From: a bacterium
Lineage (GTDB): Bacteria > Patescibacteriota > Doudnabacteria > UBA920
Assembly: GCA_016699995.1 (NCBI GenBank)
Contig: CP064996.1
Span: forward strand, 837,747-901,746
DNA length: 64,000 nucleotides
Reading direction: 5' to 3'
This document shows positions 1 through 64,000 of the stretch, piece by piece. The position numbers were made by a program, and so were the translations under genes. The number at the start of each line of letters is the position of its first letter. Positions within the stretch are counted from its first letter, which is position 1. Below the pieces are notes generated by a model. That model had not been told where the DNA came from, searched no databases, and saw only the letters and a list, made by a program, of their open reading frames with translations.

Positions 1-1605
1 AAGAAATACATTGCTATGCTGTTCACCTAAAGTTACGGGACCAAGCTCATCGCTCATGCCGTATTGAGTGACCAGATTTCTCGCCATGTTGGTAGCAACT
101 TTTAAATCATTGCTGGCGCCGGTAGTAAGCTCTCCATAGACCAATTTTTCTGCCGCATAACCGCCAAGCAGTGCTGCGATTTCGTCCAAAAAACCGGATT
201 TGGTATGTAGGTGCTTGTCTTCCGTTGGAAGCTTCATAGTATAGCCCAAGGCACGGCCGCGGGATAATACAGTAACTTTATGAACCGGGTCAGACTCCGG
301 AAGAACTGCGCCTACTAAAGCGTGCCCGCCTTCATGGTAGGCAGTGCGCTTTTTCTCCGATTCGCTCAGAAGATGGCTCTTGCGAGAAGGGCCCAGCATA
401 ACTTTTTCTATAGCTTCTTTGAGTTCGCCGGTGTCAATTTCTTTCTTATTGGCGCGGGCGGCTAAAATAGCTGCCTCATTGATAACATTCGCCAAATCTG
501 CACCGGAAAAGCCTGGAGTGCGTTCTGCTACCGAACGAAGATCAACATTCTTCGCCATCGGCTTGTTTTTAGAATGGACTTTCAAAATAGCTTCGCGGTC
601 ATTAATGTCCGGCAAGTCTAACATGACTTGTCGGTCAAAACGCCCAGGGCGAAGCAAAGCCGGGTCTAGCACATCCGGACGGTTAGTAGCTGCGACTACA
701 ATGACATTGGTATCAGTCTCAAAACCATCCATCTCTACCAGAATCTGGTTTAGAGTCTGTTCGCGTTCATCGTGGCCGCCGCCAAGGCCTGCGCCGCGCT
801 GGCGACCAACGGCATCAATTTCATCGATAAAGACAATACAAGGAGCATTGCGCTTTGCTTTTTTGAACAAGTCACGGACACGGCTCGCACCGACACCCAC
901 GAACATTTCCACGAATTCAGAACCGGAAATATGGAAAAAAGGAACATTTGCTTCTCCGGCAACCGCGCGAGCCAATAGTGTCTTACCAACACCAGGGCTT
1001 CCAAGCAATAAAACGCCCTTAGGAATCTTTGCACCAAGCGCCAGAAACTTTTGTGGGAATTTTAAGAACTCTACAACTTCCTGCAATTCTTCTTTGGCTT
1101 CACTAGAACCCGCCACATCGGTGAAGCGGACTTTATTCTTCATCTCATCAGAAAGCTTTACCGAGGATTGGCCAAATGTGAGTGCTCTGTTATTAGAGCC
1201 CTGGACTTGGCGCATTAAAAAGTAAATAAACAGAGCAATTAAGATGAAAGGAATCAAAAATGGCAAGATTGTTCCAGCCAATACAGTAGCAAATGAGCTG
1301 TTCTTAAATTCAACTTTCACTTTCCCGATCTGATCTGCAGTCACGCCGCTGTCGATAAAGTACTGGGGAATTTCGGTATTTACACCAATCGCCGAAGATA
1401 GCTTGGTGTCACTGTCTTTAATCTGAGCAGTCAGGGTTCCTGGGCCGACAACAATCTGATCAACCTTCTCTTCCTTAATCAAACTTGTAACTTCGGACAG
1501 AGGTACTTCGCGCACTTTATCGTCATTCATAAAGGCTGCGATCCCTACAGATACAATCAGGAAAACTATTAAAACTAAAATAATATTTTTGACAATCTTA
1601 CCCAT
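1..1605 (-). CDS. ftsH: ATP-dependent zinc metalloprotease FtsH (partial; C-terminal end runs off the window start)
   Basis: Minus-strand translation gives N-terminal TM segment ([18 protein letters not shown]), AAA Walker A ([17 protein letters not shown]) and zinc motif [10 protein letters not shown]; ATG at 1605..1603; no stop inside window. Confidence 0.9.
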
Positions 1606-1620
1606 AAAATAATTTAATGA

Positions 1621-1707
1621 TGGTGCCGGGGAGAGGACTTGAACCTCCACGGTATTGCTACCGCCAGCTCCTAAGGCTGGTGCGTCTGCCAATTTCGCCA
1701 CCCCGGC
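1621..1707 (-). tRNA. tRNA-Leu (anticodon UAG)
   Basis: Cloverleaf with long variable arm; anticodon stem CCAGC/GCTGG, loop CUUAGGA; T-loop GGTTCAAGTCC; discriminator A; CCA encoded. Confidence 0.85.
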
Positions 1708-1750
1708 AAGCTAATAAAATTTAATAACCAGTAGCTACTACTGGTTATAT

Positions 1751-1778
1751 ATTATACTAACATTTTCAGTTTTTTCAA
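1751..1778 (-). promoter_or_regulatory. sigma70-like promoter candidate (TTGAAA, 16-nt spacer, TATAAT) upstream of tRNA-Leu
   Basis: Consensus-like -35/-10 hexamers read on minus strand between pilin paralog stop and tRNA. Confidence 0.3.
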
Positions 1779-1801
1779 ATACCCATAAGTTAACAATTGG
1801 G

Positions 1802-2593
1802 CTATTTATTGGTCAAATAATTGGTCAAAGCTTGAACCACCGCAAAGGATACAACGACTATCACCAAACCGATTAAAGCGTTAACCAAGGTCTTACGGCC
1901 GCTCTTTGCCTGGTCTTCATTGCCGCGTGCTGTCATAAACAGATAACCGCCGTAAATGATCATTATCACCGCTACTATCCCAGCTAAAGATAATAAAGTA
2001 GAAATAACTTGGGTAGCCAGACCGCCTAATGTTCCTTTGCCGGCGACCCCTTCGGAGTTACCGAAAGGATTATCTGGAATACACAATGGGCCTTTGGATG
2101 TGAAACCGCTTGGACAATCGCCGGTTCCAGCTGTATTAGAGCTCTGAGGTTTAGTTCCGCCTGTATTGCCGGTTCCGGTTCCTGTATTCCCCGTCCCAGT
2201 GCCAGTTCCGGTTCCGGTTCCAGTGCTACCACCGGTAATGCTGTTTTTGTTAACGAGCTTAATGTCTTCGTAAGTACTTGGATCTGCCTCGTAAACACTA
2301 CAGTTGGTTTTACCTGTTCGGTCTACTGCATTAAAAATTCCAAAGTCCTGTTCCTTTGGCAAATAAGCTACACATACGCCCTGAAAAGTAGTCGGAACTT
2401 GAGACGGTGCAATCTCCTTAACATCTTTCGCTGTCGAGCACTTACCGGCGGAGTCTGGCCAGCTAACCGCGAATGTTTTGGTATTTAAACAAAACTTCGA
2501 CACATATTGTACCAGAGCCTCAGACCTGTGAGCAGGCACCGCACTGAAGATCAATGCAAAGATAGATACTAAAACCAAGCTGGCTAACTTCAT
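1802..2593 (-). CDS. secreted protein with C-terminal TrbC/VirB2-like pilin domain (paralog 1 of 7); Gly/Thr-rich linker
   Basis: ORF; N-terminal signal peptide MKLASLVLVSIFALIFSAVPA; GTGTGTG linker; C-terminal motif IIYGGYLFMTARGNEDQAKSGRKTLVNALIGLVIVVVSF shared by all seven paralogs; start moved to Met5 of the track ORF. Confidence 0.7.
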   Translation of the reverse strand: MKLASLVLVSIFALIFSAVPAHRSEALVQYVSKFCLNTKTFAVSWPDSAGKCSTAKDVKEIAPSQVPTTFQGVCVAYLPKEQDFGIFNAVDRTGKTNCSVYEADPSTYEDIKLVNKNSITGGSTGTGTGTGTGTGNTGTGTGNTGGTKPQSSNTAGTGDCPSGFTSKGPLCIPDNPFGNSEGVAGKGTLGGLATQVISTLLSLAGIVAVIMIIYGGYLFMTARGNEDQAKSGRKTLVNALIGLVIVVVSFAVVQALTNYLTNK

Positions 2594-2594
2594 A

Positions 2595-3014
2595 CTATCT
2601 CTCATCTATTAAGAATCTATAGGCTACTTGAACAATAACAAACGAAAGAACGACAATCGCTAACCCTATCAAGGCGTTCACCAAAGTGGTTCGTCCCTTC
2701 TTTGCCTGGGCCTCGTCACCTCGAGCGGTGATATAGTAGTATCCTCCAATGATTATAAAGAGTACAGAAATAATTGCCGCGAGATACAACGCATAATCGA
2801 TTATGGTCTTAGCTAAGCTCTGGGGAGTCGCGCCTTTGTCCACGACTGTCTCTGGAAAAACCTCTTTAATATCATTCAAGCCGTCCTGGACTCTGTTCCC
2901 CGAAGAGGAAGTAGGTGTAGCTGCCCGCTGTGCATCGGCAGCAGTGATTGGCATCCAGCCGAACACAACGACTGTTACCAAAGTAAGAAACATGTGAAGC
3001 AATACTTTTTTCAT
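2595..3014 (-). CDS. secreted protein with C-terminal TrbC/VirB2-like pilin domain (paralog 2 of 7)
   Basis: ORF; signal peptide MKKVLLHMFLTLVTVVVFG; C-terminal IIIGGYYYITARGDEAQAKKGRTTLVNALIGLAIVVLSF; start taken at internal Met (3014). Confidence 0.7.
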   Translation of the reverse strand: MKKVLLHMFLTLVTVVVFGWMPITAADAQRAATPTSSSGNRVQDGLNDIKEVFPETVVDKGATPQSLAKTIIDYALYLAAIISVLFIIIGGYYYITARGDEAQAKKGRTTLVNALIGLAIVVLSFVIVQVAYRFLIDER

Positions 3015-3120
3015 ATTGTTGTTTAAAATAATTCCGGAGGGAAAATCATATAATTTTGCCCCCGGAATTATCCCGCATATCAATTCAACCTAAAGGAAAA
3101 ATCTGAATGCGGGAAAAACT

Positions 3121-3624
3121 TTAGCTTCCAAAAATGCCACCGCCGCTGCTGTCGCCAGAAACGAAGCGGTAAACGATTTGAACAATAACGTAAGACAGTA
3201 CGATAATAACCACACCGATCAATGCATTGAAGATTGCGGTACGGCCAGCTTTAGCTCCTTCTTCATTACCACCGGCGAGAATGTATCGGAAACCACCGTA
3301 AATTAAGAAGATAACTGCCAAGATAAAGGCAATTGCTAACGCCCAGTTGATTACAGTCACAAAGATTTCTGCCAAACCGCCTTCATTACAGCGGATACCA
3401 GTTTCTTCTGGACAATCATCAACGAAATCATCTACTAATTGCGCATGACCTACTTGAGGGGCCATCATTAATAACGGCATCAAAGCAATACCGATAGCAG
3501 CAATTGCCTGAACAATTGTAGTTAAATTTAAGTTCTTTAATATTTGTTTCAAATTTCTCACCACCCTTCTGCTTGAGCTTTTAAACTCATATCGCAAAGT
3601 GCGAGTTACTGAGATTCTGGCCAA
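3121..3624 (-). CDS. secreted protein with C-terminal TrbC/VirB2-like pilin domain (paralog 3 of 7)
   Basis: ORF; hydrophobic N-terminal segment; C-terminal LIYGGFRYILAGGNEEGAKAGRTAIFNALIGVVIIVLSY; true start uncertain. Confidence 0.65.
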   Translation of the reverse strand: MARISVTRTLRYEFKSSSRRVVRNLKQILKNLNLTTIVQAIAAIGIALMPLLMMAPQVGHAQLVDDFVDDCPEETGIRCNEGGLAEIFVTVINWALAIAFILAVIFLIYGGFRYILAGGNEEGAKAGRTAIFNALIGVVIIVLSYVIVQIVYRFVSGDSSGGGIFGS

Positions 3625-3671
3625 TAAATCGGCTGGAATTCATTAACCTTATTGTACTATACAGATCGCGA

Positions 3672-4136
3672 TTAGAAAAGCTGATTGTCAACAATCAAAT
3701 TTACAACGATGGTAACTATGGCTGTCGCAATGATTGCCAAGGCCACGCCTCCCAACGTATACATCATCACAGTCTTAGCTTTCTTGATCTGCGCATCGTT
3801 GCCGCGGCCGGTCATATACAAATATCCGCCGTAGATCATGGCTAAAACTGCCCCGATACCGACTACAAAATAAAGCCAGTAAACGATCTTTTTGTAAACC
3901 GCACCTTCGTCGCAATACTTTGGTAGTTCCTTTAGACGGTCTCCGCCGAAACCAGTGCTATATTCATCAATCTGATTCTGCAAACCTTCGCACCCCCAGC
4001 TGTCTACATCATTGCCAGGAGCCGGCGTGGGTGCAGATTGAGCCAAAGCAGATTGGAACAGATTAACTTTCGACGCGCCAATAAAAGCAACAGCTCCGAT
4101 CAAAATTGTCAGTAATAACAAAAATTTTAGTTTCAT
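3672..4136 (-). CDS. secreted protein with C-terminal TrbC/VirB2-like pilin domain (paralog 4 of 7)
   Basis: ORF; signal peptide MKLKFLLLLTILIGAVAFIGA; C-terminal MIYGGYLYMTGRGNDAQIKKAKTVMMYTLGGVALAI. Confidence 0.7.
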   Translation of the reverse strand: MKLKFLLLLTILIGAVAFIGASKVNLFQSALAQSAPTPAPGNDVDSWGCEGLQNQIDEYSTGFGGDRLKELPKYCDEGAVYKKIVYWLYFVVGIGAVLAMIYGGYLYMTGRGNDAQIKKAKTVMMYTLGGVALAIIATAIVTIVVNLIVDNQLF

Positions 4137-4139
4137 ATA

Positions 4140-4994
4140 TTATCTTGCAATAACTCGTTCTATTATCGCCACAATACTAAATGACATTAAGCATACAATC
4201 AACCCGCCGATCGCCCACATCACTGCCTTCTTGCCGTTCGTTAAGCGAGTCTCATTGCCCGAAGACGTAACCATTTGGAAGCCCCCCCAAATAATCACTG
4301 CAACTGCTATCATCGCTGCAAGCATCAGTAAAATATTGATGATGCGAATAATCAACTCGGGCACCGAATCAAATTCCAATGGATTAGAAAATGTGCCAAG
4401 TACAGCATCAAAATCTCCGCCGATCACCTTAACAGAAGAGTCGACGTCAGCACCTCCCCCGCCGGTACCAGAACCGTCGTCATTACCATTGCCGTCTCCG
4501 CTGCCGCCGTCGTCATCATCACCGGTACCTCCACCCCCGCCGCCACCTTCTTGCGGACCTTTGCCGATTTTCAACTTTACAGTTCTTTCCTGATATACGC
4601 TAGAGAAGTCATTGGAACCCAAAGTGTTGTTAGTCTGAAATTTAATGGTATAGTTGCCATTGCCGATACCTAAATTATTTCGCAAGTAAACACTCTTTTC
4701 TGTAGAACCCTGGTTTAGAACGAAGTTATCTGTATTATTGCTCCAGGAATAGGTAAAGCGAGCATTCTTCCCACAAGGATGAAAACCTAAAGAGCTGGCA
4801 GGGACTTTAACATGAACCTGAACCTCGGTGCTTAAATCATCAACCCTTAAATCGATAGAGCCCGTAGGGGCATTAGGATGATAAAGCTTAAAGTCGGCCT
4901 GACAGTTGGATTGGGCAAATATCTTGGTTGGTACTAGCATAGCCGAACCAACATACAGCGCAGCGATAAAGGCAATAATAAATTTATTCAACAT
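4140..4994 (-). CDS. secreted protein with C-terminal TrbC/VirB2-like pilin domain (paralog 5 of 7); Gly/Asp-rich linker
   Basis: ORF; signal peptide; Gly/Asp-rich linker (GGGGGGGTGDDDDGGSGDGNGNDDGSG); C-terminal IIWGGFQMVTSSGNETRLTNGKKAVMWAIGGLIV. Confidence 0.7.
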   Translation of the reverse strand: MLNKFIIAFIAALYVGSAMLVPTKIFAQSNCQADFKLYHPNAPTGSIDLRVDDLSTEVQVHVKVPASSLGFHPCGKNARFTYSWSNNTDNFVLNQGSTEKSVYLRNNLGIGNGNYTIKFQTNNTLGSNDFSSVYQERTVKLKIGKGPQEGGGGGGGTGDDDDGGSGDGNGNDDGSGTGGGGADVDSSVKVIGGDFDAVLGTFSNPLEFDSVPELIIRIINILLMLAAMIAVAVIIWGGFQMVTSSGNETRLTNGKKAVMWAIGGLIVCLMSFSIVAIIERVIAR

Positions 4995-4997
4995 ATT

Positions 4998-5453
4998 TTA
5001 TAGTAAGGACTGAATGATATTGACCAAAGCAAAAGCACTCACAGCCACCACTAAGCCGATGACTGCCCAGGTCAAAGTAGCCTTTGCAGATTTGATCCTC
5101 GATTCATTACCCTGATTGAAGATCAGCATAACTCCTGCGTAGATAATGACTATAGTAGATACCATGGCAATTATCATTAGCAACCAATTGATAAGCTTCG
5201 CGACTAAATCAGAAACATCTCCGCTATTGGAAGGGTTTTTAATGCTTAAAGAACCTTCCCAGTCGACACCATCATAAGTGCGAGCAACATAGCCAGAACC
5301 TTCCTGAGGCTTGGTAGTGGAGGTAGCTGGAGGCTTTACAGTAGAAGTGGCGAGGTCCTTCGGCTTTGGCGGTTCGACCGCGAGCACTTGGACAGGTGCC
5401 AACAAATAAATACTGAAAGAAAGTAATATCAAAATTTTCTTAAGTACTCTCAT
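4998..5453 (-). CDS. secreted protein with C-terminal TrbC/VirB2-like pilin domain (paralog 6 of 7)
   Basis: ORF; signal peptide MRVLKKILILLSFSIYLLAPVQVLA; C-terminal IIYAGVMLIFNQGNESRIKSAKATLTWAVIGLVVAVSAF. Confidence 0.7.
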   Translation of the reverse strand: MRVLKKILILLSFSIYLLAPVQVLAVEPPKPKDLATSTVKPPATSTTKPQEGSGYVARTYDGVDWEGSLSIKNPSNSGDVSDLVAKLINWLLMIIAMVSTIVIIYAGVMLIFNQGNESRIKSAKATLTWAVIGLVVAVSAFALVNIIQSLL

Positions 5454-5457
5454 GATA

Positions 5458-6258
5458 TTAATCAGAATTAATATATTCTCTCGGATTACTGAGGATCAAG
5501 CCCCCATTGCGAATACCAATATTAAGCGAACCTGCAAGAAGGGAGTTAACCAAAACAAACGCAATTGCAACCAACACTAACCCACCCACTGCTCCTCCCA
5601 GCTTTCTTTTTGCTGCTGTGAGCTTAGATTGGTCGCCGCCGTTGAACTGAGAAATGATGATCTGAACCCCTGAGATAATAATAAATAAAACGGCAACCAA
5701 GCCCGCCATCGTAATAAGGTAATTGATGATAATTACCATTGCTCTAAACAGATGAGTGACATTGCATGGAGTATCTACAGTATTACCGCAAATTACAAAA
5801 CCCGACCGGCCGGATTCATCTACATCTTCTCCGGTGTCTTTATCTAAGTTTCCAGGCGGTGGCGTGCCTTCGCCTCCTTGAGGTTTATCCGGAGCCCGAT
5901 AATTATCTTTTATTGCCTTAATCACCGCGGCGCTTGCGCCGGCATCTGTTAAGGCCTTTTCGTCGGCGGAGGTCGGCTTAAAGTCGACTCCAGACTTGTT
6001 AATTTGCTTGATCAGTTCTGCTGCTGGCGGCTTCTTTTCTTTAACCATAGTCAGGACTTTTGACTTAGTCAAAGCCGTACCTGTGTAAGCCTTGCCGGAA
6101 GCTTCTTGAACTTTTGCACCGCCATCCTGCGCTTGAGCCAGCACGTCGCGCGCTGTTCCGGAAGAAATTATTAAAGCAAAAATTAAACACACCGCGGTTA
6201 ACCCCGCTAGCAGAAAAGGCCCGAAACGGCTCTTTAACTTATCATTAATGTACTTCAT
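5458..6258 (-). CDS. secreted protein with C-terminal TrbC/VirB2-like pilin domain (paralog 7 of 7)
   Basis: ORF; N-terminal TM/signal; C-terminal IIISGVQIIISQFNGGDQSKLTAAKRKLGGAVGGLVLVAIAFVLV. Confidence 0.65.
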   Translation of the reverse strand: MKYINDKLKSRFGPFLLAGLTAVCLIFALIISSGTARDVLAQAQDGGAKVQEASGKAYTGTALTKSKVLTMVKEKKPPAAELIKQINKSGVDFKPTSADEKALTDAGASAAVIKAIKDNYRAPDKPQGGEGTPPPGNLDKDTGEDVDESGRSGFVICGNTVDTPCNVTHLFRAMVIIINYLITMAGLVAVLFIIISGVQIIISQFNGGDQSKLTAAKRKLGGAVGGLVLVAIAFVLVNSLLAGSLNIGIRNGGLILSNPREYINSD

Positions 6259-7568
6259 TAAAATAACCTCCCTTGCACCAAGGCGGACGCCTGGCTCTGA
6301 GCTCGGCTTAAGCTGCTATTAACGCTTTGGTTTTTAAACAGAATATTATTTATAGCTTCTCCTATTAATTCATCAAACTTTTCTTCGCTCACTTTATAAA
6401 AAGATTTAGCAGTAAGGTTTGCATGGGCGAAGACACCGATGTCCAAATCCTGGGTTTGCAGTTCTATCAAATCGCGGCGGGAGGATGGCTGCTTATCTTT
6501 GGCGTAATAGGCATCCAAGGCCTGCTTGCTGGTTGCAAATTTTAAGAAGTCCCAAGCATCTGCACTATTTTTACTTTGCTTGCTGACTACTTCTCCAAAA
6601 TAGCTGGCAAAATTCACGTTGGGTTGAGATAGATCAAACTGTGGTACCGGTGCGACATCATAATTTAAGTTTGGAGCCTTTGCATCAATTTGAGACCTAG
6701 TATAACTATAGCCATACAAAAACGCTGCGCGACCATTGGCAAAAGCATCTACCGAATAATCACTTTCCGAATTCCAGGTATAGTTCTGGCTGGACGGATT
6801 GGCAAACGAAGTATAAAACTCCATAGCTTCCACACCCGGATTAACGCTACGTCCATTACGCTGGACACTAGACGCAAAGCGCGGCGTACGACCGTCATTG
6901 GACCAAGGAACAGTGCCAGACTGGAGCATTAACAGGTACACAATATCCACTCCCCGGTTAACATTGTCATGTGTCCCCATTGCTACACCGCTGCGGTCAA
7001 AGTAGCCCTGAGAATTTTGGCTAGAAATTTTTCTCGAATCACGCGCCAGTTCATCCCAGCTTTTGGGCGGGGTGGCAATACCGGCAGTCCCTAATATATC
7101 CTTGTTGTAGTACAAGGCCAGAGAATCAACCCACATAGCAGTGCCGTAAATTTTATCGGCGCGGATAAAATCTGTACTGACCACGTCAACAAAGCCATCT
7201 CTATACTCTTTCATCGTATAAAGCTTATCCGGCGCTGGGGTAACTTTATCTAAATATTCCGGCAGCCAAGTATTATTGATAGAAAAAATATCCGGACCGG
7301 ATCCGCTCGCTAATGCATTCAGAAGATCGCTTTCGTAGTTTTCGATGTTTTTCTTAGTGTACTCGATCGTAACATTCGGCTTAACTTTTTTGTAGGCCTG
7401 AATAAGTGTATTCATCTTGTCGCTGTCAACAAAAGGCTTCCAGATACGAAGCGTTACCTTGCCTGCCTTCTGATTGCCGCCGCCGCAGCCGGCAGAAACC
7501 AAAACTAAACAACCTATCACCAAGGCGAAGGTAAATTTTTTAAAAACAGAGTTTTGATTTTTTTTCAT
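6258..7568 (-). CDS. ABC transporter substrate-binding lipoprotein (extracellular solute-binding protein, family 1-like)
   Basis: ORF 436 aa; signal peptide with lipobox LVSAGC; general solute-binding-protein-like sequence. Confidence 0.7.
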   Translation of the reverse strand: MKKNQNSVFKKFTFALVIGCLVLVSAGCGGGNQKAGKVTLRIWKPFVDSDKMNTLIQAYKKVKPNVTIEYTKKNIENYESDLLNALASGSGPDIFSINNTWLPEYLDKVTPAPDKLYTMKEYRDGFVDVVSTDFIRADKIYGTAMWVDSLALYYNKDILGTAGIATPPKSWDELARDSRKISSQNSQGYFDRSGVAMGTHDNVNRGVDIVYLLMLQSGTVPWSNDGRTPRFASSVQRNGRSVNPGVEAMEFYTSFANPSSQNYTWNSESDYSVDAFANGRAAFLYGYSYTRSQIDAKAPNLNYDVAPVPQFDLSQPNVNFASYFGEVVSKQSKNSADAWDFLKFATSKQALDAYYAKDKQPSSRRDLIELQTQDLDIGVFAHANLTAKSFYKVSEEKFDELIGEAINNILFKNQSVNSSLSRAQSQASALVQGRLF

Positions 7569-7606
7569 TTTTGTTTCTTTTATTTTAAATCACTTCGAAG
7601 GCTTTT

Positions 7607-8503
7607 TTACACCTTTAGATTTTTCAAGAACTCTGCAAATTCATCATGCAAATCGTCATGCTTTAAACCAAATTCCACAACGGCTTTGATGTATTCCAGC
7701 TTGTTGCCACAGTCGTAATACTTGCCATCTTTAACTTCTATCGCATAGCAGTCCTTATTCTGTTCTAATAAGACCTTAACTCCGTCTACATAAACCAGTT
7801 CGCCTGGGGTATTTTGCTGTTCATAACGGCGCATTGCTTCTTCCAAAGCAGGAAAATAATCGGAGGTAAACAGCATTCCAGAGACCACGGCACAATGGTC
7901 ATTTTCCATCGGTTTTCCCGGTTTTTCTATAATTTCTTCTATTTTTAAAGCATTTTCCCCGACTTTCGTACCGGCAGCATAGCCATATCTCTTATAATCA
8001 TCAGGGTTTTTGGCATCCAAGCCAGCCAAAATGGCGCTTCCGCCGTGCTGTTCATATGCCCTGATCAGCTGCTGACTGCGGCTAGGGCTGGCTTCAAAAA
8101 CATCATCCCCCCATAGCACCAAAAATGGCTCATCGCCTATAATATGGCGTGCATTCCAGATAGGAGTCGCATTGCCCAGGGGTCCTTTTTGGCGAACATA
8201 ATAGAAATTAGCCATTTCTGCAATTCGGCGAATTTCTTCTAGTTGTTCGTGCTTTCCGCCCTCTTCTAAACGTTTTTCTAACTCAAACGGGTAGTCAAAA
8301 TGGTCTTCAATATTGCGCTTGTGCCACCCTGTGACTAAAATGATATCTTCGATACCGGCAGAGACAGCGTCTTCCACCACATATTGAATGATTGGTTTGT
8401 CCACTAAAGGCAACATTTCTTTTGGCTGCGCTTTGGTAGCAGGCAAGAATCTGGTTCCGAACCCAGCAACAGGAATTACGGCTTTTCTAACTTTTTTGTG
8501 CAT
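7607..8503 (-). CDS. galU: UTP--glucose-1-phosphate uridylyltransferase
   Basis: N-terminal motif AVIPVAGFGTRFLPATKAQPKEMLPLVDKPIIQYVVEDA typical of GalU. Confidence 0.9.
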   Translation of the reverse strand: MHKKVRKAVIPVAGFGTRFLPATKAQPKEMLPLVDKPIIQYVVEDAVSAGIEDIILVTGWHKRNIEDHFDYPFELEKRLEEGGKHEQLEEIRRIAEMANFYYVRQKGPLGNATPIWNARHIIGDEPFLVLWGDDVFEASPSRSQQLIRAYEQHGGSAILAGLDAKNPDDYKRYGYAAGTKVGENALKIEEIIEKPGKPMENDHCAVVSGMLFTSDYFPALEEAMRRYEQQNTPGELVYVDGVKVLLEQNKDCYAIEVKDGKYYDCGNKLEYIKAVVEFGLKHDDLHDEFAEFLKNLKV

Positions 8504-8524
8504 ATAGTGGTATTATAGCACAAC

Positions 8525-10024
8525 CTAAATGGAATTATTTATACGATATTGTAAACTTTCTGCCAAATGGCTCGATTGAATATCTCTACTCTCCTCCAAA
8601 TCGGCAACCGTACGGGCAACCTTCAATAATCGGTTTATTGCCCGGCCAGATAAGTTGAACTGATCAGCTGCCTTTTGCAATAACTGTTCGCTGTCTGAAT
8701 CAAGTCTGCAAAACTTTTTGATCTCGTCGCCATTCATCTCGCTATTTGTTTTTATGCCCCCGAACCGACGTTGCTGAACACTCCAAGCTTTCTCGACCAA
8801 TCTTCTCATCTCTGCCGAAGTAATTTGGTTATCACTGATACTAAACTCTTCGTATTTTAACCGTGCAACTGTTAAATGCAGATCAATTCTATCCAACAAC
8901 GGACCAGAAATTTTTTTATTGTAACGGAGAACATCTACAACCCGGCAACTGCATACTAACTTTGCATCGCCATAATTTCCGCAATGACAAGGATTCTGAG
9001 CAGTAACCAAAATGAATTTGGCCGGAAAGGTTACAGTACTCCTCGCCCGCGTAATGGTAATACTTCCATCCTCCAACGGCTGGCGCAAAACTTCTAACGC
9101 ATTCCTATCAAATTCGGGCAGTTCGTCCAAAAACAAAACACCATTATGAGCCAAACTTATTTCGCCGGGCCGTGGTTTGGCTCCGCCTCCTATTAATGAC
9201 AGCATCGACGCAGTATGATGCGGCGATCGAAACGGACGGAAACGCATTCTATTGCTACTCTTGCCAGCCAAACTATGCAAATTTGCAGTTTCTATAACTT
9301 CCTCATCAGTAAGCTTAGGAAGTATCCCTGCTAGAGCCCTAGCAAGCATAGTTTTACCACTGCCCGGAGGGCCGACCATCTTGATGTTATGAAAACCGCT
9401 AGCGGCAATTAGCAAAGCTCGCTTAGCAATGCTTTGCCCGGCGATTTTTCCAAAGTCGATTTCTGACTCTAAACGAATTTCTTCTTCCTCATTTAAGCTC
9501 GGGGCGTGTAACTCTGCACCATGCACCAAATGATTTATAACTTCTTTTAAATTTTGAACAGCATATACTTTTACACCCTTAACCAAACAGGCTTCGTGAT
9601 AATTTTCTAAAGGAACGTAAACCTCGCTTAAAGATTGCTGCTTGGCAGCCAAAACCATGGAAAGCACTGCTGTACCTTTGCGTATCCGACCGTCTAGCGA
9701 TAGCTCGCCAATAAACATTTTACCCGATGGCTCAAAGACTATTATGCCGCTGGCCAGCAGTATGGATAAACATATAGGCAGATCAAAATGACTACCGACT
9801 TTTGGAATGTCCCCCGGAGCAAGGTTCACAGATATCCTAGTGGCTGGATAATCATAGCCGGAATTTTTTATTGCCGACCTTACTCTTTCCCGACTCTCTT
9901 GCACTACTGTGTCAAGCAGTCCCACTATGATAGTTGCCGGCAAACCGTTGCTGACGTCAGTTTCTATTTCCACCAGCTTCGCATAATACCCATCGGGAGT
10001 TGCAGTCAAAATTTTCTGAATCAT
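8525..10024 (-). CDS. comM: YifB/ComM family Mg-chelatase-like AAA+ ATPase
   Basis: 499 aa; Walker A GPPGSGKTMLARA; family-typical N-terminal and C-terminal regions. Confidence 0.9.
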   Translation of the reverse strand: MIQKILTATPDGYYAKLVEIETDVSNGLPATIIVGLLDTVVQESRERVRSAIKNSGYDYPATRISVNLAPGDIPKVGSHFDLPICLSILLASGIIVFEPSGKMFIGELSLDGRIRKGTAVLSMVLAAKQQSLSEVYVPLENYHEACLVKGVKVYAVQNLKEVINHLVHGAELHAPSLNEEEEIRLESEIDFGKIAGQSIAKRALLIAASGFHNIKMVGPPGSGKTMLARALAGILPKLTDEEVIETANLHSLAGKSSNRMRFRPFRSPHHTASMLSLIGGGAKPRPGEISLAHNGVLFLDELPEFDRNALEVLRQPLEDGSITITRARSTVTFPAKFILVTAQNPCHCGNYGDAKLVCSCRVVDVLRYNKKISGPLLDRIDLHLTVARLKYEEFSISDNQITSAEMRRLVEKAWSVQQRRFGGIKTNSEMNGDEIKKFCRLDSDSEQLLQKAADQFNLSGRAINRLLKVARTVADLEESRDIQSSHLAESLQYRINNSI

Positions 10025-10080
10025 AAAACCAGCATAACTGCTGGCTGCTCAAAGTCATATCAATTTTATAAAAGCATTTG

Positions 10081-10539
10081 TTAAATTTTTTCTGAATTTG
10101 TTTTCGAGACGACAACTAATATTGCTCCCAGGAAAATATAGATATCTGCCAAATTCAAAACTCCATTAAGGACAAAGATGTAATCTGTCACATAGCCAAA
10201 ATAAATTCGTTCGGCTAAGTTTGCCACTCCGCCGGAGATAATTAATCCGAAACCAAGTTTAGACAAGTTACTGAGCTTGTTCCAATAACGGATTAAATAA
10301 TAGGTCATAAACCCGAAGACCAAGAAGTACAAACTGTAAATTACTGCGAGAGGAATATTTATGCTGAACGCAAATTTTTCGTTATAAAAAATTTTCTTAT
10401 TGGAGTTTTTCACCAGTACTCTTACTACTTGTGTTAGAACGATAAACCCGATCGAGCTTATTAGCCATGAATAAAAACCGGGCGACGATTCACGCCTTCC
10501 GGTCAATTCAGAATTAGTTTGAGTAACTTCTTCGTTCAC
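10081..10539 (-). CDS. lspA: lipoprotein signal peptidase (signal peptidase II)
   Basis: 152 aa polytopic membrane protein; motifs GGVANLAERIYFGYVTDYIF and NLADIYIFLGAIL. Confidence 0.8.
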   Translation of the reverse strand: MNEEVTQTNSELTGRRESSPGFYSWLISSIGFIVLTQVVRVLVKNSNKKIFYNEKFAFSINIPLAVIYSLYFLVFGFMTYYLIRYWNKLSNLSKLGFGLIISGGVANLAERIYFGYVTDYIFVLNGVLNLADIYIFLGAILVVVSKTNSEKI

Positions 10540-10545
10540 GAAAAA

Positions 10546-10851
10546 TTAAAGTGCCTTGTCTGCCCACGGGATGGCACGCAAGCGTTCTTCAGAAATTTGA
10601 TTGCCTTCATCATCTGTGCCATAAGTACCATCTTCGATCTTCTGCAAAGCTTTGGCAATCTTTTCTAAGTCAGAAGTAATGCGCTCCGACATATCGCGGT
10701 TAACATCATCCAATTGGACTTCCGTAGCGTTTTCATCCAAGTCGTCGCCAATTTCGGAGTGGCCGCTCATGGCCGCTAAGTCGTTTTTTAAAGTTTCCTG
10801 CTCAGCCAATAGGCTAGCTTTCATTTCTGTAATAAAATCTTGAGATAACAT
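10546..10851 (-). CDS. DksA/TraR-family-like small protein lacking the zinc-finger cysteines
   Basis: 101 aa acidic coiled-coil protein; C-terminus resembles the DksA/TraR tail but with no Cys. Confidence 0.45.
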   Translation of the reverse strand: MLSQDFITEMKASLLAEQETLKNDLAAMSGHSEIGDDLDENATEVQLDDVNRDMSERITSDLEKIAKALQKIEDGTYGTDDEGNQISEERLRAIPWADKAL

Positions 10852-11469
10852 AACTATTCATTAATTACTTCTTCATTATACAAGCAAGTAGATATATCGC
10901 CAAATCTCATTTCAGCGCATTTTGGGAAATAAAAAAGCGCCCCATCATGGGCCCCAAATTTTATAAATGAACAGGCCTGATAGAGGCGCTATCTGAAAGC
11001 TTCCAGATAGTCGCCGCTCGTGCTGTAGGACCCCAACCTTTGAGATCCTAAAGCACAAGCGGTCGCTACCAACTTAATAGCTTCCAGGTTCGAGCAACAA
11101 AATGTTGCTTGATAAGCGTCTGCATTCCAATCGATGTCAAACTGCACTCCAAACTCCTCTTGTGGTCGTTAGACCTAAAACTTTTTGTTCTTTTTGTTTT
11201 TGTTTTTGAAAAATTTTTGTTGCTGTTAAGGTCAGCAAAGAACCTACATTGATTTTGGTTTTCATACAGCCCAGATTGGAGTAGGCTATGACGAGAAGTT
11301 TAAAGGAAGCCTACCTCCAAGCTCTCTAGATGCTTAGAATGGGCAGATTTCCTTAGTTCAGTTTGTTTTATATTTTGATTTCAAAGATCACTTATCGATT
11401 ACTTTTATATATTAGCAGAAATTTTTGCTTTTGTCAATTGATGCGCTTCGACCAATAACAACAAAGCAA

Positions 11470-11500
11470 AAATAAAATTTCCCCTAGTGGGGAAATTTAG
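11470..11500 (-). terminator. rho-independent terminator candidate downstream of exonuclease gene
   Basis: Minus-strand hairpin CCCCACTAGGGG followed by A/T-rich run. Confidence 0.4.
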
Positions 11501-11524
11501 TTGTCCACAAATATTTTTACAGAC

Positions 11525-13696
11525 TTAGCTAATGAGTTCTTTAGAAACAAGCACTCGGGGAAGCTTATGTCCGGAAAGTTGCTTGAGATTGAAAATGAAG
11601 TCATTTAGATTAAGGATCTTAACCAATTCTGGATAGCTTTCTGAGTAATTTGCCAACAATGACCGGATGTAAGGATGCTGTTCATCTGTCTTTGGCCAAG
11701 TTAAGTAAATAACCGTGCCACTGGGTGCGCTATACCTTTGCTTATTAATGAATTGGCTGGTTGCCAGCAGTAATGCATTAGGAAAAATGCGGAAATTTCT
11801 GAATATCTTGTTGCCGCTGCCTGAGTATTCCTGAGCAAACAGCCGATAGCTGCCAGATAAGTCGGCAAAGTGATCCTTATAGAAGGACTTTGCTCCATTT
11901 GGTCCAGGGAAGACCACCACCACAGGGAAGCTACTATCGCCAAGCTGTTCGAAAATCTCCCTGGGATTGTTTAAGTCAAATTCGATTGGTTCTTTGTCTA
12001 TCCTTACATAATTCTTAATATTATTTACAATCTCAGTATCTAGTCCTAAGCGTTCGGCTAAATAAAAAAGTAGATCTTTTTGCACCAGTGTATCCGTAAA
12101 CCTTACTGCCTTAAAACTAGACATTAAATTCGCAGCCATCTCCTTAATTTCTATAGGCTGGCTATGCAGTACCACATTCTCATCCGATAGCTCGATCCAC
12201 TTCACTAGATTCTCCTCAGATTTAAAGAATGAGTTCAAATCGTTCGTGAGCTTCTGAACTCCTTCAAATCCCTTCGCATTGGAAAGGCTCTGCAGTTTTG
12301 CCGCCAGGTTGCTGGCAGCCTGCTGAAGACGATTGTAAAACACTCCATACTTCTCTTCCAGATCAGACATGGAAATGTACTCGAGATCCTTCAGATTCTT
12401 TCTTAGGGTGATTTGTACCAACCCAAAAAACAGGTCCGTGCTAGACAATGATTCAATGACATCGCGCTTATACTTAGATTGACCCAAATCTGTTTCCGGA
12501 TTGTAGATTGACTTCAATACATAATTGAACGAGTACCAGCTAATTCTCTCTGTACTGTTATGAGTGATGAAATATTCGAAGCGTTGGAGATCGCAAATCT
12601 GCAACTTGCGATCTGGCTCTAAATTATCTTCGGCAAGCACTAATAATGTCCGAAAATCTGATGCAATAATTCTGGCATCGCTTGCCTTGTAATCCCCGCC
12701 GCAGATAAAAGTCTTAAACTGCCCGCCAAAGAAAGACAGGTTTAAATCTAAAATTGTTTTGGTTTGCCAGTTAGTATGAAGCCAAACTAAAATCTTCAAA
12801 ATAAATCTGTACTCCTCCGGTGTCTGCGCACTAGCCTTGAACTGTTTAAAACTTTCAGCATCGAATAGGTCTTTTGTTTCAAATACACCTTCTACTAATC
12901 CTGCTTGCCACAACTTTAAAACTTCCTGCTTGCTGCGCATTGCTAACAGCCATCGACCTTCCTCTTTTTGCAGAGTCTTTGCTACGCGTGATTCGTGCAA
13001 GTGATGCTTGCTATCGATAGTAATAACTTCACCCAGTGATTCAAGCTCGTCTTCTGCTAGTTCGCTGCGAGACAACGAATCATTAGATTCAAAATCCTTA
13101 TGCGTAATTTTTAGCTCTAGCAATTGCCTCCAAGAAAAATTGCCCTTATCCAAAAACTCAGCTAATTCAGACTTTAACTGATCGGAAAAATTATTATGGA
13201 TAGCAACCATCTTTTCTAACAAAGAAATAGTAGACAAGCAATCCGCCAAAGCCCTATGACTGTCTTTATGCTCAATGCCGAAATAATGCATCAGGTTTTC
13301 CAAATTATAGCTATGGTGAGTAGGGAGGATAAACTGTACCAGTTCCAAGGTATCAATAAATTCGCCGGATAGCTTTACTCCAGCCATCTCCAAAAATTTA
13401 ATATCCAGAGTAGGATTATGAGCGACCAATGTTGCACCCTGCAGTTTCTCAGTTAGAAAATCCTTAAACTCGCCAATCGACGGAGCCGTATCAATCTCTT
13501 CCTGGGTAATACCGGTTAGACCAAGAATTTTCTGGTGAACCTCAATGGTAGGCTTAAAAACCTGTGACCATGTTTCGCCAACCCTAAGACCAGAATCAGT
13601 CACATCAAAAAACGCAAACCCTATTTCTAGGATTTGTTCTTTTTCCGGGTCAAAGCCGGTAAATTCGAGGTCTATACTGCAATATTTCTTGTTCAT
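11525..13696 (-). CDS. DnaQ-like (DEDDh) 3'-5' exonuclease domain protein with large C-terminal extension
   Basis: 723 aa; N-terminal exonuclease motifs SIDLEFTG, LVAHNPTLDIKFL, HRALADC; no helicase Walker motifs seen in C-terminal part. Confidence 0.7.
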   Translation of the reverse strand: MNKKYCSIDLEFTGFDPEKEQILEIGFAFFDVTDSGLRVGETWSQVFKPTIEVHQKILGLTGITQEEIDTAPSIGEFKDFLTEKLQGATLVAHNPTLDIKFLEMAGVKLSGEFIDTLELVQFILPTHHSYNLENLMHYFGIEHKDSHRALADCLSTISLLEKMVAIHNNFSDQLKSELAEFLDKGNFSWRQLLELKITHKDFESNDSLSRSELAEDELESLGEVITIDSKHHLHESRVAKTLQKEEGRWLLAMRSKQEVLKLWQAGLVEGVFETKDLFDAESFKQFKASAQTPEEYRFILKILVWLHTNWQTKTILDLNLSFFGGQFKTFICGGDYKASDARIIASDFRTLLVLAEDNLEPDRKLQICDLQRFEYFITHNSTERISWYSFNYVLKSIYNPETDLGQSKYKRDVIESLSSTDLFFGLVQITLRKNLKDLEYISMSDLEEKYGVFYNRLQQAASNLAAKLQSLSNAKGFEGVQKLTNDLNSFFKSEENLVKWIELSDENVVLHSQPIEIKEMAANLMSSFKAVRFTDTLVQKDLLFYLAERLGLDTEIVNNIKNYVRIDKEPIEFDLNNPREIFEQLGDSSFPVVVVFPGPNGAKSFYKDHFADLSGSYRLFAQEYSGSGNKIFRNFRIFPNALLLATSQFINKQRYSAPSGTVIYLTWPKTDEQHPYIRSLLANYSESYPELVKILNLNDFIFNLKQLSGHKLPRVLVSKELIS

Positions 13697-13746
13697 TCTT
13701 CTATATTATAGAGGAAATTGGATTTTAGGGCGAAAGGTAAATTTAA

Positions 13747-13766
13747 AAGCCCCCGGAGGGGCTTTA
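13747..13766 (-). terminator. hairpin terminator downstream of recA (palindromic, potentially bidirectional)
   Basis: GCCCC-CGGA-GGGGC hairpin flanked by A and T runs. Confidence 0.5.
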
Positions 13767-13778
13767 TATATAGAGGAT

Positions 13779-14849
13779 TTATTCTTCGTCTTCTTCCATG
13801 TCTTCCATGCCTTTGTTAGGGATAGTATCACCGGATTTAAGCTTGTCACGCAAAGCTTTATCAACCTTTTTAAAGACTTCTGGGTTTTCCTTAAGGAACG
13901 TTTTAGCGGTTTCTCGCCCTACTCCCAGCTTTATATCTTCGAATGAATAAGAATTACCGCTCTTAGCGATTACTTCCATCAAAATGCCAGTATCCAAAAC
14001 GTCGCCTGCTGCGGAAATACCCTCGTTATACATAATGTCGAATTCAGCTACCTTGAAAGGCGGAGCCACTTTATTCTTTACAACCTTGGCTTTAGTACGG
14101 TTGCCGATAATTTTGTCGCCGTTTTTGATCTGAGCGCTGCGGCGAACTTCTACGCGTACAGAAGCATAAAACTTGAGCGCATTACCGCCAGTGGTGGTTT
14201 CCGGATTTCCAAACATAACTCCGATCTTCATGCGGATCTGGTTGATGAAAATTACAGTGGTGCTGGTTTTAGAAATAATGCCGGTAAGCTTACGCAATGC
14301 CTGAGACATCAATCGTGCCTGCAAACCCATATGAGAAGCCCCCATCTCTCCTTCGATTTCTGCACGAGGAGTCAACGCAGCTACGGAGTCGATTACGATT
14401 AAATCCAAAGCGTTGCTGCGAACTAAAGTTTCAGCGATATCCAACGCCTGTTCGCCGCTGTCTGGCTGAGAGACTAATAAATCTTCCAGCTGCACTCCAA
14501 TCTTTTTTGCATACTCCGGATCCAATGCATGCTCGGCGTCAATAAAAGCTGCCTGTCCACCCTGCTTCTGAACTTCTGCAATCATATGCAGAGTCAAAGT
14601 AGTCTTACCGGAACTTTCCGGTCCGTAGATTTCTACAATTCTTCCTTTTGGAATACCGCCCACTCCAAGCGCCATGTCCAAGCTGATGCTTCCTGTCGGG
14701 ATGGCTTCTACATTTAATTTCTGGTTGTCAGAAATCTTCATAATACTGCCATCACCAAACTTGTCGCGAATCTGATCGATAGCATTTTCTATTGCCCCGG
14801 CCTTGCCGGAAGCTTCGACTGTTTTTTTTGCTTTTGCTGCTTTTGCCAT
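13779..14849 (-). CDS. recA: recombinase RecA
   Basis: 356 aa; Walker [14 protein letters not shown]; classic RecA sequence throughout. Confidence 0.97.
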
Positions 14850-14858
14850 GCTCGTATG

Positions 14859-15872
14859 TTAATTAAGAATCTTTTTAGTAGTTGCCGAAGGATTATTTTC
14901 CTTTACAAATTCATTGGCTTCTCTGTTAAATGGAATAGTCAATGTCTGTCCTGCTTTTCCCAATACCCCAAAATTATTTCCATTAAAGACTGCTTCCGTA
15001 CTGCCAGCATCGCTGGTGGTAACTTCGATGTCATCCTGCGCGACAATCTTTTTGGTAGCTCCGCTCGGAACTAACTCCTCGGACAAAGACTGGCCGTCGC
15101 GCTTAATGGAAATAGTAGTCGCTTTTTTAAACTTCAACTCCAAAACTATTTCTGATGGCTGCGAAGTGGCTTCGCCAGCAACTTTAGGCACATCATCAAT
15201 TCGCAGCGATACTAATTCATGCTTCTGCTTTCCAAACCGATTAGTGGCCCCGAAACGAACATCTTTTTGTCCTGGAGCCACACCCAGAGTAGTTTCGAAG
15301 CTACCATCACTTTGCACTAAAACGTTTTGCGAATTTACGCTAACAGTAATTCCTGGCTCTGTCTTGCCTTTAACCACCACGGAACTGCCCTGCAGAACAG
15401 TGTCCGAACGCGGCTCTAAAATAGTGAGAGATGGGGTGTGGTTAACAGAAAGGGCTTGAAACAAAATGTAGGCAAAAGCCCCTACGCCGAGGACCAGACC
15501 AGAAGCGATAGTCAGGAATGCTGGGGTTATAGAGATTTGGGAGACTAGAGCCTGCCAGCCCTTTTTGGGGGTAATCTTCTCCCGGAATGATTCGAGGGTA
15601 ATACCTTTTTCCTTTTTAAACTGCTCAGTAATATCTTCGCAGGAAATTCGGTACAATTCCGCCATTTTTTTTAAAAACCCTAACACGTACACGTCCGGCG
15701 GCAAAACCTGATATTTGCCTTCTTCTAAAGCAGAGATGAATTTCTCAAAAATTCCTGTTTTCTGGCCGACTTCTTCGATAGTTAAGCCTAAATGCTGGCG
15801 AATAGAGTATAGGTATTCCCCTAAGGTTTCTTGAGCCACTTTTTTTGTTTCAAATCCTTCTGACATATCCAT
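14859..15872 (-). CDS. RodZ-like protein (N-terminal HTH, TM helix, C-terminal extracellular domain)
   Basis: 337 aa; HTH near N-terminus, single TM (ITPAFLTIASGLVLGVGAFAYILF), RodZ-like architecture. Confidence 0.6.
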   Translation of the reverse strand: MDMSEGFETKKVAQETLGEYLYSIRQHLGLTIEEVGQKTGIFEKFISALEEGKYQVLPPDVYVLGFLKKMAELYRISCEDITEQFKKEKGITLESFREKITPKKGWQALVSQISITPAFLTIASGLVLGVGAFAYILFQALSVNHTPSLTILEPRSDTVLQGSSVVVKGKTEPGITVSVNSQNVLVQSDGSFETTLGVAPGQKDVRFGATNRFGKQKHELVSLRIDDVPKVAGEATSQPSEIVLELKFKKATTISIKRDGQSLSEELVPSGATKKIVAQDDIEVTTSDAGSTEAVFNGNNFGVLGKAGQTLTIPFNREANEFVKENNPSATTKKILN

Positions 15873-15953
15873 TATATTAGCATAGACATAAATTCCGGTT
15901 AAATTTTAAGTCTAATTTTCCCAAGATTTCCTGAATTTTTACAAAATAATATA

Positions 15954-16064
15954 AAAAGAGAAAGCGTTGGTTTTTAAGCGACTTCACTTCACAGTCGCCA
16001 GCCGCAGGCTTGCGGCGTGGGCGACGTAGAAGTTCAGGAGCGGAAAACAAACGCTTTCTCTTTT
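15954..16064. repeat. 111-bp palindromic element: perfect 15-bp terminal inverted repeats enclosing GC-rich hairpins
   Basis: AAAAGAGAAAGCGTT at 15954 and its exact reverse complement AACGCTTTCTCTTTT at 16050; internal hairpins GCGACT..GTCGC and CCGCAGGCTTGCGG. Confidence 0.5.
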
Positions 16065-16081
16065 ATTTAGTTTTTAAAAAT

Positions 16082-18322
16082 TTACAAGTCTTGTTCTTCC
16101 CCGCCGTATTCGGCGCGTTCAGAGTCGGATACACCATAAACCTCACGTGGCTTGGCTCCGTCGGCAGGTCCGACGATTCCTGCATCTTCCAAGATGTCCA
16201 ACAAACGAGCAGCCCGGGCGTAGCCTACGCGCAAACGTCTTTGCAACAAAGATGCGGATGCTTTCCCTGCGCGCAAGACCTCTTCCTTAGCCTCCTCAAA
16301 CAAGTCATCTTCATCACTGCCGCCGCCACCGCTGTCTGACATCCCTGGAATACCTAAACCTTTTTTAGGCTTATCAACTATTTCTTCGTTATAAATTACT
16401 GCACCTGCTTGATTCTTAAAGAAGTCTACGACTTTATGAACTTCCTTTTCTATTACCAGAGTACCTTGTATACGTCTAGGCTTGGTAGTCTCTGCAGAAG
16501 TGAACAACATATCACCGCGTCCCAAAAGTTTTTCTGCACCGCTGGCATCAATAATAGTTCGGCTGTCAATCTGACTTGGAACTTTGAATGCTACACGAGA
16601 AGTAATATTGGCTTTGATCAAACCTGTGATAACTTCCGTACTTGGCCTTTGCGTAGCTAAAACCAAGTGAATACCAACTGCACGAGCCATCTGAGCCAAC
16701 CGTACAATGGCTGCTTCTACATCCTGCTTGGCGACTGCAATTAAATCTGCCAACTCGTCTACTACTATTACTATATAAGGGAGCTTAAGTTCGTTCTTCT
16801 CATTGTATTCTGTAATGTTGCGCTTGCCGGCTTCTGCCACCAGCTTATAACGCCGTTCCATTTCTGCCACTGCCCACTTAAGAGCATTGATAGCTTTGTC
16901 TGTATCTACAATTGGCGAGGTCAATAGGTGAGGGATACCGTTGTACGGAGTTAATTCCACGCGCTTCGGATCTACCATAATAAACTTCACATCCTGCGGG
17001 GTGTTTCGGTAAAGCAAAGAAATGATCATGCTGTTTACAGCCACACTCTTACCTGTGTTAGTCGCGCCAGCTACCAATAAGTGGGGCATTTTAGCCAAAT
17101 CCACTATTTGAGGTCGACCGGCTACATCGCGACCTAAAGCCATAACGAGCTTGCCGGAATTATTAACAAAATCCGTAGTCTGCATTACTTCGCGCAAAGT
17201 CACCAGCGCAGTAGACTTGTTTGGCACTTCGATGCCTACTAGAGACTTGCCTGGAATCGGCAATTCCATACGTAAAGATTGCGGCGCAGCCAAAGCCAGC
17301 GCTAAGTTGCTTTGCAGAGTCGCGATCTGGTTCAACTTTACGCCTGGTGCCGGAGCAAAAGTATATTGAGTTACCGTCGGACCAACATTAACCTCTCCCA
17401 TCTCCACATTAATGCCGAAGTCTGCTAGAGTTTTTTGAATCAAAGCGACATTAGCTTCGATATCACCCGAATCCACTTTGCTCTTATTTTCTTCTAATAA
17501 ATCAAATGGAGGAAGCTTCCAGTCGCGGCGGTCCTCTAAAATTATTGATTCCATTGCAGAGATAGCTTTGTCCTCTTTTGTTTGTTTTCCTGTCGTAACA
17601 TTTACAACCGGCTCCACTGGCTGAACCTGCACCTCTTCCTCTTCTTCACCATCAGCACCGCTTGCATCACTAACCCGCTCATTCATTGCATTGATCTTGA
17701 GTTCGGTAACTTTATTTTCCAGTTCCTGCTCCTTCTTCTTATTCCATAGCTTCAAAGGAGTAAAGTTAAAGGCAACCAAAATGCCGATAACAAGAATTCC
17801 TAAAATGATCAGCCCCCCAGCCCAAAAACCAAGCGCGCTTAGCAAAGGTCCAGCAAGCATCGCGCCCAGGTAGCCGCCAGCTTTTCCACTGCTTGCCAAG
17901 CTGAATGCTGTCTGGCCTTCATCTATATATAGAGCATGAATCAACCCAGCAGCGCCCCCGGTAAGCAGAAACACTCCTAAGTAAGTGCGCAGGTAAGGAT
18001 GGGCCTGCTCCTCCTCTTCTCCGATCTCATCTTCTGTGACTTTTGGTTTGGACTTAAACAACACCCAGGCAATAAGCAAAAACAAGAACGGCACTAAGTA
18101 TGCGATTACTCCAAAAAGTATGGAGATGAATTTAAAAATTAGCTGGCCCAGAGTTCCGGCCGCTCCGATTAAGCTCAAACCCACAACGCCGGCCAAAACT
18201 ATAAATACAATTATAGAGATGCTGCGCTTGGTTTCGTGAGCAAGGTTAAGTTTTGGGGTCTTCAATTTTAGTGAGCTGTCTTCTTCCTGTCGCTTGGTAT
18301 ATTTTCTTTTAGTACGAGCCAT
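16082..18322 (-). CDS. ftsK: DNA translocase FtsK/SpoIIIE
   Basis: 746 aa; N-terminal TM helices; Walker A VAGATNTGKSVAVNSMI; FtsK gamma-like C-terminus. Confidence 0.9.
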   Translation of the reverse strand: MARTKRKYTKRQEEDSSLKLKTPKLNLAHETKRSISIIVFIVLAGVVGLSLIGAAGTLGQLIFKFISILFGVIAYLVPFLFLLIAWVLFKSKPKVTEDEIGEEEEQAHPYLRTYLGVFLLTGGAAGLIHALYIDEGQTAFSLASSGKAGGYLGAMLAGPLLSALGFWAGGLIILGILVIGILVAFNFTPLKLWNKKKEQELENKVTELKINAMNERVSDASGADGEEEEEVQVQPVEPVVNVTTGKQTKEDKAISAMESIILEDRRDWKLPPFDLLEENKSKVDSGDIEANVALIQKTLADFGINVEMGEVNVGPTVTQYTFAPAPGVKLNQIATLQSNLALALAAPQSLRMELPIPGKSLVGIEVPNKSTALVTLREVMQTTDFVNNSGKLVMALGRDVAGRPQIVDLAKMPHLLVAGATNTGKSVAVNSMIISLLYRNTPQDVKFIMVDPKRVELTPYNGIPHLLTSPIVDTDKAINALKWAVAEMERRYKLVAEAGKRNITEYNEKNELKLPYIVIVVDELADLIAVAKQDVEAAIVRLAQMARAVGIHLVLATQRPSTEVITGLIKANITSRVAFKVPSQIDSRTIIDASGAEKLLGRGDMLFTSAETTKPRRIQGTLVIEKEVHKVVDFFKNQAGAVIYNEEIVDKPKKGLGIPGMSDSGGGGSDEDDLFEEAKEEVLRAGKASASLLQRRLRVGYARAARLLDILEDAGIVGPADGAKPREVYGVSDSERAEYGGEEQDL

Positions 18323-18415
18323 TTGTTTCTGTGTCTATATATTAGGGTTTAAAATCATAATGAATTATACCATTTTACGGCCTATTCTCCCAACAGTCTA
18401 TATATTCAAAATAAA

Positions 18416-18443
18416 AGACCTCTATTTATATATAGAGATCTTT
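18416..18443 (-). terminator. terminator candidate downstream of hsp20
   Basis: Imperfect palindrome AGACCTCTAT..ATAGAGATCT followed by T-rich run on minus strand. Confidence 0.4.
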
Positions 18444-18450
18444 ATTGAAA

Positions 18451-19117
18451 TTATAAGCCCTTAACTTTCACTTTTTTAGTCTTAGCTTTAGCGGCTTTTG
18501 GAATGATTATGGTAAGAATACCGTCTTTGAGATCGGCTTCTGATGTGTTCGCTGTCGATATCTACCGGTACGATCACGCTTCGGGAGAATCCTCCCCAGT
18601 AACATTCTTGGTAGAAGTAGTCATCATCATGGATTTTCTCTTCTCGGGAGCGAGAACCCTGGATGGTCACCATGTCGTTTGCCACGGTAATATCAATATC
18701 ATCCGGGCGAACACCGGCTATGGTGGACTTGATGATTACATTATCCTTTGTTTGATACATATCTATGTTCAAGGCGCCTTCGTAATCTGTCATCCAGTCT
18801 TCGTCCTGCTTAGAAATAGGAGTAGAAACAGCAGCCGGCTTTACTGGAGGCTCTTCCGGAGCTTCTTCATACTCTTCTCCGTCTTCATCAGCTTCTTCTT
18901 CATCGGAATAATCCTCTCCTTCGTCCAATTCTTCGTCTGCACCCTCTTCTTCTTCCTCGTAACCCTCTTCTTCGTCAGCCGGATTAGCGACGTTTACCCC
19001 TACTGGAGAACCTTCATCATAGTAATCCTGCTCTACATAGACCTTTTCCACGGTCTCTGGTTCGGCCACATTCCCGCCCATGATTTTGCCAAAAAATGAT
19101 TGCTTTTGTCTTGCCAT
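18451..19117 (-). CDS. Hsp20/alpha-crystallin family small heat-shock protein with acidic N-terminal region; 3' end frameshifted
   Basis: Alpha-crystallin domain through VDIDSEHI in track frame (ORF 18488..19117); conserved tail EADLKDGILTIIIPKAAKAKTKKVKVKGL is in the +1 frame ending at 18451. Confidence 0.8.
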
Positions 19118-19188
19118 GCGTTTTCTTTCAGAAACTTACCTTTTTATTCTCGACGTTTGGTAAGTTTTAATAAGTTATGTCTGGTTTT

Positions 19189-19217
19189 ATAATATAGCAG
19201 TTCAAAAGACCCGTCAA
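19189..19217 (-). promoter_or_regulatory. sigma70-like promoter candidate upstream of hsp20 (TTGACG, 17-nt spacer, TATTAT)
   Basis: Hexamers read on minus strand about 70 nt upstream of hsp20 start. Confidence 0.35.
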
Positions 19218-19237
19218 ACAATTTTTTTCTGCTTTCT

Positions 19238-20368
19238 CTAGCCGTGAAACAGGCTATTTACAGAGGCTTTTAACACTTTTCCCTCGTTAGGCGACTGGGT
19301 AATCTTATATCCATTTTTTGTTTCACCAGGTGATTCACGAGCCTCGTCAAAAGTGTTGAGTAGTTTAAGAGTTGAATCGCATAGATTTTGTGCAGTAAGG
19401 GGTTCTGGAATAGGATTAACCAATCCATTATCGATTAAGTACTCATAGTTCGGCTCTTCCTGGCCTGGGAGTGTATGGGTTATCTGGATCCGGATGCCAG
19501 CCTGCAGAGCTTCTGCGATGGTTAGCCCTCCCGGCTTTGTTACCAAAACTTCTGCAATCTGGTATAACTCTGTGGGGTTGTCATAAAAGCCTAGCGCTGT
19601 GACTTTTGATAAGGCAAAATTCTCTACCTGCTTTTTAAAGTCCAAATTCTTTCCACACAAAACCAAGACATATATATCAGGGTCACGACTGGTTAGTTTA
19701 GTTAAATAGTCTTGTAGCAAGCTGGCATCAAAGCCAATTCCTAATGAGCCGCTGGCAAAAATGATAATTTTATCTGAGTCATCAATGCCTAATTTTTGGC
19801 GCAATGTATCTTTATCTACTTCAACTTTCGGCTTTAAAGTTATTCCGCATACAGCGATCTTTTTCTCTGGTATTCCCAATGCCATCATTTCTTGCTTTTG
19901 CTCCTCTATGTTTGCTAGGTATAGGTCTGCCTGATCATACAGCCAAAACTTATGCAGATGGTAATCGCTAAAAGCAATAATGAATTTTCCAAAAAATAAT
20001 TTTTGCTCAATGAGCGCAGCAGTAGCCGCAGACGCTGTTGTCTGAGTAGATAAAATACAATCTGGCCGAAATGTTTTTACCACCTCGTGCAGCCTTTCCG
20101 AATTTCCCTTAGCTAGAGGAACTCGCAATGGCAACGAAATTAAGTTAACTATTTTGCTGAAGTAAATCCAGCGCCAAACAAACGGCAAGCGGCGATTAAT
20201 AAAACTGTGCAACCATACACCGAAGTCTACCATCAAGCCTTCTTGCACCTGCAGTATGTCATGCAACAAAATTTCATAACCGTCTTTCTGTAAATGGTAA
20301 GCGATATTCTCTGCAATATATTTATGACCCAACCCCACCGAGGTATGGAGGATAAGAATTTTTTTCAT
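19238..20368 (-). CDS. glycosyltransferase, UgtP/MGDG-synthase-like (diacylglycerol glycosyltransferase family)
   Basis: N-terminus MKKILILHTSVGLGHKYIAENIAY resembles UgtP/MGDG synthase; start taken at internal Met (track ORF extends to 20479). Confidence 0.7.
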   Translation of the reverse strand: MKKILILHTSVGLGHKYIAENIAYHLQKDGYEILLHDILQVQEGLMVDFGVWLHSFINRRLPFVWRWIYFSKIVNLISLPLRVPLAKGNSERLHEVVKTFRPDCILSTQTTASAATAALIEQKLFFGKFIIAFSDYHLHKFWLYDQADLYLANIEEQKQEMMALGIPEKKIAVCGITLKPKVEVDKDTLRQKLGIDDSDKIIIFASGSLGIGFDASLLQDYLTKLTSRDPDIYVLVLCGKNLDFKKQVENFALSKVTALGFYDNPTELYQIAEVLVTKPGGLTIAEALQAGIRIQITHTLPGQEEPNYEYLIDNGLVNPIPEPLTAQNLCDSTLKLLNTFDEARESPGETKNGYKITQSPNEGKVLKASVNSLFHG

Positions 20369-20393
20369 ACTATTATAGTATAATAATTTCAAC

Positions 20394-21393
20394 ATGACGG
20401 AAATAGAACATATTTTAAAACGCTGGCCTATCGATAAACCTGTTTCAATTAAAAAAGTGGAGACTGGACTTCTTAACAAGACCTATGTCATTCGAACTTT
20501 TGATGGTTTATTTGTTTTGCAACAGCTCCACCCGGCCGTATCTTTAGATGGCTGCACCGAAAACTATTTTCAGGTTACCAAGTTTCTTTTAGGTAAAGGC
20601 AAAATCACCCAAACAATTACACCAACCAACGAAGGCCAACTTTGGGTTGATATAGATGGGAAGCCGCTGGAGACTGATCCATGGCATAGAAGGCGAAGTT
20701 TACACCGCCACCCCTGCAACAGAAATCGCTTTCAGAGCTGGCAAGGTCTTGGCACAATTTCACAGCCAATTGAAAAACTATACCGAAGAGCTAAAGCCGA
20801 CTCTTCCAATGTTTCGGTATGATGAAGTTCTAAATAAACTAATCAAGTACGAACCGCAATTTCTAGCGACTAGAGACCCTAAAGTTATACAAGCTTTCAC
20901 ATTATTAAAGGATCAGTTTCCCAAATTACTGCTTCCTAAAAACTTACCCGAGCAGATTATTCACACGGACCCAAAAATCACCAATTTTCTGTTTAACATC
21001 CAGGACCAGGGAATCTGCATGATAGACCTGGATACGATTCAAAAGCTTTCTCCGTTATACGATATAGGTGATTGTGTAAGGTCGCTGTGCGGCCAGAGTG
21101 AAGACAATCCGAACAATGTTTTTGACAAAGAAAGATATGAAGCCATTATCAAGGGATATTTGCATGTGGAACAAACGGCCTTTGCAACAATCCTTTCGGA
21201 TACCGAAAAGGCTCTCATTCCTCAAGCTTGCCAGCTGATTATGCTTGGCTTGGCATCACGTTTCTTAAATGATTATATAGACGACAATTACTTTGGCTGG
21301 GATGAAACAAGGTACACAAGCCGAAAGGACCACAACCTGGCCCGAGCTATAGGACAGATCGCTTTGTGGCACAGCATGAAACAGCAGGCTTGA
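20394..21393 (+). pseudogene. APH-fold phosphotransferase (aminoglycoside/choline-kinase-like) split by a +1 frame shift near 20660
   Basis: N-lobe in ORF 20394..20822, kinase core (HTDPKITNFLF, IDLDT) in ORF 20656..21393; frames join around ...VDIDGK / WRLIHGIEGEVY. Confidence 0.6.
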
Positions 21394-21447
21394 AGTATAT
21401 TGCTAAATCTGATAAATTACCAAGACGTTAAAAATTCAGGAGGAAAC

Positions 21448-22086
21448 ATGGAAGCTTACGGACTAACCGGAAACATCGGCTGCGGCAAGAGCACAGTAGC
21501 TAAAATACTCGCTAAATTTAAAGGCGTAGCTGTCTTTGACTGCGATCAAATCTCCAAGGAACTTATGTCGAGCGGCAGATACATTAAAGAAATTAATACA
21601 ATTTTACAAGATAATGTATTCGACATCACCCATGGCAACCGTCCCGACCTGCCTAAGATAGCAAAGATAATTTTTAGCCATCCGGAGCGGAAAATGGCTT
21701 TGGAAAAATTTATTCATCCATTTGTATGGCAAGAAGTCGAACAGCAGGTTAATGCCCAGGACGGCAAAAAGCTCTGCGTAGTCGAATCGGCGATTATCTT
21801 CGAAACCAGAAATCAGGACAGATTTACAGATATCATTACCGTAACATGCAATCAGGTAGAACAGCTGCGGCGCTTAAGAGAAAATCGCAAGATGAGTGAG
21901 GACCAAATCAAAGCGCGCATCGTTCAGCAAGTCCCTTCTAGCTATAAAGAAAAAAATGCTAGATATGTGATTAACACTGACTGCAGTCCGGAACAGCTCG
22001 AGCAAAGAGTAGAATCACTTTACCGGCAGCTGCGGTTTCGCAATTGGCGGCAGCTTAAAAATAACTCACGTCTATTTCTGACGTGA
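21448..22086 (+). CDS. coaE: dephospho-CoA kinase
   Basis: YGLTGNIGCGKSTVAKIL P-loop at N-terminus; AGGAGG-like RBS before ATG at 21448. Confidence 0.85.
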   Translation: MEAYGLTGNIGCGKSTVAKILAKFKGVAVFDCDQISKELMSSGRYIKEINTILQDNVFDITHGNRPDLPKIAKIIFSHPERKMALEKFIHPFVWQEVEQQVNAQDGKKLCVVESAIIFETRNQDRFTDIITVTCNQVEQLRRLRENRKMSEDQIKARIVQQVPSSYKEKNARYVINTDCSPEQLEQRVESLYRQLRFRNWRQLKNNSRLFLT

Positions 22087-22524
22087 TTTTTTATATGCTT
22101 CAATGTATTTTTTCACCGACTGATTCTTTAAAACTTGCTGTATAGTTTTTAAATCCAAATCTTCAATTTTCTTAAACCGCAAACAGCTTTTTCCCATATC
22201 CAATTTCTTGCCAGACTTTTTATATCCATCAACCAGCATCTTGTAAGTCTTTGGGTCGCCGTATACCGTCATTAGATACAAAGCGTAATAATTTTTTTGA
22301 ACCGCCAGACCCATAAAAGGCAATGGCTGCTTTGGATCATTTAAATAGCCTTCGGGAAATATTTTTAGCGGGACAGAATAGCAAATCATTCCCCATTGCA
22401 TAAACTCAGCAACTTCTTTCGGTAAGAAAGATTTCAAATTTTTGCGCACATACTCTATAACAGTTTTCTGCTCTGCTGTTAGCGCTTTGATATATTCACT
22501 GGGAGTCTTGGCTTTTGATTGCAT
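22072..22524 (-). CDS. DUF1801 (YdhG-like) domain protein
   Basis: 151 aa from internal Met of track ORF 22072..22905; the upstream part of that ORF is a spurious translation of the repeat. Confidence 0.6.
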   Translation of the reverse strand: MQSKAKTPSEYIKALTAEQKTVIEYVRKNLKSFLPKEVAEFMQWGMICYSVPLKIFPEGYLNDPKQPLPFMGLAVQKNYYALYLMTVYGDPKTYKMLVDGYKKSGKKLDMGKSCLRFKKIEDLDLKTIQQVLKNQSVKKYIEAYKKSRQK

Positions 22525-22532
22525 AAATGTCT

Positions 22533-22929
22533 TTGGCGGTGTTTTCTGGACGAAGTTCGAACATTTTTTGAGCAAAACCCCCAATAAGGAAGCCAGCCCC
22601 GCCACTGCTCGGAAACCTCGCCACACCACAGAAAAATACTCTTTGCTCTTTTCATTTTGCGCGCGCCCGATTTCTTTTTCTTCTAATGAAAAGAGTATTT
22701 TTCTGCGGTGTTCTGCCTTCCAAGTATTCAGGCAGGTGGCGGGGCTGTCCTCAATTTGATTTCGAAAAGAAAAAGCGGAATTCCCCCCAAACCCCCCTTC
22801 CGCTTTTTCTTTTCTCAAACGGAACGGGAACGGAAGCAGGCGGGCAAAAATTCCTTCCCCCCAACCCCCTTCCTTTTTGCCCGCCTGCTTGGGCTTCGCC
22901 CCCAAAACTTTTCGGCGGGACGGCGGGAC
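22533..22929. repeat. IR1-L: 397-bp GC-rich structured repeat, inverted copy of 30380..30776
   Basis: Base-by-base comparison: reverse complement matches the 30380..30776 copy with about 3 mismatches; nested palindromes and C-tract loops. Confidence 0.9.
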
Positions 22930-25625
22930 TATTTAATATTAAGCTTTTCACCTCTTTTTTCAAATGCCTCTTTTCCGCCTTCAAGTTTTAGCAATTCCTC
23001 TCTGTTTTTTGTGTCCTCAATTGTCGTTTCAATAACTTCCGTTTGCCCCGATTCATTTTTCAAAATGAAAATTTTCTCTGCATCTCCGTTGATTACAAAA
23101 TTTGCGTTATGGGTGGCAAAAATGATTTGGCGATCTGATTTTTTCTCTTTCAACAAAGGCACAAGATAATTCGCAATCAACGAGCTATCAAGATGAGCCT
23201 CTGGCTCATCAATAATTAGCGGATAATTCCCAAACAAAAGTAAAATCACAACTACCGCCGTACATCTTTGTCCGAAAGACGCTTGTTCAACATCTCGATT
23301 GTCATATTTGACTTGGATTATTTTGTTTAGCTTCACATCGTACAAATGTTTATCCCTAATTGCCTGAAAGATTTGAAAATTTTTCTCTTCCTTAAAAACC
23401 TCATCAAGAAATTTGGTGTATTTTTTATCGCTCTTCTGGGATTGTTGGATAATTTTTCTAACATCGTCAAATGAGTTTTTGGAAAAAGTTTGCTCATTGC
23501 CCGTTATAAATTCGCACACTTCTTTGCCTCGTTCCGTATCGTGGTACTTTGTGAAAAAATAATTGTAAAACTCTTCTGCCAGAGCAACCCAAGCACCTTT
23601 TTCGTTGAAAGAATATTCGAGTGAAATTTGCTTGATATCTTTCCCTTGATTGTCTTCAAACTGTTTCTTCAATAAATCCTGCAAGGGTTTCAATATCTCG
23701 GTAATTTTTGTTTCGTAATTTTGTTTATTTGTGCTTAATCCAGCGACAACATTTTCGAGCGTTGCAAGCACTTTTGTTTTTGCCTCAATTTGAGCGGTTA
23801 AGCTCTTAATTTCGCTTTCCAAGTTCGTTATTTTTTGTGGAGCGGATTTGATCTGCTCAACGCTTTCGGGAGTATAACCAGCTTTCTCAATTAGTGTCTT
23901 GGCTTTAGCTTCCAATTCTGTCAGAGCTTTTTTGATCTCCGATTCTTTCTTTGCTTCCTCTGCAAACTTTTCTTCTTTCAATAATTCAACCGCTTCAGCA
24001 ATCTTGGCTACTGCAAGGTCATAGGCTTTTTCGTATTCAGTTTTTTCAACTTCTTCTTTTGATTCTTCAGATTCAGATTCTGGAATTAGATCAGACAGTG
24101 AATTTTTAAGATCAGATATATTTTCTTTCCAATCTTCTAACTCCTGCAACTCTTTTGATTTATCTGTAATTCCAGTAATAACCTCGTTATATTCTTTGCT
24201 CGATAATACTTTAACGCTACTTTCAAGCGTCCTTTTTTCTTTTTCTTTTGCAATTTTTTGATCCTCAAGAGTTTTCAAATCAGAAACGGCTTGAATAATT
24301 TGACCAAGTTTGCCTTTCAAGGATTCAATTTCTTCCTCGTATTCCTCTAAAATATTACCTGCGTGCGAATTAGCTCTGTCATAAATTGCTTGCGTAAATT
24401 TAGATTTATCCCGCGCAAAAGTTTCTATTTCGCTTTGAGCTAAAAATTCAAAAATTTCAGTTCCGCCAAAGGAAAAAATATTGTTGTCATTCGGATCAAA
24501 AGAGGGGCTTAAATTATTCCAAAACTTTTTTGGAGAATCGGGGTTGTTTGAATGCAATCCCAGAAAATTCAAAATAGTGCTTTTTCCTGATCCTCTACCA
24601 CCGATAAAACAATTAAAATATGGGCTTAAGTTATATGAGCCGTTATTCCCAGCAAAACAAAACTTATCTTCGCCAACTTTTGCGTCGGTAGGAATTTTTA
24701 GAGTAATTGTGTCAATCGTGTTTATCGGCTTTTTTGGTTTTTCCTCACCAATAAAAATTCTTGTTTCTGGCTCATAAACAATTTGCTTCAATCCCTCAAA
24801 TGTTGGCTCGGCTTTAATCCAGCAATATTTTTCAATCGGTTTTGAATCTTTATCCTTTAGCTTTCCAATTGGATAATCTTGAGCGTGTGAATCGCTTCCT
24901 TTTATACAAGCCTTTTTTCGTAAAAACCAACCGCGAAACTGATCTTGTGTAAATTTTACAGTTCCGTCAGTTTTCAAATCAGATTTCCAAAGGAAAAAAT
25001 CAATTTGTTTTTGTCGTGAAGAACCTAAAACATCAGCAGTTCTTATGTAATTACTCTTTATCCACTCATCTGAATTCGGATCAATTTCATCAATACCGCC
25101 GTATTCATCATACGGAAGCCACAATAAAAATTTATCCTTAAATTTTTCGTCCTGGTTTAATTCAGTTAGCAAAGAACCGAGGGAGATTTTCTTATCTTTC
25201 AGTTTGGCTTTGTCATCATAATCGCCACTGATTTTTGTTCCGTTGCTTTTCAACCCCTTAATTAAATTTTCAATGTCAGCAATTTGTATTTGGTCATCAA
25301 AAATAATATGAAAATTGAAATGAGTTGCCCCGTTTGTTGTGGTGTTTTTGTTTTGTACGCTTTCAGTCATTCGAAATTCAACAACGGGCAGGATTTTCTT
25401 ACCGCCAACATCTAAATCGCCCTTGTCGATTTTTTCTTTGATTTGTTTGTATCCTGCTACTGAAAAATAATCATTTATCCCAATAACATCACAATCAGCG
25501 TTTTTCAGTTGAGTTTCAAATTGATCCCAAGTACCAGAAAAGCCGTCAGAAGCAGGGCTATGCACATGCAAATCCCATTTTCTCCATTCGGAGCCGATAT
25601 TTGGTTTTGGAATCTTACTGCTCAT
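22929..25625 (-). CDS. PHP-domain phosphoesterase fused to Rad50/SMC-like ABC ATPase with long coiled-coil insert
   Basis: 898 aa; N-terminal PHP-like WDLHVHSPASDG..VIGINDY; Walker A GGRGSGKST; about 400 aa coiled coil; C-terminal signature ASFGQR, Walker B LIIDEPEAHLD, H-loop IFATHNANF. Confidence 0.8.
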   Translation of the reverse strand: MSSKIPKPNIGSEWRKWDLHVHSPASDGFSGTWDQFETQLKNADCDVIGINDYFSVAGYKQIKEKIDKGDLDVGGKKILPVVEFRMTESVQNKNTTTNGATHFNFHIIFDDQIQIADIENLIKGLKSNGTKISGDYDDKAKLKDKKISLGSLLTELNQDEKFKDKFLLWLPYDEYGGIDEIDPNSDEWIKSNYIRTADVLGSSRQKQIDFFLWKSDLKTDGTVKFTQDQFRGWFLRKKACIKGSDSHAQDYPIGKLKDKDSKPIEKYCWIKAEPTFEGLKQIVYEPETRIFIGEEKPKKPINTIDTITLKIPTDAKVGEDKFCFAGNNGSYNLSPYFNCFIGGRGSGKSTILNFLGLHSNNPDSPKKFWNNLSPSFDPNDNNIFSFGGTEIFEFLAQSEIETFARDKSKFTQAIYDRANSHAGNILEEYEEEIESLKGKLGQIIQAVSDLKTLEDQKIAKEKEKRTLESSVKVLSSKEYNEVITGITDKSKELQELEDWKENISDLKNSLSDLIPESESEESKEEVEKTEYEKAYDLAVAKIAEAVELLKEEKFAEEAKKESEIKKALTELEAKAKTLIEKAGYTPESVEQIKSAPQKITNLESEIKSLTAQIEAKTKVLATLENVVAGLSTNKQNYETKITEILKPLQDLLKKQFEDNQGKDIKQISLEYSFNEKGAWVALAEEFYNYFFTKYHDTERGKEVCEFITGNEQTFSKNSFDDVRKIIQQSQKSDKKYTKFLDEVFKEEKNFQIFQAIRDKHLYDVKLNKIIQVKYDNRDVEQASFGQRCTAVVVILLLFGNYPLIIDEPEAHLDSSLIANYLVPLLKEKKSDRQIIFATHNANFVINGDAEKIFILKNESGQTEVIETTIEDTKNREELLKLEGGKEAFEKRGEKLNIK

Positions 25626-25627
25626 AT

Positions 25628-27463
25628 TTATTCTGAAAAAATTTTCACTTTTATATCTTCCTTGAGTTTATGTATTGAATTTTCATATTCCTTTATTTGA
25701 TTTTCTCTTTCTTCAATCTTTTTCATTATCTTTTTTTGTACTTCCATTGGAGGTAACGGAAAACTAAAATTTTGGATTGCACCTAATTTGATATACGCCA
25801 TAGTATTTCCCAGTTTTTGTTGTAGAACAGAATCTTTCAAAGTGTTCTTTAACACGAAATATAAGTATTTAGGTTCAATATTAACAAAATCAGTTAGAAC
25901 ATATGTTCTTTGGTATGCTTCAAATTTACCCTTAAAATAAGTTACTGTGCCAACATCTCCGTTGCCTGCTATAAGTATCGCTTCTGCATCAAATGAAAAA
26001 ACATCACTATAAGTATGATTTTGGGCGCAAGTAAAAAAAGGGTACTTTCCATTTGGATTGCCTTCATTAACATTTTTCTTTCCCGTTCTTATTTTGCAAA
26101 TGTCGCCAAGTTTAACGCTTTCCCACTTACTTTTTCCTCGGTGGTCAGTTTGAAAATATGTTTTGTAATTTAGACTAACTTCACTGTGGTTTAATATCTC
26201 GTCTTTACTTACCCAAAAAACTTTTTTGCTTGGATTCTTTTTGCCATTTTTCCAATCAGTGATTACTTGGAGGGCTTCAGGCAAATCATTTTTTTCTATT
26301 TTTTGTCGTTTTGCACCGAGATCATAGCCGTCTGCTTCAACATTAATAAACAAAATATCTTTAACTTTTTTTGAAATTGAATTGTCAAAAAAAAGTACAC
26401 TTGTTTTAATCGTTGCGGAATATGGATTAAAAATTCCTACTGGCAAAGAAACGATCGCATATAACCCATCTTCTACCATTTTTTTTCTTAACGATTGATT
26501 AGCATTGCTTGTTTGAAACATTATTCCCTCAGGGACTACAATTCCACCTCGACCACTGATATTTAAATGTTCTATGATGTAATCAACAAACAAAACTTCT
26601 GCACGATTTGCCTGTATAGAAAATCGCTTGTGTGGCACTACTCCTCCACGAGGTGTCATAAAAGGAGGATTTGCCATTATCACATCAAAAGTTTCGTCCC
26701 AACGCTTTTCACTGGTCAGCGAATCATACTCGTGAATTTTTGGCTCTGGGAATCCGTGCAGATACATATTCACAAGCGCCAATTTCACCATATCAGGCGA
26801 AATATCATAGCCTGCCAAATTATTCATCAATTTTAATTTTTCGTCTGGCGTGAGCGGTTTTTCTTTGTTGGTTTTCAAAATGTGCTTGTAGGCAGAAATC
26901 AAAAATCCAGCCGTTCCGCAAGCGGGATCAAGAATTGTTTCGTTCTTTTTTGGATCAACAACTTCAACAATAAAATCAATAATGTGGCGAGGCGTGCGGA
27001 ATTGTCCCGCGTCGCCTTGGCTTCCGAGAATAGAAAGCAAATATTCAAAAGCATTGCCTAAATTTTCGCTGTGTTCGTAATTAAATTCGTTGATCTCTTT
27101 GAGGAATAGCGAAAGCGTGCGAGGGTCGTTGTATGGCAAAAACGCGCCTTTGAAAATATCACGGAACAATTGCGGAATATGCGGATTTTTCGACATATTC
27201 GTAATTGCTTGAACATACAAATCAAGGCGTTCTTGCCCCGAAAGTTTATTGTCCAAAAGTTTCGTCCAAGCGTATTGCGAAAATCCGTTGGCGAAAAATT
27301 TTGCCTCTCCGCCGAGTTCTTCAGATTCCTTGTCCATATCGTCCATAAACTTATAGACAAGAGCGGTCGTGATTTGTTCAACTTGAGCTTTTGGGTCTGG
27401 CACTTTACCGACAAGAATTTGTCGGGCAGAGTCTAGTTTTCGTTTTGTAGTTTGATCAAGCAT
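25628..27463 (-). CDS. hsdM: N6-adenine DNA methyltransferase (HsdM-like) fused to a single target-recognition domain
   Basis: 611 aa; AdoMet motif DPACGTAGFL, catalytic NPPF; C-terminal HsdS-like TRD plus coiled-coil tail. Confidence 0.85.
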   Translation of the reverse strand: MLDQTTKRKLDSARQILVGKVPDPKAQVEQITTALVYKFMDDMDKESEELGGEAKFFANGFSQYAWTKLLDNKLSGQERLDLYVQAITNMSKNPHIPQLFRDIFKGAFLPYNDPRTLSLFLKEINEFNYEHSENLGNAFEYLLSILGSQGDAGQFRTPRHIIDFIVEVVDPKKNETILDPACGTAGFLISAYKHILKTNKEKPLTPDEKLKLMNNLAGYDISPDMVKLALVNMYLHGFPEPKIHEYDSLTSEKRWDETFDVIMANPPFMTPRGGVVPHKRFSIQANRAEVLFVDYIIEHLNISGRGGIVVPEGIMFQTSNANQSLRKKMVEDGLYAIVSLPVGIFNPYSATIKTSVLFFDNSISKKVKDILFINVEADGYDLGAKRQKIEKNDLPEALQVITDWKNGKKNPSKKVFWVSKDEILNHSEVSLNYKTYFQTDHRGKSKWESVKLGDICKIRTGKKNVNEGNPNGKYPFFTCAQNHTYSDVFSFDAEAILIAGNGDVGTVTYFKGKFEAYQRTYVLTDFVNIEPKYLYFVLKNTLKDSVLQQKLGNTMAYIKLGAIQNFSFPLPPMEVQKKIMKKIEERENQIKEYENSIHKLKEDIKVKIFSE

Positions 27464-27473
27464 AATTTTTTGG

Positions 27474-29990
27474 TTACCTCATATAAACATTAACGGGAAC
27501 ATAGTCTTTCACATATTCAGGGACAGTTTCCCGCCAGCCGTTTAATTCCTTAAATTCCGACATTGTAAATCCAGCGTACACATTCAATTCCGCAAATTGT
27601 TTTTTGTTGATAATCTCGCGAAATTTTTCGTCTGTAACATACGCTTTCAGATAATTTTTGATATGCGGAACATATTTGCTTTCGGGCTTGTAGATTGAGA
27701 TAAACTTTTCGCATTCTTCTTCCAGTTTTTCGTCTTTGGATTTGAAAACATCAATCAAGCCGAAAGCTCTTTCCAAAAATTCACGCCAAGAAATACGGCG
27801 ATCAAGATTTTCGCTCTTGCGGATTTTTTCAAGATTCAGGAATAATTGCGGTTTGTCTTCGTATTTGTCGCGCATAATCTGCACGGCTTTGTCCCATTGC
27901 TCATTTTCCACGGCAGATTTTACTTCCGTGTCTTTTTGCAATTCTTCACGGGCTTTTTCAAAAAGTTTGCGATCAACTTTCATTCCCTCGATTCCGACAG
28001 GCGTTTCGGTAAGGGATTTTACTTTGTCGGGATTAAAAACTTCTATTTCATCAATATCAACGCCGACAGGTCCCTCTCCGCCAGTTCCTTTTTGTTTGAT
28101 TGGTAATTGCAAAATCTCGTCATAATCAAACTTTTCTTCAAAGTATTCGCAGTTTGCGAAGAAATCGAAAAATTTGAAATGATCTTTTGGCTTTTTGTGT
28201 TTCTCGCCATATTCGTCGGTATATTCAAAAGTGAATTTTCTTGTGCCTCGTCCTTTGATCTGAATAAAATCAGTCGGCGAAAAGATTGGGCGCATAAGCG
28301 CAAGATTCAAAATATCTTGGCAATCATAACCAGTCGTCATCATTCCGACAGTTACGCAAATTCTCGTTTTGCTGGATTTGTAGTTTTCCAAAAACTTGGT
28401 GTGTCCGTTTAGGTTGTTGTTGGCAAAATTGATTGTGAATTGCTGGCTGTCCGCAATATTTGAGGTGATTTGCACGGCAAAATCGGAATTGTATTTGTCG
28501 GGCCAAAGTTGGCTCGCCATTTGGTTGAGCGTTTGCGTTATTTTGGAAGCGTGCTTTTGACTGACGCAAAAGACAATAGTTTTGCCGATTTCACCGCTTA
28601 TCGGGTCTTTAAGAGAATTTTCAATGAGTGTCTGGCAAAAGACGCGATTTGTTTTTTCGGAAAAGAATTTCTTTTCAAAATCCTTTTGGAAAAATGTTTC
28701 TTCACTTTCTGTGCCATTCTCATCTTCAACCATAACCGCATAGCCCTTTTCCGATAGCAATTCGGTAGTGATGTCGGTTCGCGCGTCTGAAACGATAGGG
28801 TTGATCAAAAATCCTTCCTTTACGCCGTCAAGCAAACTGAAACGGAAAGTCGGCTCGCCATTTTTACAGCCAAAAGTCGTATAAGTGTCCAAGAGTTGCC
28901 GTCTTTCCCAAGCTCGTGGGTCTTTTTGTGATAATTTTTGCGGATCAACATTTTTCAAATAATCTTTCGGTGTTGCGGTTAAGCCCAATTTGTAGCCGAT
29001 AAAATATTCAAAAACTGCTCGCGAGTTTCCGCCTATTGCTCGGTGTGATTCATCGGCGATAATCAAATCAAAATCAGTCGGCGAGAAAAGTTTTTTATAT
29101 TTATCTTGCGCCGAAAGACTTTGAACTGTTGAAATGACAATTTCCGCTTTTTTCCAGTCGTCGCGGTTTTGCTTGTAAATAACAGAAGAAAAGTCATTGC
29201 TCAAATAGCGGACAAAGTTTTTATGGGCTTGGTCTTCCAATTCTAAACGATCAACCAAAAACAGAATTCTTTTAGCGTTGCCTGTTCGTAAAAACAGTTT
29301 GATAACGGCGGCGGAAATTAGAGTTTTTCCTGTGCCTGTCGCCATTTCAAAAAGAAAGCGATCATTTCCAGCTTCGGCGGACTTTTGCAAGGCGTGAATT
29401 GCTTTGAGTTGATACGGGCGCAAAATTCGCAAATTTTCGTCCCAAAGATATTGTTCACGAGTATCTTCTTTCTGATAACGAGGATCGTCTTTGAAATTTG
29501 GATTTTGCGTGAGGGCGATATAATCATCATTGACTTCCTCGTCTGCTAAACGCTGATTGTTGGGCTTAAAATCCTGCCTGTGCTTCAAAGATTCTTGCGT
29601 TGGAAATTCTGTGATAATTTCAGGATCGCCTCGTTCCAAATCCCAAAAATAATGAAGGTTGCCGTTTGAGAGAATTACAAAACGGGCGTTTTCAGTGTGA
29701 GCGTATTTTCTGGCTTGTTCTTTTCCGTCCAGTGGGTTTTTGTCTTCTTTTTTGGCTTCCAGAATAACGAGCGGGAAACCTTTTTCATCGAGCAATAAAA
29801 AATCAATAAAGCCGTTTTTTGTGGATTCAAAATCTTCACCAAAAGCGTCAATGTCTTTTTGGGTAAGTTTTACATTCGGTTCAAGCGAAATGTTTGCTTG
29901 TCCTTTTTCATTATCAAAAAATCGCCAGCCTGCTTGTTCAAGCAGTTTGTTTATTTTTATTCGCGCTTTTGCTTCTTTAGTATTTGCCAT
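27474..29990 (-). CDS. hsdR: restriction endonuclease R subunit (HsdR-like: PD-(D/E)xK nuclease + SF2 helicase)
   Basis: 838 aa; N-terminal nuclease FIDFLLLDEKGFPLVILEAKK; helicase motif I EMATGTGKT, motif II LIIADESHR. Confidence 0.85.
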   Translation of the reverse strand: MANTKEAKARIKINKLLEQAGWRFFDNEKGQANISLEPNVKLTQKDIDAFGEDFESTKNGFIDFLLLDEKGFPLVILEAKKEDKNPLDGKEQARKYAHTENARFVILSNGNLHYFWDLERGDPEIITEFPTQESLKHRQDFKPNNQRLADEEVNDDYIALTQNPNFKDDPRYQKEDTREQYLWDENLRILRPYQLKAIHALQKSAEAGNDRFLFEMATGTGKTLISAAVIKLFLRTGNAKRILFLVDRLELEDQAHKNFVRYLSNDFSSVIYKQNRDDWKKAEIVISTVQSLSAQDKYKKLFSPTDFDLIIADESHRAIGGNSRAVFEYFIGYKLGLTATPKDYLKNVDPQKLSQKDPRAWERRQLLDTYTTFGCKNGEPTFRFSLLDGVKEGFLINPIVSDARTDITTELLSEKGYAVMVEDENGTESEETFFQKDFEKKFFSEKTNRVFCQTLIENSLKDPISGEIGKTIVFCVSQKHASKITQTLNQMASQLWPDKYNSDFAVQITSNIADSQQFTINFANNNLNGHTKFLENYKSSKTRICVTVGMMTTGYDCQDILNLALMRPIFSPTDFIQIKGRGTRKFTFEYTDEYGEKHKKPKDHFKFFDFFANCEYFEEKFDYDEILQLPIKQKGTGGEGPVGVDIDEIEVFNPDKVKSLTETPVGIEGMKVDRKLFEKAREELQKDTEVKSAVENEQWDKAVQIMRDKYEDKPQLFLNLEKIRKSENLDRRISWREFLERAFGLIDVFKSKDEKLEEECEKFISIYKPESKYVPHIKNYLKAYVTDEKFREIINKKQFAELNVYAGFTMSEFKELNGWRETVPEYVKDYVPVNVYMR

Positions 29991-29994
29991 AGTT

Positions 29995-30204
29995 TTATTT
30001 CATTAAATCATCAAGGGAAACGCCGAGGGCGTCCGCGATTTTTTTGACTGTATCAATGGTGGGGTTGGGAGTAGAGCCAGCTTCAATCTTGGCGATTGTA
30101 TGAAAAGCCAAATCCGCCTTTTTTGAAAGCTGATCTTGCGAAATGCCGAGCTTGTTTCGGTATTTCTTTATATTGTCGCCAATTGTGGATTTTTCGTTTG
30201 ACAT
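29995..30204 (-). CDS. XRE-family HTH regulator (candidate controller protein of the restriction operon)
   Basis: 69 aa; HTH LGISQDQLSKKADLAFHTIAKIE; first gene of the tightly packed operon. Confidence 0.8.
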   Translation of the reverse strand: MSNEKSTIGDNIKKYRNKLGISQDQLSKKADLAFHTIAKIEAGSTPNPTIDTVKKIADALGVSLDDLMK

Positions 30205-30263
30205 AATCGTATAGTTTTACTATTATAGTTGTATAGTATTAAAAACATCACTGATTTATAGTT

Positions 30264-30292
30264 AGTATATGGAATTTTTATCAATTAGTCAA
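30264..30292 (-). promoter_or_regulatory. sigma70-like promoter candidate for the controller-hsdR-hsdM-PHP/ABC operon (TTGACT, 17-nt spacer, TATACT)
   Basis: Hexamers on minus strand about 60 nt upstream of HTH start; leader contains ACTATA direct/inverted repeats. Confidence 0.35.
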
Positions 30293-30379
30293 ACAAAATT
30301 AGGGAGTTCCTTTGATATAACGCGCGCACGGGTGGGTGGGGCAAGCGTTATTCCTCTTTTATCCTCTCTTTTGTTTTCT

Positions 30380-30776
30380 GTCCCGCCGTCCCGCCGAAAA
30401 GTTTTGGGGGCGAAGCCCAAGCAGGCGGGCAAAAAGGAAGGGGGTTGGGGGGAAGGAATTTTTGCCCGCCTGCTTCCGATCCCGTTCCGTTTGAGAAAAG
30501 AAAAAGCGGAAGGGGGGTTTGGGGGGAATTCCGCTTTTCCTTTTCGAAATCAAATTGTGGACAGCCCCGCCACCTGCCTGAATACTTGGAAGGCAGAACA
30601 CCGCAGAAAAATACTCTTTTCATTAGAAGAAAAAGAAATCGGGCGCGCGCAAAATGAAAAGAGCAAAGAGTATTTTTCTGTGGTGTGGCGAGGTTTCCGA
30701 GCAGTGGCGGGGCTGGCTTCCTTATTGGGGGTTTTGCTCAAAAAATGTTCGAACTTCGTCCAGAAAACACCGCCAA
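30380..30776. repeat. IR1-R: 397-bp GC-rich structured repeat, inverted copy of 22533..22929
   Basis: Two long hairpins with G-tract loops (GGGGGTTGGGGGG and GGGGGGTTTGGGGGG) plus a 14-bp-arm palindrome GAAAAATACTCTTT..AAAGAGTATTTTTC. Confidence 0.9.
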
Positions 30777-30903
30777 TTTTCACTTTTTGTGAAATCGTAA
30801 GGAATTGCCTCGGCGCAAAGCGCCTCGGCATGGTATTTTTCCGCAATTTTGAAGGCATTTTTGAAATCCAAAAACAAAGTGCGGTCGGCAATGCGGAAGT
30901 TCG
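30770..30903. repeat. IR2-L: 134-bp repeat, inverted copy of 32387..32520; overlaps IR1-R by the heptamer CCGCCAA
   Basis: Exact reverse-complement match to the recombinase 3' end / tRNA-Ser junction copy. Confidence 0.85.
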
Positions 30904-31017
30904 CAGAGCGAAGCTCTGGCAAAATGAAATTTTGCAAACCAATCTTTTTTCTTTTGCTTTCAGCGAAAGGTTGAGCGCATTTTTCTTTGATTGCCCAAAA
31001 GCTAATCTAAAAACAAT

Positions 31018-32631
<1,614 letters not shown>

Positions 32632-32668
32632 AATCTTCTTCTTAAACGCATCCGCGACTTACATATGA

Positions 32669-33276
32669 TTAAACAATATTACCACAAAACGAAGCGCGGT
32701 GTATAGGCGAGAGGCCATGGGCCTTTATCGCTTCGATATGAAATTTAGTTCCATAACCCTTATGCCTGTCTAAGCCGTAAACAGGAAATTGCTGGCCCAG
32801 CTCCTTCATTAAATTATCGCGGTGCACTTTTGCAATAATAGAAGCGGCGGCGATAGAGTGGATGATACTATCCCCTCTTACAATCGCCTCCTGAGTAATC
32901 TCCAAATCCGGAATAGTGTTTCTGCCGTCAACCAACAAGACTGAACTCCCCCGCACCAGTCCCCTACCCTGCTTTTGCAATTCCTCGACCGCGCGACGCA
33001 TAGCTAATAAACTACCTTGCAAAATATTTATGGTTTCAATTTCCATTACCGAACTAACTGCAATGGAGTAGAGAGAATTATTTTTTATATGTTCGCTTAG
33101 CTCTTCCCTCTTCTTCTCCGACAATCTCTTGCTATCGGTAATTTCGTTCCACCAAGATCGCCCTTCAAGTTCCTTAAAATTATCTGCAACAAAACTCACC
33201 GCTGCAGCAACTACCGGCCCTGCTAACGGTCCGCGGCCAACTTCATCAACGCCAACAACTATGCCTGCGCCGCCAT
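32669..33276 (-). CDS. rnhB: ribonuclease HII; catalytic N-terminal motif lies upstream of the only in-frame start
   Basis: Track ORF 32669..33199 starts at GTG after the GVDEVGRGPLAGPVVAAAV motif; the motif is in frame upstream but no ATG/GTG/TTG precedes it; out-of-frame ATG at 33276..33274. Confidence 0.7.
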
Positions 33277-33356
33277 TGTATAAACTTAGTTCTTTTTAAA
33301 TCGGTCCAACATAACATTTTTTATAAACCATCTACAAACTAATATATACGGATAAC

Positions 33357-33800
33357 TTACAAATTAGTTTCTGTTTCTACTTGCATGCGCATGCGAGGAT
33401 AAAATTTAAATCCGATAAATTCAAATCCGTCGTCAGTTTTTATAAGCGACATCTTGATTGTGCCTGCTGCTGCCAAAATTTCTTCCAAGTATTCCTCGTA
33501 GTCGCCATTGATGTGGAATAGATTGTGAGTAGAAGACAATTTTAATTCCGGGAAACGAATAAAACTTTTACGCCGGCCATAAAACTTTTTATAAAACATG
33601 TCTAGCAACTGAGGCTTCTGCATGGCAAATTCGGTAAAACCTTCTGCAATAGCGGCTCCGGAAATCATTGCTTTCAGTTCGTCATGCGGCTGATTGTTGA
33701 TTACATCTACGAAGTCCTCTAACAAGTGCTTAATCACAAAACGGTCTTCCGTACCTACGGTGTGGTCAAAATCCAAAGTAATTTCTGTACTCGGTATCAT
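33357..33800 (-). CDS. hypothetical protein
   Basis: 147-aa ORF, no recognised family. Confidence 0.45.
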   Translation of the reverse strand: MIPSTEITLDFDHTVGTEDRFVIKHLLEDFVDVINNQPHDELKAMISGAAIAEGFTEFAMQKPQLLDMFYKKFYGRRKSFIRFPELKLSSTHNLFHINGDYEEYLEEILAAAGTIKMSLIKTDDGFEFIGFKFYPRMRMQVETETNL

Positions 33801-34140
33801 ATCCTTAATTATAGCAATATAAAAAGGACAAGCTCAGCTTGTCCTTGTTCGTGAATTTGGAGCTTGGGAATTTTCTATTGTTTTTGCTTGGACTTGGTCC
33901 AATCAATCACACCATGGTGATCCCTTACTACCTGAAAACCAGTTGCAGCCATTTCAAGGCTGACTGCATTATCCTTCCTGAAAAGTCGCTTAAATGCGAC
34001 CAACGAAAGCAGTTTTCTCACACTCCTCCTGTTTGTCCCTTGCAAAATAAAAAGCGATTAACGCTAATGAATAATAGCATTTTCCCAGCTTTTGGTCAAT
34101 GCAAAAACACACCCTCACGGGGTGTTTAAATTTTCTTTAT

Positions 34141-34216
34141 TGGTGGACCCTACCGGACTTGAACCGGTCGCCTCATCCATGCCATGGATGCGCTCTACCA
34201 GATGAGCTAAGGGCCC
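34141..34216 (-). tRNA. tRNA-Ala (anticodon GGC)
   Basis: 76 nt; G3:U70 in acceptor stem; anticodon loop AUGGCAU; T-loop GGTTCAAGTCC; CCA encoded. Confidence 0.85.
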
Positions 34217-34523
34217 TCGAAAACCGAAGACCTGTTTTACTGAGGTTCAGTCTGGTGCCATCTGGTGAAACATATGTTCCACTGTTTTGATTTTGGATGA
34301 ATACTTCGCGCCACTGCTCTGCCTGTCTCTGGAATGCTGGAATAACACCTATTATTGTCAAAAACCATCCGATTAAAATAATTGCCAACCCAGCTCCTAA
34401 CACCGAACCAAACCCGGTTAGGATACCTTTTCCAAAGCTTAACCAAAAACTGCTCATGCTCTTATTAAGTCTCTGTAAATTTTCATTAAATTGCCTAAGT
34501 TCGTTGTCGTTCATGTTGTTCAT
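34173..34523 (-). CDS. hypothetical small membrane protein (3' end of ORF overlaps tRNA-Ala; true extent uncertain)
   Basis: 116-aa ORF with hydrophobic segment GILTGFGSVLGAGLAIILIGWFLTIIGVI; last ~15 codons are read from tRNA sequence. Confidence 0.3.
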   Translation of the reverse strand: MNNMNDNELRQFNENLQRLNKSMSSFWLSFGKGILTGFGSVLGAGLAIILIGWFLTIIGVIPAFQRQAEQWREVFIQNQNSGTYVSPDGTRLNLSKTGLRFSRALSSSGRAHPWHG

Positions 34524-34537
34524 AAATTAGATCTTTC

Positions 34538-34612
34538 TGGTCCCCTCGGAGGGAATCGAACCCCCATCGTCTCCTTAGGACGGAGCCGCTCTATCCATTG
34601 AGCTACAAAGGG
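34538..34612 (-). tRNA. tRNA-Arg (anticodon CCU)
   Basis: 75 nt; anticodon loop GUCCUAA; T-loop GGTTCGATTCC; CCA encoded. Confidence 0.75.
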
Positions 34613-34686
34613 TCGAGTTTTTTCATTTGATGTTAGAATTATATCATAACAAAGCGATCGTGCAATTAAGCCACACACGCATTCAA

Positions 34687-35925
34687 ATGTCAAAAATTAT
34701 AGATAGAATGAATAGTTATTTTGTTTCCCGTGAAATACCCAAACTCGAGGCCGTGGAACTACTTAGTCTGGCAGGGATCTTGGTCTCTATATTCTTCCCG
34801 ATAAGGTATGTACTAGAAAACAGCTACGCAACTATTCTTGGGTATTACTCAGACTTTACTTCAATCTCCATATACATTGGGTTTGCCTTTGTGTTAATTT
34901 TCATCGGCATCAATATATATAGAGAAATAAAATTGAAAAAGAACTTCAAATTTTGGCTCATTATCAGTTTAGTTTTCACAGGCCTTCTGATAGTTTATCA
35001 AGTCAAACTCGAAAGCGAAGCTGCAATATCCTTTTATCACCACTTGAGGATAACATGTGTATTACTCCTAGGTTATTCGGTATACAAATCCCCTACTGCG
35101 CTTAAGTATAAGAAATTATTCCTGTGGATTTGTGTATTACTTGGGGGTATCCAAGGGGTTATCGCAGTTCTACAGTTCTCGCTGCAGCATTCATTGGGAC
35201 TAAACCTACTGGGAGAATCTCCCCTATCCGTGACAATGTATGGAGTGGCCAAAGCTGTTTCACATGGAACAACTTATATCCGAGGATATGGAACACTTCC
35301 TCATCCGAATATACTTGCCGGTGTACTCGTTATTGTTTCACTCTTTAACATATATTTACTTAACAATACTTTACAACTGAGGGAAAGAGTCATTTTATCC
35401 GTGACATATATTCTTATGGTAATGGGAATATTTGCAAGTTTGTCACGTGGTGGAATGCTGGCTCTAGTTTTAGGTTTCACCACGTGGTTAATTCTGAATA
35501 GCTATAGAAAGAAATCTGTCTTATTTGTAAGGAAGTTATGGGTGGTACCAATCGGAATAGCTATATCAATAACGGTTTTCTATCCTTGGATTGTTTCCCG
35601 TGGAACAATCGAAAGCGCAGCAAAGAATCTTAGGAATACTTATAATGCTACGGGTGTAGATATCATTCGAGATAATTGGCTAGTGGGAACAGGTCCGGGC
35701 ACCAACATGTTCCACATGAAACAGAGGTTGAGTAGCCAATTAGAACAATGGGACATTCAGCCAATTCATAACTTCTGGCTCATTACCTGGTCAGAATTAG
35801 GCATAACTGGCTTAATTGTAAGCTTTTTTATGATAAAAGTTATGATTTTATCAATCTGGAGAGCTGTTTCACGTGGAAATACTGAAAAAAAAATTTCAAC
35901 AGGAATTGCTGGAATGTCACATTAG
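34687..35925 (+). CDS. O-antigen ligase/polymerase family membrane protein (Wzy_C-like)
   Basis: Polytopic membrane protein; motif ASLSRGGMLALVLG and HNFWLITWSELGITG; A9 homopolymer near 3' end; start taken at internal Met. Confidence 0.7.
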   Translation: MSKIIDRMNSYFVSREIPKLEAVELLSLAGILVSIFFPIRYVLENSYATILGYYSDFTSISIYIGFAFVLIFIGINIYREIKLKKNFKFWLIISLVFTGLLIVYQVKLESEAAISFYHHLRITCVLLLGYSVYKSPTALKYKKLFLWICVLLGGIQGVIAVLQFSLQHSLGLNLLGESPLSVTMYGVAKAVSHGTTYIRGYGTLPHPNILAGVLVIVSLFNIYLLNNTLQLRERVILSVTYILMVMGIFASLSRGGMLALVLGFTTWLILNSYRKKSVLFVRKLWVVPIGIAISITVFYPWIVSRGTIESAAKNLRNTYNATGVDIIRDNWLVGTGPGTNMFHMKQRLSSQLEQWDIQPIHNFWLITWSELGITGLIVSFFMIKVMILSIWRAVSRGNTEKKISTGIAGMSH

Positions 35926-36112
35926 GGGCAATAGCCTTAGCATTGCTTCCCGCTCTCTGATCGACCACTATTTGTATACAATTTGGCCAACCCAGATTCT
36001 TTTAGCGGTAGTCATTGGTTTCATGTGGAAGGAGATTGTTCCACGTGAAAACACCTACAAAACGATAAGCACTTAACAAATCAGAGTCAAAAAAACGCTT
36101 AATCAAGCGCTT

Positions 36113-36589
36113 TTATTTGTGATACTCTCTACCGGCAATTATCGTGTAAGCTCGATATATTTGCTCTAATAGCAAAATTCTCGCTAGATTATGCGGAAAA
36201 GTCAATGGACTGAGGGAAAGTGTATAATTAGAAACCTCTTTTAGTGACTCGTGAAGCCCAACACCGCTGCCAATAACAAAGATTAACTCCTGGCCTAAAG
36301 ATGTGAGTCTATCTAAATTAGCAGCAAAATCTTCGGAATTTCTTAAAGTTCCTTTTTCTTCCAAAAGAATGACAATAGCCCCTGTTTTTAGGTGCTTTTT
36401 TATATCCTCAGCCTCGGTTAATTTGATGCGGTCTATATCTGCATTTTTGCGGTAGGGTTGTTCCGGAATTTCTATAATATTAACCTTTGAAAAAGGGGAG
36501 AGGCGCTTCTTATACTCCTTCTCCAGCTCAAAATAGGCTTTTTCTTTGAATTTTCCTAAACAGATTATTGTAATTTTTGAATTAGACAT
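36113..36589 (-). CDS. rlmH: 23S rRNA (pseudouridine1915-N3)-methyltransferase RlmH
   Basis: SPOUT family; C-terminal SLSPLTFPHNLARILLLEQIYRAYTIIAGREYHK typical of RlmH. Confidence 0.85.
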   Translation of the reverse strand: MSNSKITIICLGKFKEKAYFELEKEYKKRLSPFSKVNIIEIPEQPYRKNADIDRIKLTEAEDIKKHLKTGAIVILLEEKGTLRNSEDFAANLDRLTSLGQELIFVIGSGVGLHESLKEVSNYTLSLSPLTFPHNLARILLLEQIYRAYTIIAGREYHK

Positions 36590-36763
36590 AGTTTTCATGT
36601 GAAACATGCAAATGACATTGGTTATTGACTTTTGTCATAGAATATGTTATAGTTACAGGTCTTTTTGAGCGTTACAGAAAGACTGGGCCAACTCGGTGAA
36701 GGCCGAATGCACCATTATTATAGCGCTAAAAATCTAAAAGAAAATTCCTAGGAGGAACTATTA

Positions 36764-37609
36764 ATGCTTACAAAAATTGGCGGTAATCACGGAAAAGGTT
36801 CTGTGGATCTTGTAGCGGTCTGGAAACGGGCCGATGCATCGGATGATAAAGGAGTTAATCTGACGCCATTGTCCAACGGCTGGCTCGACAACCCCTTAGA
36901 AAGAGGTTCGTTCCTGCTGCGCATATATGTGCGACCGACAGAAGGAGTGATCTTTTCTGCACCGTTCTTTGTTCACCAAAACAAGGATGGCAAGTCCATC
37001 GTGGCCTTAGACGGCACTCTTTTCCCCGAGAGCGGGATAATGCATTACGCAAAAAGCATCCCGGTGCTCAAAGCGAACAAAGGACGAAAGTCATTTTACT
37101 ATACTCATAAGACCACGAACAACGCTTACGTTGCCGCGATCGAGGGTAATAAATTGGCGCTCATCTTGGTCGGGATAGCATCCCAGAACAACGACTACTT
37201 CCTCCATCAGGAGACGAAGTACGAAGCCGAACTGTTCCAGCAGGACGGCGAGCTCGTAATACCGAGGCTCAGCGAATGGACGGAACTCCCTGGATTTATC
37301 GCGTCGCTCGTCGACGTAGACAGCTTACCGGATGCGAGCGAGTACATAGCGCCTTCGGCAAATACAGAAATAAAGCTTGGAACAAACCAGGCCGAGGTTC
37401 TGTGGTGCAATCCGTTTGCGCAGCAGATCGCGCTTCGCACCCAAAAAGGCAATGCGCTGTTACCGTTCAAATATATCCGCAATTTGGCCGAGAAAGAAAA
37501 GGTTGTTAACCCTAAGCCGGGGACGGTCGTAACCTTCCAGCAGCTGGCGGACCCCGACGCAAATTCGCAAACCCAATTCCCGTACATCGCGAAGGGGGTT
37601 ACACTGTAA
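36764..37609 (+). CDS. hypothetical protein (visibly more GC-rich than neighbours)
   Basis: 281-aa ORF with AGGAGG RBS and strong downstream terminator; no family recognised. Confidence 0.55.
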   Translation: MLTKIGGNHGKGSVDLVAVWKRADASDDKGVNLTPLSNGWLDNPLERGSFLLRIYVRPTEGVIFSAPFFVHQNKDGKSIVALDGTLFPESGIMHYAKSIPVLKANKGRKSFYYTHKTTNNAYVAAIEGNKLALILVGIASQNNDYFLHQETKYEAELFQQDGELVIPRLSEWTELPGFIASLVDVDSLPDASEYIAPSANTEIKLGTNQAEVLWCNPFAQQIALRTQKGNALLPFKYIRNLAEKEKVVNPKPGTVVTFQQLADPDANSQTQFPYIAKGVTL

Positions 37610-37632
37610 ACTCTGTAGCATAATGCTATTTA

Positions 37633-37661
37633 GCCGACACGAAGTATGTGTCGGCTTTTTT
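37633..37661 (+). terminator. rho-independent terminator
   Basis: Hairpin GCCGACAC-GAAGTAT-GTGTCGGC followed by TTTTTTT. Confidence 0.65.
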
Positions 37662-37741
37662 TCATCTTTTATTATTCGTGGATTTGGCAAGCAAAAAACA
37701 CCTACCCACGAGGGATAGGTGTTTTCAATTTTAGAAACAAG

Positions 37742-38002
37742 TTAGTTTCTTGGTGTCATTGGGCGAGCTTCGCTAACGCTGATATTGCGTCCACCGAAGT
37801 CCTGACCATTGAACATGCTGATAGCAGCAGCAGCTTCGTCTTCAGTAGACATTTCTACGAAACCGAAACCTTTGCTACGACAGGACATTTTGTCCATGAT
37901 GACTGTTGCGGATACAACGTTACCAGCTTTAGAAAAAGCTGCTTCTAACTCTTCATTAGTAGTAGAGTAGGGAAGTCCGCCAACATACAATTTTGATGCC
38001 AT
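37742..38002 (-). CDS. RRM-domain RNA-binding protein
   Basis: RNP-2 LYVGGL and RNP-1 KGFGFVEM; start taken at internal Met (MASKLYVGG). Confidence 0.8.
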   Translation of the reverse strand: MASKLYVGGLPYSTTNEELEAAFSKAGNVVSATVIMDKMSCRSKGFGFVEMSTEDEAAAAISMFNGQDFGGRNISVSEARPMTPRN

Positions 38003-38158
38003 AGTATTCCTTATGATTAATACACGTAAGACGACCTCTTTTACTTCAGGCCTTAAAACATAAGGAACGAAATACAAGAAACTTACAAACCAATTCTAGC
38101 ATATCCAAGCCAAAAAGTAAAGCCCGCTTTCGCGGGCCTTCTGAACGGGAAATATGTA

Positions 38159-38461
38159 TTAAAATAGTTTTTCGTACCAGCTGGTTAGGAAAGGATTGCT
38201 CTTATTAGCATAATATAGAGCAAGTACGGCTGCTAAAAATACGCCGTTTACCAAAGCCACTCTGATTAAATCATGTCGGACAGTGCGGTATTCTTCTGCA
38301 TGCGCACCATAAGCTGCAGCAGATTTTTCCAAAGGCGCAGGCTTAGCCGAAACAGTAGACGCCGAAGAAGTAGGAGATGGCTGGGAAGCCGAAAGGGGTG
38401 CAGACGAAGCAGAATTTACCGCTTGTTGATAATACTTTTTCTTCTTATTTTTCTTGCCCAT
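38159..38461 (-). CDS. hypothetical small protein with C-terminal TM helix
   Basis: 100-aa ORF, Lys-rich N-terminus, Ser/Ala-rich middle. Confidence 0.45.
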   Translation of the reverse strand: MGKKNKKKKYYQQAVNSASSAPLSASQPSPTSSASTVSAKPAPLEKSAAAYGAHAEEYRTVRHDLIRVALVNGVFLAAVLALYYANKSNPFLTSWYEKLF

Positions 38462-38562
38462 ACTAATATAGAAAGTTAGTTATTTAATATGCTAATCATA
38501 ATAAAAACGGCAATTTTTATCAAGTTGAACACACTCGCGCGGGGTGCTAAAATAGCCATACT

Positions 38563-38775
38563 ATGTCTGAACAAAATTTGGCTATAATCGCATTAACCGC
38601 TTCTATCATTGCACTCATCGCCGGCATTGCCGGAGTTATTGCCGGCCTAAAAGTCCGAAAATGGAGAGCAATGTTTGACCAAGACAGCCAGCCGGATAAT
38701 TTAGAGGAAGTTCTTACTTCTATTACCGAGAAGCTGCAGATGCTCAACAACAACCAAACAAGTTTAGAAAAATAG
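38563..38775 (+). CDS. hypothetical small membrane protein
   Basis: 70-aa ORF with N-terminal TM helix; stop overlaps the GTG start of the next ORF by 1 nt. Confidence 0.4.
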   Translation: MSEQNLAIIALTASIIALIAGIAGVIAGLKVRKWRAMFDQDSQPDNLEEVLTSITEKLQMLNNNQTSLEK

Positions 38776-39077
38776 TGAGACAAAATGGTGAAACTTTAGA
38801 AACCGCGTTCCAATATTCCAGCGTTGTTCGTTTCAACTCCGGAAGCAATGACGGCGGCAATCTAAGCTTTGCCCTGGCAATGCTCGATGGCCAACAAACT
38901 GGTTTGGTCATCACAAGCCTGCATGGACGCGAACACAACCGCATCTACTGCAAAGCCATAACCCACGGTCAGCCGCTTCAGCCGCTTAACGACGAAGAAC
39001 AGCAAGCTTTAATTGAAGCAGTCACCGGCCCAAGTCAGCAAGAGCAGAAAACCAAAAAGACCTCCAAACAAAAATAA
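38775..39077 (+). CDS. hypothetical protein (possibly one gene with 38563..38775)
   Basis: 100-aa ORF with GTG start. Confidence 0.4.
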   Translation: MRQNGETLETAFQYSSVVRFNSGSNDGGNLSFALAMLDGQQTGLVITSLHGREHNRIYCKAITHGQPLQPLNDEEQQALIEAVTGPSQQEQKTKKTSKQK

Positions 39078-39112
39078 TTTAAGACGAATCAGTAATTAAT
39101 TTTTATACTACA

Positions 39113-39505
39113 ATGGCACAAGAAAACAATGCAGCCGAAACAATTGTCGGCCCTTCCGTAAAAATCCAAGGTGATTTGGTTTCCGAAGGCAATATCCGCA
39201 TCGAAGGCGGAGTAACCGGTAAAGTCCACACATCCCAAAGCGTTCACATTGGTGAAGCTGCTGTCATTTCTGCAGATGTCCAGGCCGGCAACGCAATTGT
39301 TGCTGGGCAAGTTTCGGGCAATATCAAAGTTTCGGGCAACCTAATTTTACAATCGACTGCCCGCATCAACGGCGACATCGCTTGCGGAGTTCTTCGCGTA
39401 GAAGACGGCGCACTATTTTCCGGCAAATGCAACATGAAAGGCGCTAGCGCCGAAAAATCCAAAGCATCTTCCGGCAGCACTAACGAGCCAGAACTAGAAA
39501 AGTAG
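39113..39505 (+). CDS. bactofilin family protein
   Basis: Repetitive beta-helix-like sequence (IQGDLVSEGNIRIEGGVTGKVHTSQSVHIGEAAVISADV) typical of bactofilins. Confidence 0.8.
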   Translation: MAQENNAAETIVGPSVKIQGDLVSEGNIRIEGGVTGKVHTSQSVHIGEAAVISADVQAGNAIVAGQVSGNIKVSGNLILQSTARINGDIACGVLRVEDGALFSGKCNMKGASAEKSKASSGSTNEPELEK

Positions 39506-39565
39506 GCAGAGCACCTGTTAACTTTTCTGGCGCATAGCCAGCTTAATCTTTAAGCGAACGGCTCC

Positions 39566-40408
39566 ATGTATTTTTATATTCTCGACAGCACTAATATAAC
39601 TCCTAGCGAGTTCGAAAAGGCCCAAGTTACTTTACAGGGTCTTTTAACGCAGTTTAGAATTTCCGGCGAGATGGTTCGCGTGACCTCGATTCGGGGCATA
39701 CCGGAACTAGTCGAGCTCGCGGCAGAGCGCGGGGTAAAAACCTTAATAGCGTGCGGTACCGACGACACTTTTAACATCATGCTGGCTTATTTGGCAGGCC
39801 GTGACTTTGCCCTGGGCTTTATTCCATTAGTGCCAGACACCTCTCTCGGAAAAATTTTAGGAATCGACAGCTTGGAAACAGCGGTTAAAACAGTTGCGGC
39901 ACGCCGTTTGGAAAAAATGGACCTGGCTTTACTAGGGGACAACTATTTTATTAGCCAGGTGGAATTCGGAGTAGCTTCGACTAAAGTAAAAAACATGAGC
40001 TGGTTCAGCAGCATGTCTTCTTTAACCAAGGATGAAATTAAAGTGAAGCTGCGCATTGATAATTCTTATATAATGGACATTACTTGCTTAGGGGGAACCA
40101 TTACCAATAGTCGAACAACTTCCAGCTCCAACAGCACCATTGCCAATCCAACCGACGGATTTTTAGATTTAATGATTCTGGAGCGATTAAGCCGCGTAGA
40201 CATTTTAAAATATAAGCCAGATATTGCTGCAGGCGTCTTAGAAAATATCCCAGGAACTTCCGTGATCAAATGCAGGCAAGTAGAATTTTTAGAGCCGCGC
40301 GGCTTTCCTTTAAATATAGCCGGACGGACTTTTGCTAAAGTTCCGGCAGTGGTAAGCATTATCCCAAAGCACCTGCGCATGATCGTAGGAAAGGGACGAA
40401 CTTTTTAG
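39566..40408 (+). CDS. diacylglycerol/lipid kinase catalytic-domain-like protein (divergent: CGTDDT in place of GGDGT)
   Basis: 280 aa; DAGK_cat-like fold pattern with non-consensus nucleotide-binding motif. Confidence 0.55.
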   Translation: MYFYILDSTNITPSEFEKAQVTLQGLLTQFRISGEMVRVTSIRGIPELVELAAERGVKTLIACGTDDTFNIMLAYLAGRDFALGFIPLVPDTSLGKILGIDSLETAVKTVAARRLEKMDLALLGDNYFISQVEFGVASTKVKNMSWFSSMSSLTKDEIKVKLRIDNSYIMDITCLGGTITNSRTTSSSNSTIANPTDGFLDLMILERLSRVDILKYKPDIAAGVLENIPGTSVIKCRQVEFLEPRGFPLNIAGRTFAKVPAVVSIIPKHLRMIVGKGRTF

Positions 40409-40495
40409 ATCTGCTAAACTTAAACCGGGCAACCGGTTTTTTTATTTCGTGCTTCGCTTGATTTTTTCGACAATTTACAGTATAGTTAATCAGTT

Positions 40496-42436
40496 ATGAA
40501 CTTATCTTCGCTATCTCACGAATTGAATATGTCGATCCAGGAGCTGCGCGCTAAAGCAAACGCAGCCGGTTTTCATATTTCCCCGCGAGCCAATAAGATA
40601 GACAATCACTTGGCGAAGAAGATTGCGCAGGCCTTGAGCGCTAAACCTAAAGAAACAGCGCCGAAAGATACCACTCCCAAGAAAGTGTCTTTGCCGGCAT
40701 TTATCAAAGTTCGCGACTTTGCCGAGCTGCTAAAACTGCCGGTAACGGATGTAATTCGCACGCTCATTACCAATGGCGTAATGGCCACCATAAACGAAGA
40801 GGTGGACTTCGAAACTGCCAGCATTATTGCGCAAGATCTAGGTTACGAGGTTGCTAGCGAAAAGACTGATGATGTAAAAGAATTCGGAAGCGGTTTTTTG
40901 CAGGAGCAATTAGCAGCAGAAACCGAATCAGAAAAAGTTGCCCGCGCTCCAATTGTGGCTGTAATGGGCCATGTCGACCATGGCAAGACTACTTTGCTTG
41001 ACGCGATCCGAGAAACAGATGTTGTGGCCGGAGAAAGCGGGGGAATCACCCAGCACATTGGTGCGTACCAAGTTAAAAAAGATGGTCAGGCTATAACCTT
41101 TTTAGATACTCCCGGCCACGAAGCTTTCGTAGAAATGCGCGCCCGTGGTGCTAACGTAACCGACATGATTATTCTGGTAGTAGCTGCAGACGACAGTGTT
41201 CGTCCGCAAACTATCGAGGTTATTAATCGCGCTAAGTTCACCAATACCCCCATAATCGTTGCTATCAATAAGATCGATAAAGAGGGCGCAAATATTCCTA
41301 AAGTAAAACAGGAGCTAGCCGAACACGGCATTCTTACCGAAGAATGGGGTGGAAAAACTATTACGGTAGAAATCTCTGCGAAGAACAAAATTGGGATCGA
41401 CAACTTGCTAGAAATGGTTTTGCTGCAAGCCGAAGTAGAAAACTATACCGCTAATCCAAAAGGCAAACTGCTTGGTACAGTTATCGAATCCCATGTCTCT
41501 CAGGGGCAGGGTCCGGTAGCGACAGTTATTATTCAAAACGGCAGCTTAAAAGTAGGGGATATCATGGTAGCCGGAATCGGTTTTGGAAAAGTTAAATCTA
41601 TGGAAGACGAGCATGGCAAGAAAGTTAAAGTTGCCGGACCATCGACGCCGGTAGTAATCTCCGGATTTTCAGATCTTCCCGAAGCAGGTGATATTTTGCA
41701 AACCACCGAGACTTTAGACCAAGCTCGAGAAATCGGCACAACTGCGCAAAAGCTTAAGCACAGCCGCCGCTTAACTGTCCGCTCCAAACTTCAACTTGAT
41801 GATGACTCTAAAGCATTGAATTTAATTTTAAAGTCAGACGTTGCCGGATCGCTGGAAGCAATCAAGCAGTCATTCAGCAAACTAAAGAATGACGAGGTTC
41901 AGATCAATATACTGAGCGAGGGAATTGGCGAAGTAAACGAAAACGATATTCTGCTGGCAGAAAGCTCTAAGGCTAACATCATTGCTTTCCGGGTAAAGAC
42001 TAATCCAAAGGCAGTTAACCTGGCCAAGCAAAAAAAAGTCAACGTCGATAACTACGACGTAATTTACGAACTGTTAGAAAATGTAACCAGTGCCGTAGTA
42101 GAAATGTTTACTCCGGAAATGGAAAAGAAAACATTTGGGCGTGGCAAGATTTTAGCCATCTTCCGAACCGAAAAGGGCCAGATGATTGTTGGCGGAATGG
42201 TATTGGAGGGAGAGATCCGCAAGAATAAACAAATTGCCATTGTCAAAAAGAATGATGAAGGCGAATATCAAGAAGTGGCACGAGGAGAAATCCTGGAGCT
42301 TCAGCAAGGCAAAGTAGAAACCAAAGAAGTGGCTCGCAATAATGAGTTTGGCATGAAAATCAAAACCAATTATAAGCTGCAAGTAGATGACCTTATAGAA
42401 AGTTTTGAAGAGAGCCTTAAGCAGAAAAGCCTATAA
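40496..42436 (+). CDS. infB: translation initiation factor IF-2
   Basis: GTPase G1 [23 protein letters not shown]; IF-2 domain order. Confidence 0.95.
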
Positions 42437-42465
42437 AACCGCCCCGATATGGCGGTTTTATTTAT
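42436..42465 (+). terminator. rho-independent terminator after infB
   Basis: Hairpin ACCGCC-CCGATAT-GGCGGT followed by T-rich run. Confidence 0.6.
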
Positions 42466-42495
42466 GGTATCATTTAATTAATTAAGCATAATCAT

Positions 42496-42795
42496 ATGAA
42501 TGAATATGGTCATACCCCGGAGGAGGCGGAGGATTTTAAATTCGAAGAGAATAATGATGATTTTGAAGCTGGGAGAGCTGAACATTTGGCTCAAATAGAA
42601 GAAAAGCAAATCCAGCGCGATAAAGAAATTAAGGAATGGGAAGCAAAACGCCACCAAAACCATCTAATGAAGGAAGAAGAGTCCCGATTAAGACAACAAG
42701 GTGCAGAAAAGGCCTCTAAGCATTTCAAAAAGAAAGATATGTTTGGCCGTCCCTGGAAAACCAAAGGCACACCCGAGGTACCCATTAGTAAGTAA
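42496..42795 (+). CDS. hypothetical charged small protein
   Basis: 99-aa ORF followed by hairpin terminator (CCCGCC..GGCGGG + T-run). Confidence 0.45.
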   Translation: MNEYGHTPEEAEDFKFEENNDDFEAGRAEHLAQIEEKQIQRDKEIKEWEAKRHQNHLMKEEESRLRQQGAEKASKHFKKKDMFGRPWKTKGTPEVPISK

Positions 42796-42893
42796 ACCAA
42801 AACCCGCCAAAGCCAGGCGGGTTTATTATTTTCAATATTTCTGCGGCGGCGGCTTGATATAATATAGACAGTTTGGTATATTAATTCTTCGCT

Positions 42894-43253
42894 ATGAAGC
42901 AAAAAGAACCCAAAAATCCTAATCGAATCCCAAAACTAAACTCTCTTTTACAACAATTAGTAGGAGAGGCAATTTTACCGTACTTAAAAGGGGTAAACGG
43001 TTTAACCACAGTGAGCAGGGTGGAAGTGAGCGGGGATTCTCGCTGGGCCAAAGTCTGGGTTTCCATTGTTGGAGGCGATGACGATGAGATTATGAAGATT
43101 ATAAAAGATAATATTTACGACATTCAAGGGGAGATCAACAAGCAGCTGCAAATGAAGATGGTCCCGCGGCTGCAATTCTTTTTGGACACTTCTCCCCGCT
43201 ACGCGCAGCATATTAACGAACTGATCGATAAACTTCACAAGGAAGAAGACTAA
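42894..43253 (+). CDS. rbfA: ribosome-binding factor A
   Basis: RIPKLNSLLQQLVGEAI and VPRLQFFLDTSPRYAQHINELIDKL typical of RbfA; downstream of infB. Confidence 0.85.
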   Translation: MKQKEPKNPNRIPKLNSLLQQLVGEAILPYLKGVNGLTTVSRVEVSGDSRWAKVWVSIVGGDDDEIMKIIKDNIYDIQGEINKQLQMKMVPRLQFFLDTSPRYAQHINELIDKLHKEED

Positions 43254-44203
43254 TGCAGGAAAATTTCTTACAAGCTAAACAACTAATGGAATCCTCAAAT
43301 CGGATTCTATTTACTACGCACGAACGCACTGACGGTGACGATCTGGGTTCAGTTTTGGCTTTGGCTATAGCGGCCCAAGAAATGGGGAAGCATGTTACCA
43401 TAGCTGTAACCGAAGGCGTACCAAGCCGCTTGAGCTATATGCCGATGTCGGATGAAGTATTGAGCGACATCAACCACACAAACTTCGACCTGCTGATTAT
43501 TTCCGGCTGCTCTCATTTGGGACGGGTTAATAATCCTAATATTCAAAATCTGAAAATTCCAAAAATCAACTTTGACCATCATCCAGATAACCAATTTTAT
43601 GCAGAAGTAAATGTTGTTGATCACACCAAGTCTTCCGTGGCGGAATTGGTGTTTGATTTCTTCAAGTTTTGCGGATGGGAGATCAGCCACGACATTGCAA
43701 CCAACTTGTTAACAGGAATTGTCACAGACACAGGATTGCTAATGCATTCCAACACCCAAGCCAGCACTTTAGAGGCGGCTTCGGAATTAATGAAAAGCGG
43801 CGCGCGCATCAGCCAGGTCAGCAAGCATACATTTAACAACGCTGACCCAATTCAGCTCAAAGCATGGGGACAGGCTTTAACAAATTCTTACTACAATCCC
43901 GACAACCAGGTAATCTATTCTGTAATTACTCAGGACCAACTGCAAAGCTTGGGTAACCCAGAACAAGCCAGTTTCGAAGGTTTGGTGGAAACTCTCAATA
44001 AAGTTCCAGAAGCCAAATACGCAATGTTTCTCAAGGAAGACGGGGATCGTATTAAAGGCAGCCTGCGCAGCGAAGAGTACAAAGGGGTAAACGTGCAGCA
44101 AATCGCCCAAAAACTGGGCGGCGGCGGGCACAAATTGGCAGCCGGATTCTCTATGGTAGGGAAGCTGGCTAAAACACCGGACGGAAAATGGGAGATTATA
44201 TAA
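43253..44203 (+). CDS. nrnA: DHH-family phosphoesterase (NrnA-like nanoRNase/pAp phosphatase)
   Basis: 316 aa; DHH motif region (FDHHPDN), GGGGH near C-terminus. Confidence 0.75.
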   Translation: MQENFLQAKQLMESSNRILFTTHERTDGDDLGSVLALAIAAQEMGKHVTIAVTEGVPSRLSYMPMSDEVLSDINHTNFDLLIISGCSHLGRVNNPNIQNLKIPKINFDHHPDNQFYAEVNVVDHTKSSVAELVFDFFKFCGWEISHDIATNLLTGIVTDTGLLMHSNTQASTLEAASELMKSGARISQVSKHTFNNADPIQLKAWGQALTNSYYNPDNQVIYSVITQDQLQSLGNPEQASFEGLVETLNKVPEAKYAMFLKEDGDRIKGSLRSEEYKGVNVQQIAQKLGGGGHKLAAGFSMVGKLAKTPDGKWEII

Positions 44204-44229
44204 AAAACTTTGCTTATGCAAAGTTTTTT
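44202..44229. terminator. perfect palindromic hairpin between nrnA and tRNA-Leu (bidirectional terminator candidate)
   Basis: AAAAAACTTTGC-TTAT-GCAAAGTTTTTT. Confidence 0.6.
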
Positions 44230-44314
44230 GGTGCGCGGGAGAGGACTCGAACCTCCACGCCCTAGGGGCACTGCCACCTCAAGGCAGCCTGGCTACCAGT
44301 TACAGCACCCGCGC
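44229..44314 (-). tRNA. tRNA-Leu (anticodon GAG)
   Basis: 86 nt; long variable arm; anticodon stem CTGCC/GGCAG, loop UUGAGGU; discriminator A; CCA encoded. Confidence 0.85.
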
Positions 44315-44317
44315 TAG

Positions 44318-45004
44318 TTATAAAGACTCAGAAATTATATCTAATGCTTGTTTAATTTTCAATAGCTTACGAGTCAAACATAAACTACTATTTGAATACA
44401 TTTTTCTTAAAATAACCAAGCTCTCTTTTTTGCCATACCTTAATTGATAAACAGAAGAGTTCTTATTTTTACTAATGTGACCAGAGACTCTATATTTTAA
44501 ACTGTTTTGTACCCGTAACCAGTTAATATGATTTTCGCTAGCCGACATAAAAACTAAATAAAACAGAAAACTGGAAGGCCATCTTTTATCTTTGTAAGAA
44601 TAAAAGGTTCCGTCTCCATCAAAATGACCCCTCAAAAAGTCATCATAATATCGTTTTGGAATTTTGACTTCTGCTATAACTTTTGACTTACTAGGCATCA
44701 AGCCGATAGATAGTAAAAACTTATAAAGATTTATACTACCAAACTGTAAAAAGTAGCAGGTGGTTTTAGGTTCTGCACCTCGGATTTTGAGAGATATTTT
44801 ATTGGTTAAGTTAAGAGTATTTTTAACTATATTGACTAACTCTATATCCTTAGACGTAAAATTAATATGCCTACCATCCTTGGAAAGATTTCCATCAGTA
44901 ACGATTAACCCAATAACATAAGCAAAATCAGGGGACCATACAATTTTTTCAAAATGATTAGTGCTCATATCGATATCATACCTCAAGGCGTTAGCGTATA
45001 CCAA
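44318..45004 (-). CDS. LAGLIDADG-family homing endonuclease (two-motif, free-standing)
   Basis: Motif 1 VIGLIVTDGNLSKDG and motif 2 FLRGHFDGDGTF; stop 4 nt from tRNA-Leu 5' end. Confidence 0.75.
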   Translation of the reverse strand: MVYANALRYDIDMSTNHFEKIVWSPDFAYVIGLIVTDGNLSKDGRHINFTSKDIELVNIVKNTLNLTNKISLKIRGAEPKTTCYFLQFGSINLYKFLLSIGLMPSKSKVIAEVKIPKRYYDDFLRGHFDGDGTFYSYKDKRWPSSFLFYLVFMSASENHINWLRVQNSLKYRVSGHISKNKNSSVYQLRYGKKESLVILRKMYSNSSLCLTRKLLKIKQALDIISESL

Positions 45005-45069
45005 TATATATCAATAACCTCTTGCAAAAATATACCTAATTCTATATAATCATTAAGTTAGCAAATTTA

Positions 45070-45146
45070 GGGCGATTAGCTCAGTTGGTTAGAGCGTCTC
45101 GTTTACACCGAGAAGGCCAAAGGTTCGAATCCTTTATCGCCCACCA
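45070..45146 (+). tRNA. tRNA-Val (anticodon UAC)
   Basis: 77 nt; anticodon stem TCTCG/CGAGA, loop UUUACAC; T-loop GGTTCGAATCC; CCA encoded. Confidence 0.9.
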
Positions 45147-45162
45147 TGCGAAAATTTAATAT

Positions 45163-45448
45163 GCCCTGGTAGCTCAGTGGTAGAGCAGACGCCTGAATCT
45201 TCGGGCCATGCGAGAGTAATTTTGCAATGCAAATCGGGTGAACTCGGGGAACATCTAAATACATTTAGACAATCCCGAGCCAAGCCAAGAACGGGTTAAT
45301 ACTTCTTGGAAGGTGTAGAGACTAGTAGGTGAGCCCAACAATAATCCTACGGATAGCGCCCGACTTCCTTTCCAAAGGAAGATGATATAGTCCAAAATGA
45401 CGCAGGAAGAGCGTCGTGTCGTCAGTTCAATTCTGACCCGGGGCACCA
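45163..45448 (+). tRNA. tRNA-Phe (anticodon GAA) interrupted by a 211-nt group I intron in the anticodon loop
   Basis: 5' exon GCCCTGGTAGCTCAGTGGTAGAGCAGACGCCU; 3' exon GAAGAGCGTCGTGTCGTCAGTTCAATTCTGACCCGGGGCACCA; exons join to a canonical tRNA. Confidence 0.8.
45195..45405 (+). ncRNA. group I self-splicing intron (tRNA-type, IC3-like)
   Basis: Core elements GGTGTAGAGACTAG and GATGATATAGTCC (P7 strands GACUA/UAGUC), GAGCCAAGCC; guide sequence UCUUCGGGC pairs with both exon ends; terminal G precedes 3' exon. Confidence 0.75.
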
Positions 45449-45524
45449 TTAAAAAACAGTGAAATTTTCACTGTTTTTTAATACATAAGTTTTCGTACCG
45501 CTGTGCTATACTTTAAGCATACCC

Positions 45525-46214
45525 ATGAGAAACGATAAAGAAAAGGCACTGAAACTAAGGTTAACAGGAAAAAGCTACACAGAAATAGCTCAAGTTTTAA
45601 AAATTCCCAAAAGCACCCTTTCTACTTGGTTTAAAAACTTGCAATTGTCTAAAATTGCCTCCGATAGGCTAAATGACAAAACCAAGAAGGGGGCCTTAAA
45701 AGGATTGCTCAAAAGAAATGCATTACAAACTAAGCTAGCGCATGCAAAAGCAAAAAAAATCAGATCAGCAGCCATGCTAGAAATAGGAAGACTATCTAAC
45801 AGAGAACTGTTATTGATTGGCGCAGCCTTATATTGGGGTGAGGGTCATAAACGAGCCATTATGAAGAATGGAGTTGCCCGCTCTTACCATCCTGTTAGCC
45901 TATCTAATTCCGATCCGAAACTCGTTGCTATTTTTCTCGAATTTTTAAGAAAAGTTTGCAAGATAGAAGAAAATAGACTAAAAGCTGGCCTAAGAATTTA
46001 TCAACATCAAAATCCTGAGCAGCTCTTGCAATTTTGGTCAAAATTGACTAAAATTCCTAAAGAACGTTTCGAAAAGTTCTACTATGGCGTGAGTAAATCC
46101 ACTCTAAATAAAAGGCCTTACAATGTGCTGCCTTACGGGACAATTCAGGTCAGGATAGGCGACACAGCAACTTTCCATAAGATTATGGGTTGGATAGAGG
46201 GGATTGCAAATTAA
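45525..46214 (+). CDS. HTH-domain protein, possible single-motif LAGLIDADG-like endonuclease
   Basis: 229 aa; N-terminal HTH LTGKSYTEIAQVLKIPKSTLSTWF; LLLIGAALYWGEGHK weakly resembles a LAGLIDADG motif; sits between intron-containing tRNA-Phe and tRNA-Gly. Confidence 0.4.
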   Translation: MRNDKEKALKLRLTGKSYTEIAQVLKIPKSTLSTWFKNLQLSKIASDRLNDKTKKGALKGLLKRNALQTKLAHAKAKKIRSAAMLEIGRLSNRELLLIGAALYWGEGHKRAIMKNGVARSYHPVSLSNSDPKLVAIFLEFLRKVCKIEENRLKAGLRIYQHQNPEQLLQFWSKLTKIPKERFEKFYYGVSKSTLNKRPYNVLPYGTIQVRIGDTATFHKIMGWIEGIAN

Positions 46215-46220
46215 ATACGT

Positions 46221-46294
46221 GCGGCTATGGTTCAATGGTAGAACTCTTCCTTGCCAAGGAAGGGATACGGGTTCGATTCCCGTTAGCCGCTCCA
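46221..46294 (+). tRNA. tRNA-Gly (anticodon GCC)
   Basis: 74 nt; anticodon stem CTTCC/GGAAG, loop UUGCCAA; discriminator U; CCA encoded. Confidence 0.9.
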
Positions 46295-46361
46295 CCAAAA
46301 AACTCTCCCTAAAGGGGAGTTTTTTGTTATATAATATAGATAACATTATTAACTTAATAAA

Positions 46362-46901
46362 ATGTTAAGAAAAATTGTCTACACCCTAGTAGGGGCGTTG
46401 GTCTTTGGCACTATTGCTTGGTCCTTGGTCGTTGCTCAAAGCACCGATATCGACTCTGCAAACATGATCGCTATTATTGCCCTCATCGTAGGAGCCATTG
46501 CTGGCTATTGGCTGAGCAACAAAATCAAGGGAGGGGAAAGCCCTAAAACCTTTGCGGCGTTTTTTATCTTCCTAGGGGTTGTTCATTTAACTTTCCTGTT
46601 CATAAACTCGGACGGAGAAGCGTCATTGACCCCATCGCTTACTTTGGAAGGTTCTATCTCTGCCTTAATCGGTATCATACTGATAATAATTGGTCTTAAC
46701 ATTCGAACAATAATCAATAAATACTCGTCATGGATCCTAACCCTCAGTTATGTATCTATTGCCGGGTTGGTAATCTCTGCAATATACTTCTTTGCTACCC
46801 AAAATGACATGCTCTTAGGGATTCTGCTATGGTATGCCCTTGATGTTTATATCTTAGTCCATTTGATAAAGAGCTTAAAAAAACTTGGCAATCAAAGTTA
46901 A
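46362..46901 (+). CDS. hypothetical polytopic membrane protein
   Basis: 179-aa ORF with about 5 hydrophobic helices; hairpin terminator follows. Confidence 0.5.
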   Translation: MLRKIVYTLVGALVFGTIAWSLVVAQSTDIDSANMIAIIALIVGAIAGYWLSNKIKGGESPKTFAAFFIFLGVVHLTFLFINSDGEASLTPSLTLEGSISALIGIILIIIGLNIRTIINKYSSWILTLSYVSIAGLVISAIYFFATQNDMLLGILLWYALDVYILVHLIKSLKKLGNQS

Positions 46902-47020
46902 CAGAGAAAAAACTCCCGAGAGGGGGTTTTTGTTAATTTTCGATGTGTTACTATCTATATACAAAAACGTATACAAACTATAATACTGATAATTAACATT
47001 TGAACCTTATTTATATAATT

Positions 47021-47608
47021 ATGAAATCATTTAAATCATACTTATTACCAGCAGTCATAACTGCTATTGTCTTGGTGGGAGTAGTCTATTTTATGACGCC
47101 CCAGCAGAAAGATACCCAAGAAAGCCCTGCCCAGCAAACAAATAATCAAATCCCAGAAGAACCGACAAAAATCACTAATTATGATGAGTGTGTAGCTGCA
47201 GGCAATCCGAGCCTGGAAAGTTATCCGGCAAGATGTACTGCAAACGGCCAAACCTTTACTCAAGATATTGGCAATGAATTGGAAATGAATGATTTGATTC
47301 GTTCAGAAAGTCCTCGGCCTAATCAAATAGTTAGCTCGCCTTTGCAGATTAACGGAAAAGCTCGGGGCAATTGGTTCTTCGAAGCCTCGTTCCCTGCCCG
47401 ACTTCTAGACGCAAACGGTAAGGAGCTAGCACTAAAGCCTATTATGACCACTGAGGAATGGATGACTACCAACTTTGTTTCTTACAAGGGCACACTCACT
47501 TTCTCTAAACCAGCTACAGCTACCGGTACTCTAATTTTAAAAAAGGACAACCCGTCCGGATTGCCGGAGAATGACCAAGAACTCCGCATCCCAGTACGGT
47601 TTGAATAA
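47021..47608 (+). CDS. secreted protein with Gmad2-like immunoglobulin-like domain
   Basis: Signal peptide; C-terminal region GNWFFEASFPARLLDANGKEL..KDNPSGLPENDQELRIPVRF resembles Gmad2 domain; start taken at internal Met. Confidence 0.55.
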   Translation: MKSFKSYLLPAVITAIVLVGVVYFMTPQQKDTQESPAQQTNNQIPEEPTKITNYDECVAAGNPSLESYPARCTANGQTFTQDIGNELEMNDLIRSESPRPNQIVSSPLQINGKARGNWFFEASFPARLLDANGKELALKPIMTTEEWMTTNFVSYKGTLTFSKPATATGTLILKKDNPSGLPENDQELRIPVRFE

Positions 47609-47630
47609 TGAAATAAAAGCAAAATAAAAA

Positions 47631-47650
47631 ATCCTGTCGAAAAACAGGAT
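47631..47650. terminator. hairpin terminator between convergent genes
   Basis: ATCCTGT-CGAAAA-ACAGGAT flanked by A/T runs. Confidence 0.5.
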
Positions 47651-47656
47651 TTATAT

Positions 47657-47893
47657 TTATTCAGTCTTGATCATCTCGGTCTGTTCCGCTTCTGGCTGCG
47701 GATGCAGCTGCTTAGGCAAATACGGTATTTGCGTAAACATCAAAGCCAGCAGAGCGGCAATCAAAACCAAATAGTAACCTAACCATTTAACCTGGACGGA
47801 CTTTGGAACAACTTCCTCGTCTTCGGGTTCTTGGTCGCGGGTTATGAGCCTCTTGTATTCAAACCATACACCTAGATTAATAAAGGACGCCAA
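47657..47893 (-). CDS. hypothetical small membrane protein (may be a frame-shifted C-terminal extension of the M50 protease)
   Basis: 78-aa ORF with TTG start, overlaps upstream gene by 17 nt in a different frame. Confidence 0.3.
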   Translation of the reverse strand: MASFINLGVWFEYKRLITRDQEPEDEEVVPKSVQVKWLGYYLVLIAALLALMFTQIPYLPKQLHPQPEAEQTEMIKTE

Positions 47894-48647
47894 AACCGAT
47901 GTCGAGCATGTTAAGCCAGAAAGGCTGAGTGCTAAACCCAGTGAGCATTAGAATCATCATCAATCCCTGACAGACAAAGGCAGTAATCATCTTGAAAGTT
48001 GGATTAACTTTAAGATCAGCAATAATAATCAGCCAAATGAGCAGAATGTGAGGCTGGTGAACAACTATAGTCAGAGCTAATAGCAAAACAAATCCTACCC
48101 ATTTAAACCAGTCTCCAATAACCTGGGTAACTCTTCCACCATCCAAAGGACGAATCGGAATAAGATTAAACAGGTTAATGAATGCCGCTAAGTAACTTAG
48201 TATCAGCAATAATTCGTACTGAGTTGGCAGAACTGCCCAGATACCAAACAGTACCAAAGCAGAGATACCGCCTAGTAAGGGACCACCAATCCCGACAAAA
48301 GCTTCATTCTGCTTGCCTTTGAACTCTGGGGCAAAGATTGCCGCGCCCAACATTGGTATAAATACCGGAGCAGAGGTGGGCAACTTCTTAATTTTTAACG
48401 CAATCACATGCCCCATCTCATGGATGAACAGCATAATCACAAATCCAATAGCAAACCAGATTCCCCAAATAAAAGAATAAACAAAGGCGGACAGGGCCAT
48501 AGTAATCAAGGTCACAAATGGCTTCAAGAACTTCACGGCTTTAACGGCTTTCAGGGCCGTCAAAATTATTTTTGACTTAGACAAAAGGATCAGGGGTAAC
48601 AACAGCCATTTCCAGAATGGCTTCTTTTCTTCTAATTGATTCTCCAA
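47877..48647 (-). CDS. M50-family membrane zinc metalloprotease (site-2-protease-like)
   Basis: 256-aa polytopic membrane protein with HEMGH zinc motif (FIHEMGHVIALK). Confidence 0.75.
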   Translation of the reverse strand: MENQLEEKKPFWKWLLLPLILLSKSKIILTALKAVKAVKFLKPFVTLITMALSAFVYSFIWGIWFAIGFVIMLFIHEMGHVIALKIKKLPTSAPVFIPMLGAAIFAPEFKGKQNEAFVGIGGPLLGGISALVLFGIWAVLPTQYELLLILSYLAAFINLFNLIPIRPLDGGRVTQVIGDWFKWVGFVLLLALTIVVHQPHILLIWLIIIADLKVNPTFKMITAFVCQGLMMILMLTGFSTQPFWLNMLDIGFGVLY

Positions 48648-48828
48648 AACATTTTCCCTCCTTAAATTATTTTCGCACTTCTTCTAAACACGACAAGCTA
48701 TCACATCTAAAACTGAACCAGTAGTCAAACCCCTGTTAAATAAGCGCAAAAGGGTTCCGATTCGCCCCTTGGGCAAGCCAAAAAAAAGGTCTTTTGGCTT
48801 AAATAAGGCGTAAATGAACTAAAAAGAC

Positions 48829-48857
48829 TTGTAATTAAGCCAGATTTAAGGTATAAT
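48829..48857 (+). promoter_or_regulatory. sigma70-like promoter candidate (TTGTAA, 17-nt spacer, TATAAT) followed by a hairpin + T-run
   Basis: Near-consensus hexamers about 240 nt upstream of the 49098 ORF; hairpin ACTGC-TATT-GGCAGT + TTTTTT about 15 nt downstream of -10. Confidence 0.3.
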
Positions 48858-49097
48858 AGGTATGTAAGGTACTGCTATTGGCAGTCTTTTTTAATAGCAA
48901 AGACCCCTCAATATATATGGCAATTAGCCGAATATATTAGGAAATTTGCGAAACTAGTCTAAAAAAGCGCCAAAGTTGCAGTAACCCCAAAGGTCACTAA
49001 TTTATCATTCAATCCTCTTTTTTCGAATACAAAGGCTTTCCCTTTCTATAAGACCCTTTTGCCGAGAAATAGAGGTTAAGGAGTTGCCACTGAATAA

Positions 49098-49772
49098 ATG
49101 ACAGCTCGCTTATCCTTAAGTTCTGCAGTTGAGAAAGTAATCTTAATGGTCGCTTTCTTACCAGTAGTCACTATGGTTTATCCAGAGACTGCTGCCGCAG
49201 CTCTTGCTGTACAGAACTCAGGTGAAAAAGCTCTAGTTTTTCAAGTCAACTCAAAACAAAAAACAGAAATCATTCCTGCTACTACTGGTCTATCTTATGA
49301 TGAGTTAGTTCAGAACGATATCTTAGTTAAGAAAGTAAAGGCGTATTTGGAATCGAAAGGTTCCCCTTTGGCTATCTACTCTGATGAAATCGTAAAGCAA
49401 CCTCAGTGGCAACGCGCCTTAGCTATCAGTTTCGTCGAAAGCAACTTCGGTAAACGTTGTGCCAACAACAACTGTAGTGGTATAGGTGTAAGCCCTAGTC
49501 ATCCATCTTGGCGTCGTTATGCAACGAAGCTGGATTGGTTTAAGGACATGAGCGCTTTATTAGAAAAGCCTACTTATAAGCAAAAGTATACTACTTGTGC
49601 CAAAATGAAAGGCGTATACGTAGTACCTGGTTCCGCTCGATGGGTAAATGGTTGTAATAAGGTAAGCGAAGAATTGCTTGCTATTACAGCTCAAGCTGAA
49701 CAAGAACGTTTAGCTTTAGCCAACCAACCAAATGTATCCGTTGCAGTTCACGAACTAGCCTTGGTAAAATAA
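49098..49772 (+). CDS. hypothetical secreted protein
   Basis: 224-aa ORF with N-terminal hydrophobic segment; no family recognised. Confidence 0.5.
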   Translation: MTARLSLSSAVEKVILMVAFLPVVTMVYPETAAAALAVQNSGEKALVFQVNSKQKTEIIPATTGLSYDELVQNDILVKKVKAYLESKGSPLAIYSDEIVKQPQWQRALAISFVESNFGKRCANNNCSGIGVSPSHPSWRRYATKLDWFKDMSALLEKPTYKQKYTTCAKMKGVYVVPGSARWVNGCNKVSEELLAITAQAEQERLALANQPNVSVAVHELALVK

Positions 49773-49793
49773 GCTAGGAATTGAATTGAAATT

Positions 49794-49824
49794 AAAAGCC
49801 CTCGCCGAAAGGCGAGGGTTTTAA
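49794..49824. terminator. bidirectional hairpin terminator
   Basis: GCCCTCGCC-GAAA-GGCGAGGGT flanked by A and T runs, between convergent genes. Confidence 0.6.
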
Positions 49825-49840
49825 AATAACTGGTTAGTCA

Positions 49841-50149
49841 TTAATGAACGGTTTCGGAGCCATACTTATCTTTCCATTCACTTTGAAGCTTATCAAGTTC
49901 GGATGTAAGATTATCCAACAATTCATCAGCAGCTTGTTTATCAATCATTTCATCAGATTCGGCAGCTGCAAGCCTATCATTGGCTTTATCAATTTCGGCC
50001 TGTAATGATTCAATTTTTTGCCGCAGCTGCACCTTGTGAAGTTCAGCTGATTCCTGTTCCTGGTCGAGATACTGAGGATTTCCTCTAACTTCAGAACCAA
50101 TGCTCATATGTTCTCTTTCCATATAATAAAGGTTAATAATTACCTGCAT
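49841..50149 (-). CDS. hypothetical coiled-coil protein
   Basis: 102-aa ORF, charged heptad-like sequence. Confidence 0.4.
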   Translation of the reverse strand: MQVIINLYYMEREHMSIGSEVRGNPQYLDQEQESAELHKVQLRQKIESLQAEIDKANDRLAAAESDEMIDKQAADELLDNLTSELDKLQSEWKDKYGSETVH

Positions 50150-50332
50150 TATAGCAGAAAAAATTAAGATCAGCTTTCTTGAATAAATGCACAGGTTCAG
50201 TTAAAATTATATAGTTATCTTAAGAAGCGGGGCGGTTTACCGCATCCGCGACCAATACTTTAGTAAGTGAGTGACGGCTTTGCCGATACGAACGAGGAGT
50301 GGACTGGCTTGCCAGATCCACTACCAAGATAT

Positions 50333-50407
50333 GGTGCGGTGGCGAAGTGGTAACGCTGGGGTCTGCAAAACCTCGATGCGCGGGTTCGATTCCCGCCCGC
50401 ACCTCCA
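50333..50407 (+). tRNA. tRNA-Cys (anticodon GCA)
   Basis: 75 nt; anticodon loop CUGCAAA; T-loop GGTTCGATTCC; discriminator U; CCA encoded. Confidence 0.85.
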
Positions 50408-50413
50408 CTAAAT

Positions 50414-50500
50414 GCCTGGGTGGCGGAACTGGTATACGCACAGGACTTAAAATCCTGGGCCCGAAAGGGATTGAGGGTTCGATTCCCTCCTCAGGCACCA
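50414..50500 (+). tRNA. tRNA-Leu (anticodon UAA)
   Basis: 87 nt; long variable arm; anticodon stem CAGGA/TCCTG, loop CUUAAAA; discriminator A; CCA encoded; hairpin terminator follows. Confidence 0.85.
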
Positions 50501-50602
50501 TAGAAAACACAGTGATCGCTGTGTTTTTTTATTTTTGCCTTATATACAGCAAAGTATTTTTAGGAACTTGATTGCCTCGAGCGTTAGGAATAAAATAAAC
50601 AT

Positions 50603-51865
50603 ATGGAAAATAATACAAACACAACCAACCCAAATAACGTCGAGCCGGTATTAAATTCAGTATCTAGTACAATAGAATCATCTGCACGAGAGCCAGCAAC
50701 CCCAGAACCAGCCGCGAGTGATACAAAAAAAATTGTTATCACCAGTTTAATTACGGCGCTGATCACAACCCTAGTAGTAGGCTATGTTTTTAATCCATCT
50801 CAAAATAACAGGACCAGCGTTAGAACAGTTTCGGAATCAGAAAACGCCGTTGTCGACGCCGTAGAAGCTGCCAACCCTGCCGTGGTAGCTATAACTATTT
50901 CTAAAAACGTGCCAACTTACGAAAGATTTTATCAGAATATACCTGGTCCATTTGGTGGTTTTCAAATCCCACAACTTCGCCAGAACGGAACTGAGTTGCA
51001 AGAGATTGGCGGGGGTTCTGGTTTCTTAGTTTCGAGCGACGGTTACATCGTTACCAACAAACATGTTGTTGCAGATACAACTGCACAGTACACAGTCTTT
51101 ACCAATGACGGTAAAAAATATGAAGCTAAAGTTATCGATCGCGACCCGGTGCAAGATTTAGCGGTAATGAAAATTGACGGCAATAACTTCCCGTCATTAA
51201 ACTTTGCAGATTCCGACCAGGTTAAATTAGGACAAACCGTAATAGCGATTGGGAATGCGCTAGCGGAATTCCGCAATACCGTCTCTTTAGGCATCGTATC
51301 CGGTTTATCCCGTTCCATAACAGCTTCTGACGGAAGAGGTAATTCCGAATCATTGGATCAGCTAATCCAAACCGATGCCGGTATTAACTCGGGCAACTCC
51401 GGAGGGCCTTTGCTTAATTTATCTGGTGAAGTAATTGGAGTTAACGTAGCAGTTGCTAACGGAGCCAACAGCATTGGGTTTGCACTAAGCAGTAACAGCG
51501 TAAAAAACATTGTTGAATCCGTAAAAACGAACGGCAAAATTATTCGCCCGTACTTAGGGGTACGTTACACTGAGATCAACAAGGAACTACAGGAACAAAA
51601 TAATCTATCTGTCGATTACGGCGTACTGGTAACAGGCGGCAGAACAGAATCGGAACTTGCAGTGTTGCCAGGCTCGCCAGCAGATAAAGCCGGGATTGTC
51701 GCCAATGATATCATTCTCGAGATAGATGGACAGAAGATAGACGAAGGCAATAGACTCCCTAGCATCATGAGCAAGAAAAAAGTAGGGGATAGAGTAACGC
51801 TCAAACTGCTCAGCAAAGGCAGCGAAAAAATGATTACCGTGATACTAGAAGAAATGAAGTTATAG
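50603..51865 (+). CDS. htrA: HtrA/DegP-family serine protease with PDZ domain
   Basis: Trypsin-like motifs incl. GNSGGPLLN; N-terminal TM anchor; C-terminal PDZ-like region. Confidence 0.85.
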   Translation: MENNTNTTNPNNVEPVLNSVSSTIESSAREPATPEPAASDTKKIVITSLITALITTLVVGYVFNPSQNNRTSVRTVSESENAVVDAVEAANPAVVAITISKNVPTYERFYQNIPGPFGGFQIPQLRQNGTELQEIGGGSGFLVSSDGYIVTNKHVVADTTAQYTVFTNDGKKYEAKVIDRDPVQDLAVMKIDGNNFPSLNFADSDQVKLGQTVIAIGNALAEFRNTVSLGIVSGLSRSITASDGRGNSESLDQLIQTDAGINSGNSGGPLLNLSGEVIGVNVAVANGANSIGFALSSNSVKNIVESVKTNGKIIRPYLGVRYTEINKELQEQNNLSVDYGVLVTGGRTESELAVLPGSPADKAGIVANDIILEIDGQKIDEGNRLPSIMSKKKVGDRVTLKLLSKGSEKMITVILEEMKL

Positions 51866-51941
51866 TTAACAACAAGTTTATCTAAACTTGGTAACTCCTT
51901 AAATTGGATTTGACCTGCTGTATGCAATAGTTATGTTGCGT

Positions 51942-52015
51942 GGGGCGGGTCCCTGGTTGGGCAGGATAGACTCGTCACCCTATCCCAGCGGGTTCGATTC
52001 CCGTCCGCTCCACCA
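51942..52015 (+). ncRNA. tRNA-like element with canonical acceptor stem (G3:U70), T-arm and CCA but non-canonical anticodon arm
   Basis: 74 nt; GGGGCGG..GCGGGTTCGATTCCCGT CCGCTCC A CCA; central region folds as 4-6 bp stem with 10-nt loop; partial inverted copy at about 52057..52080. Confidence 0.4.
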
Positions 52016-52082
52016 CTCTTGAAAAAGAGTTCATATGCATGGTATGATGTGCATGACGAGTCTATCCTAAACAGGACCCAAT

Positions 52083-52104
52083 AAAACCGCCGAAAGGCGG
52101 TTTT
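52083..52104. terminator. bidirectional hairpin terminator downstream of rpsA
   Basis: AAACCGCC-GAAA-GGCGGTTT. Confidence 0.55.
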
Positions 52105-52119
52105 ATCATTGCATACGGA

Positions 52120-53400
52120 TTATTCAGCTTTTTCTTCGGTAGCTTCTGGAGAAGCTTCTTCTGTTTTAGGCTCTGCCTCAGCGACGGGAGCTTCTTCCTT
52201 AGCTTCTTTCTTTGGAGCTTCTGTTAACTGCTTAATAGACAGGCCCAAGCGGTGTTCTGCCGGCTCGATAGAGATGACCTTGAACTCGCGCTCTTCACCT
52301 TCTTTAACAACTTCGGACGGATCTTTTACTTCATCGTGAGATAGCTCTACTAAATGAGCCAAGCCCTGAATATCCTGGTCCAATTCTACGAAGACGCCGA
52401 AAGGCATAATCTTAGAAACTTTACCTTTAACAATTTGGCCGAGCTGATACTTCTTTACAGATTCCTGCCATGGATCGTTTTGCAATTGCTTGATAGACAA
52501 AGACACGCGGCCTTTTTCGATAGCGATTACTTTAGCTTGTACAGTATCGCCGACCTTAAATAGATCTTTAGGATTTTCGATACGCTGCCATGCCAACTCG
52601 GAGATGTGAACCAAACCTTCTAGTTCATCAAACTTCACAAATACGCCGAAGTCCACAATACCGGTAATCTGTCCTTTAACAATATCGCCGATTTTAAGCA
52701 CAGACAGGTTCTTTTGCAGTTCTTCTTCGAAGACTGCTTTTTCGGATACGATCAACTTTTCTTCTTCTGGGTCTGCAGTGATCACCTGAACATTGAAGTT
52801 GGAACCGACATAGCTGTTCAAGATTCCCAAAATACGGTTCTTATCTCCTTCTTCTACGCGAGGATAGTGTTCGATAGACAACTGAGATACCGGCAAGAAA
52901 CCAGTCACATTGTTGATTTCGATCATCAAACCGCCTTTGTTTGCAGCCAAGATCTTAGTGCTAACAACTTCGCGGCTTTCCATAAGGTCTTGTAACTTCT
53001 GCCATACGCGTTCGTGTCCGGCTTGGCGCAAAGACAATTCTACGTTGCCGTCGCGGTTTTCTGTTTCTACCACAGCTGCTTCGATTGTGTCGCCCGGCTT
53101 AAGGGAATTTAGAGTCGCTTGATCATCATATAATTCGCGGCCGCGAACTACGCCTACGCCGTAGCCAGCTAAATCTAAGTAAACTTCATTCTTGGTTACA
53201 GAAATGATCTTACCTTCGATCATATCGCCGGGCTTTAGCACGCGAATCTCTGCACCGCTTTGCAGCAAGTCGCTCATGGTTTGCGCATTGCTGTCGCCAG
53301 TGACAGCACTAGGCACAACCTGCTGGGCCGGAGCTTCTGCTACTGTATTGTTGTCGCCCAAATTTCCTGTTGTGTTTTCTGCTAAGTTTTCTTCTGACAT
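52120..53400 (-). CDS. rpsA: 30S ribosomal protein S1
   Basis: 426 aa with four S1 RNA-binding repeats and acidic tail. Confidence 0.9.
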   Translation of the reverse strand: MSEENLAENTTGNLGDNNTVAEAPAQQVVPSAVTGDSNAQTMSDLLQSGAEIRVLKPGDMIEGKIISVTKNEVYLDLAGYGVGVVRGRELYDDQATLNSLKPGDTIEAAVVETENRDGNVELSLRQAGHERVWQKLQDLMESREVVSTKILAANKGGLMIEINNVTGFLPVSQLSIEHYPRVEEGDKNRILGILNSYVGSNFNVQVITADPEEEKLIVSEKAVFEEELQKNLSVLKIGDIVKGQITGIVDFGVFVKFDELEGLVHISELAWQRIENPKDLFKVGDTVQAKVIAIEKGRVSLSIKQLQNDPWQESVKKYQLGQIVKGKVSKIMPFGVFVELDQDIQGLAHLVELSHDEVKDPSEVVKEGEEREFKVISIEPAEHRLGLSIKQLTEAPKKEAKEEAPVAEAEPKTEEASPEATEEKAE

Positions 53401-53710
53401 TTATTAATTCTTTCCTAATATATGAAAATAAATTGATTAAGCCTTTAAACAATATTGCCAGCGGAACAGGTGTCGGCAAAATAAAAACAACGTCTAGACG
53501 TTGGTTAAAATCTAAAAACTATTCATCATATATTAATTATTAAACACGCCTATTACTTGGACTCACCGGGGGTTAAGATTAAAATTTGCTTAGTTAGCAG
53601 GCTCAAGTTTAGAGCCGGCAGACAAGCTAGGCGCGTGCGCCGGTAAGTAGAGAAATTATAGCGGTTTTGTGGTGATTTGTAAAGGGCGGGGAAATAAAAA
53701 AACCAGCTTT

Positions 53711-54265
53711 TTAACAAGTCTGGTTTGAGTCAGTATAATCCGACAACTTACCGAAGTTTAAACCAAAGGCTGACGCCTCCAGCAAGGGCGGGTATACATC
53801 ACGAAAAATAATATAAGCAATTTCCTCGCGAAGCTTAGGTATTTTCTTAAGCAGAACTGCATCTCCCGGATTCTTCTCTGCTTTAGCAATCGCGAAAGTA
53901 AGTTCCAGAGCTTTTTCATCGTAGGCCTTGCAGCACCTCACAATCATTCTGCGAAAATCTTCCCCATACTTAACCATCCAAAGATCACGATGCTTTTGAC
54001 TATGGCTTAACGGCGGAGGAAAACCAGTACATTTTTTGAAACTATAAGCATCAAGACTTCTGCCAACAGCCATCACAAGAGGTAAGCCAATGATCGCAAC
54101 CAAGACCAAGCGAAATGCAAGGCTGAGAAGAGTAGGTTCTGCTTTCATTAAGCTTAAACCAAAGTCAGTAAGAGCAAGTAAAAAGCTTAGGCCAATAATT
54201 ACAACAAGAGTTGCTAAAGTAATCAACCACAATGCCATGACAGTAAGATTGTTTATCAATTTCAT
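53711..54265 (-). CDS. hypothetical membrane protein
   Basis: 184-aa ORF, two N-terminal TM helices; terminator-like hairpin downstream. Confidence 0.45.
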   Translation of the reverse strand: MKLINNLTVMALWLITLATLVVIIGLSFLLALTDFGLSLMKAEPTLLSLAFRLVLVAIIGLPLVMAVGRSLDAYSFKKCTGFPPPLSHSQKHRDLWMVKYGEDFRRMIVRCCKAYDEKALELTFAIAKAEKNPGDAVLLKKIPKLREEIAYIIFRDVYPPLLEASAFGLNFGKLSDYTDSNQTC

Positions 54266-54296
54266 ACTACCTCCTATATTGACTATTCTTTAATCC

Positions 54297-54863
54297 TCAT
54301 CTCCCCCAGTCGTTTGGGTCATAAATATAATACCTTTCTTTTTGTTCAGGACTACAATTAGAGTGGTAATCGATCCTTTGGGGGATATCTGTCCACTTGA
54401 TAATCTCTTCGTTAACGGGAATTGACCTGTCCCCATTCCAACACCACACACCCTGTTCGTATAGGAGTATGCCAAAGTCAGGCTCATTAATACCTCGATC
54501 ACGATAGACTAAATACCATCCTGTAGTCTTTGGTTGTTTCTTATAGTGCCAACCCAATTTTGGTATTTCACACCAAAAAGCCACTGATGAGGTTATGTCG
54601 TTATCGGCCGTTGGTTTCCAAACATTGTACCAGCGTGAATATGGCATTCGTGCCAAATCATGACCAGACCCGTCTGACCTAAAAAAATTAGCGACACTTA
54701 ATTCAAGAGTATCGATCTTAGTGCCACACTGACAATCGTCTGTCCTAACACCAAACATAACCAAGTATGGTCCGTTTTTTCGAGGGGGATCAGCTGCACC
54801 TATCCATTTCGAGTTTTGCATATAACTCCTCCTAAGGAAATTTCTAACATTAAATAGTGCCAT
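54297..54863 (-). CDS. hypothetical Trp-rich protein
   Basis: 188-aa ORF; no family recognised. Confidence 0.45.
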   Translation of the reverse strand: MALFNVRNFLRRSYMQNSKWIGAADPPRKNGPYLVMFGVRTDDCQCGTKIDTLELSVANFFRSDGSGHDLARMPYSRWYNVWKPTADNDITSSVAFWCEIPKLGWHYKKQPKTTGWYLVYRDRGINEPDFGILLYEQGVWCWNGDRSIPVNEEIIKWTDIPQRIDYHSNCSPEQKERYYIYDPNDWGR

Positions 54864-54917
54864 AAATATGCCGATAAGTCAAGTGCGTACCATACTAAAA
54901 AATGGTATAATTCCCTT

Positions 54918-55547
54918 ATGCAAATCCAATATTTCGGCCTTTCTAGCTTCAAAATTACGACTAAGGAAGCCACTATAATTACCGACCCATTCGATAAAGA
55001 ATCCGGTCTGACTCCGCCCCGCGGTGCAGCCGATATCCTGATTCTGGCCGAAAAAGCCAACAAGCTCTATAACGCCGTATCCGGAGTTTCGGGGGAGCCT
55101 TTTTTAATTAACGATCCTGGCGAATACGATATAAAAGGAGTGACCGTAACCGGAATTCCATTGGAGCAAGACCCTGGCCGCTACGTAACAGTTTACCTCA
55201 TTGAAAGCGAAGATATCGCCATTCTCAACTTAACCCACATCCGCGAGTGGAATATCAAAGAGAATGATTTAGAAGACTTGGGAGAAATCGACATCCTCAT
55301 TTTGCCGGTTGGCAGCAACAGCGTTCTAACTCCTAAAATTGCTTCGCAAATTGTTCATGACATCCAGCCAAAAATTGTCATTCCGTCTCATTACGAAATT
55401 CCTGGGCTCAAACTGCCAAACGAAAAAATTGACGTGTTCTTAAAGCAATACGGCGCTAAGTCTGAGCCGATCGAAAAACTTAACATCAAGAAAAAAGATT
55501 TAACGGAAGAAAAAACTCAGATGATATTATTAGACCCGCTTCGCTAA
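54918..55547 (+). CDS. MBL-fold metal-dependent hydrolase
   Basis: 209 aa; beta-lactamase-fold-like pattern (DILILAE.., HYE..). Confidence 0.6.
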   Translation: MQIQYFGLSSFKITTKEATIITDPFDKESGLTPPRGAADILILAEKANKLYNAVSGVSGEPFLINDPGEYDIKGVTVTGIPLEQDPGRYVTVYLIESEDIAILNLTHIREWNIKENDLEDLGEIDILILPVGSNSVLTPKIASQIVHDIQPKIVIPSHYEIPGLKLPNEKIDVFLKQYGAKSEPIEKLNIKKKDLTEEKTQMILLDPLR

Positions 55548-55592
55548 ATACAAAGACAAGAAAGTGTTCACACATTTTTATTCACCACGAAT

Positions 55593-55814
55593 ATGAAAAA
55601 GATTATCGAAAACATCCGTCAAAAACCTGACCATCACAAAAACCGAATAATATTGATTATTACCGGCTCTGTTGCGTTTGTACTAGTGATCATATGGATC
55701 ATAATCGGCATCCCCGATAGGGAAGGCAGGAGCACAGACGTAATAGACGACTTTACAACGAATGTAGAAGAAAGCAAAGATACTTTACCGAAATTATTTG
55801 AAAGCAATAACTAA
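55593..55814 (+). CDS. hypothetical small membrane protein
   Basis: 73-aa ORF with one TM helix, immediately upstream of gyrA. Confidence 0.4.
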   Translation: MKKIIENIRQKPDHHKNRIILIITGSVAFVLVIIWIIIGIPDREGRSTDVIDDFTTNVEESKDTLPKLFESNN

Positions 55815-58297
55815 TGGCCAAAAAGAATCCTAGTGACAGCGAAATTGCTGTTGCAGACAACAATTTAGGAGTGATTAAGCAGCGCTTCCTCGAACAGGAA
55901 ATGCAGGAATCATATTTGGATTACGCGATGAGCGTAATCGTTTCCCGCGCTTTACCAGACGTGCGCGATGGACTTAAGCCGGTTCACCGCCGCATTTTAT
56001 ACGCAATGCATTCCATGGGTCTGCGCTCCGGTGGAAAAACCACTAAGTCAGCAAAAGTAGTTGGTGAAGTATTGGGTAAATACCACCCTCACAGCGATAC
56101 CGCAGTATACGACACCATGGTTGGTTTGGCGCAAGTGTTTAGTATGCGCTACCCATTGGTTATCGGCCAGGGTAACTTTGGCTCTATGGATGGAGACAAT
56201 GCCGCGGCCATGCGTTACACAGAAGCCAAAATGAGCCCGTTTGCCGAAGCTATTTTAGAAGATATCGAAAAAGATACTGTTGATTTCCGCCCTAACTACG
56301 ACGCTACCGAAAAGGAACCAACAGTGCTTCCTGGCAAGCTGCCAAACTTGTTACTAAACGGTACCTTAGGCATTGCCGTAGGTATGGCCACCGACATCCC
56401 TCCTCATAACCTCGTAGAAGTAGCGGATGCTATCACTGCTGTTATAGACAACCCGGAAGTCTCTATCGATGAGCTTACCGATATTGTAAAGGGTCCAGAC
56501 TACCCAACCGGCGGCATTATTTATGACCGCAAAGCCATTAAAGAAGCTTATACCACCGGCAAAGGCGGTATTGTCACGCGCGGCAAGACCGAGATCGAAG
56601 AAATGGCCAATGGCCAAATGCGGATCCTGATTACCGAAATCCCTTATCGCGTAAATAAAGCGACCATGCTCGAAAAGATCGCATTGTTAGTTCAAGAAAA
56701 GAAACTTGAAGGCATTAAAGACGTGCGTGACGAAAGCGACAAAGATGGCGTGCGCGTAGTTGTCGAACTTAAAAAAGGCGCGCTGGCCAATAAAATCTTA
56801 AACCAGTTGTTTAAGTTCACCCAGCTGCAAGACACTTTCCACATGAATACCCTGGCCTTGGTAGATGGAATCGAACCGCACGTACTGAATTTAAAAACTA
56901 TTTTAGAAAAATACATCGAACATCGTCAGGTTGTTGTTCGCCGCCGTACAGCTTACGAGCTTCGCAAGGCAGAAGAACGCGCACATGTATTAGAAGGCTT
57001 AAAAATCGCTCTCGACAACATCGATGCAGTCATTAAAACCATTCGCGCAAGCAAAGACCGTGTTGAGGCGCATGCCAATTTAGTAAAGAAATTTAAGTTA
57101 TCAGATATTCAGGCCAGCGCCATCCTCGACATGCGCTTGCAAACCTTAGCCGGACTAGAACGCAAGAAAATTGAAGACGAGCTGAATGAAAAGCTAAAAC
57201 TAATCAAAGAGCTAAAAGGGATTTTAGCTTCCGAAAAGAAAATTCTGGGAATCATCAAAGACGAAGTTACCGAACTAAAGGACAAATTTGGCGACGAACG
57301 CCGCACCCAAATTGTTGCTCAGGGCACTGGCGACTTTAGTGCCGAGGATTTGATCCCGGAAGATAATGTAATCATCTCTACTACCAAGTCAGGCTACATC
57401 AAACGCCAGTCCCCAGACACTTATCGCCAGCAAAGCCGTGGAGGCAAAGGTGTTATTGGCCAGACTCTTAAAGAAGAAGATGTGGTGGATTCCGTACTCT
57501 CTGCTTCTACCCACGATGACATCATGTTCTTCACCAACAAAGGGCGTTTGCTTGTAACCAAAGCTTACGAGCTGCCAGAGAGCAGCCGCACTAGCAAAGG
57601 CCAAGCTCTAGTTAATTTCCTGCAGTTGGCACCAGAGGAATTTGCAACAGCCGTTCTGGCTTTGTCTAAAAAGAGTGAAGCCCAGTTCCTAGTTATGGCC
57701 ACCCGCAATGGCTTAATTAAGAAGGTAAAGCGCGATGAATTCGTTAAAGTCCGCAAATCCGGCATTATCGCCATTAACCTCAAGCCAGATGATGAACTGC
57801 GATGGGTTAAAACCACTTCTGGAGAAGATGAAATCATGCTTTCGACCGAAGACGGCCAGGCAATCCGCTTTAAAGAATCTGATGTCCGCCCAATGGGCAG
57901 AACCGCCAGCGGCGTAACCGGCGTAAAGCTGCGCAAAGGCGACCATGTAATTTCTATGGATATCATTACCAAAGACATGGAAGGACAAGGTAGGGAAGTA
58001 TTGGTTATTACTCAACATGGCTTAGGAAAGAAAACTCCGATCAAAGACTATAAAATTCAAAAGCGTTCGGGCAGCGGCATCAAGACTGTAAAGATTACTG
58101 ATAAGACCGGCAAGATCGTCTCGATGTGCATCTTGAGCAAAACTGATGAAGACAAAGACTTGCTGCTTATCTCTAAACAAGGCCAAACTATTCGCACCCC
58201 GCTAAAGACAATTTCTACACTCGGACGCGCCACTCAGGGCGTAAGAGTCATGAAGTTGAACGGTGATGATACGGTAGCCTCTGCTGCAGTCGTATAA
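55814..58297 (+). CDS. gyrA: DNA gyrase subunit A
   Basis: 827 aa; [28 protein letters not shown], active-site region, C-terminal beta-pinwheel repeats. Confidence 0.97.
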
Positions 58298-58342
58298 TAG
58301 GAAAAATAAAGACCGCGTTGCTAAACACAACGCGGTTTTGAT

Positions 58343-59620
58343 TTACCAAATTTCTTGAATAATAAAGTCATGAGCCTGCTCTCTCAAGCCATCTGCTACA
58401 GACCTATCAAGATTGATATGGACCCTATAATTACGAGGCTGGGTAACAGCTTCGGGATCGTCCGGAAACTTCTGGACCAAAAGCTCTTCAACAGTTGAGA
58501 CGCCTTCATAACCAAATACCGGCACATTAATGGCACGTTCCATGCCGTCAATGCCGACATAAACCGTAACTTGGTTAATGTCGATACCATAACGGATAGC
58601 AAACCTGTCCGCTAATTCCATTCTCATCATGGAGTCGCCAGCAATCTGCTTCATCTTTTCGCTAGGTTCGGTTGTTTTACTTCGAGCCACTTGCTCGAAC
58701 CAATTCATGCGAACGATCTTGTCCATCATTACTGGACTCGCTTCAGAAAGCAGCCTGATCATGCTAGTGTCTGTACCAAAGTAGTCTTCCATTCCGATAC
58801 AACCCTTTGCGTGAGCTTGCCAGAGTGCAGAGAACAACATGGTGCCTACAATTATATGCGGACCTTCCGAAATATCTCTATAAACCATACGGCGGGTTTT
58901 CTTCCAATCGAGCAAAACCTCTGGTACCGAGTCTTTAGTTTTTCTTATATCAATACCTAGGTTTTTCTTAAAAGCAGCCTGTAGATCAGATTTTTCAATG
59001 CCCCAGCATTGTTGTTCCTCGCTCCACTTAAAGTTAGTGGCTACCAGGGAAGGGCAACCAACCTTGCCCTTTAAGTTTGCACACATTGCATAACGATAAA
59101 CGTTATCGAGATTATCGACATCGAGATCGCCATGAACAAGCTTAGAATACGGTTCGAGATTTCCAGAAATCAATTTTACCAATGTTTCCGAATCAACACC
59201 CATATTATTTAAGGCCGATTTAGCAGACTTGCCAATCTCGCTATCGAGTAATACTTGTAGAAAAGTTTCGCCGTTGTAGCCAATATCAATTTTCATTAAC
59301 CGCTCAGTCAGGTGTGCAAAAGGGCCATTACCCCAATCGTGCATCATCGCTGCTGCTCGATACAGGTTTCCCAACTCTGTCGAAAAAAGCTCTTGGTTAT
59401 TCGCCCTTACACAACGATCTGTAAGCAAGTAAGAACCGATATTATGGTGGAAACGGCTTGGCAAAGCGCCATTCATACGAAACGCATTTGGCACTGTACC
59501 CATGGTAATGTCTCGGGCTCTCACTGCGAGATCAGAATTTACCAATCTCTGAAAATTGCCATCAAGCACGATCCAATTTAAATGCAATGGATCTTGATAT
59601 TCAACAAGTTTTTCTTCCAT
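58343..59620 (-). CDS. HD-domain phosphohydrolase (dNTP triphosphohydrolase-like)
   Basis: 425 aa; HD motif region AAMMHDWGNGPFAH. Confidence 0.65.
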   Translation of the reverse strand: MEEKLVEYQDPLHLNWIVLDGNFQRLVNSDLAVRARDITMGTVPNAFRMNGALPSRFHHNIGSYLLTDRCVRANNQELFSTELGNLYRAAAMMHDWGNGPFAHLTERLMKIDIGYNGETFLQVLLDSEIGKSAKSALNNMGVDSETLVKLISGNLEPYSKLVHGDLDVDNLDNVYRYAMCANLKGKVGCPSLVATNFKWSEEQQCWGIEKSDLQAAFKKNLGIDIRKTKDSVPEVLLDWKKTRRMVYRDISEGPHIIVGTMLFSALWQAHAKGCIGMEDYFGTDTSMIRLLSEASPVMMDKIVRMNWFEQVARSKTTEPSEKMKQIAGDSMMRMELADRFAIRYGIDINQVTVYVGIDGMERAINVPVFGYEGVSTVEELLVQKFPDDPEAVTQPRNYRVHINLDRSVADGLREQAHDFIIQEIW

Positions 59621-59775
59621 ATTTCCTCCTAAAATTACTAATTAAAATAGCAAAACCCTGAGCTTAAGTCAATGGAGGGGTATTGCTGGGAGGGCCTTTC
59701 TTCTCTATAATATATAAGACTTTAGCGCCAGATCTGAGCAGATTTACTAAATTGCCGGCGCTTTGTCTACAACAA

Positions 59776-59852
59776 GGGCGTGTAGCTCAGTTGGTTAGAG
59801 CGCCAAGCTTATACCTTGGTGGTCCATGGTTCAAGTCCATGCACGCCCACCA
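59776..59852 (+). tRNA. tRNA-Ile (anticodon UAU)
   Basis: 77 nt; anticodon stem CCAAG/CTTGG, loop CUUAUAC; T-loop GGTTCAAGTCC; discriminator A; CCA encoded. Confidence 0.8.
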
Positions 59853-59874
59853 CAGAAATTTAATTTATTTTCTT

Positions 59875-60147
59875 ATGGATCCAGAACGACAAAAAGATAT
59901 ATTTGAAGACAAGTACGAACACAAGCTCGGCATGTCTTACGAGGAATGGCTGGCTATGGCGCCAGAAACAGAAGACCAAGCTTACGAAAAACTAGCAGAA
60001 ATAGACGGCGAACTCAAAGATATTCGCGATAAGTACGACGACGCTGCGCCGGAAGCCAAAGAAATAATGGAAGATGAACGGGATCGCTTGAAATTAGAAT
60101 ACGATATTATAGAAGAGATGTTTGGCCTAGAATTAGATGACCGCTAA
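59875..60147 (+). CDS. hypothetical acidic small protein
   Basis: 90 aa from internal Met; the longer track ORF 59683..60147 overlaps the tRNA and is rejected upstream of this Met. Confidence 0.4.
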   Translation: MDPERQKDIFEDKYEHKLGMSYEEWLAMAPETEDQAYEKLAEIDGELKDIRDKYDDAAPEAKEIMEDERDRLKLEYDIIEEMFGLELDDR

Positions 60148-60193
60148 ACTAAGTAATTTTTATCAAATCGTTTTATAAACCAATCATGGCCAC

Positions 60194-60859
60194 ATGTTGT
60201 ATATAGTTCCGACACCACTAGGAAATTTAGATGATATAACCAATCGCGCTCGTACTGCATTAGAAGAGTGCGATTTTGTTATTGCCGAAAACCCAAGCCA
60301 AACCCATAAACTTTTTCAGTTGTTAAAGCTTCCCAAAAAAGAAGTTATACAACTAGCAGATCACAATGAAAAAATTGTTGCCACTAAAATTACTGTAAGA
60401 TTAAAAACCGAAACTGCGTGCCTAGTAAGCGATGCCGGTACTCCTACAATTTCGGACCCAGGCTTCCGCTTAGTAAGAGAATGTCGCGAACAAGGCATAG
60501 AAATAGTATCTTTACCTGGACCAAATGCAGCCATCACAGCATTGGCTGGTTCAGGACTGCCAACAGACAAATTTATTTTCGTGGGATTTTTCCCAAAGAC
60601 AGAGCCAAAGCTGATTAATATAATAGAGGAGAGTAAAGACATAGAGGCGACCTTGATAGGCTATGAGTCCCCCCAAAGAATAGTTAAAACTGTAACAGCT
60701 ATCGATAAGACTTTTCCGGATGCTAAAATATGCATGGCCAGAGAGCTAACCAAGATGCATGAAGAGTATTTAAATGGTAGTCCTAAAGCAGTACTAGAAA
60801 TACTAAACTCTCGTCAGGCAATAAAAGGGGAAATAACGTTATTAATATCTTTTAAATAA
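60194..60859 (+). CDS. rsmI: 16S rRNA (cytidine1402-2'-O)-methyltransferase RsmI
   Basis: [37 protein letters not shown] typical of RsmI. Confidence 0.85.
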
Positions 60860-60867
60860 TATTATTT

Positions 60868-61410
60868 ATGAGTGGACACAGTAAGTGGTCGACAATTAAA
60901 CGCGCCAAAGGGGCAGCCGATGCTAAAAGAGCAGTTATATTCGGTAAATTATCTAAAAAAATTAGTGTCGCCGCCCGGGAAGGCAACAGCGGGGATCCGA
61001 CCCATAACTTCCGATTGCGGGTAGAGGTGGACAAAGCCAAGGCTGCAGGAATGCCCAATGATAATATAGACAGAGCTATCAAAAAAGGCCTGGGGCTAGA
61101 TGGCAGTGCCCGTTTAGAAGAAGCTGTATACGAAGGCTATGGCCCAGGCGGATCTGCCTTTTATATAGAGGCAGTAACGGACAATAAAAACCGCACCGTT
61201 CAGAGCATTAAAACGATCTTCACCAGGAACAACGGGAATATGGGAGGTCAAGGCAGTGTAGCCTGGCAATTTAGCAAAAATAGCGAGGGAGAATTCGAAA
61301 GCAATCAGCCGCTTGAGCTGAGTGAAGAAGACTTAGCAAAGGCAGAAAAATTATACGACGCGCTGGAAAACGATGACGATGTTACTGCTGTCTATACAAA
61401 CATCGCCTAA
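60868..61410 (+). CDS. yebC: YebC/PmpR-family protein (short form)
   Basis: [29 protein letters not shown]; C-terminal [11 protein letters not shown]; shorter than typical YebC. Confidence 0.8.
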
Positions 61411-61435
61411 CCCGCCGCCCGAAAACAAATATCTT

Positions 61436-61918
61436 ATGACCATCTTAGGAATCGATCCCGGTACTGCTACTACGGGATTTGGGATCATCAACCAAAATCA
61501 ATCCAAGAAATCTCAATACGACATTTTAGAATTTGGCGTGATCTCTACATCGAAAAAGGAATCCGACCAGGAGCGCTTAAAAACTCTTTACGAAGATTTA
61601 AATTTCTTGATAAAGAAATACAAGCCGAAAAAGTTGGGGGTAGAAAAATTATTTTTTACCACCAATCAAAAAACTGCAATGGCGGTAAGTCAAGCCAGGG
61701 GAGTAGTACTACTGGCTGCAGTTAATAATGGACTGGAAATATCTGAGTTCACCCCTCTTCAGGTAAAAAACATTTTATGCGGTTATGGCAAGGCAGACAA
61801 AAAGCAAGTGCAGTTTATGATCAAGCAAACCTTCGGTTTAAAAAATACCCCAAAACCGGACGATGCAGCCGATGCCTTAGCCATTGCCCTGTGTACAGCC
61901 TGGGCTCGGAGCAAATAA
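61436..61918 (+). CDS. ruvC: crossover junction endodeoxyribonuclease RuvC
   Basis: ILGIDPGTATTGFGII N-terminus; C-terminal DAADALAIALC; start taken at internal Met. Confidence 0.9.
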   Translation: MTILGIDPGTATTGFGIINQNQSKKSQYDILEFGVISTSKKESDQERLKTLYEDLNFLIKKYKPKKLGVEKLFFTTNQKTAMAVSQARGVVLLAAVNNGLEISEFTPLQVKNILCGYGKADKKQVQFMIKQTFGLKNTPKPDDAADALAIALCTAWARSK

Positions 61919-62059
61919 TCATAAAATTCTTTTCAAAAGGACTGGACAAAATAATTTATAAGTGTTATTATTCTCTTACAGTTCTGTTATTTGGGACTGC
62001 GTATTTTTTATAACTAATCGCTTTGGGTAACTTGTTACTTTAAAGCAGGGAGAACAAAC

Positions 62060-62206
62060 ATGTTCTTTGACGACGAAATGATGCAAGATGGCGCTATGCC
62101 AGCTGCTTCTGACGACACCGCTACCGAAGGTACTGAAGAAACTTCTAACGAGGAAACTCAAGAAGAAGTAGCTCCAGCTGCTGAAGGCGAAGGTTCTGAA
62201 GAATAA
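62060..62206 (+). CDS. candidate small acidic protein (48 aa, below the ORF-track cutoff)
   Basis: ATG preceded by GGGAG; MFFDDEMMQDGAMPAASDDTATEGTEETSNEETQEEVAPAAEGEGSEE; followed by hairpin terminator. Confidence 0.35.
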   Translation: MFFDDEMMQDGAMPAASDDTATEGTEETSNEETQEEVAPAAEGEGSEE

Positions 62207-62247
62207 AATAAAACCCTCAGTTTCTGGGGGTTTTATTTTTGTATCTA

Positions 62248-63462
62248 CTATTTTATTTTTACGAATTTCCGCTTACCAACCTGGATTATCAGGTTATTTT
62301 TTTTGCCTATGTCCATGACGGAATCCGTAAAAGTTTTTTGATTTACCTTAACGCCATTCTGCTCCAGCAAGCGGCGGGCTTCGCTTTTGCTAGCCGCTAA
62401 ACTCAGCTTAACCAACAGATCAGTAGTAGCGTACTTGCCGGCGGCCAAAGAAACTTCCCTTATTTCATCCGGCAATTCTTTATTGCTAAACTGCTTCACA
62501 AACTTTTCCTGTGCGGCAATTGCGGCCTTCTGTCCATGGTACATAGTTACAATTTCCGCAGCCAGCTGCATCTTGATAGTGCGCGGATTTTCGCCTCGCT
62601 TCAACGCTTTTTGCTTCGCATCAATTTCCTCCATACTTACTCGAGTGCAGTCTGTAAAAGTTTGAATGATTCCCTCGTCCGGCAACGCCATGACCTTGCC
62701 AAACATATTCTCGCTAGACTCATTTAACCCAATACCAGTTCCCAAACTCTTGCTCATCATCTTTTCCCCGGTAACAGGGTTTGTAAGCAAAGTTGTAGTC
62801 ACCACAAATTTTTCTTTGTTTTTATAACGCTTAAGCAGTGTTCGCCCGGCAAGCATGTTAAACGTCTGGTCTGTGCCGCCAATTTCCATATCCACGTCCA
62901 TTGCCACAGAATCATAACCTTGCATTAATGGGTAGAAGAATTCATGCACATACAAAGGCTTGTTATCCTTAATGCGCTTTTCGAACATATCTCTCTCTAA
63001 CATTTGTTGTACGCTAAAGTTAGATGCCAAATCGGTAAGATCCTCAAAGTTAAGCTTGGCTAGCCACTGGCTGTTAAATTTAAATTGTATCGGGTTCTTT
63101 TTGTCTTTGAAATTCAAAATCTTGCCGATCTGATCTTTAAAAGTTTTTAGATTATGAAGAACTTGTTTTTTAGTTAACCGAACACGGGCTGCGGACTTGT
63201 CTGTGGGATCGCCGATCATTGCAGTAAAATCACCAACTAATACAATAATCTGATGTCCTAGTTGATGCAATCTTCCTAGTAACAAGTAATTAGTAGAATG
63301 CCCCAAGTGAACATAATCAGCGGTTGCATCAATTCCTACATAGATAGTAAGACGCTTACCGGAGAGAAGCGCATCCCGAACGCTTTTTCTGCTTGGATAT
63401 AAAGAATCTATCGAGCGGGTTAGGATTTGATCTACTGTTTTTAGATCCGATTTTATTTTCAT
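62248..63462 (-). CDS. tyrS: tyrosine--tRNA ligase
   Basis: Class I motifs HLGH and KMMSKS; C-terminal S4-like domain. Confidence 0.85.
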   Translation of the reverse strand: MKIKSDLKTVDQILTRSIDSLYPSRKSVRDALLSGKRLTIYVGIDATADYVHLGHSTNYLLLGRLHQLGHQIIVLVGDFTAMIGDPTDKSAARVRLTKKQVLHNLKTFKDQIGKILNFKDKKNPIQFKFNSQWLAKLNFEDLTDLASNFSVQQMLERDMFEKRIKDNKPLYVHEFFYPLMQGYDSVAMDVDMEIGGTDQTFNMLAGRTLLKRYKNKEKFVVTTTLLTNPVTGEKMMSKSLGTGIGLNESSENMFGKVMALPDEGIIQTFTDCTRVSMEEIDAKQKALKRGENPRTIKMQLAAEIVTMYHGQKAAIAAQEKFVKQFSNKELPDEIREVSLAAGKYATTDLLVKLSLAASKSEARRLLEQNGVKVNQKTFTDSVMDIGKKNNLIIQVGKRKFVKIK

Positions 63463-63614
63463 ATAAGAGGTTACTAAAGGCCGATTAAGCCGTAAAATAT
63501 ACTTGAATTATAGCATTAATTAATACTTTCGAAACTCTTCGCTTATTTGAGCGTTATATTAATTACACTCTTCTTATTTAGCTTAAAAATCAGTATAATA
63601 ACAGTATTAATCTT

Positions 63615-64000
63615 ATGAAATTATATAACTTTTCTACATCGCCTAGAGAACCATCAAAACCAAAGAAAGACTGGAAGTTCAAAGATCTGTTTTCCAGAAA
63701 GGGTTGGAAAAAGCTTCCATGGTCCACTATCGGCACCTGGACGTTCCGAATTGGGGCGGCCGGGGTTTTGTTCATTGCTTTTCTATTTATTTACTACAGC
63801 CGCCAGCTGCCGGATCCAAACCGCTTGCTTGGTCGCAATGTACCTGAAAGCACTAAGATTTACGCTAAAGATGAGAGTTTGATTTACGAAGTCCATGGAG
63901 AAATCAAGCGTACCTTAGTTAACCTGGACCAAATTTCCCCTGACCTAAAAAATGCTACCATCGCAGCCGAAGATAAAAACTTCTACAAGCACTCTGGAAT
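63615..64000 (+). CDS. class A penicillin-binding protein (transglycosylase domain; partial, continues past window end)
   Basis: ATG at 63615; N-terminal TM anchor; glycosyltransferase motif AAEDKNFYKHSG at window edge; not in ORF track because no stop in window. Confidence 0.8.
   Translation, partial: MKLYNFSTSPREPSKPKKDWKFKDLFSRKGWKKLPWSTIGTWTFRIGAAGVLFIAFLFIYYSRQLPDPNRLLGRNVPESTKIYAKDESLIYEVHGEIKRTLVNLDQISPDLKNATIAAEDKNFYKHSG

Follow-up and report, generated by a model that had tools for sequence, protein, structure and literature searches.

A syntenic array of seven VirB2-like pilin-family genes located away from type IV secretion genes in a Saccharibacterium

Organization of the array and family of its products

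Seven consecutive minus-strand genes, named pil1 to pil7 in the order of their transcription, occupy positions 1802 to 6258 of the window, i.e., the 64-kb stretch of DNA that we analysed (Table 1). Each encodes a protein with a signal peptide, an ectodomain whose variability differs by gene, and a conserved C-terminal two-helix domain. This organization, which had been proposed in a preliminary description, is borne out by the open reading frames (ORFs), by hydrophobicity, and by a local HMM of the C-terminal domain that, in six frames of the window, finds exactly pil1-pil7 (E 1e-25 to 5e-35) and no eighth domain of this type, the next best match having an E of 0.22. A hydrophobic N-terminal leader is present in all seven proteins, five of which have a site of the AxA↓Q type. 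The two C-terminal helices are hydrophobic (KD 2.1-2.8) and long enough to span a membrane, and the short loop between them has a net charge of 0 to +3. Cys residues in the ectodomains are even in number. Three short members, with mature lengths of 106-122 aa, have almost no ectodomain. Within the array, the paralogs are 23-54% identical in their C-domains, and full-length identity to pil7 is 25-35%.

The mechanical ORF starts of pil5, pil6, and pil7 are too early, later starts being favoured by homologues. Because these starts move downstream, spacing in the array is not uniform as originally described (1-50 nt): five junctions measure -1 to +4 nt, while pil5 is flanked by spacers of ~119 and ~106 nt. 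The genes are arranged as in one operon, closely packed and coupled in translation. Upstream, the array is adjoined in all related loci by a gene for a solute-binding protein (SBP) lipoprotein, the stop codon of which overlaps the start of pil1 (TAATG) and which has no ABC permease or ATPase genes alongside. Downstream of pil7, a terminator-like palindrome overlaps a promoter-like site of tRNA-Leu (TTGAAA-16-TATAAT at 1778-1751). The closest genome match is "uncultured Candidatus Saccharibacteria bacterium," and the host is, from its sequence, a Saccharibacterium (CPR), a member of a group of epibiotic bacteria.

Table 1. Features of the pil locus (all on the minus strand; positions in the window)
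Feature	Position	Program-made ORF	Remarks
SBP lipoprotein gene	6258..7568		Orphan solute-binding lipoprotein (SBP_bac_1), lipobox LVSAG↓C; Pfam PF01547 1.5e-29
pil1	5458..6258	5458-6258	266 aa; PF18895 22.8 bits (below cut-off), E 9.9e-5; local HMM 84.9 bits
pil2	4998..5453	4998-5453	151 aa; P/T-rich short ectodomain in window genome; PF18895 37.4 bits, PF04956 29.4 bits
pil3	4140..4994	4140-4994	284 aa; PF18895 35.2 bits
pil4	3672..4136	3672-4136	154 aa; short, Cys pair before helix 1; PF18895 24.3 bits (below cut-off), E 3.4e-5; local HMM 102.6 bits
pil4-pil5 spacer	3553..3671		-10-like box TAGTACAAT (3651-3659), 5' leader, strong SD AGAAGGGTGGTGA, then pil5 TTG
pil5	3121..3552	3121-3624	143 aa; TTG start (3552); PF18895 36.2 bits; same extent as NCBI IPM19_04480
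Tandem RNA hairpins pil5-pil6	3029..3114		Hairpin 1, 3071-3114; hairpin 2, 3029-3070, then UUAUUUUAA
pil6	2595..3014	2595-3083	139 aa; short, without Cys; PF18895 33.5 bits; ATG start (3014) backed by orthologs
pil7	1802..2593	1802-2605	263 aa; ATG start (2593); PF18895 37.3 bits; NF045849 39.9 bits (cut-off 40)
Palindrome I1 after pil7	1724..1748		Terminator-like, 11-bp stem and T-rich tail

The longer members differ in layout. A long leader, a variable ectodomain, a Cys pair before helix 1, the pilin domain, and a conserved C-terminal tail make up pil1; among its positional orthologs, the C-domain is 58-76% identical and the N-region is 52 to 195 aa long. In pil3, which is 100% identical to NCBI IPM19_04490, an all-β ectodomain (residues ~28-150) and a Gly/Asp-rich disordered linker (146-196) precede the pilin domain, and the AF2 model predicts nine strands (pLDDT 60-78), a linker with pLDDT <50, and helices at 211-243 and 248-283. 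In pil7, a conserved β-rich ectodomain with four Cys is followed by a (Gly-Thr)n linker, for which an in-frame hexanucleotide tandem repeat (2169-2221) codes, and then by a CPxGFxxKGPLC mini-hairpin and the pilin domain; here AF2 predicts an N-domain with pLDDT ~90, a disordered linker (125-157), and helices at 189-221 and 226-262. Its full-length orthologs (n = 10) are 41-65% identical and have the conserved Cys in common, the six-Cys ectodomain architecture being conserved while only the linker varies. The positional orthologs of pil4 are 44-61% identical, and the C-domain of pil6 is 54% identical to that of pil7 and 46% to that of pil5. The N-terminal regions, initially all termed hypervariable, merit that name in pil1-pil3, but not in pil5, which is conserved over its full length, or in pil7.

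As for the family, the earlier placement of the C-terminal motif among the T4SS pilins of CPR bacteria holds: Pfam PF18895 (T4SS_pilin) matches all seven proteins (E 3e-9 to 1e-4), five of them above the curated cut-off of 26.6 bits. For the TrbC/VirB2 profile PF04956 (cut-off 27.9 bits), which had been named as well, this is true of pil2 only; the others do not pass, pil6 and pil7 matching the same profile region as pil2 with E 0.0025-0.025. Among NCBIfam models, NF045849 ranks first for six of the seven proteins and is matched over its whole 80 residues, every score, including those of pil7 (Table 1) and pil2 (39.0 bits), falling just under the equivalog cut-off of 40. Profile-profile comparison to Agrobacterium VirB2 gave no significant match, and the structural matches are generic hairpins only. 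At the level of sequence, pil1-pil7 are VirB2-like (PF18895) pilin-family membrane proteins.

Positional orthology and ectodomain exchange

Ten syntenic copies of the locus, which come from about eight other organisms (loci L002-L010 and one JGI locus without DNA), keep the gene order SBP lipoprotein, array, FtsH. Seven of these copies cover the array fully, and in five of them it has seven genes; six pilin genes are called in L003 and eight in L008. In the five genomes compared, every paralog is represented by an ortholog of its own at the corresponding position, the SBP being 81-88% identical to that of the window where measured. When C-domains were compared among four genomes, identity was 60.5% between genes at the same position in different genomes versus 31% between different positions within a genome, and 80 of 84 best cross-genome matches fell on the gene at the same position. 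Judged by this positional orthology, the array is a fixed, old, nonredundant gene set, and not a recent amplification or an antigenic-variation cassette.

The ectodomains of pil1-pil3 have been replaced or swapped, both between paralogs and between genomes. At position 2 of L010, an ectodomain 66% identical to that of the window pil3 is joined to a C-domain of pil2 type (77% identical to pil2, 37% to pil3), and positions 1 and 3 of L002 have a common helical ectodomain (52% identity).

pil5 and its flanking elements

The mature form of pil5 is the shortest of the array, and pil5 is its most conserved member, with a C-domain that is 63-90% identical between genomes and with 82% identity to the L002 ortholog over its full length. 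Identity is 55-99% across a wider genome set, with >120 clusters at ≥55% identity. Its dN (0.05-0.10) is lower than that of the SBP, and only in pil5 is dS clearly unsaturated against both relatives, synonymous sites being saturated in all other genes. Codon bias is also stronger in pil5 than in any other of the 22 genes tested (ENC 42.0, CAI 0.783).

Both spacers around pil5 contain conserved elements. Upstream, a TAGTAnAAT-type box (TTGTAAAAT in one genome) and a GAARGGYGGTGA SD are kept in eight genomes, in which the flanks have diverged. The 9-mer of the -10-like box also precedes tRNA-Leu, and the L009 ortholog has an ATG at the position of the window TTG. Downstream, the hairpin region has an MFE of -39.9 kcal/mol (z -5.7), and the pil5-pil6 spacer folds significantly in all eight genomes (z -3.8 to -6.5, matched by 0 of 200 shuffles), into two adjacent hairpins in seven of them. 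Hairpin 2 exhibits compensatory changes at 7 of 20 pairs, and 91.9% of cells pair versus 33-63% with the partners slid. No Rfam family matched these hairpins, which are probably a terminator, an attenuator, or a 3'-end stabiliser. Codon bias, in a gene of 143 codons, together with conservation and the conserved motifs, makes pil5 the likely candidate for a major subunit.

Possible assembly, alternatives, and known systems

VirB4, VirB6, VirD4, and other core genes of a type IV secretion system (T4SS) are absent from the 64-kb window, the T4SS-gene-free stretch on one side of the array being 58 kb, and in the syntenic relatives none is found at less than 10 kb from the array. Since no such gene is nearby, coupling of the array to a T4SS is a matter of family analogy only. 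In other Saccharibacteria (L016 and L017), PF18895-family arrays of six to eight genes lie directly beside VirB4, TraC-like, PrgI, and VirB6 genes. The same is true of the array of a cultured species, Southlakia epibionticum ML1 (SEML1_0014-0019), which is essential (Wang 2023, PMC10633639).

With moderate confidence, we propose that the seven nonredundant proteins form a T4SS-assembled heteromeric tube or pilus-like structure with a pil5 core, the other members being accessory or decorating. They would be exported by Sec and their leader cleaved, the two-helix hairpin then holding each protein in the membrane with its basic loop in the cytoplasm and its N-terminal ectodomain outward. Extraction and assembly could be carried out by the MPF-FATA-like T4SS of Saccharibacteria, by analogy with VirB2/TrbC/TraA and the S. 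epibionticum array; this T4SS would have to be encoded elsewhere in the genome. This may yield a heteromeric surface structure, shaped as a tube or like a pilus, where the cell contacts its host. In it, pil5 would be the abundant core subunit, made from a separate expression unit (own -10 box, strong SD, 3' hairpins), and pil4 and pil6 short accessory subunits, while the ectodomains of pil1, pil2, pil3, and pil7, borne on flexible low-complexity linkers, would form its decoration or cap and make contact with the host. Exchange of the pil1-pil3 ectodomains over evolutionary time might retune host specificity, leaving the assembly domain untouched. Pilus formation is what we infer by analogy; against it, a 100-200 aa ectodomain on every subunit copy would be sterically hard to accommodate in a helical lattice of the VirB2 type. 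A tube or "lance" seen by cryoET in a wastewater Saccharibacterium, which measures 8.6-9.0 nm across, ends in a barbed tip, and is of a composition not assigned there (PMC11880426), is compatible with a pilus.

It is unlikely, in our view, that the array instead encodes membrane-anchored display proteins, in which the hairpin would be a permanent, T4SS-independent anchor for adhesin or binding ectodomains, possibly together with the cotranscribed SBP lipoprotein. Such a role would agree with the large ectodomains on flexible linkers, with the generic nature of the structural matches, with an array that in every syntenic genome is apart from T4SS genes and tightly or translationally coupled to the SBP lipoprotein gene, and with a literature in which no T4SS pilus has so far been demonstrated in Patescibacteria, reviews treating it as a possibility (PMC12857230). 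However, an ectodomain to display is almost lacking in the three short members, although one of these, pil5, exceeds all other members in conservation and codon bias; the families related to the pil proteins in Pfam and NCBIfam are those of conjugative pilins; PF18895-family arrays elsewhere lie inside T4SS clusters, where they are essential; and the SBP lacks permease and ATPase genes.

Doubtful to a greater degree is that the paralogs are interchangeable filament subunits for antigenic, phage-evasion, or host-range variation, as proposed by analogy with the VirB2 paralogs of Bartonella and Anaplasma (Quinonero-Coronel 2025, PMC12102498). While the C-domains are highly divergent, the pil1-pil3 ectodomains are exchanged among close relatives, and slippage in the hexanucleotide repeat could alter the length of the pil7 linker, the strict positional orthology and the retention of the array (of seven genes in five of the seven copies covered fully) across genomes with a pil5 identity of 55-99% argue that each member is needed. 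Tight packing and translational coupling point to one operon and not to individual switching; no silent cassettes, invertible segments or promoter, or long DNA repeats were found at the locus, the best repeat reaching 71% over 107 nt, and the closest recombinase belongs to an R-M island at a distance of 25 kb. The antigenic variation suggested in the preliminary description is not supported by these findings, and its host-range idea survives only as evolutionary change in the pil1-pil3 ectodomains. Lastly, the proteins might be Sec-exported effector or toxin subunits secreted by a T4SS, like the pertussis toxin subunits of ptx/ptl, which is how the TM7x array was read (McLean 2020, PMC7427843). 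Although all seven have a signal peptide, and saccharibacterial arrays beside T4SS genes were first named "Sec secreted array" (PMC7427843), we consider this highly improbable: with two membrane-length hydrophobic helices each, the pil proteins would be integral membrane proteins and not soluble cargo, their matches are pilin and not toxin families, and identity to Ptx S1 was only 11% (McLean, PMC7427843).

Since VirB2-like pilin arrays of 2-11 genes have already been described in Patescibacteria (Quinonero-Coronel 2025, PMC12102498; McLean 2020, PMC7427843; Wang 2023, PMC10633639), the window array is a new example and not a new kind of system. It shares with them PF18895 (sometimes with PF04956), tandem organization, a size within that range, and the class Saccharimonadia, and paralog identity is equally low (mean 25%, maximum 54% in PMC12102498). 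Like the L016 and L017 arrays, it mixes short members with longer, linker-bearing ones. However, the ML1, TM7x, L016, and L017 arrays are directly beside VirB6, PrgI, and VirB4 and are followed by Hsp20, whereas the window array and its syntenic counterparts lie between the SBP lipoprotein gene and tRNA-Leu/FtsH, and pil1-pil7 have no one-to-one orthology with members of T4SS-linked arrays.

With the TrbC/VirB2/TraA pilins of diderm T4SS (PF04956; T-pilus, F-pilus), the pil proteins share a cleavable leader, two hydrophobic helices, and a short basic loop, and the AxA↓Q context matches the "PAAAQ" site in the VirB2 alignment, which is the processing site of VirB2. The differences are a monoderm host, seven paralogs instead of one major pilin, no T4SS linkage, and N-terminal ectodomains of up to ~160-180 aa. 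Mbov_0395/MMCAP2_0565, the pilin-like conjugal transfer protein of Mycoplasma ICEs (NF045849), is similar over the whole profile and belongs to a system that is also wall-less/monoderm and of MPF-FATA type, which fits the published VirB4 phylogeny of Patescibacteria, but these are single genes within ICEs, not chromosomal arrays, and the pil scores stay just below the equivalog cut-off. The Bartonella and Anaplasma expansions (cited in PMC12102498) likewise comprise divergent tandem VirB2-type genes of a host-dependent bacterium with varying exposed parts; they are read as repertoires for variation or immune evasion, whereas the pil paralogs are ancient, positionally orthologous, and kept across the syntenic genomes examined. 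In the papers that we read on patescibacterial VirB2-like arrays, we saw no mention of orthology by position, of swapped ectodomains, or of a member with its own regulation. To these known systems, the present array adds a syntenic fixed set with position-specific orthology, ectodomain swaps in pil1-pil3, pil5 as a likely major subunit, and a T4SS-detached location.

The seven genes and their pilin family

Six-frame translation of the 64-kb window bears out the tandem array of the preliminary description. An HMM of the shared C-terminal two-helix domain (C-domain, ~80 residues) matches exactly seven proteins, named pil1 to pil7 in transcription order, with E values of 1e-25 to 5e-35, the next best match lying at E 0.22. 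The mechanical ORF starts were too long in three genes (pil5, pil6, and pil7). With corrected starts, five junctions measure -1 to +4 nt, including a TAATG overlap that translationally couples pil1 to SBP, an orphan solute-binding lipoprotein gene (SBP_bac_1) with no ABC permease or ATPase nearby, while the spacers on either side of pil5 are about 119 and 106 nt.

Features of the window, with dN of the window against L002, a syntenic copy in another organism; only dN is usable for every gene but pil5, because synonymous sites are saturated in the ortholog pairs (pS 0.69-0.89)
Feature	Position	Strand	dN	Remark
pil1	5458-6258	-	0.43
pil2	4998-5453	-	0.41
pil3	4140-4994	-	0.67
pil4	3672-4136	-	0.38
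pil5	3121-3552	-	0.10	143 aa in NCBI annotation (IPM19_04480), which fits TTG at 3552 behind a strong SD
pil6	2595-3014	-	0.30	start ATG 3014 from orthologs
pil7	1802-2593	-	0.44	start ATG 2593 from orthologs
SBP	6258-7568	-	0.15
GalU			0.23
pil5-pil6 spacer	3029-3114	-
hexanucleotide tandem repeat	2169-2221	-		in pil7
low-GC stretch	22929-32631
AAA_21/AbiEii-like ATPase	22929-25625
HsdM-HsdS fusion	25628-27463			type I R-M system
HsdR	27474-29990			type I R-M system
large serine recombinase	31018-32631
split tRNA-Phe(GAA)	45163-45448	+
group I intron RF00028	45185-45417
HTH_23 ORF	45525-46214
tRNA call	51942-52015	+		anticodon cgtc
tRNA-Ile	59776-59852	+		anticodon UAU (tat)

As for the proteins, all seven have an N-terminal hydrophobic leader, ending in A-x-A followed by Gln in five, an ectodomain that is about 30 to 180 residues long and contains zero, two or six cysteines, and a C-terminus in which hydropathy segments delineate two hydrophobic helices of membrane-spanning length separated by a short loop. 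This loop, of the form G-N/D-E...K.G-R/K, has a net charge of 0 to +3. AF2 places the two helices at residues 189-221/226-262 in pil7 and 211-243/248-283 in pil3. The array proteins display the PF18895-type architecture (leader, two C-terminal helices, polar/basic loop), and their C-domains are 23-54% identical among paralogs, with looser subgroups of pil5-6-7 (41-54%) and pil1-2-3 (31-40%).

The earlier assignment to VirB2/TrbC-like pilins is supported at the family level. All seven proteins match PF18895 (T4SS_pilin) at their C-terminus, five of them above the gathering cut-off of 26.6 bits (pil7 37.3, pil6 33.5, pil5 36.2, pil3 35.2, pil2 37.4), with pil4 (24.3 bits, E 3e-5) and pil1 (22.8 bits, E 1e-4) just under it in the same profile region, and a local profile of the shared domain scores 85-115 bits in each of them. 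One member, pil2, also passes PF04956 (TrbC/VirB2) with 29.4 bits (E 9.6e-7) against a cut-off of 27.9; pil7 and pil6 reach 18.4 and 15.2 bits, the other four being unreported, and the two Pfam families are both present in several homologues. Among NCBIfam models, NF045849 (Mbov_0395 pilin-like conjugal transfer protein, from Mycoplasma ICEs) matches best, its equivalog cut-off of 40 bits being missed marginally (at best 39.9 for pil7 and 39.0 for pil2). A profile search of PDB sequences returned nothing relevant, only a designed protein at E 0.17, and hhalign against five annotated Agrobacterium-type VirB2 proteins, from plasmid-record genes found by tblastn, gave a non-significant probability of 1.3% in a possibly underpowered test. 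Neither profile-profile nor fold comparison revealed a resemblance to pilins characterised by experiment. Because the searches against known pilins failed or lacked power, it is membership of PF18895 that is established, while the Pfam cross-matches suggest a place in the wider VirB2/TrbC superfamily.

Positional orthology and ectodomain exchange

The array is of Saccharibacterial origin. We used the SBP protein as the query for related loci, the seven-paralog C-domain alignment having no sufficiently conserved stretch, and it led, at 81% identity, to a single locus in the genome collection, whose source is given as "uncultured Candidatus Saccharibacteria bacterium." Among the proteins of one NCBI MAG (IPM19_xxxxx locus tags), pil3 has a match at 100% identity and pil5 one at 99%. 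In about eight other organisms we recovered ten syntenic copies of the locus (L002-L010 and a JGI contig, L004 and L006 being near-duplicates of L003 and L005), in which pil5 shares 55-99% identity with that of the window. The order RecA, DnaQ-like, x, LspA, ComM, GalU, SBP, array, FtsH, x, RNase III, SMC, S16 is common to all copies, and throughout the syntenic genomes examined SBP is the conserved neighbor upstream of the array. Seven pilin genes are called in five of the seven copies in which the whole array is covered. L003 has six, the sixth call beginning inside pil5 (9472; the alternative start 9574 was used for the orthology analysis), and L008 has eight, with one extra pil7-like copy; the arrays of L006 and L010 are cut by the contig end.

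When C-domains were compared across four genomes, mean identity was 60.5% for the same position between genomes versus 31% for different positions within a genome, and the same position gave the best inter-genome match in 80 of 84 comparisons. Since orthology is positional, the duplications that generated the array predate these lineages. The paralogs show no concerted evolution and every member is retained, a pattern that favors seven separate roles. The array is not a variable amplification: it is a conserved set, normally of seven genes, with orthology by position.

The ectodomains of three members (pil1-3) are exchangeable modules, and candidate host-specificity determinants. In L010, whose SBP is 88% identical, the position-2 gene carries the β-domain of the window's pil3 (66% identity) on a pil2-type C-domain (77% identical to pil2, 37% to pil3), and the position-3 ectodomain is only 29% identical to its counterpart in the window. 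In L002, positions 1 and 3 have in common a helical ectodomain (52% identity) that is missing from the window. The pil7 subfamily has six conserved cysteines, four in a β-rich N-domain that AF2 predicts confidently (pLDDT about 90) and two in a membrane-proximal mini-hairpin. Its orthologs differ widely in the length and composition of a low-complexity linker (G/T-, N/T- or P-rich), a sign that its length may vary through slippage; in the window, the Gly-Thr linker is encoded by about 8 copies of a hexanucleotide, (CCGGTT)n on the plus strand. No Pfam domain was found in the ectodomains of the array or of ten ectodomain-bearing relatives. An exhaustive search with the pil3 ectodomain returned about five pilin-sized relatives, and also many short stretches in giant repetitive surface proteins (SprB repeat, Ig_7, HYR, TPS domain), a weak hint of an adhesin-like character and not homology.

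Putative expression signals around pil5

The pil5 gene is bounded by regulatory-looking elements, as would suit an expression unit of its own. Directly after the pil4 stop lies a conserved -10-like box, TAGTAnAAT in seven of eight genomes and TTGTAAAAT in L008; the box's 9-mer also occurs ahead of tRNA-Leu. A strong SD before the pil5 start is conserved across eight genomes. As a genome-wide promoter motif, TAGTANAAT is suggestive only, with 6 matches versus 2.5 expected and 5 of 100 shuffles reaching 6. Downstream, the pil5-pil6 spacer folds strongly in all eight genomes analyzed (window, L002, L003, L005, L007-L010), with z of -3.8 to -6.5 and 0 of 200 shuffles folding as well. Two adjacent RNA hairpins are formed in seven of the eight; the second shows compensatory changes in 7 of 20 pairs, and 91.9% of its cells pair, compared with 33-63% when the partners are slid. 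No Rfam family matches the spacer, which is likely to be a terminator, an attenuator or an mRNA-stabilizing element.

Codon bias is strongest in pil5 among the 22 genes tested (ENC 42.0, CAI 0.783), the values being 43.2 and 0.804 for ribosomal protein S1, and 51-60 and 0.61-0.73 for the other pil genes. It is also the only gene with synonymous sites clearly unsaturated versus both relatives. From the conserved elements, codon bias and synonymous sites taken together, we infer that pil5 is the abundant core subunit, and these hallmarks of an abundant structural subunit make it the obvious target for antibodies, tagging and cryo-EM.

Genomic setting, possible roles and known systems

The window is ordinary housekeeping chromosome, in which the array is flanked by SBP on one side and tRNA-Leu/FtsH on the other (FtsH being cut by the window start). 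The other genes include GalU-like, ComM, LspA, DnaQ-like, RecA, RodZ, FtsK, Hsp20, IF-2, S1, GyrA, TyrRS, and more. A mobile-element origin of the array was rejected, as there are no PHROG matches, no phage match, and the context is housekeeping; plasmids gave one weak match, to a hypothetical protein. As already noted in the preliminary description, other T4SS genes are missing from the window: VirB4, VirB6 and VirD4 are absent from its ORFs of at least 120 aa, and no T4SS components lie within ±10 kb of the array in L003, L005, L007, L008, L009 or the JGI contig. In this lineage the array and the T4SS core are thus genetically uncoupled, and one cannot assume that they are co-regulated.

Elsewhere in the window, the low-GC stretch (0.34-0.38) carries the type I R-M system and the AAA_21/AbiEii-like ATPase. 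Beside them, the recombinase gene runs at its 3' end into tRNA-Ser(CGA) of the opposite strand, and the whole is probably an integrated defense island. A group I intron (Rfam, 56.9 bits versus a gathering score of 50) apparently interrupts the anticodon loop of a tRNA-Phe(GAA) gene, which follows tRNA-Val(UAC) directly and is itself followed by a terminator-like hairpin and the HTH_23 ORF; ARAGORN calls tRNA-Phe when the flanks are joined in silico. Another ARAGORN tRNA call has a four-base anticodon and no amino-acid identity, and Rfam at its gathering threshold gives no tRNA match there. The tRNA-Ile(UAU) would read AUA directly, not via a lysidine-modified CAU tRNA.

How might the array work? 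Its proteins would be exported by Sec, with cleavage of the leader, and would insert in the membrane as a hairpin, basic loop inside and ectodomain outside. A Saccharibacterial T4SS encoded elsewhere would extract and polymerize them. In this scheme pil5 would make up the tube body, with pil4 and pil6 as accessory subunits, and pil1, pil2, pil3, and pil7 would display modules for host contact on flexible linkers. Detachment from T4SS genes and coupling to SBP would also suit a pure membrane-anchored display independent of any T4SS, but the conserved short members and the T4SS linkage of the family elsewhere make this unlikely. The earlier proposal, alternative subunits for antigenic or host-range variation, fares less well: positional orthology and operon packing contradict it, and we judge a set of interchangeable variants to be quite improbable. 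Hallmarks of antigenic or phase variation (recent amplification, silent cassettes, long repeats, invertible elements) were not found at the array, which has one DNA repeat only (71% identical over 107 nt), no flanking inverted repeats, and the hexanucleotide repeat of the pil7 linker as its only slippage-prone tract. That the proteins are secreted, toxin-like cargo is contradicted by their two membrane-spanning helices and can hardly be entertained.

Returning to the polymerized tube, F-like conjugative pili measure about 8.7 nm across. In M. amalyticus, a wastewater Saccharibacterium, cryoET revealed a tube or "lance" with a barbed tip, of unassigned composition, 8.6-9.0 nm wide and 60-70 nm long, which runs from the inner membrane into the host (PMC11880426). 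It is the one observation compatible with an extracellular pilus, but is unconnected to the array. It is possible, if doubtful, that the seven genes are the parts list of this lance. The tube would then be a VirB2-type pilus of pil5 in a monoderm, the ectodomain-bearing pil1, pil3, and pil7 would form the barbed tip or a host-recognition decoration, and cassette-like ectodomain exchange among pil1-3 would set host range, in a heteromeric organelle of fixed composition powered by a distantly encoded T4SS. If true, this would be the first pilus-like T4SS structure identified in a monoderm bacterium; for these monoderms a T4SS pilus is, in the words of a 2025 review, an "intriguing possibility" (PMC12857230).

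Patescibacterial pilin arrays are well documented. In TM7x and other Saccharibacteria, four to six small Sec-signal proteins are encoded in an array flanked by T4SS genes (McLean et al. 2020, PMC7427843), and in S. epibionticum ML1 six PF18895 genes beside VirB6 (SEML1_0014-0019) are essential for epibiotic growth (Wang et al. 2023, PMC10633639). Few gene sets have been shown to be essential for epibiotic growth in a cultured Saccharibacterium; pilin arrays associated with a T4SS belong to them, and the literature calls their role completely unknown (PMC11665869, PMC12857230). Quinonero-Coronel et al. 2025 (PMC12102498) reported, for 383 Patescibacterial assemblies, 441 VirB2 arrays that comprise 2-11 genes and show a paralog identity of 25% on average and 54% at most; taking Bartonella and Anaplasma as the analogy, they suggested a role in host-range versatility. 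By their definition (at least two PF18895/PF04956 genes in tandem or with one non-pilin gene between), the seven contiguous Saccharibacterial genes are such an array. Since these arrays have been published (2020, 2023, 2025), this is an already known kind of feature; the locus leaves the category unchanged and adds testable refinements.

The PF18895 family occurs in two genomic settings, and the window array is of the detached type. Pilin genes lie in or beside a T4SS cluster in 1135 of 1948 assemblies with pilin genes, ML1 and TM7x included (PMC12102498). The window array does not, in contrast to two arrays of other Saccharibacteria (L016 and L017), which are of the ML1 type, with VirB4/P-loop_TraG, TraC-like, PrgI and VirB6/TrbL_3 genes divergent from 6-8 PF18895 genes, then Hsp20. 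One T4SS-linked protein, P0021 (278 aa, L017 10001-10837), has two PF18895-type pilin domains in tandem. Between the window array and the T4SS-linked arrays there is no one-to-one orthology, bit scores being 28-59 to all positions. Detached and T4SS-linked arrays alike mix short forms with long forms bearing a Gly/Asn linker.

Follow-up and report, generated by a model that had tools for sequence, protein, structure and literature searches.

What does a protein that joins a PHP phosphoesterase-like domain to an ABC ATPase do at the end of a restriction operon? The question is raised by an open reading frame of 898 codons in the window (the whole stretch of 64,000 nucleotides that was analysed), which begins with ATG and ends in a stop codon at 22929-22931. 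The original prediction placed it correctly at 22929-25625, leaving the strand, which is minus, unstated. All the motifs cited there are present in the translation: WDLHVHSPASDG at residues 17-28 and VIGINDY at 47-53 in the N-terminal part, followed by the Walker A motif GGRGSGKST at 342-350, the signature-like ASFGQR at 782-787, the Walker B motif LIIDEPEAHLD at 803-813 and the H-loop IFATHNANF at 835-843. The translation additionally contains a PHP-type GSDSH at residues 243-247 and a Q-loop glutamine, Gln397. The reading frame is not a chance one: an identical protein carries an annotation in NCBI, and homologues with E≤1e-5 number at least 3,781. The positions of the gene, of its domains and of the surrounding features are collected in Table 1.

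Table 1. The trlF cassette and its flanks, with positions in the window.
Feature	Position	Strand	Basis
trlF-like gene, PHP + ABC ATPase fusion	22929..25625	-	ORF, NCBIfam NF045780, hhalign to E. coli Ppl
PHP-fold domain, residues ~14-293	24747..25586	-	conserved D18, H20, H22, D52, Y53, E83, R85, H106, D245, H247
ABC head N-terminal half, residues ~304-420, Q-loop Q397	24366..24716	-	translation, conservation, Foldseek
Walker A, G342-T350	24576-24602	-	translation
antiparallel coiled-coil insert, residues ~425-658, apex loop 512-529	23652..24353	-	AlphaFold2 model, Cys scan
helical subdomain + ABC head C-terminal half, residues ~667-898	22932..23627	-	Pfam AAA_21 E 1.4e-10, conserved motifs
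hsdM fused to single-TRD hsdS, 611 aa	25628..27463	-	Pfam N6_Mtase 3.9e-56, Methylase_S 7.7e-23, HsdM_N
hsdR, EcoAI-like type I subunit, 838 aa	27474..29990	-	Pfam ResIII 1.1e-39, HSDR_N
promoter-like site TTGACT-17-TATACT, upstream of hsdR	30264..30292	-	consensus scan, weak
397-nt inverted repeat, left arm	22533..22929	.	99% complementary to 30380-30776; hairpin-rich
397-nt inverted repeat, right arm	30380..30776	.	upstream of hsdR
second inverted repeat, 134 nt, 100% complementary	30770-30903 and 32387-32520	.	
large serine recombinase gene	31018..32631	+	Pfam Resolvase, Recombinase, Zn_ribbon_recom
tRNA-Ser(cga), abuts right arm of second repeat	32518..32604	-	ARAGORN; Rfam tRNA 57.2 bits

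The protein is a member of the TrlF family. Membership is defined by a curated equivalog cut-off of 350 bits with full-length coverage in NCBIfam NF045780 ('TrlF family AAA-like ATPase'), and our query scores 464.5 bits (E 1.2e-138), with residues 11-895 aligned to profile positions 2-943 of 944. The novelty that the original prediction implied for the PHP-ABC fusion was thereby lost: TrlF is already a curated and named family, and its sister family Ppl has published biochemistry. Most relatives among the plasmid records listed are already annotated as TrlF or Ppl, and RefSeq uses TrlF for many of them. The architecture is not new; what is less ordinary is its incorporation into a restriction-modification operon.

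The family owes its name to trlF of the trlR-trlF-trlG operon of Photorhabdus laumondii, a member of the family whose cut-off the query exceeds at full length. Induction of the Photorhabdus operon halts growth at 36 °C. The founding study found no phenotype attributable to trlF, and its suppressor mutations all fell in trlG, none in trlF. In contrast to that locus, the gene studied here ends a type I restriction operon, in what is probably a Saccharibacteria/Patescibacteria genome, and has no trlG (AlbA_2/HATPase_c_4) or trlR partner: neither gene occurs among the neighbours in the window, and neither is a recurrent neighbour in 76 loci of relatives. Association with trlG and trlR characterises the Photorhabdus locus; the family, which is defined by its HMM, does not entail it.

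The characterised relative is Ppl of E. coli. Aligned with hhalign, the family alignment and Ppl match with a probability of 99.8% (E 4.8e-29) over 771 columns, from query residue 10 to the C-terminal region and over residues 2-889 of Ppl. BLASTP recovers two segments (4e-18 and 4e-16), and the PADLOC model of Ppl matches three stretches of the protein with 113 bits (E 2.5e-33). The two proteins are collinear, each with an N-terminal PHP domain, the first part of an ABC head, a coiled-coil insert and a C-terminal head, and they have in common the PHP motifs HxH, E and DxH, Walker A, the signature glutamine and the H-loop. The Ppl equivalog model NF042955, however, gives 143.1 bits against a cut-off of 1000, so that any transfer of Ppl function would be an extrapolation across ~20% identity. 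Judged by these comparisons, the protein is a homologue and not an orthologue of Ppl. Ppl is described as a single-gene defence protein whose PHP domain is a 3'-5' exonuclease on single-stranded DNA (PMC12904381). NTPs are reported to inhibit this exonuclease and 3'-OH ends to activate it (PMC12904381; Xu et al., Mol Cell 2026;86:180 via PMC13434339). No restriction gene flanks ppl in the single E. coli plasmid copy that we checked (L086).

The N-terminal domain has a significant match to the PHP fold, a distorted (beta/alpha)7 barrel, as had been proposed from the motifs. Pfam PF02811 (PHP) does not match the protein at E≤1 and matches 4 of 47 relatives (best E 1.9e-5); it also misses the PHP domain of E. 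coli Ppl, so its failure here says little. Conservation was counted across 77 family members aligned with MAFFT. Residues D18, E83, D245, K348, Q786, D806 and H839 are invariant, and H20, H22, H247, Q397, S783 and E807 are kept in at least 73 of the members (Q397 in 76). Set against the canonical metal ligands of PHP proteins (HxH, D-H, E, H, H/C and DxH), H20, H22, E83, H106, D245 and H247 are conserved, but motif II reads D52-Y53 in place of D-H. The histidine of this motif is retained in Ppl, whereas a tyrosine stands at its position here and in 63 of the 77 members. The ligand of motif V is less certain: when the hhalign alignment is read by eye, the histidine of Ppl in 'LAHID' stands opposite Tyr172, whereas MAFFT places an isoleucine there, and position 172 varies among S, T, Y, A and V within the family. 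Tyr53, together with this possible second change of a ligand, suggests that the metal site and the substrate may differ from those of Ppl.

The remainder of the protein is an ABC head split by an antiparallel coiled coil. Walker A, the Q-loop, the signature (SFGQ, 783-786), the Walker B residues D806-E807, the D-loop and the H-loop histidine H839 are all present, and this complete set is of the hydrolysis type; its motifs are conserved in at least 76 of the 77 members. The match to Pfam AAA_21 is above its cut-off, and Foldseek aligns the head with those of MukB, Smc, JetC and Rad50 (E 3e-6 to 1e-4) and also with RecN and AriA. Walker B differs from that of Ppl, which has D-Q in place of D-E, and nucleotide control may therefore differ as well. 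Walker A and the signature are ~435 residues apart, of which ~235 (425-658) form long helices in the AlphaFold2 model; the apex of the coiled coil (517-525) is modelled as a disordered acidic loop with low pLDDT. The cysteine scan found no CxxC anywhere in the protein and no cysteine at all in residues 420-660, and neither a Rad50-type zinc hook nor an SMC hinge was found at the apex. The domain order, with the PHP domain first and then an ABC head whose coiled coil lacks a hook, is thus the one originally read from the motifs. A sequence search of the PDB returned no solved structure of the TrlF family or of Ppl.

In the window, trlF is the last gene of the operon hsdR - hsdM/S - trlF, and the gap of 2 nt between the methyltransferase stop and the trlF start (TAA-AT-ATG) is as first reported. 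The hsdR product matches NCBIfam restrict_EcoAI with 4.3e-74, under the cut-off of that model. Because of mad2 and mad3 hits, membership in the MADS systems was considered, and it was rejected on score: the HsdMS protein reaches 103 bits for MAD2, where the cut-off is 720, and 23.7 bits for MAD5, where it is 400; the mad3 match (E 7.5e-10) is that of a generic ATPase. The promoter and terminator scan gave no more sites than expected from shuffled sequence. The whole hsdR-hsdM/S-trlF cassette is bracketed by the 397-nt inverted repeat, with the serine recombinase and tRNA-Ser genes adjoining. The left arm starts with the final base of the trlF stop codon; the same repeat element also follows trlF in a locus with a closely related gene (L007). 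The recombinase gene lies mostly between the arms of the second repeat, its 3' end crossing the right arm and tRNA-Ser, which is the probable integration site of the island. A search of the hairpin-rich arms against Rfam returned tRNA only. The GC content, which is 40-47% in the flanks, falls to 33-36% over trlF and hsdM.

The linkage to restriction recurs well beyond this genome. A restriction-modification gene lies within 5 kb of trlF in 25 of 76 non-redundant loci and, on the same strand and at a distance of at most 150 nt, in 19 of the 76; the adjacent systems are of type I, type IIG, type III-like and GmrSD kinds, and most of these junctions measure 0-15 nt or overlap. Among the 64 immediately upstream genes, Pfam finds Methylase_S in 11, N6_Mtase in 6, Eco57I in 5, and MmeI, N6_N4, ResIII and GmrSD in 2 each. 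The arrangement hsdR - hsdM/S fusion - trlF is retained in three further loci (L011, L017, L026) at TrlF identities of 46-73%, and in two others (L033, L066), where the junctions overlap or measure 1 nt, the genes run hsdM-hsdS-trlF-hsdR. The trlF gene of L007 is 93% identical to ours and shares its flanks, but the genes before it are an EcoRI-type methylase and GmrSD-HNH in place of type I genes. Other relatives follow type IIG or III-like genes, stand without a restriction gene or lie beside other defence genes, and annotated plasmid copies adjoin Abi, Gabija-like, PLD and CcdAB genes. Since about two thirds of the loci have no restriction gene nearby, coupling to restriction is not a requirement of the family as a whole.

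When all neighbours in the 76 loci were clustered, no conserved partner such as trlG or an SbcD/Mre11-like nuclease emerged. Restriction-modification genes are the commonest neighbours; the only other recurrent ones are serine recombinases and a strain-level synteny block of H. pylori. The H. pylori relative adjoins fmt and DUF2130. Among these loci the family is not found in repair operons, and no repair genes recur as neighbours. Its distribution is patchy, with 394 matches to two motif patterns in 185,579 species genomes, and relatives occur in 1,142 plasmid records, of which 827 are conjugative. Our literature searches turned up no paper that connects PHP-ATPase genes with type I restriction operons, though one may still exist.

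The combination of an ATPase sensor with a nuclease effector is familiar from other defence systems. PADLOC matches the protein to AriA (1e-8), Old (2.5e-5), GajA (4e-4) and LmuB (2e-3), and OLD, Gabija GajA, PARIS AriA/AriB, Lamassu LmuB and Wadjet JetC have an AAA_15/AAA_21-type head in common with it. Their effectors, however, are Toprim, DUF4435, Cap4 or separate subunits, and none of them has a PHP domain. SbcCD and Mre11-Rad50 are alike in that a Rad50/SMC-like head with an antiparallel coiled coil acts at DNA ends jointly with a nuclease of the metal-dependent phosphoesterase kind. They differ in that their nuclease is calcineurin-like, whereas the protein studied here has a PHP nuclease-like fold fused in cis, a coiled coil that is short (~235 residues in total) and lacks the CxxC zinc hook, and a family that is not a conserved housekeeping one.

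A role in defence is the likeliest function of the gene, since it encodes a full-length homologue of the anti-phage protein Ppl and restriction-modification genes are the commonest neighbours of its relatives. We consider it rather probable that trlF, as a member of the sister family of Ppl, ends a horizontally acquired hsdR - hsdM/S - trlF operon and acts by a mechanism like that of Ppl. By homology to Ppl, and judging by how SMC/Rad50-type ABC heads generally behave, two copies of TrlF would engage through their ATPase heads under the control of nucleotide. The heads and the short coiled coil would sense DNA, probably its free ends, and the PHP domain attached to the head would then degrade DNA with accessible 3' ends, stopping the replication of phages or plasmids. 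Co-transcription with the restriction enzyme would make a two-layer defence, in which TrlF would attack the ends produced by restriction or act upon its failure. This functional coupling is our hypothesis; clearly, trlF is also able to work as a stand-alone module.

The original prediction compared the gene with PrrC and RloC, which likewise consist of an ABC-type ATPase and a nucleolytic effector encoded inside hsd operons. The position in a type I locus supports the comparison, but the effector does not: in PrrC/RloC it is a C-terminal anticodon nuclease acting on tRNA, whereas in our protein an N-terminal PHP fold takes that place, the C-terminus completes the ABC head and contains no anticodon-nuclease domain, and the characterised relative acts on DNA ends and not on tRNA. 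The PADLOC and NCBIfam matches include no model of PrrC or RloC, so no sequence relationship is seen beyond the generic ABC head. TrlF could still be a guard of this type, held latent by the type I complex or monitoring it, and released once the enzyme has been disabled by an anti-restriction protein of a phage, with the PHP domain cleaving host or phage nucleic acid in an abortive infection. The prrC/rloC-like place of the gene in hsd loci, including those with trlF between hsdS and hsdR, its 2-nt coupling to hsdM/S in the window and its weak similarity by PADLOC and Foldseek to AriA, the ABC ATPase with which PARIS senses an anti-restriction protein, would all fit. We nevertheless find such a guard unlikely. 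The near-identical gene of L007 keeps its flanks behind a different restriction module, and together with relatives that are preceded by type IIG or III-like genes or lack a restriction gene it makes a specific partnership of TrlF with HsdR/M unlikely; the occurrence of trlF alone, or beside other restriction types and defence genes, likewise speaks against type I systems being an obligatory partner. The lack of an anticodon nuclease and the reported action of Ppl as a single gene point in the same direction.

We give little credence to a stress-triggered module that arrests growth or serves addiction, restricting the host or stabilising the element without being directed at phage. The heat-dependent growth arrest by the namesake operon, the frequent carriage on conjugative plasmids, including one copy adjoining ccdAB, and the location of our cassette in a recombinase-linked island are consistent with it, but the Photorhabdus suppressors spare trlF, no trlG or trlR neighbour is conserved in the 76 loci, and the neighbours are overwhelmingly defence genes. 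It is also quite improbable that, with part of the canonical trinuclear metal site lost, the PHP domain of the family serves as a phosphatase or RNase, or as a sensor without catalysis, and not as a DNA exonuclease. The tyrosine in motif II and the variable position 172, a possible further ligand on which the hhalign and MAFFT alignments differ, would be explained by this, and RNase AM, histidinol phosphatase and tyrosine phosphatases are also among the PHP folds. Least credible of all is a housekeeping enzyme of DNA-end processing or repair, a single-chain analogue of SbcCD/Mre11-Rad50 lying near restriction genes by chance. The analogous architecture, the structural matches to Rad50, RecN and SMC heads and the H. 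pylori gene beside fmt and DUF2130 are in its favour; against it stand the patchy distribution, the atypical GC content, the common carriage on plasmids and islands, the lack of recurrent repair-gene neighbours and the fact that the closest characterised relative is a defence protein.

The preferred reading, a Ppl-like defence protein carried in a restriction operon, can be extended to the family, though we do so only tentatively. TrlF PHP/ABC proteins might be a recurrent and exchangeable 'second-stage' part of type I, IIG, III-like and GmrSD operons, degrading the ends made by restriction or firing when restriction is blocked. The whole cassette of Saccharibacteria-like genomes might occupy a hot spot that lies between inverted repeats and is associated with a serine recombinase; restriction genes would be swapped there and trlF kept.

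The locus does not reveal a new protein architecture, as the fusion is catalogued and the mechanism of the sister protein is published; its value lies in the context. In distant phyla, candidate-phyla bacteria with tiny genomes among them, genes of the TrlF branch are repeatedly a tight part of restriction-modification operons, which offers a testable idea for the role of TrlF: end-directed nucleolysis coupled to restriction. The window and L007 form a natural pair of near-identical trlF genes behind different restriction modules, a ready-made comparison for functional coupling.

The trlF gene proved to be one intact open reading frame at the coordinates of the original prediction, to which the minus strand has to be added, since the plus-strand reading of the same interval contains stop codons throughout. 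Every motif quoted in that prediction was found in the translation. The protein carries WDLHVHSPASDG at residues 17-28, VIGINDY at 47-53 and a PHP-type GSDSH at 243-247, followed by Walker A GGRGSGKST (342-350), Q-loop Q397, a signature-like ASFGQR (782-787), the Walker B/D-loop LIIDEPEAHLD (803-813) and the H-loop IFATHNANF (835-843). The coiled coil is hookless, as proposed: a sequence scan found no CxxC in the whole protein and no cysteine in residues 420-660. The ATG also lies, as had been noted, two bases past the methyltransferase stop codon.

Features of the trlF region and tRNA genes in the window
Feature	Position	Strand	Remarks
trlF	22929..25625	minus	898 codons, intact, ATG start
hsdM/S fusion	25628..27463	minus	HsdM methyltransferase fused to a single HsdS target-recognition domain; directly upstream of trlF
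hsdR	27474..29990	minus	EcoAI-like; upstream of the hsdM/S fusion
397-nt inverted repeat	22533-22929 and 30380-30776		99% complementary; brackets the 7.45-kb hsdR-hsdMS-trlF cassette
Repeat-arm ORF	22072..22905	minus	spurious-looking
Repeat-arm ORF	30269..31030	plus	spurious-looking
134-nt inverted repeat	30770-30903 and 32387-32520		perfect; encloses most of the serine recombinase gene
Large serine recombinase gene	31018-32631
tRNA-Ser(cga)	32518-32604		3' end abuts right arm of the 134-nt repeat
tRNA-like gene	51942-52015		four-base anticodon (cgtc), no amino acid assigned (ARAGORN)

The sole Pfam domain in the protein is AAA_21 (E 1.4e-10), corresponding to the C-terminal ABC half. Pfam gives no PHP match, and PF02811 is reached by just 4 of 47 relatives; a profile of the N-terminal region compared with PDB sequences matched only YcdX, not significantly. 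Because Pfam also misses the PHP domain of E. coli Ppl, an anti-phage protein, the missing match is uninformative. Structure prediction settles the question in favour of the proposed N-terminal PHP domain. Both the full-length AlphaFold2 model (pLDDT 87.2, pTM 0.72) and a separate model of residues 1-300 (pLDDT 89.5, pTM 0.89) are confident. Foldseek matched the full model to the heads and coiled coils of SMC, MukB, JetC, Rad50 and RecN (E 3e-6 to 1e-3), and the PHP domains of PolC and RNase AM were also among the matches. In the predicted models about 10 residues separate the end of the PHP domain from the first strand of the ABC head. By chain topology, this places the PHP domain on the head and not at the coiled-coil apex, which is modelled as a disordered acidic loop (517-525).

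The protein scores 464.5 bits against NF045780 ("TrlF family AAA-like ATPase"), an NCBI curated equivalog model with a cut-off of 350 bits, and covers profile positions 2-943 of 944. In the founding study of the Photorhabdus trlR-trlF-trlG locus all suppressor mutations were in trlG, and no phenotype was assigned to trlF. The Ppl models are matched far under their cut-off (NCBIfam, 143 bits versus 1000; PADLOC, E 2.5e-33). Direct comparison with the annotated E. coli ppl gene of plasmid pHeBE7 recovered two collinear BLASTP segments (E 4e-18 and 4e-16). The profile-profile alignment extends over 771 columns (probability 99.8%, E 4.8e-29), from query residue 10 to the C-terminal region and over Ppl residues 2-889. 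Ppl, in which an ATPase and a PHP domain make up a single-gene system, is described as an ssDNA 3'-5' exonuclease that needs both the lifting of NTP inhibition and DNA with 3'-OH ends (review PMC12904381; primary reference Xu et al., Mol Cell 2026;86:180, as given in a citing paper). The identity of the window protein as a TrlF-family, Ppl-like fusion of PHP domain and ABC ATPase is settled. The fusion had been proposed as a novel effector swap; it has a known architecture, belongs to a known family that already bears a name, and has a characterised sister protein in Ppl.

Homologues at E<=1e-5 number at least 3,781, and two exact C-terminal motif patterns detect a relative in 394 of 185,579 species genomes. 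The family occurs in Patescibacteria, Bacteroidota, Campylobacterota including H. pylori, Verrucomicrobiota, Planctomycetota, Firmicutes and others. Plasmids carry the family as well: 1,142 records contain a relative, and 827 of these plasmids are conjugative; among the plasmid records listed, most are annotated as "TrlF family AAA-like ATPase" or "anti-phage protein Ppl". The closest relatives (95% and 93% identity) both come from Candidatus Saccharibacteria MAGs, and the window accordingly probably derives from a bacterium of this kind.

Among 77 aligned TrlF family members D18, E83, D245, K348, Q786, D806 and H839 are invariant, and H20, H22, H247, Q397, S783 and E807 are shared by at least 73. 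Judged from this alignment, the active sites of TrlF and Ppl are conserved but not identical. In motif II the query and 63 of the 77 members have Y53 ("D-Y"), whereas Ppl and 13 others have the canonical "D-H" histidine. The Walker B motif of Ppl (E. coli plasmid copy, L086:4428-7103) reads D-Q, with glutamine where the catalytic glutamate is expected; the hydrolysis-competent D-E is present in the query (residue 807) and in 76 of the 77 members. TrlF proteins probably hydrolyse nucleotide, which Ppl may bind but leave intact. The substrate and nucleotide control of TrlF may therefore depart from those of Ppl. A subgroup of relatives (P0092, P0101, P0111; loci L003-L005 and L021) differs in its N-terminal domain, which has WDLQVQT in place of WDLHVHS and arginine in place of the DxH histidine, so that the usual PHP ligands are absent. 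P0092 nonetheless has a precomputed Pfam PHP match.

We called ORFs in 85 loci (80 genome loci and five fetched separately) and used iterated profiles and seeds to find restriction-modification genes. The restriction linkage recurs: of 76 non-redundant loci, at least 19 have such a gene no more than 150 nt from trlF and on its strand, and at least 25 have one within 5 kb, both lower bounds because many contigs are short. Pfam families of the immediately upstream genes in 64 loci include Methylase_S (11), N6_Mtase (6), Eco57I (5), and MmeI_Mtase, N6_N4_Mtase, ResIII and GmrSD_N (2 each); HsdR-type proteins lie downstream in 2-3 loci. Neighbour clustering revealed no further family recurring across taxa except serine recombinases (7 loci, 6 without the duplicate locus) and an H. 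pylori block, whose synteny is strain-level.

The order hsdR, hsdM/S fusion, trlF is retained in L011, L017 and L026, with TrlF identities to the window of 73%, 55% and 46% and HsdMS identities of 54-61%. The fusion, kept in several candidate-phyla relatives (L011:8001-9899, L017:8105-9997, L026:6980-9463), has a single target-recognition domain in the window, L011 and L017 (611-633 aa); that of L026 is longer (827 aa), with additional S-like sequence at the C-terminus. Fusion of M to a half-S implies that the recognition complex is symmetric. Elsewhere the partner differs. In the independent Saccharibacteria MAG L007 (446-5724, versus window 22535-30432) trlF is 93% identical and both flanks are the same, with an EcoRI-type methylase and a GmrSD-HNH enzyme in place of hsdR/hsdMS, an apparent exchange of the restriction module before a constant trlF. 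A type IIG enzyme precedes trlF in L012 and a type III-like methylase in L023. The trlF of L012, a Chlorobiaceae MAG (3353-6252), shares 82% DNA identity with that of the window, and fragments of the same repeat arm lie behind it, which points either to a recent transfer across very distant phyla or to mis-binning of the contig. The copy in L001 stands alone, another (P0111) adjoins a DISARM-like SNF2/PLD block with SIR2 and an integrase, and plasmid copies adjoin Abi, Gabija-like, PLD and CcdAB genes.

These arrangements bear on the proposed analogy with the anticodon nucleases PrrC and RloC. Its positional part stands: in Planctomycetota and Leptospirales (L033, L066) the order hsdM-hsdS-trlF-hsdR, with overlapping or 1-nt junctions, puts trlF at the classical prrC position; in Verrucomicrobiota L042, hsdR lies about 3 kb downstream. 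An obligatory, PrrC-style physical partnership with the restriction enzyme is argued against by interchangeable restriction partners and numerous stand-alone copies. The tight, repeated placement within restriction operons points to co-expression and possibly to a functional synergy, whereby restriction would generate the ends that TrlF then attacks. By analogy with Ppl and from the defence-island context, the window protein most likely acts in anti-phage or anti-plasmid defence. It would perform nucleotide-controlled nucleolysis directed at DNA ends. We assign lower probability to TrlF guarding the restriction system, serving as a growth-arrest or addiction module, or having a non-nuclease PHP domain. 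The same holds for a repair enzyme: no repair family is among the recurrent neighbours, and restriction genes recur.

The GC content is 33-36% over trlF and hsdM versus 40-47% in the flanks. The left arm of the 397-nt repeat starts on the last base of the trlF stop codon. Its arms form long GC-rich hairpins, and the two arm ORFs are 97% identical over 124 residues. Together the two repeats give the nested order A' ... A B ... B' tRNA. The 397-nt element also lies 3' of trlF in L007, whose contig breaks within the other arm; its presence in an independent MAG argues that the repeat is real and not an assembly artefact. One possibility is that the bracketed unit is an invertible or mobile cassette, another that the repeat is a repeated intergenic element. 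L001 (85% TrlF identity) likewise has the tRNA-Ser region, 3.7 kb from trlF.

Three features are apparently undescribed in the literature searched: a quantified linkage of trlF to four restriction-system types, the exchange of cassettes between trlF genes that are nearly identical, and the setting among inverted repeats and a recombinase. They add modest interest beyond the known family.

Follow-up and report, generated by a model that had tools for sequence, protein, structure and literature searches.

A tRNA-Ser island of a Doudnabacteria genome as a probable architectural variant of serine-recombinase tRNA islands

Large serine integrases such as those of A118/LI, Bxb1, phiC31 and SPbeta (SprA) carry Resolvase, Recombinase and zinc-ribbon domains and regenerate the target gene on integration. 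Their sites share a short identical core, and the zinc-ribbon motif is shifted by 5 bp between attP and attB half-sites (PMC3783163). Small, non-conjugative islands that carry cargo and defence genes beside tRNAs in reduced genomes, and that form tandem arrays at the same tRNA, have been described as tycheposons, which encode tyrosine recombinases in 910 of 937 elements (bioRxiv 10.1101/2020.12.28.424599). In invertons and phase-variable type I restriction-modification loci, a restriction-modification segment lies between inverted repeats with a recombinase adjoining it, and is found in both orientations (PMC7672463). The locus analysed here, which lies in a 64,000-nucleotide stretch (the window) of contig CP064996.1 from a Doudnabacteria genome, has with its relatives features of all three: the recombinase domain set, core, 5-bp shift and regenerated target gene of the integrase systems, the small size, tRNA setting and tandem arrays of the tycheposons, and the bracketing repeats, adjoining recombinase and two orientations of the invertons.

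Inverted repeats, junctions and extent of the island

The original prediction of a near-identical inverted repeat of 397 bp held up. The left arm (A, 22533-22929, + strand) is the reverse complement of the right arm (A', 30380-30776, - strand), with 99% complementarity and 7450 nt between the arms in the repeat search, and global alignment located exactly three differences; counted from the outer end they lie at offsets 218, 237 and 297, near positions 22751, 22770 and 22830. As had also been predicted, the arms are richer in G+C (51%) than the enclosed cargo (37%) and the 64-kb window (42%). The core of the second hairpin described below and the outer-end motif each have exactly two occurrences in the 64 kb, where none is expected by chance. 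A second inverted repeat had been overlooked. Its arms B (30770-30903, - strand) and B' (32387-32520, + strand) are 134 nt long and 100% identical, bracket the large serine recombinase gene and end at the 3' end of a tRNA-Ser(cga) gene, with B overlapping A' by 7 nt. B (the P arm) duplicates, in inverted orientation, the 134 nt of recombinase gene sequence that lead up to the core, and B' comprises the recombinase 3' coding end and the P half-site at the right end of the island. Among relatives the length of B is fixed at 134 nt even at 60% protein identity, which suggests for the whole arm a function that simple homology-driven homogenisation leaves unexplained.

Junction alignment revealed a 7-nt core, TTGGCGG, common to attL (host flank/A), attR (B'/tRNA) and an internal inverted attP (A'/B). 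At S1 (22533-22539, + strand), the attL crossover region, host flank with the start of a DUF1801 gene (22525-22527) gives way, from left to right, to island sequence. At S2 (30770-30776, - strand), A', core and B form a complete but inverted attP. S3 (32514-32520, + strand) corresponds to attR, and here the discriminator base and CCA of the tRNA come from the island; the predicted tRNA-Ser(cga) gene (32515-32604, - strand) would be the integration target and supply the B' half-site. A P'-type recombinase half-site, CGGTGTTTTCTGGACGAAGTTCGAAC (22537-22562, + strand), belongs to a motif found exactly twice per complete element, on the + strand at S1 and on the - strand at S2. Across 21 aligned elements, S1 reads variable flank/core/A, the reverse complement of S2 reads B'/core/A and S3 reads B'/core/tRNA, with the common core reduced to CGG/GCGG and at minimum to CGG, and to the left of S1 lies unrelated host DNA, in many cases a terminator-like hairpin or the start of a gene. 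The distance from TTCGAAC to CGG is 16 nt in A versus 11 nt in the tRNA; the motif is thus 5 bp closer to the core in the tRNA, which fits the attP/attB offset rule (PMC3783163).

We consider it highly probable that the island spans 22533-32520 and is moved by the large serine recombinase (LSR) with tRNA-Ser 3' ends as targets, and the alignments place its true right end at 32520, at the tRNA-Ser gene. The crossover would lie within CGG, the reverse complement of the discriminator base plus the last two bases of the acceptor stem. The 397-nt repeat would be the P'-side arm at S1 and S2 and the 134-nt repeat the P-side arm at S2 and S3, so that S2 (30776), as a complete inverted attP (P arm/P' arm), would separate the cargo from the recombinase gene. 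The island may thus be seen as two modules, cargo with regulator and recombinase, each between near-identical inverted arms. The defence operon does lie between the repeats, as predicted, within what is most probably a mobile island; the two copies are not, as had been suggested, both termini of a mobile cassette: arm A marks the left (attL) end of the island, and A' lies inside it as one half of an inverted duplicate attachment site beside the recombinase gene. Neither exact-protein look-ups nor a DNA scan for an empty site gave a match for the element in the window, and no empty attB or circular junction came to light.

Gene content and recurrence of the layout

The cargo operon is read on the - strand from a 69-aa HTH_3 regulator (29995-30204, assigned by domain search and as 'Control_protein' by PADLOC) through an HsdR-like restriction helicase-nuclease (27474-29990; HSDR_N, ResIII and Helicase_C) and a fused HsdM-HsdS, that is, a type I methylase with its specificity subunit (25628-27463; N6_Mtase and Methylase_S), to a TrlF-family/AAA_21 ATPase (22929-25625; NF045780, 464 bits), the stop codon of which adjoins the inner end of arm A. 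The regulator is a conserved backbone gene, present in 21 of 25 elements. Upstream of it, a spacer (30205-30379) that is about 80% conserved in the relative L001 contains putative divergent sigma-70-like promoters, identified as consensus matches only; the one on the + strand (30198-30226) points to A', B and the recombinase gene and the one on the - strand (30292-30264) to the HTH gene and cargo. An open leader frame (30269-31030, + strand) runs through the spacer, A' and B and overlaps the recombinase ATG by 13 nt. This frame is stop-free in 13 of 17 CPR-type elements, and shows no codon-position bias and no family match in profile searches. The recombinase gene (31018-32631, + strand) encodes Resolvase, Recombinase and Zn_ribbon_recom domains (PF00239, PF07508 and PF13408, all above cut-offs), its final 37 codons running antisense through the tRNA gene. 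No candidate excision (recombination directionality) factor was recognisable in the island.

A scan of 185,579 GTDB genomes, one per species, detected at least 510 relatives, and metagenome contigs contained 551; viral contigs yielded only one distant match. More than 50 assemblies, obtained independently from CPR bacteria and Elusimicrobiota, show the A-cargo-A'/B-recombinase-B'/tRNA-Ser layout, which, judged from sequence, recurs across hundreds of species of ultra-small (CPR) bacteria, the element type occurring in many CPR classes. Among copies resolved on both sides, 57 CPR-type recombinase copies have A' upstream and a tRNA downstream; the B pair is present for 133 of 175 recombinase copies, and a tRNA-Ser gene lies at B' in 80 of the 87 elements with a resolved downstream tRNA. 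B' can adjoin any of four tRNA-Ser isoacceptors, with a few elements adjoining a Gln, Asp, Glu or Trp tRNA. Free tRNA-Ser genes, which occur in the same loci, end in ...CTCCGCCA followed by variable sequence and occupied ones run into B', while tandem arrays (L027, L006, L105 and L089) point to integration beside resident elements. Restriction-modification and further defence genes make up most of the relatives' cargo, together with a small HTH regulator. Within an element the arms are about 99% identical; between elements the median identity is 77% (B) and 55% (A). In arm pairs of low identity the differences are clustered, indicating mosaics. Arm sequences thus show concerted evolution, which bears out one of the earlier proposals, that of active recombination, for the near-identity.

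Inversion of the modules and competing explanations

Both orientations of the cargo module exist in relatives, and a flip of the recombinase module is rare. The cargo is flipped in L038/L085, L042, L099 and L113. Identical recombinase proteins accompany opposite cargo orientations in L085 and L087, where the arms (317 nt) are longer than the assembler k-mer, so that orientation at the contig level can be mis-resolved. The same is seen between L089/L093 and L090-L095, and here k-mer collapse is no explanation because the local repeat is merely 56 nt at 89%. The recombinase module is flipped in L121, on a 543-kb contig, with orientations overall of about 57 canonical versus 4. A circle with two equivalent attP sites, were it the integrating form, would predict equal orientations, so this bias suggests selection or another route. 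We infer that inversion and arm homogenisation would proceed by homologous recombination between the arms and not via the LSR, and that cargo inversion would cut the recombinase off from the promoter upstream of it and from the start of its leader.

That the repeats form an inversion switch was among the roles originally proposed. The bracketed segment does occur in both orientations, in relatives only, and the role of a switch is itself putative. We hold it unlikely that the island's own recombinase executes a programmed inversion, with S1 x S2 flipping the cargo module or S2 x S3 the recombinase module, even though each module lies between inverted sites with full recombinase half-sites and core, and both orientations occur in nature. 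It is likewise doubtful that such flips time island mobility by placing the recombinase gene under, or removing it from, the control of its promoter and leader or of transcription that reads through from the tRNA promoter. The sole strong promoter match on the + strand and the leader ATG do lie inside the invertible cargo segment, so that a flip separates both from the recombinase, and the constancy of arm B at 134 nt across distant relatives would also suit this scheme. It conflicts, however, with the pairing rules of serine integrases, since characterised enzymes do not recombine attP with attL or attR (PMC3783163). Furthermore, the L089/L090 crossover maps to a stretch of 27 identical nt in A, at its inner end, where the partner arm has lost its P' half-site, and the clustered differences of hybrid B arms point to crossovers within the arms and not at the core.

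The hairpins foreseen in the original prediction were recovered, all three being present and conserved with compensatory changes in the covariation check. Hairpin 1 (22594-22747) is a long imperfect palindrome around GCGCGCGCCC, with an outer stem CAGCCCCGCCAC/GTGGCGGGGCTG and inner arms of 22 nt flanking GCGCGCGCCC. Hairpin 2 (22764-22814), GAAAAGAAAAAGCGGAA...TTCCGCTTTTTCTTTTC, has the + strand loop CCCCCCAAACCCCCC, an invariant C6-AAA-C6 that reads G6-TTT-G6 on the transcribed strand. Hairpin 3 (22836-22888), GCAGGCGGGCAAAAA...TTTTTGCCCGCCTGC, has a C/G-tract loop and appears to behave as a module, as it is found in only some relatives. On either strand the arm had a better folding energy than its shuffled controls (z = -6.0 and -4.1), and compensatory double changes were seen among relatives in 21 of 70 predicted pairs. 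The four G5-G6 tracts of the putative G-quadruplex exist on the transcribed strand but are split two and two between the loops of stable hairpins that lie about 70 nt from each other. The conserved hairpins may act in RNA, and the strand with the G-rich loops would lie at the 3' end of the cargo operon transcript and also in the recombinase mRNA, within its long translated leader.

A stronger version of this proposal holds that the repeat is chiefly structured nucleic acid, its hairpins or a G-quadruplex serving as RNA stabilisers, attenuators or protein-binding sites, which we regard as improbable; equally improbable is that the duplication merely provides the element to two transcripts. The covarying stems and the loops GGGGGGTTTGGGGGG and GGAAGGGGGTTGGGGGGAAGG, sequence-invariant where present, speak for such a role, as does the frame kept open through the region without peptide conservation, and judging from gene orientation the strand present in the two natural transcripts would be the same one. 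Against it, hairpin modules are gained and lost between elements (L019, L029 and L001 lack hairpin 3), wobble pairs show no strand preference between hairpins 1 and 2 of the window, and neither an Rfam match nor terminator-like U tracts accompany the hairpins. Specifically, no canonical Rho-independent terminator sites and no such U tracts were found in 22300-23100, the A and T runs of the hairpins falling within stems, and Rfam covariance models did not match the arms. In the 64-kb window as a whole, Rfam matches at gathering score comprised tRNAs and one group I intron, and nothing else. Structure in the arms also leaves the B/B' repeat and the half-sites at the arm ends unexplained, and so complements the reading as an LSR-moved island but does not replace it.

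We judge it very unlikely that A-cargo-A' forms a mobile cassette of its own, non-autonomous and ending in inverted repeats, that the recombinase module exchanges in trans, and no less so that the locus represents natural recombinase-mediated cassette exchange with the 397-nt repeats as true termini. Unrelated cargo does occur on backbones with 94-98% identical HTH regulators, recombinase modules without an adjacent A' exist (L024, L035 and L153), and in L089 a cargo element with no recombinase gene and just a 31-nt P half-site lies beside a resident recombinase module. The latter is, however, more simply a deletion derivative integrated through an ordinary attP (p/A). No A-cargo-A' unit was found apart from a recombinase module or tRNA, and the P' motif at S2 always adjoins B. 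Both ends of the supposed cassette are P'-type half-sites, and we know of no serine-integrase reaction that pairs two of these. Finally, an assembly artefact (fold-back or mis-joined contig) or an ordinary dispersed MITE is scarcely credible: breaks at the arms are frequent in the contigs of relatives, indicating that these repeats are difficult for assemblers, but the window's two copies differ at 3 positions and more than 50 assemblies, drawn from different studies, share the nested layout, including contigs of 0.4-1.06 Mb (L001, L021, L028, L029, L121 and L123), so that misassembly is ruled out, and a MITE or IS is ruled out by exactly two copies per element, with none elsewhere in the 64-kb window, and by junction cores that are inverted, not direct, and form part of att sites. 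The two outcomes that the original prediction had named as refuting it, collapsed or mis-joined contigs and dispersed copies, were thus not borne out.

Comparison with known systems

Returning to the island as an LSR-moved element, its recombinase is very distant from the A118 integrase (E about 1e-6) and far below the cut-offs of the CcrB and XisF profiles. In contrast to the large serine integrase systems, conservation here is confined to a single attB half-site (the tRNA), and the island adds a second complete attP in inverted orientation, the arms of which measure 134 and 397 nt. To our knowledge, no internal inverted complete attP is known in the A118/LI, Bxb1, phiC31 or SPbeta SprA systems. 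The literature searched contained no match for one in serine integrase systems and no description of the nested layout with an internal attP. Tycheposons differ in that neither nested inverted repeats nor an internal att copy has been described for them, and invertons in that arms of the island family measure 150-420 nt and the whole operon flips. Compared with phase-variable type I loci, the island has no alternative hsdS halves and no evident change of expression or specificity, and the cargo in its family is often not type I restriction-modification.

A likeness to the yeast 2-micron circle (FLP/FRT) follows from the geometry. The island, if excised as a circle, would have two long, near-identical inverted repeats of about 531 nt, each with a recombinase target, and two invertible unique segments, one of them encoding the recombinase. 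The 2-micron recombinase is, however, a tyrosine recombinase and that of the island a serine recombinase, and the 2-micron circle is a replicon in which inversion serves copy-number amplification, whereas the island has no replication gene; none was found in 25 cargo sets, which sets the family apart from 2-micron-like replicons. As for the two attP sites of such a circle, we know of no attP x attP recombination by serine integrases. SCCmec Ccr, Tn4451 TnpX and IS607, to which there is weak NCBIfam similarity, also use a serine recombinase to move a non-replicative cargo cassette, and these enzymes excise and integrate without an extra factor; unlike the island, they have other targets and no long inverted arms. 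Set beside these systems, the island is probably an architectural variant of the serine-recombinase tRNA island, in which the arms support inversion, probably by homologous recombination.

Nested inverted repeats and attachment junctions at a tRNA-Ser gene

Our analysis confirms the near-identical inverted repeat of the original prediction, as 22533-22929 (arm A) is the reverse complement of 30380-30776 (arm A'), 7450 nt away, and the two differ at three positions over 397 nt, in line with the roughly three mismatches counted by eye. The arms are indeed GC-rich (51% G+C vs. 37% in the enclosed genes), and the hairpins described in each copy number three per arm, lying at 22594-22747 (h1), 22764-22814 (h2) and 22836-22888 (h3) in the left arm. 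Arm A folds much better than shuffled controls on both strands, and the h2 core and the outer-end motif each have two sites in 64 kb, namely both arms, where none would be expected by chance. Across 14 aligned arms, compensatory changes (21 of 70 predicted pairs) uphold h1 and h2, and the C/G-tract loops are unvarying wherever present, while entire hairpin modules are present or missing from element to element. The hairpins carry no U tracts, and a terminator scan of the left arm returned none. Of the proposed structured-RNA role, the maintenance of the hairpins by compensatory changes stands; the arms match no Rfam family at gathering scores. From the gene orientation, the strand with the G-rich loops would be common to the 3' end of the cargo operon and the 5' leader of the recombinase.

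The 7.45 kb enclosed by A and A' form a single minus-strand operon coding for a HTH regulator, a HsdR-like enzyme, a fused HsdM-HsdS and a TrlF/AAA_21 ATPase. At 22929-27463 the TrlF-family AAA-like ATPase (NCBIfam NF045780, 464 bits; PADLOC Ppl-like C-terminus) is paired with the single-chain HsdM-HsdS fusion and, with the HsdR-like enzyme, they constitute an atypical type I-like system. A second, perfect inverted repeat of 134 nt (B, 30770-30903; B', 32387-32520), which the original prediction had missed, adjoins A' through B, the two sharing 7 nt (TTGGCGG or its complement), and encloses the gene of a large serine recombinase (31018-32631; 537 aa) with Resolvase, Recombinase and Zn-ribbon domains. 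This protein has thousands of homologues, the top one 93% identical, and resembles characterised integrases only distantly. B' is the 3' coding end of the recombinase gene and ends exactly at the 3' end of an opposite-strand tRNA-Ser(cga) gene (32515-32604). The recombinase open reading frame crosses the whole tRNA-Ser gene antisense (32515-32631), thereby gaining 37 residues that the tRNA gene encodes. In the attP state its C-terminus would instead read ...KSENWRCFLDEVRTFFEQNPQ, and a TAA stop at 22585-22587 would end it roughly 50 nt inside arm A. The C-terminus of the recombinase thus changes upon integration, or when its module is flipped.

Three junctions share the core TTGGCGG. The first (S1, 22532|22533) reads DUF1801-side flank, core, A; the second (S2, 30776) reads, as its reverse complement, B', core, A; and the third (S3, 32520|32521) reads B', core, tRNA. 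A circle with an attP of B'|A entering an attB of flank|tRNA predicts both S1 as attL and S3 as attR. What plain integration does not predict is the additional full attP inside the island, inverted, at S2. The conserved outer-end motif of A, CGGTGTTTTTTGnnnGAnGTTCGAAC, occurs exactly twice per complete element, on the '+' strand at S1 and the '-' strand at S2. The distance from TTCGAAC to CGG is 16 nt in A and 11 nt in the tRNA, where TTCGAAC is the T-loop, which matches the 5 bp by which the zinc-ribbon motif of serine integrases sits further out in attP than in attB half-sites (PMC3783163).

The same three-junction pattern was found in 21 elements, with a common core down to CGG or GCGG; the minimal core corresponds to the tRNA's discriminator base and the final two bases of its acceptor stem, and the left flanks are unrelated host DNA, frequently gene starts or terminator-like hairpins. 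The target is almost always a tRNA-Ser gene, next to which B' lies in 80 elements (27 cga, 24 gct, 17 gga and 12 tga); a few B' arms lie at Gln, Asp, Glu or Trp tRNA genes instead. Free tRNA-Ser genes within the same loci end in ...CTCCGCCA, followed by unrelated sequence, and newcomers enter between a resident element and the tRNA, generating tandem arrays (relatives' loci L027, L006 and L105). By its recombinase domains, its shared junction core and the spacing of its half-sites, the island is a serine-integrase genomic island. Its predicted empty site is ...AAATGTCTTTGGCGGAGAGGCAGGG; the predicted flank-plus-core sequence, empty or occupied, had 0 matches in the scanned metagenome contigs, and no record matched the exact sequence of the recombinase, DUF1801 or RNase HII protein encoded in the window. 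The earlier suggestion that the 397-nt copies are terminal repeats of a mobile cassette holds for the left copy, at the island's end (S1), but not for the right one, which is internal (S2), the island ending at 32520.

An open frame on the minus strand (22072-22905), the left-arm counterpart of the leader frame described below, carries on without a frame change into the host gene for DUF1801. The ATG of this gene (22525-22527) lies about 5 nt outside arm A, and a host gene starts 0-11 nt from the attL core in several relatives (L019, L046, L021, L052, L079). Elsewhere in the window, in a tRNA-rich region, a group I intron (45185-45417; Rfam RF00028, 56.9 bits) lies 39 nt downstream of tRNA-Val(tac) (45070-45146). 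At 51942-52015 ARAGORN calls a tRNA without assigning its identity, the anticodon having four bases (cgtc); Rfam finds no tRNA there at gathering score.

Spread of the layout and its cargo among relatives

Scanning 185,579 one-per-species GTDB genomes revealed at least 510 relatives, and metagenome contigs a further set of 551. The loci compared comprised 3 from exact-protein look-ups, 80 of the at least 510 species-representative relatives, 80 of the 551 from metagenome contigs and 17 from three more look-ups. The hosts are CPR/Patescibacteria of many classes, with recombinases of 84-95% identity, and Elusimicrobiota, with approximately 60%; recombinases from different CPR classes can be 85-95% identical. 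Self-comparison recovered the nested layout (A-cargo-A'|B-recombinase-B') in essentially all loci with enough flank, including contigs of 0.4-1.06 Mb; the B pair is present in 133 of 175 recombinase copies, and in 57 of the CPR-type copies for which either side could be resolved, A' precedes the recombinase and a tRNA follows it. This general recurrence, also on the long contigs, excludes an assembly error, and the family-wide layout with exactly two copies per complete element excludes a MITE. Nor is the island a phage, the scan of viral contigs having yielded one distant, truncated relative and nothing else.

Among 99 ORFs out of 25 elements, the cargo is mostly restriction-modification systems of types I, II and III or other defence-like ATPases/helicases, and a small HTH 'control protein' is present in 21 elements. 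Occasional non-defence cargo includes a Na/Ca exchanger, MFS and GreA (L001), PAP2, HSP70 and a subtilase. Locus L001 (775-11587; GCA_040772285.1, 1.06-Mb contig) holds two islands of the family at neighbouring tRNA-Ser genes (tga and gct), one with a DpnII-type restriction-modification system and the other with the Na/Ca exchanger, MFS transporter and GreA.

Concerted evolution of the arms and inversion of the modules

The arms show concerted evolution: A/A' and B/B' are approximately 99% identical within one element, whereas B arms of different elements have a median identity of 77%, and the first 150 nt of their A arms one of 55%. Differences in low-identity arm pairs are clustered, which indicates mosaics from recombination between element variants, and arm identity showed no gradient with distance from the core.

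Usually the HTH gene adjoins A' on the strand opposite to the recombinase. Flipped cargo was found in L038/L085, L042, L099 and L113, and in two cases an identical recombinase protein occurs with both cargo orientations in separate samples (L085 vs. L087, and L089/L093 vs. L090-L095). In the former the arms are 317 nt long and mis-resolution by the assembler is conceivable; in the latter the local repeat is just 56 nt (89%), with the crossover within 27 identical nt, and this inversion is real. L121 (9671-11560; 543-kb contig Ga0074195_1000010) has its recombinase module inverted with respect to the tRNA: it reads tRNA-Ser(gga)(+)|B-recombinase-B'|A, which places the recombinase downstream of the tRNA gene and co-directional with it. 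The module is possibly inverted in L035 and L153 as well. The L121 recombinase has the second form of C-terminus, ending in arm A, and its B arms are differing sequence variants near the core (86% identical). In L024 (9669-11587; = L131), identical tRNA-Ser(gga) genes lie inverted on both sides of the recombinase module with differing upstream flanks, either as the product of attP with a second attB or as an assembly path through collapsed B arms. These variants show that both modules can invert, the cargo module oftener than the recombinase module, whose canonical orientation strongly predominates. This bias, and the constant 134-nt length of B even in Elusimicrobiota relatives with approximately 60% protein identity, hint at a function for the entire B arm.

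Of the inversion switch originally proposed, the presence of the cargo in both orientations is borne out, in relatives; that the recombinase itself drives the switching appears unlikely. Without a directionality factor, characterised serine integrases recombine attP with attB and with no other site (PMC3783163), the crossover of L089/L090 is remote from any core and falls in an arm whose half-site has been lost, and hybrid arms imply crossovers within the arms, so that homologous recombination is the more likely agent. An origin of the layout by tandem insertion followed by inversion was also considered; it requires illegitimate breakpoints. A dumbbell attP, folded from a single strand, was rejected as substrate because cutting its stem would leave hairpin-capped chromosome ends.

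At L089 (1787-11610), a recombinase-less cargo element (AAA_13, Eco57I-like methylase, PLD-SNF2 helicase, HTH) sits between the resident recombinase module and tRNA-Ser. It keeps no more than a 31-nt P half-site beside the tRNA and about 80 nt of A', so that the long arms and S2 are dispensable for integration in trans.

Leader frame, possible control and relation to known elements

The spacer contains two divergent predicted sigma-70-like promoters, and the end of the '+' promoter is followed after 43 nt by the ATG of a 253-codon leader frame (30269-31030, +), which passes through the hairpin-rich A' and B and shares 13 nt with the start of the recombinase gene. In 13 of 17 CPR-type elements this frame contains no stop, against 2-8 stops in the remaining two frames. 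The 253-aa product has no Pfam or NCBIfam match, third codon positions are not enriched in substitutions and indels are not multiples of three, and a conserved protein, such as a directionality factor, was rejected on these grounds; translation through the leader may be selected rather than the peptide. The frame is annotated as 'hypothetical protein' in 759 database clusters. As promoter and ATG both lie within the invertible cargo segment, a flip of the cargo would uncouple them from the recombinase.

The CPR (Patescibacteria) have very small genomes, in which few mobile elements have been recognised, and little is understood of the routes by which they acquire defence genes from one another; the family described here appears to be one very widespread vehicle for such genes, with any tRNA-Ser gene as a target. 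Judged by its sites, the enzyme may interest integrase engineering, combining a highly conserved 25-bp tRNA half-site with tolerance of an arbitrary second half-site. We consider it doubtful, though worth stating, that the internal inverted attP and the perfectly matched arms are a functional device and no frozen accident. Module flips would then set whether the recombinase is transcribed, be it from the promoter and leader within the cargo or through transcripts begun at the tRNA promoter, gating mobility without a separate directionality factor; equivalently, two inverted attP sites would serve the exchange of defence-cargo cassettes between CPR genomes. If true, hundreds of uncultivated species would harbour a control logic that is new to serine-integrase elements.

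A type I restriction-modification island is mentioned in one Patescibacteria paper, from which the words 'recombinase', 'integrase', 'tRNA' and 'inverted repeat' are all absent (PMC12455944). The full-text literature searched holds no description of a layout with an internal inverted attP. To our knowledge, the textbook serine-integrase element lacks a conserved attachment-site duplication that is nested and inverted, and no known element of this kind combines a conserved internal inverted attP with two invertible modules and long homogenised arms. The nearest functional analogues of the island are the cargo-carrying tycheposons, and the nearest geometric analogue is the 2-micron flip-flop circle.

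Follow-up and report, generated by a model that had tools for sequence, protein, structure and literature searches.

The window, a 64-kb stretch of a ~0.94-Mb contig, contains a restriction gene followed by a gene in which a methyltransferase is fused to a target-recognition domain (TRD). This arrangement raises the question of what kind of restriction–modification (RM) enzyme the pair encodes and what site it would act on. Our analysis points to a four-gene operon encoding, in order, an HTH controller, HsdR, an HsdM–half-HsdS fusion, and TrlF, and we consider it likely that the enzyme works as R2(M-half-S)2 on a symmetric bipartite site. The HsdR and fusion ORFs are both intact where the original prediction had placed them; their minus-strand orientation had gone unmentioned, as had the HTH gene, the TrlF gene, and a ~10-kb element integrated at tRNA-Ser. 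The features of the locus are listed in Table 1.

Table 1. Features of the locus, with positions in the 64-kb window.
Feature	Position	Strand	Remarks
Outer arm a, 397-nt inverted repeat	22533..22929	.	Abuts TrlF stop codon
TrlF-family protein, 898 aa	22929..25625	-	PHP phosphoesterase/nuclease + SMC/Rad50-like ABC ATPase
HsdM fused to half HsdS, 611 aa	25628..27463	-	One TRD + one conserved-region helix
HsdR, 838 aa	27474..29990	-	N-terminal PD-(D/E)xK nuclease, SF2 translocase, C-terminal helical region
XRE/HTH_3 protein, 69 aa	29995..30204	-	Pfam HTH_3 6e-17; PADLOC Control_protein 4e-12
Promoter-like + operator-like region upstream of HTH gene	30211..30292	-
Operator-like repeats, four ACTAT/ATAGT, upstream of HTH gene	30211-30237	-	Sequence inspection; function inferred
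Promoter-like site TTGACT-17-TATACT	30292-30264	-	Consensus scan, 10/12 matches; function inferred
Inner arm a', 397-nt inverted repeat	30380..30776	.	99% complementary to arm a
Inner arm b, perfect 134-nt inverted repeat	30770..30903	.	Contiguous with a'
Large serine recombinase, 537 aa	31018..32631	+	Pfam Resolvase, Recombinase, Zn_ribbon_recom
Outer arm b', 134-nt inverted repeat	32387..32520	.	Ends at core shared with tRNA 3' end
tRNA-Ser(CGA)	32515..32604	-	ARAGORN; Rfam tRNA 57 bits

The four genes are tightly packed: the HTH stop codon lies 4 nt ahead of the R start, and the next two gaps are 10 and 2 nt. From its sequence, the small HTH protein encoded by the first gene is probably a controller (C) protein, and homologues occur upstream of R in six related loci. 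In the manner of C proteins, it would probably set the timing of expression.

The whole cassette is the cargo of the ~10-kb element, which a large serine recombinase inserted at the tRNA-Ser 3' end. Two near-perfect inverted-repeat pairs (397 and 134 nt) were found in the element. Arm a ends at a 7-nt core adjoining a DUF1801 gene, arms a' and b have the 7-nt core CCGCCAA in common, and the recombinase gene extends at its 3' end across arm b' into the tRNA gene, whose own 3' end is the element junction (attachment site). Similar carriers were observed elsewhere: four related loci have end sequences homologous to arm a right after their last cargo gene, recombinase homologues adjoin the R/M-S cassette in seven, with a fragment in locus L004, and equivalent junctions were found at tRNA-Asn (L009), tRNA-Gln (L036), and tRNA-Ser (L004).

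The last gene of the operon starts 2 nt past the stop codon of the fusion gene. Its product scored 464 bits against the NCBIfam model NF045780 (cutoff 350), and its AlphaFold2 model (pLDDT 85) matched the heads of SMC, Rad50, JetC, and AriA as well as the PHP proteins RNase AM and PolC in Foldseek. The PHP residues H20, H22, D245, and H247 are conserved, as are the Walker A, signature, and Walker B motifs, and the ATPase part contains a ~240-aa coiled coil. The position of TrlF directly downstream of many RM types is the most interesting lead from this locus. Of the 34 TrlF loci sampled, 24 have an RM gene of Type I, IIG, ISP, II, or III directly upstream in the same direction; RM genes are also frequent just downstream, and a classical HTH-M-S-R operon in L167 has TrlF as its last gene. 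A cassette of small ORF, R, M-half-S, and TrlF is also carried by E. coli IncF plasmids; among 5,426 complete E. coli genomes, 80 have plasmid-borne R, M-half-S, and TrlF, which are at least 99% conserved. TrlF would most likely serve as an accessory module acting on DNA ends made by restriction, or would otherwise back up the RM system. It is quite possible, though short of probable, that TrlF works by itself as a Ppl-like single-gene defence and shares only a defence island with the RM genes, to which it would have no functional coupling. This reading draws on partial similarity to Ppl in NCBIfam and PADLOC, on TrlF without an RM neighbour in L165, on the RM-less Photorhabdus operon discussed below, and on the many unrelated defence genes (AAA_13, SIR2-HerA, Gabija-like, PrrC-like) that follow the M-S gene in other loci. 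The recurrent RM neighbourhood on both sides, the 2-nt gap, the operon in L167, and the sharing of the cassette between a candidate-phyla bacterium and E. coli plasmids argue for coupling instead. The window and E. coli versions of R share 59% identity but those of TrlF just 28%, and the linkage may have more than one origin.

The R gene was expected to encode an N-terminal PD-(D/E)xK nuclease followed by SF2 helicase motifs, and both parts were confirmed. The nuclease motif FIDFLLLDEKGFPLVILEAKK corresponds to D63...E78-x-K80, the motifs MATGTGKT, DESH, LTATP, and QIKGRGTR are present, and Pfam assigned HSDR_N/HSDR_N_2 (~1e-6), ResIII (1e-39), and Helicase_C. The protein matched the NCBIfam EcoAI/FtnUII R model at 4e-74, under the model cutoff, and PADLOC REase_I at 4e-57. 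Its top PDB sequence match (E 2e-34), and its sole solved restriction-subunit relative by sequence, was 3H1T, the Type I HsdR of V. vulnificus YJ016. HsdR would supply ATP-driven translocation and PD-(D/E)xK cleavage.

The adjacent gene was likewise confirmed as an N6-adenine methyltransferase, with the motifs DPACGTAGFL and NPPF, joined to a single TRD and a short C-terminal helix. Pfam assigned N6_Mtase to residues 133-441 (4e-56) and a single Methylase_S to residues 445-591 (8e-23), and the AlphaFold2 model (mean pLDDT 79.5) places one TRD at residues 449-569, with a single 38-residue helix (573-610) behind it. Neither method detected a second TRD in the 611-aa protein, and a six-frame search of the 64-kb window with 119 diverse TRD/helix queries found no other TRD-like or S-like segment, consistent with the predicted lack of a separate two-TRD HsdS nearby. 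In its M part, the protein is similar to classical HsdM subunits (5YBB, 2OKC, EcoKI). The top Foldseek match of the model was 7EEW_A, a 638-aa "intact MTase" from V. vulnificus YJ016, with the TRD region aligned to its residues 466-612; by sequence, the E value was 3e-28 for the MTase core and 0.045 for the TRD.

Relatives of the fusion are encoded in at least 570 genomic stretches, mostly from uncultivated bacteria, and among the 80 loci fetched, almost all of those that include upstream DNA have an HsdR homologue as the adjacent upstream gene. The family alignment includes members with one TRD (47 of the 120 best matches) and with two, which form the majority (71 of 120). The TRD type of the window reappears as TRD1 or TRD2 in two-TRD members, and the 38-residue helix aligns to conserved region 1 of these relatives.

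According to the original prediction, a single TRD would mean that the enzyme reads a short site or a half-site, which is probably wrong. Single-TRD HsdS subunits dimerise and read palindromes (PMC12429846), and half-S dimers from EcoDXXI and EcoR124I truncations and from NgoAV recognise symmetric bipartite sites (PMC3874165). An engineered HsdM–half-HsdS fusion (Bower et al.) dimerises, methylates a symmetric site, and restricts with HsdR (PMC6158711). The V. vulnificus fusion is a further example of recognition of a symmetric bipartite site by a dimer, in which a pair of HsdM-S1/2 proteins reproduces the M2S1 assembly (PMC12429846). From these precedents, we infer both dimerisation and palindromic specificity for the fusion. 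Two 611-aa proteins would pair via their C-terminal helices, restoring an M2S1 arrangement in which both TRDs are identical; for that reason, a palindromic bipartite site is expected, which the enzyme would methylate and, with two HsdR subunits, restrict.

It is unlikely that the fusion instead pairs with a different half-S or M-half-S from elsewhere in the genome, which would give an asymmetric bipartite specificity. Such pairing has a parallel in EcoDXXI, whose two half-S proteins, one N-terminal and one C-terminal, assemble into a heterodimer upon co-expression (PMC3874165), and in loci L001 and L015 a separate second half-S (176/177 aa) directly follows the one-TRD fusion gene. However, these are the only one-TRD loci with an extra S-like ORF, found in just 3 of the 80 related loci. 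In the window, TrlF occupies the position directly after the fusion, no other S-like sequence is present, and the mobile cassette travels between hosts as a self-contained unit.

The proposal that the two genes mirror a single-chain Type ISP enzyme split into two polypeptides was not supported, and the original interpretation as a whole was only partly borne out. The linear order of nuclease, motor, methylase, and TRD does match, and the TRD is single. The likeness is superficial, because the nuclease is HSDR_N rather than Mrr-like and neither protein matched the Pfam ISP coupler or Type_ISP_C TRD models, although these detect true ISP enzymes in locus L128 (1e-50 and 3e-108). No solved Type ISP enzyme was among the PDB sequence matches of R at E <= 1e-3, the best of which is a Type I HsdR. 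Close relatives with M parts 60-100% identical have two TRDs, the ordinary Type I bipartite design, and the C-terminal helix is the conserved-region helix by which half-S proteins dimerise. We regard it as quite improbable that R and the fusion act as a monomeric half-enzyme that methylates one strand of a short asymmetric site and cleaves where two such units, translocating head to head, collide. Least probable of all is a decaying or inactive remnant, such as a two-TRD gene cut short by insertion of TrlF: two-TRD forms prevail and the carrier in L004 has decayed, but every catalytic motif is intact in R, M, and TrlF, one-TRD proteins of 611-650 aa with a complete conserved helix at the end recur across many lineages with 89-100% identity in independent samples, and the E. 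coli version is highly conserved.

Accessory ATPase-nuclease genes with a presumed role in backing up restriction are known inside Type I RM operons, as in EcoprrI-PrrC and RloC. PrrC belongs to the AAA_13 family and is an anticodon nuclease, whereas TrlF combines an SMC-like ATPase with a PHP phosphoesterase and accompanies many RM types. The anti-phage protein Ppl, described as a 3'-5' exonuclease sensing DNA 3'-OH ends (PMC12904381), shares the architecture of PHP and ABC/SMC-like ATPase, but the TrlF of the window scored 143 bits against the Ppl model (cutoff 1000). The family namesake lies behind a small regulator gene in the Photorhabdus "temperature restriction locus" trlR-trlF-trlG (PMC7554251), which contains TrlG instead of RM genes; no TrlG homologue adjoins TrlF in the window.

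For the RM enzyme, the Type ISP enzymes LlaGI and LlaBIII share the linear order, with a gamma-class methylase, but each is one polypeptide that recognises an asymmetric site, and their Mrr-like nuclease, ISP coupler, and Type_ISP_C TRD were all undetected in R and the fusion. The half-S variants (EcoDXXI, EcoR124I truncations, EcoR124I-NT, NgoAV, and "Type I 1/2" methylases such as M.AhdI) have single-TRD units that homodimerise and read interrupted palindromes (PMC3874165), although their half-S is a separate polypeptide whereas that of the window is covalently joined to M. The engineered SauSTORF499P HsdM–half-HsdS fusion (PMC6158711) and the EcoKI MSFusion (PMC3510504) have the same polypeptide design but are artificial, built from Type I families in which the genes are separate. 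The two-TRD EcoKI MSFusion required additional free M (PMC3510504), whereas natural two-TRD relatives lack a separate hsdM nearby in the 80 fetched loci. A close parallel is the "minimal intact MTase" HsdM-S1/2 fusion of V. vulnificus YJ016 (7EEW; Seo et al. 2022, as cited in PMC12429846), which is natural, carries one TRD and one conserved-region helix, and is encoded with HsdR (3H1T). Because 7EEW has already been structurally characterised, the HsdM–half-S architecture is not novel. The two fusions have only modest sequence similarity, and the weak match beyond the MTase core suggests that the V. vulnificus protein may represent a separate lineage.

The operon consists of four tightly packed ORFs on the minus strand at 22.9–30.2 kb of the window, in which an HTH gene, an hsdR gene (R), an HsdM-half-HsdS fusion gene, and a trlF gene are separated by gaps of 4, 10, and 2 nt, respectively. 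The 838-aa product of the second gene has Type I HSDR_N/HSDR_N_2 nuclease, ResIII, and Helicase_C domains in Pfam, with agreement from NCBIfam and PADLOC (REase_I, 4e-57), and the motifs of an N-terminal PD-(D/E)xK nuclease and an SF2 translocase are present in its translation. Its closest solved relative is the HsdR of Vibrio vulnificus YJ016 (PDB 3H1T, 2e-34). The 611-aa product of the third gene contains an N6_Mtase domain at residues 133–441 (Pfam, 4e-56) followed by a single Methylase_S domain at residues 445–591, and it was matched by PADLOC MTase_I (5e-97) and, slightly below the cutoff, by Pfam HsdM_N (23.1 against 24.5 bits). Its fold matches are HsdM structures, as expected of a gamma-class N6-adenine methylase of the HsdM type. 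The AlphaFold2 model of this protein (pLDDT 79.5) has a single TRD (449–569) and one 38-residue terminal helix, and the best Foldseek match is 7EEW chain A (621 aligned columns), of which residues 466–612 align with the TRD. The model and the structural match thus both present an HsdM joined to one TRD and one conserved-region helix, and the R gene stops 10 nt before the fusion gene, the arrangement of a minimal HsdM-S1/2 system with its adjacent hsdR. The first gene encodes an HTH protein (HTH_3, Pfam, 6e-17) matching controller proteins of restriction-modification (RM) systems (PADLOC Control_protein, 4e-12); upstream of it lie a promoter-like site and, at 30211–30237, four ACTAT/ATAGT repeats, a putative operator, and comparable small regulators stand first in related operons.

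Features of the operon and its carrier element (positions in the window)
Feature	Position	Strand	Remarks
HTH gene	29995-30204	-	69 aa
HsdR gene	27474-29990	-	838 aa
HsdM-half-HsdS fusion gene	25628-27463	-	611 aa
TrlF gene	22929-25625	-	898 aa
397-nt inverted repeat	22533-22929 and 30380-30776		99% complementary; brackets the cassette
134-nt inverted repeat	30770-30903 and 32387-32520		perfect; brackets the recombinase gene
Large serine recombinase gene	31018-32631		Resolvase, Recombinase, and zinc-ribbon domains

Three further observations concern the window itself. The GC content drops to 0.337 in the 2-kb block 24001–26000, compared with 0.39–0.47 elsewhere in the window, as would fit cargo gained by horizontal transfer. 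Some 40 nt past a tRNA-Val (45070–45146) comes a match to a group I intron at 45185–45417 (+; Rfam RF00028, 56.9 bits, gathering score 50), and a 229-aa ORF (45525–46214) follows it. At 51942–52015 (+), ARAGORN called a tRNA of no assigned identity with a four-base anticodon, cgtc, where Rfam had no match at the gathering threshold.

The original prediction had placed the second and third genes of the operon exactly, the motifs it quoted were all found, and its description of the domains of both proteins agrees with Pfam, NCBIfam, PADLOC, and the AlphaFold2 model. It was also right that the 611-aa protein has no second TRD, as both the single Methylase_S domain and the model indicate. The expectation that no separate hsdS exists held for the 64 kb of the ~943-kb contig that the window covers: the sole Methylase_S is the one fused to M, in place of the separate two-TRD HsdS of a Type I system, and 119 diverse TRD and helix queries against the six frames of the window revealed no S-like segment outside the fusion gene. 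The proposal that the two genes mirror a single-chain Type ISP enzyme split into two polypeptides was not borne out. Neither R nor the fusion had a Pfam match at E ≤ 0.01 to the ISP coupler, the Type_ISP_C TRD, or the Mrr-like nuclease, while a genuine ISP enzyme at another TrlF locus (L128) was matched by the ISP models at 1e-50 and 3e-108; moreover, the single polypeptide of Type ISP is replaced here by two ORFs, the first of which ends in a stop codon 10 nt before the second. A Type IIG or IIB enzyme was ruled out, as the nuclease sits on the helicase-bearing R and none is present in the fusion.

An exact look-up of the window fusion protein matched no contig on record. Relatives of the fusion are abundant, with at least 8,000 protein matches; among the best 120 of these, 47 have one TRD (611–700 aa) and 71 have two (≥760 aa). 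In the family alignment, the M part is 60–100% identical while the TRDs are swapped between members, and the TRD type of the window reappears as TRD1 or TRD2 in two-TRD members. Judged from this alignment, the TRDs have been exchanged over a conserved M part, the domain shuffling that is classical for Type I systems. When species-representative genomes were scanned with the fusion, at least 570 stretches matched, spanning Patescibacteria, Bacteroidota, Planctomycetota, Nitrospirota, Proteobacteria, and archaea, and in the 80 loci fetched, almost every fusion gene with DNA upstream of it is directly preceded by an HsdR homologue. This breadth and the near-constant upstream HsdR demonstrate that HsdR plus an HsdM-HsdS fusion is a conserved and widespread two-gene Type I design. 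The two-TRD members, which form the majority (L003–L080), combine one HsdM with a complete two-TRD HsdS and have no separate hsdM nearby. At two one-TRD loci, the fusion gene is directly followed by an ORF of 176 or 177 aa (L001, 11965–12498; L015, 11926–12456) matching the second half of two-TRD proteins (E of 1e-68 and 4e-89), which is due either to a split S or to a frameshift in the gene; such a second half-S ORF is absent from the window, which covers 64 kb of the ~943-kb contig.

The RM-TrlF cassette is the cargo of a ~10-kb element located at the 3' end of a tRNA and carrying a large serine recombinase. The outer arm of the 134-nt repeat adjoins the 3' end of tRNA-Ser (arm and tRNA together, 32387–32604), and the inner arms of the two repeats are contiguous (30380–30903), share the 7-nt core CCGCCAA, and together make up one intact junction module. 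Both outer junctions also have this core, which is the 3' end of the tRNA-Ser. Two loci of fusion relatives repeat this layout with recombinases ~54% identical to that of the window: L009, with repeats of 334 and 127 nt, tRNA-Asn, and the core CGGAGC (119–2184 and 10657–10990), and L036, with repeats of 183 and 133 nt, tRNA-Gln, and the core CAGC (5368–7244 and 14671–14853); in all three, the junction core is shared with the tRNA 3' end. Since these independent assemblies repeat the layout with different sequences and different tRNA targets, an assembly artefact was ruled out as the source of the inverted repeats. A decayed copy of the element lies at a tRNA-Ser in L004, and the end sequence beside the last cargo gene is 91–99% conserved in L003, L004, L009, and L082, whichever gene is last. 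Inverted repeats of at least 40 nt were absent from L004, L020, L026, and L082, and no inversion isomers were seen, the four informative loci (the window, L009, L036, and L004) all sharing one orientation. Joining of the outer arms would remake the internal copy in the opposite orientation, so that two inverted modules of ~524 nt would divide the excised circle into two predicted arcs, one of 7.45 kb with the cargo and one of 1.48 kb with the recombinase. A scan of viral contigs with the recombinase gave one match, at a contig edge and uninformative. As known RNAs, the repeats found no support, Rfam matching only the tRNA. Two low-complexity reading frames without a family match lie inside the repeats, a 253-aa ORF at 30269–31030 (+) and the N-terminal extension of a DUF1801 ORF at 22526–22905 (-); these are probably not genes, and the ATG at 22525–22523 is the most likely start of the DUF1801 gene.

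The last gene of the operon encodes a member of the TrlF family, which is named after the Photorhabdus trlR-trlF-trlG locus (PMC7554251); NCBIfam NF045780 covers residues 11–895 with 464.5 bits against a cutoff of 350. Its AlphaFold2 model (pLDDT 85) combines a PHP domain, matched by Foldseek to RNase AM and the PolC PHP domain, with a long coiled coil and an SMC/Rad50-like ABC ATPase head, matched to SMC, JetC, Rad50, and AriA, and both the PHP metal ligands and the ATPase motifs are conserved. The related protein Ppl is described as a 3'-5' exonuclease sensing 3'-OH DNA ends (PMC12904381). The window protein was not assigned to Ppl itself, as it reached 143 bits with NF042955, whose cutoff is 1000, and matched best over residues 774–893. 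Membership in MADS was likewise rejected, with 103 bits for mad2 against a cutoff of 720 and only 7.5e-10 for mad3 (PADLOC), and no other mad genes are adjacent to the locus.

Of the metagenomic TrlF homologues sampled, 34 have an upstream gene of ≥200 aa in the same direction, and in 24 of these loci that gene is an RM component: N6_N4 methylases (8), HsdS (6), Type IIG (3), Type ISP (2), Type III Res-like proteins (2), an M-S-like fusion, a HaeII endonuclease, and a C5 methylase (1 each). RM genes often lie directly downstream of TrlF as well, and at one locus (L167, 1844–10850) TrlF is the last gene of a classical HTH-HsdM-HsdS-HsdR operon. A place within RM operons thus appears to be a general feature of TrlF. 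Coupling is further favored by the recurrence of the same cassette of small ORF, HsdR, HsdM-half-HsdS, and TrlF on E. coli IncF plasmids, where it lies between finO and repA (NZ_CP116482.1, record positions 3024–10763; 4215–11954 of the fetched stretch L084) and occurs in 80 of 5,426 complete E. coli genomes with at least 99% identity; its R, M-S, and TrlF proteins are 59%, 45%, and 28% identical to those of the window. On the other hand, TrlF is also found alone, and just one of the 80 loci selected for M-S similarity has it in the position after the fusion gene. That position holds variable defence cargo, including HerA with SIR2, Gabija-like systems, RadC, deaminases, OLD-TOPRIM with UvrD-like helicases, ABC-3C components, and, at six loci, AAA_13/PrrC-like ATPases, some with a PD-(D/E)xK nuclease.

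The RM types beside TrlF have no common protein partner and share only their product, cut DNA, which fits a nuclease acting on the ends left by restriction. TrlF may instead have a guard role or be merely co-located. We put forward tentatively, as a joint reading that we consider possible but rather less than probable, that TrlF is a dedicated RM companion and not a chance neighbour, a PHP exonuclease with an SMC/Rad50-like ATPase recruited repeatedly behind Type I, IIG, ISP, II, and III systems; that it would load onto the DNA ends or 3'-OH termini that restriction produces and degrade the cleaved molecule, or alternatively fire once restriction is blocked; and that RM-TrlF is carried by an undescribed serine-recombinase element, the excision of which would yield a circle like the 2-micron plasmid, with two inverted attachment-site modules of ~524 nt.

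The finding mainly corrects an annotation gap for a very widespread two-gene Type I family. Public records label the pair simply as "DEAD/DEAH box helicase" and "N-6 DNA methylase", also on the plasmids of the 80 E. coli genomes, in whose cassette TrlF is annotated as "TrlF family AAA-like ATPase" and no gene is labelled as a Type I RM component; with such labels, the family probably goes unnoticed in RM surveys and when transformation barriers are predicted. Models of Type I evolution propose a "primordial" half-enzyme, of which the members with one TRD are natural versions. A more useful lead is that TrlF recurs directly after RM genes of all types; should it prove to be functionally coupled to restriction, it would provide a general second step in that process. 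The value of the locus lies in the spread and under-annotation of the Type I design, in a testable association of TrlF with RM systems, and in an unusual carrier element.

Precedents for the enzyme itself are available. The structural match 7EEW chain A is the 638-aa "intact MTase" of V. vulnificus YJ016, and according to the account of Seo et al. 2022 in PMC12429846, S1/2 is fused to HsdM and two fusion proteins rebuild M2S1; the same account states that single-TRD HsdS subunits dimerise and read palindromes. Half-S truncations of EcoDXXI and EcoR124I, as well as the natural NgoAV, have interrupted palindromes as sites (PMC3874165), and an artificial HsdM-half-HsdS fusion made by Dryden's group dimerised, methylated, and restricted with HsdR (PMC6158711). 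The original prediction had held that one TRD implies a short or half-site specificity; by analogy with all of these half-S and M-half-S dimers, the opposite would be expected. The C-terminal helix of the window fusion would be the conserved-region helix used in dimerisation, and from PMC6158711 and the account in PMC12429846 we infer a homodimer that would recognise a symmetric bipartite site, the complex with R being expected to be R2(M-half-S)2. A literature search for natural HsdR plus M-S fusion systems, or for the E. coli accession numbers, returned only the V. vulnificus citation, and "HsdMS" was rejected as a precedent for fusion, as the term denotes two separate genes such as PA2735/PA2734. 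An EcoKI M-S fusion is also functional (PMC3510504), although this engineered protein required extra free M, whereas the natural two-TRD relatives have no separate hsdM nearby. The architecture of HsdR with an HsdM-half-HsdS fusion is therefore already known rather than new, and the system in the window is a further member of it.
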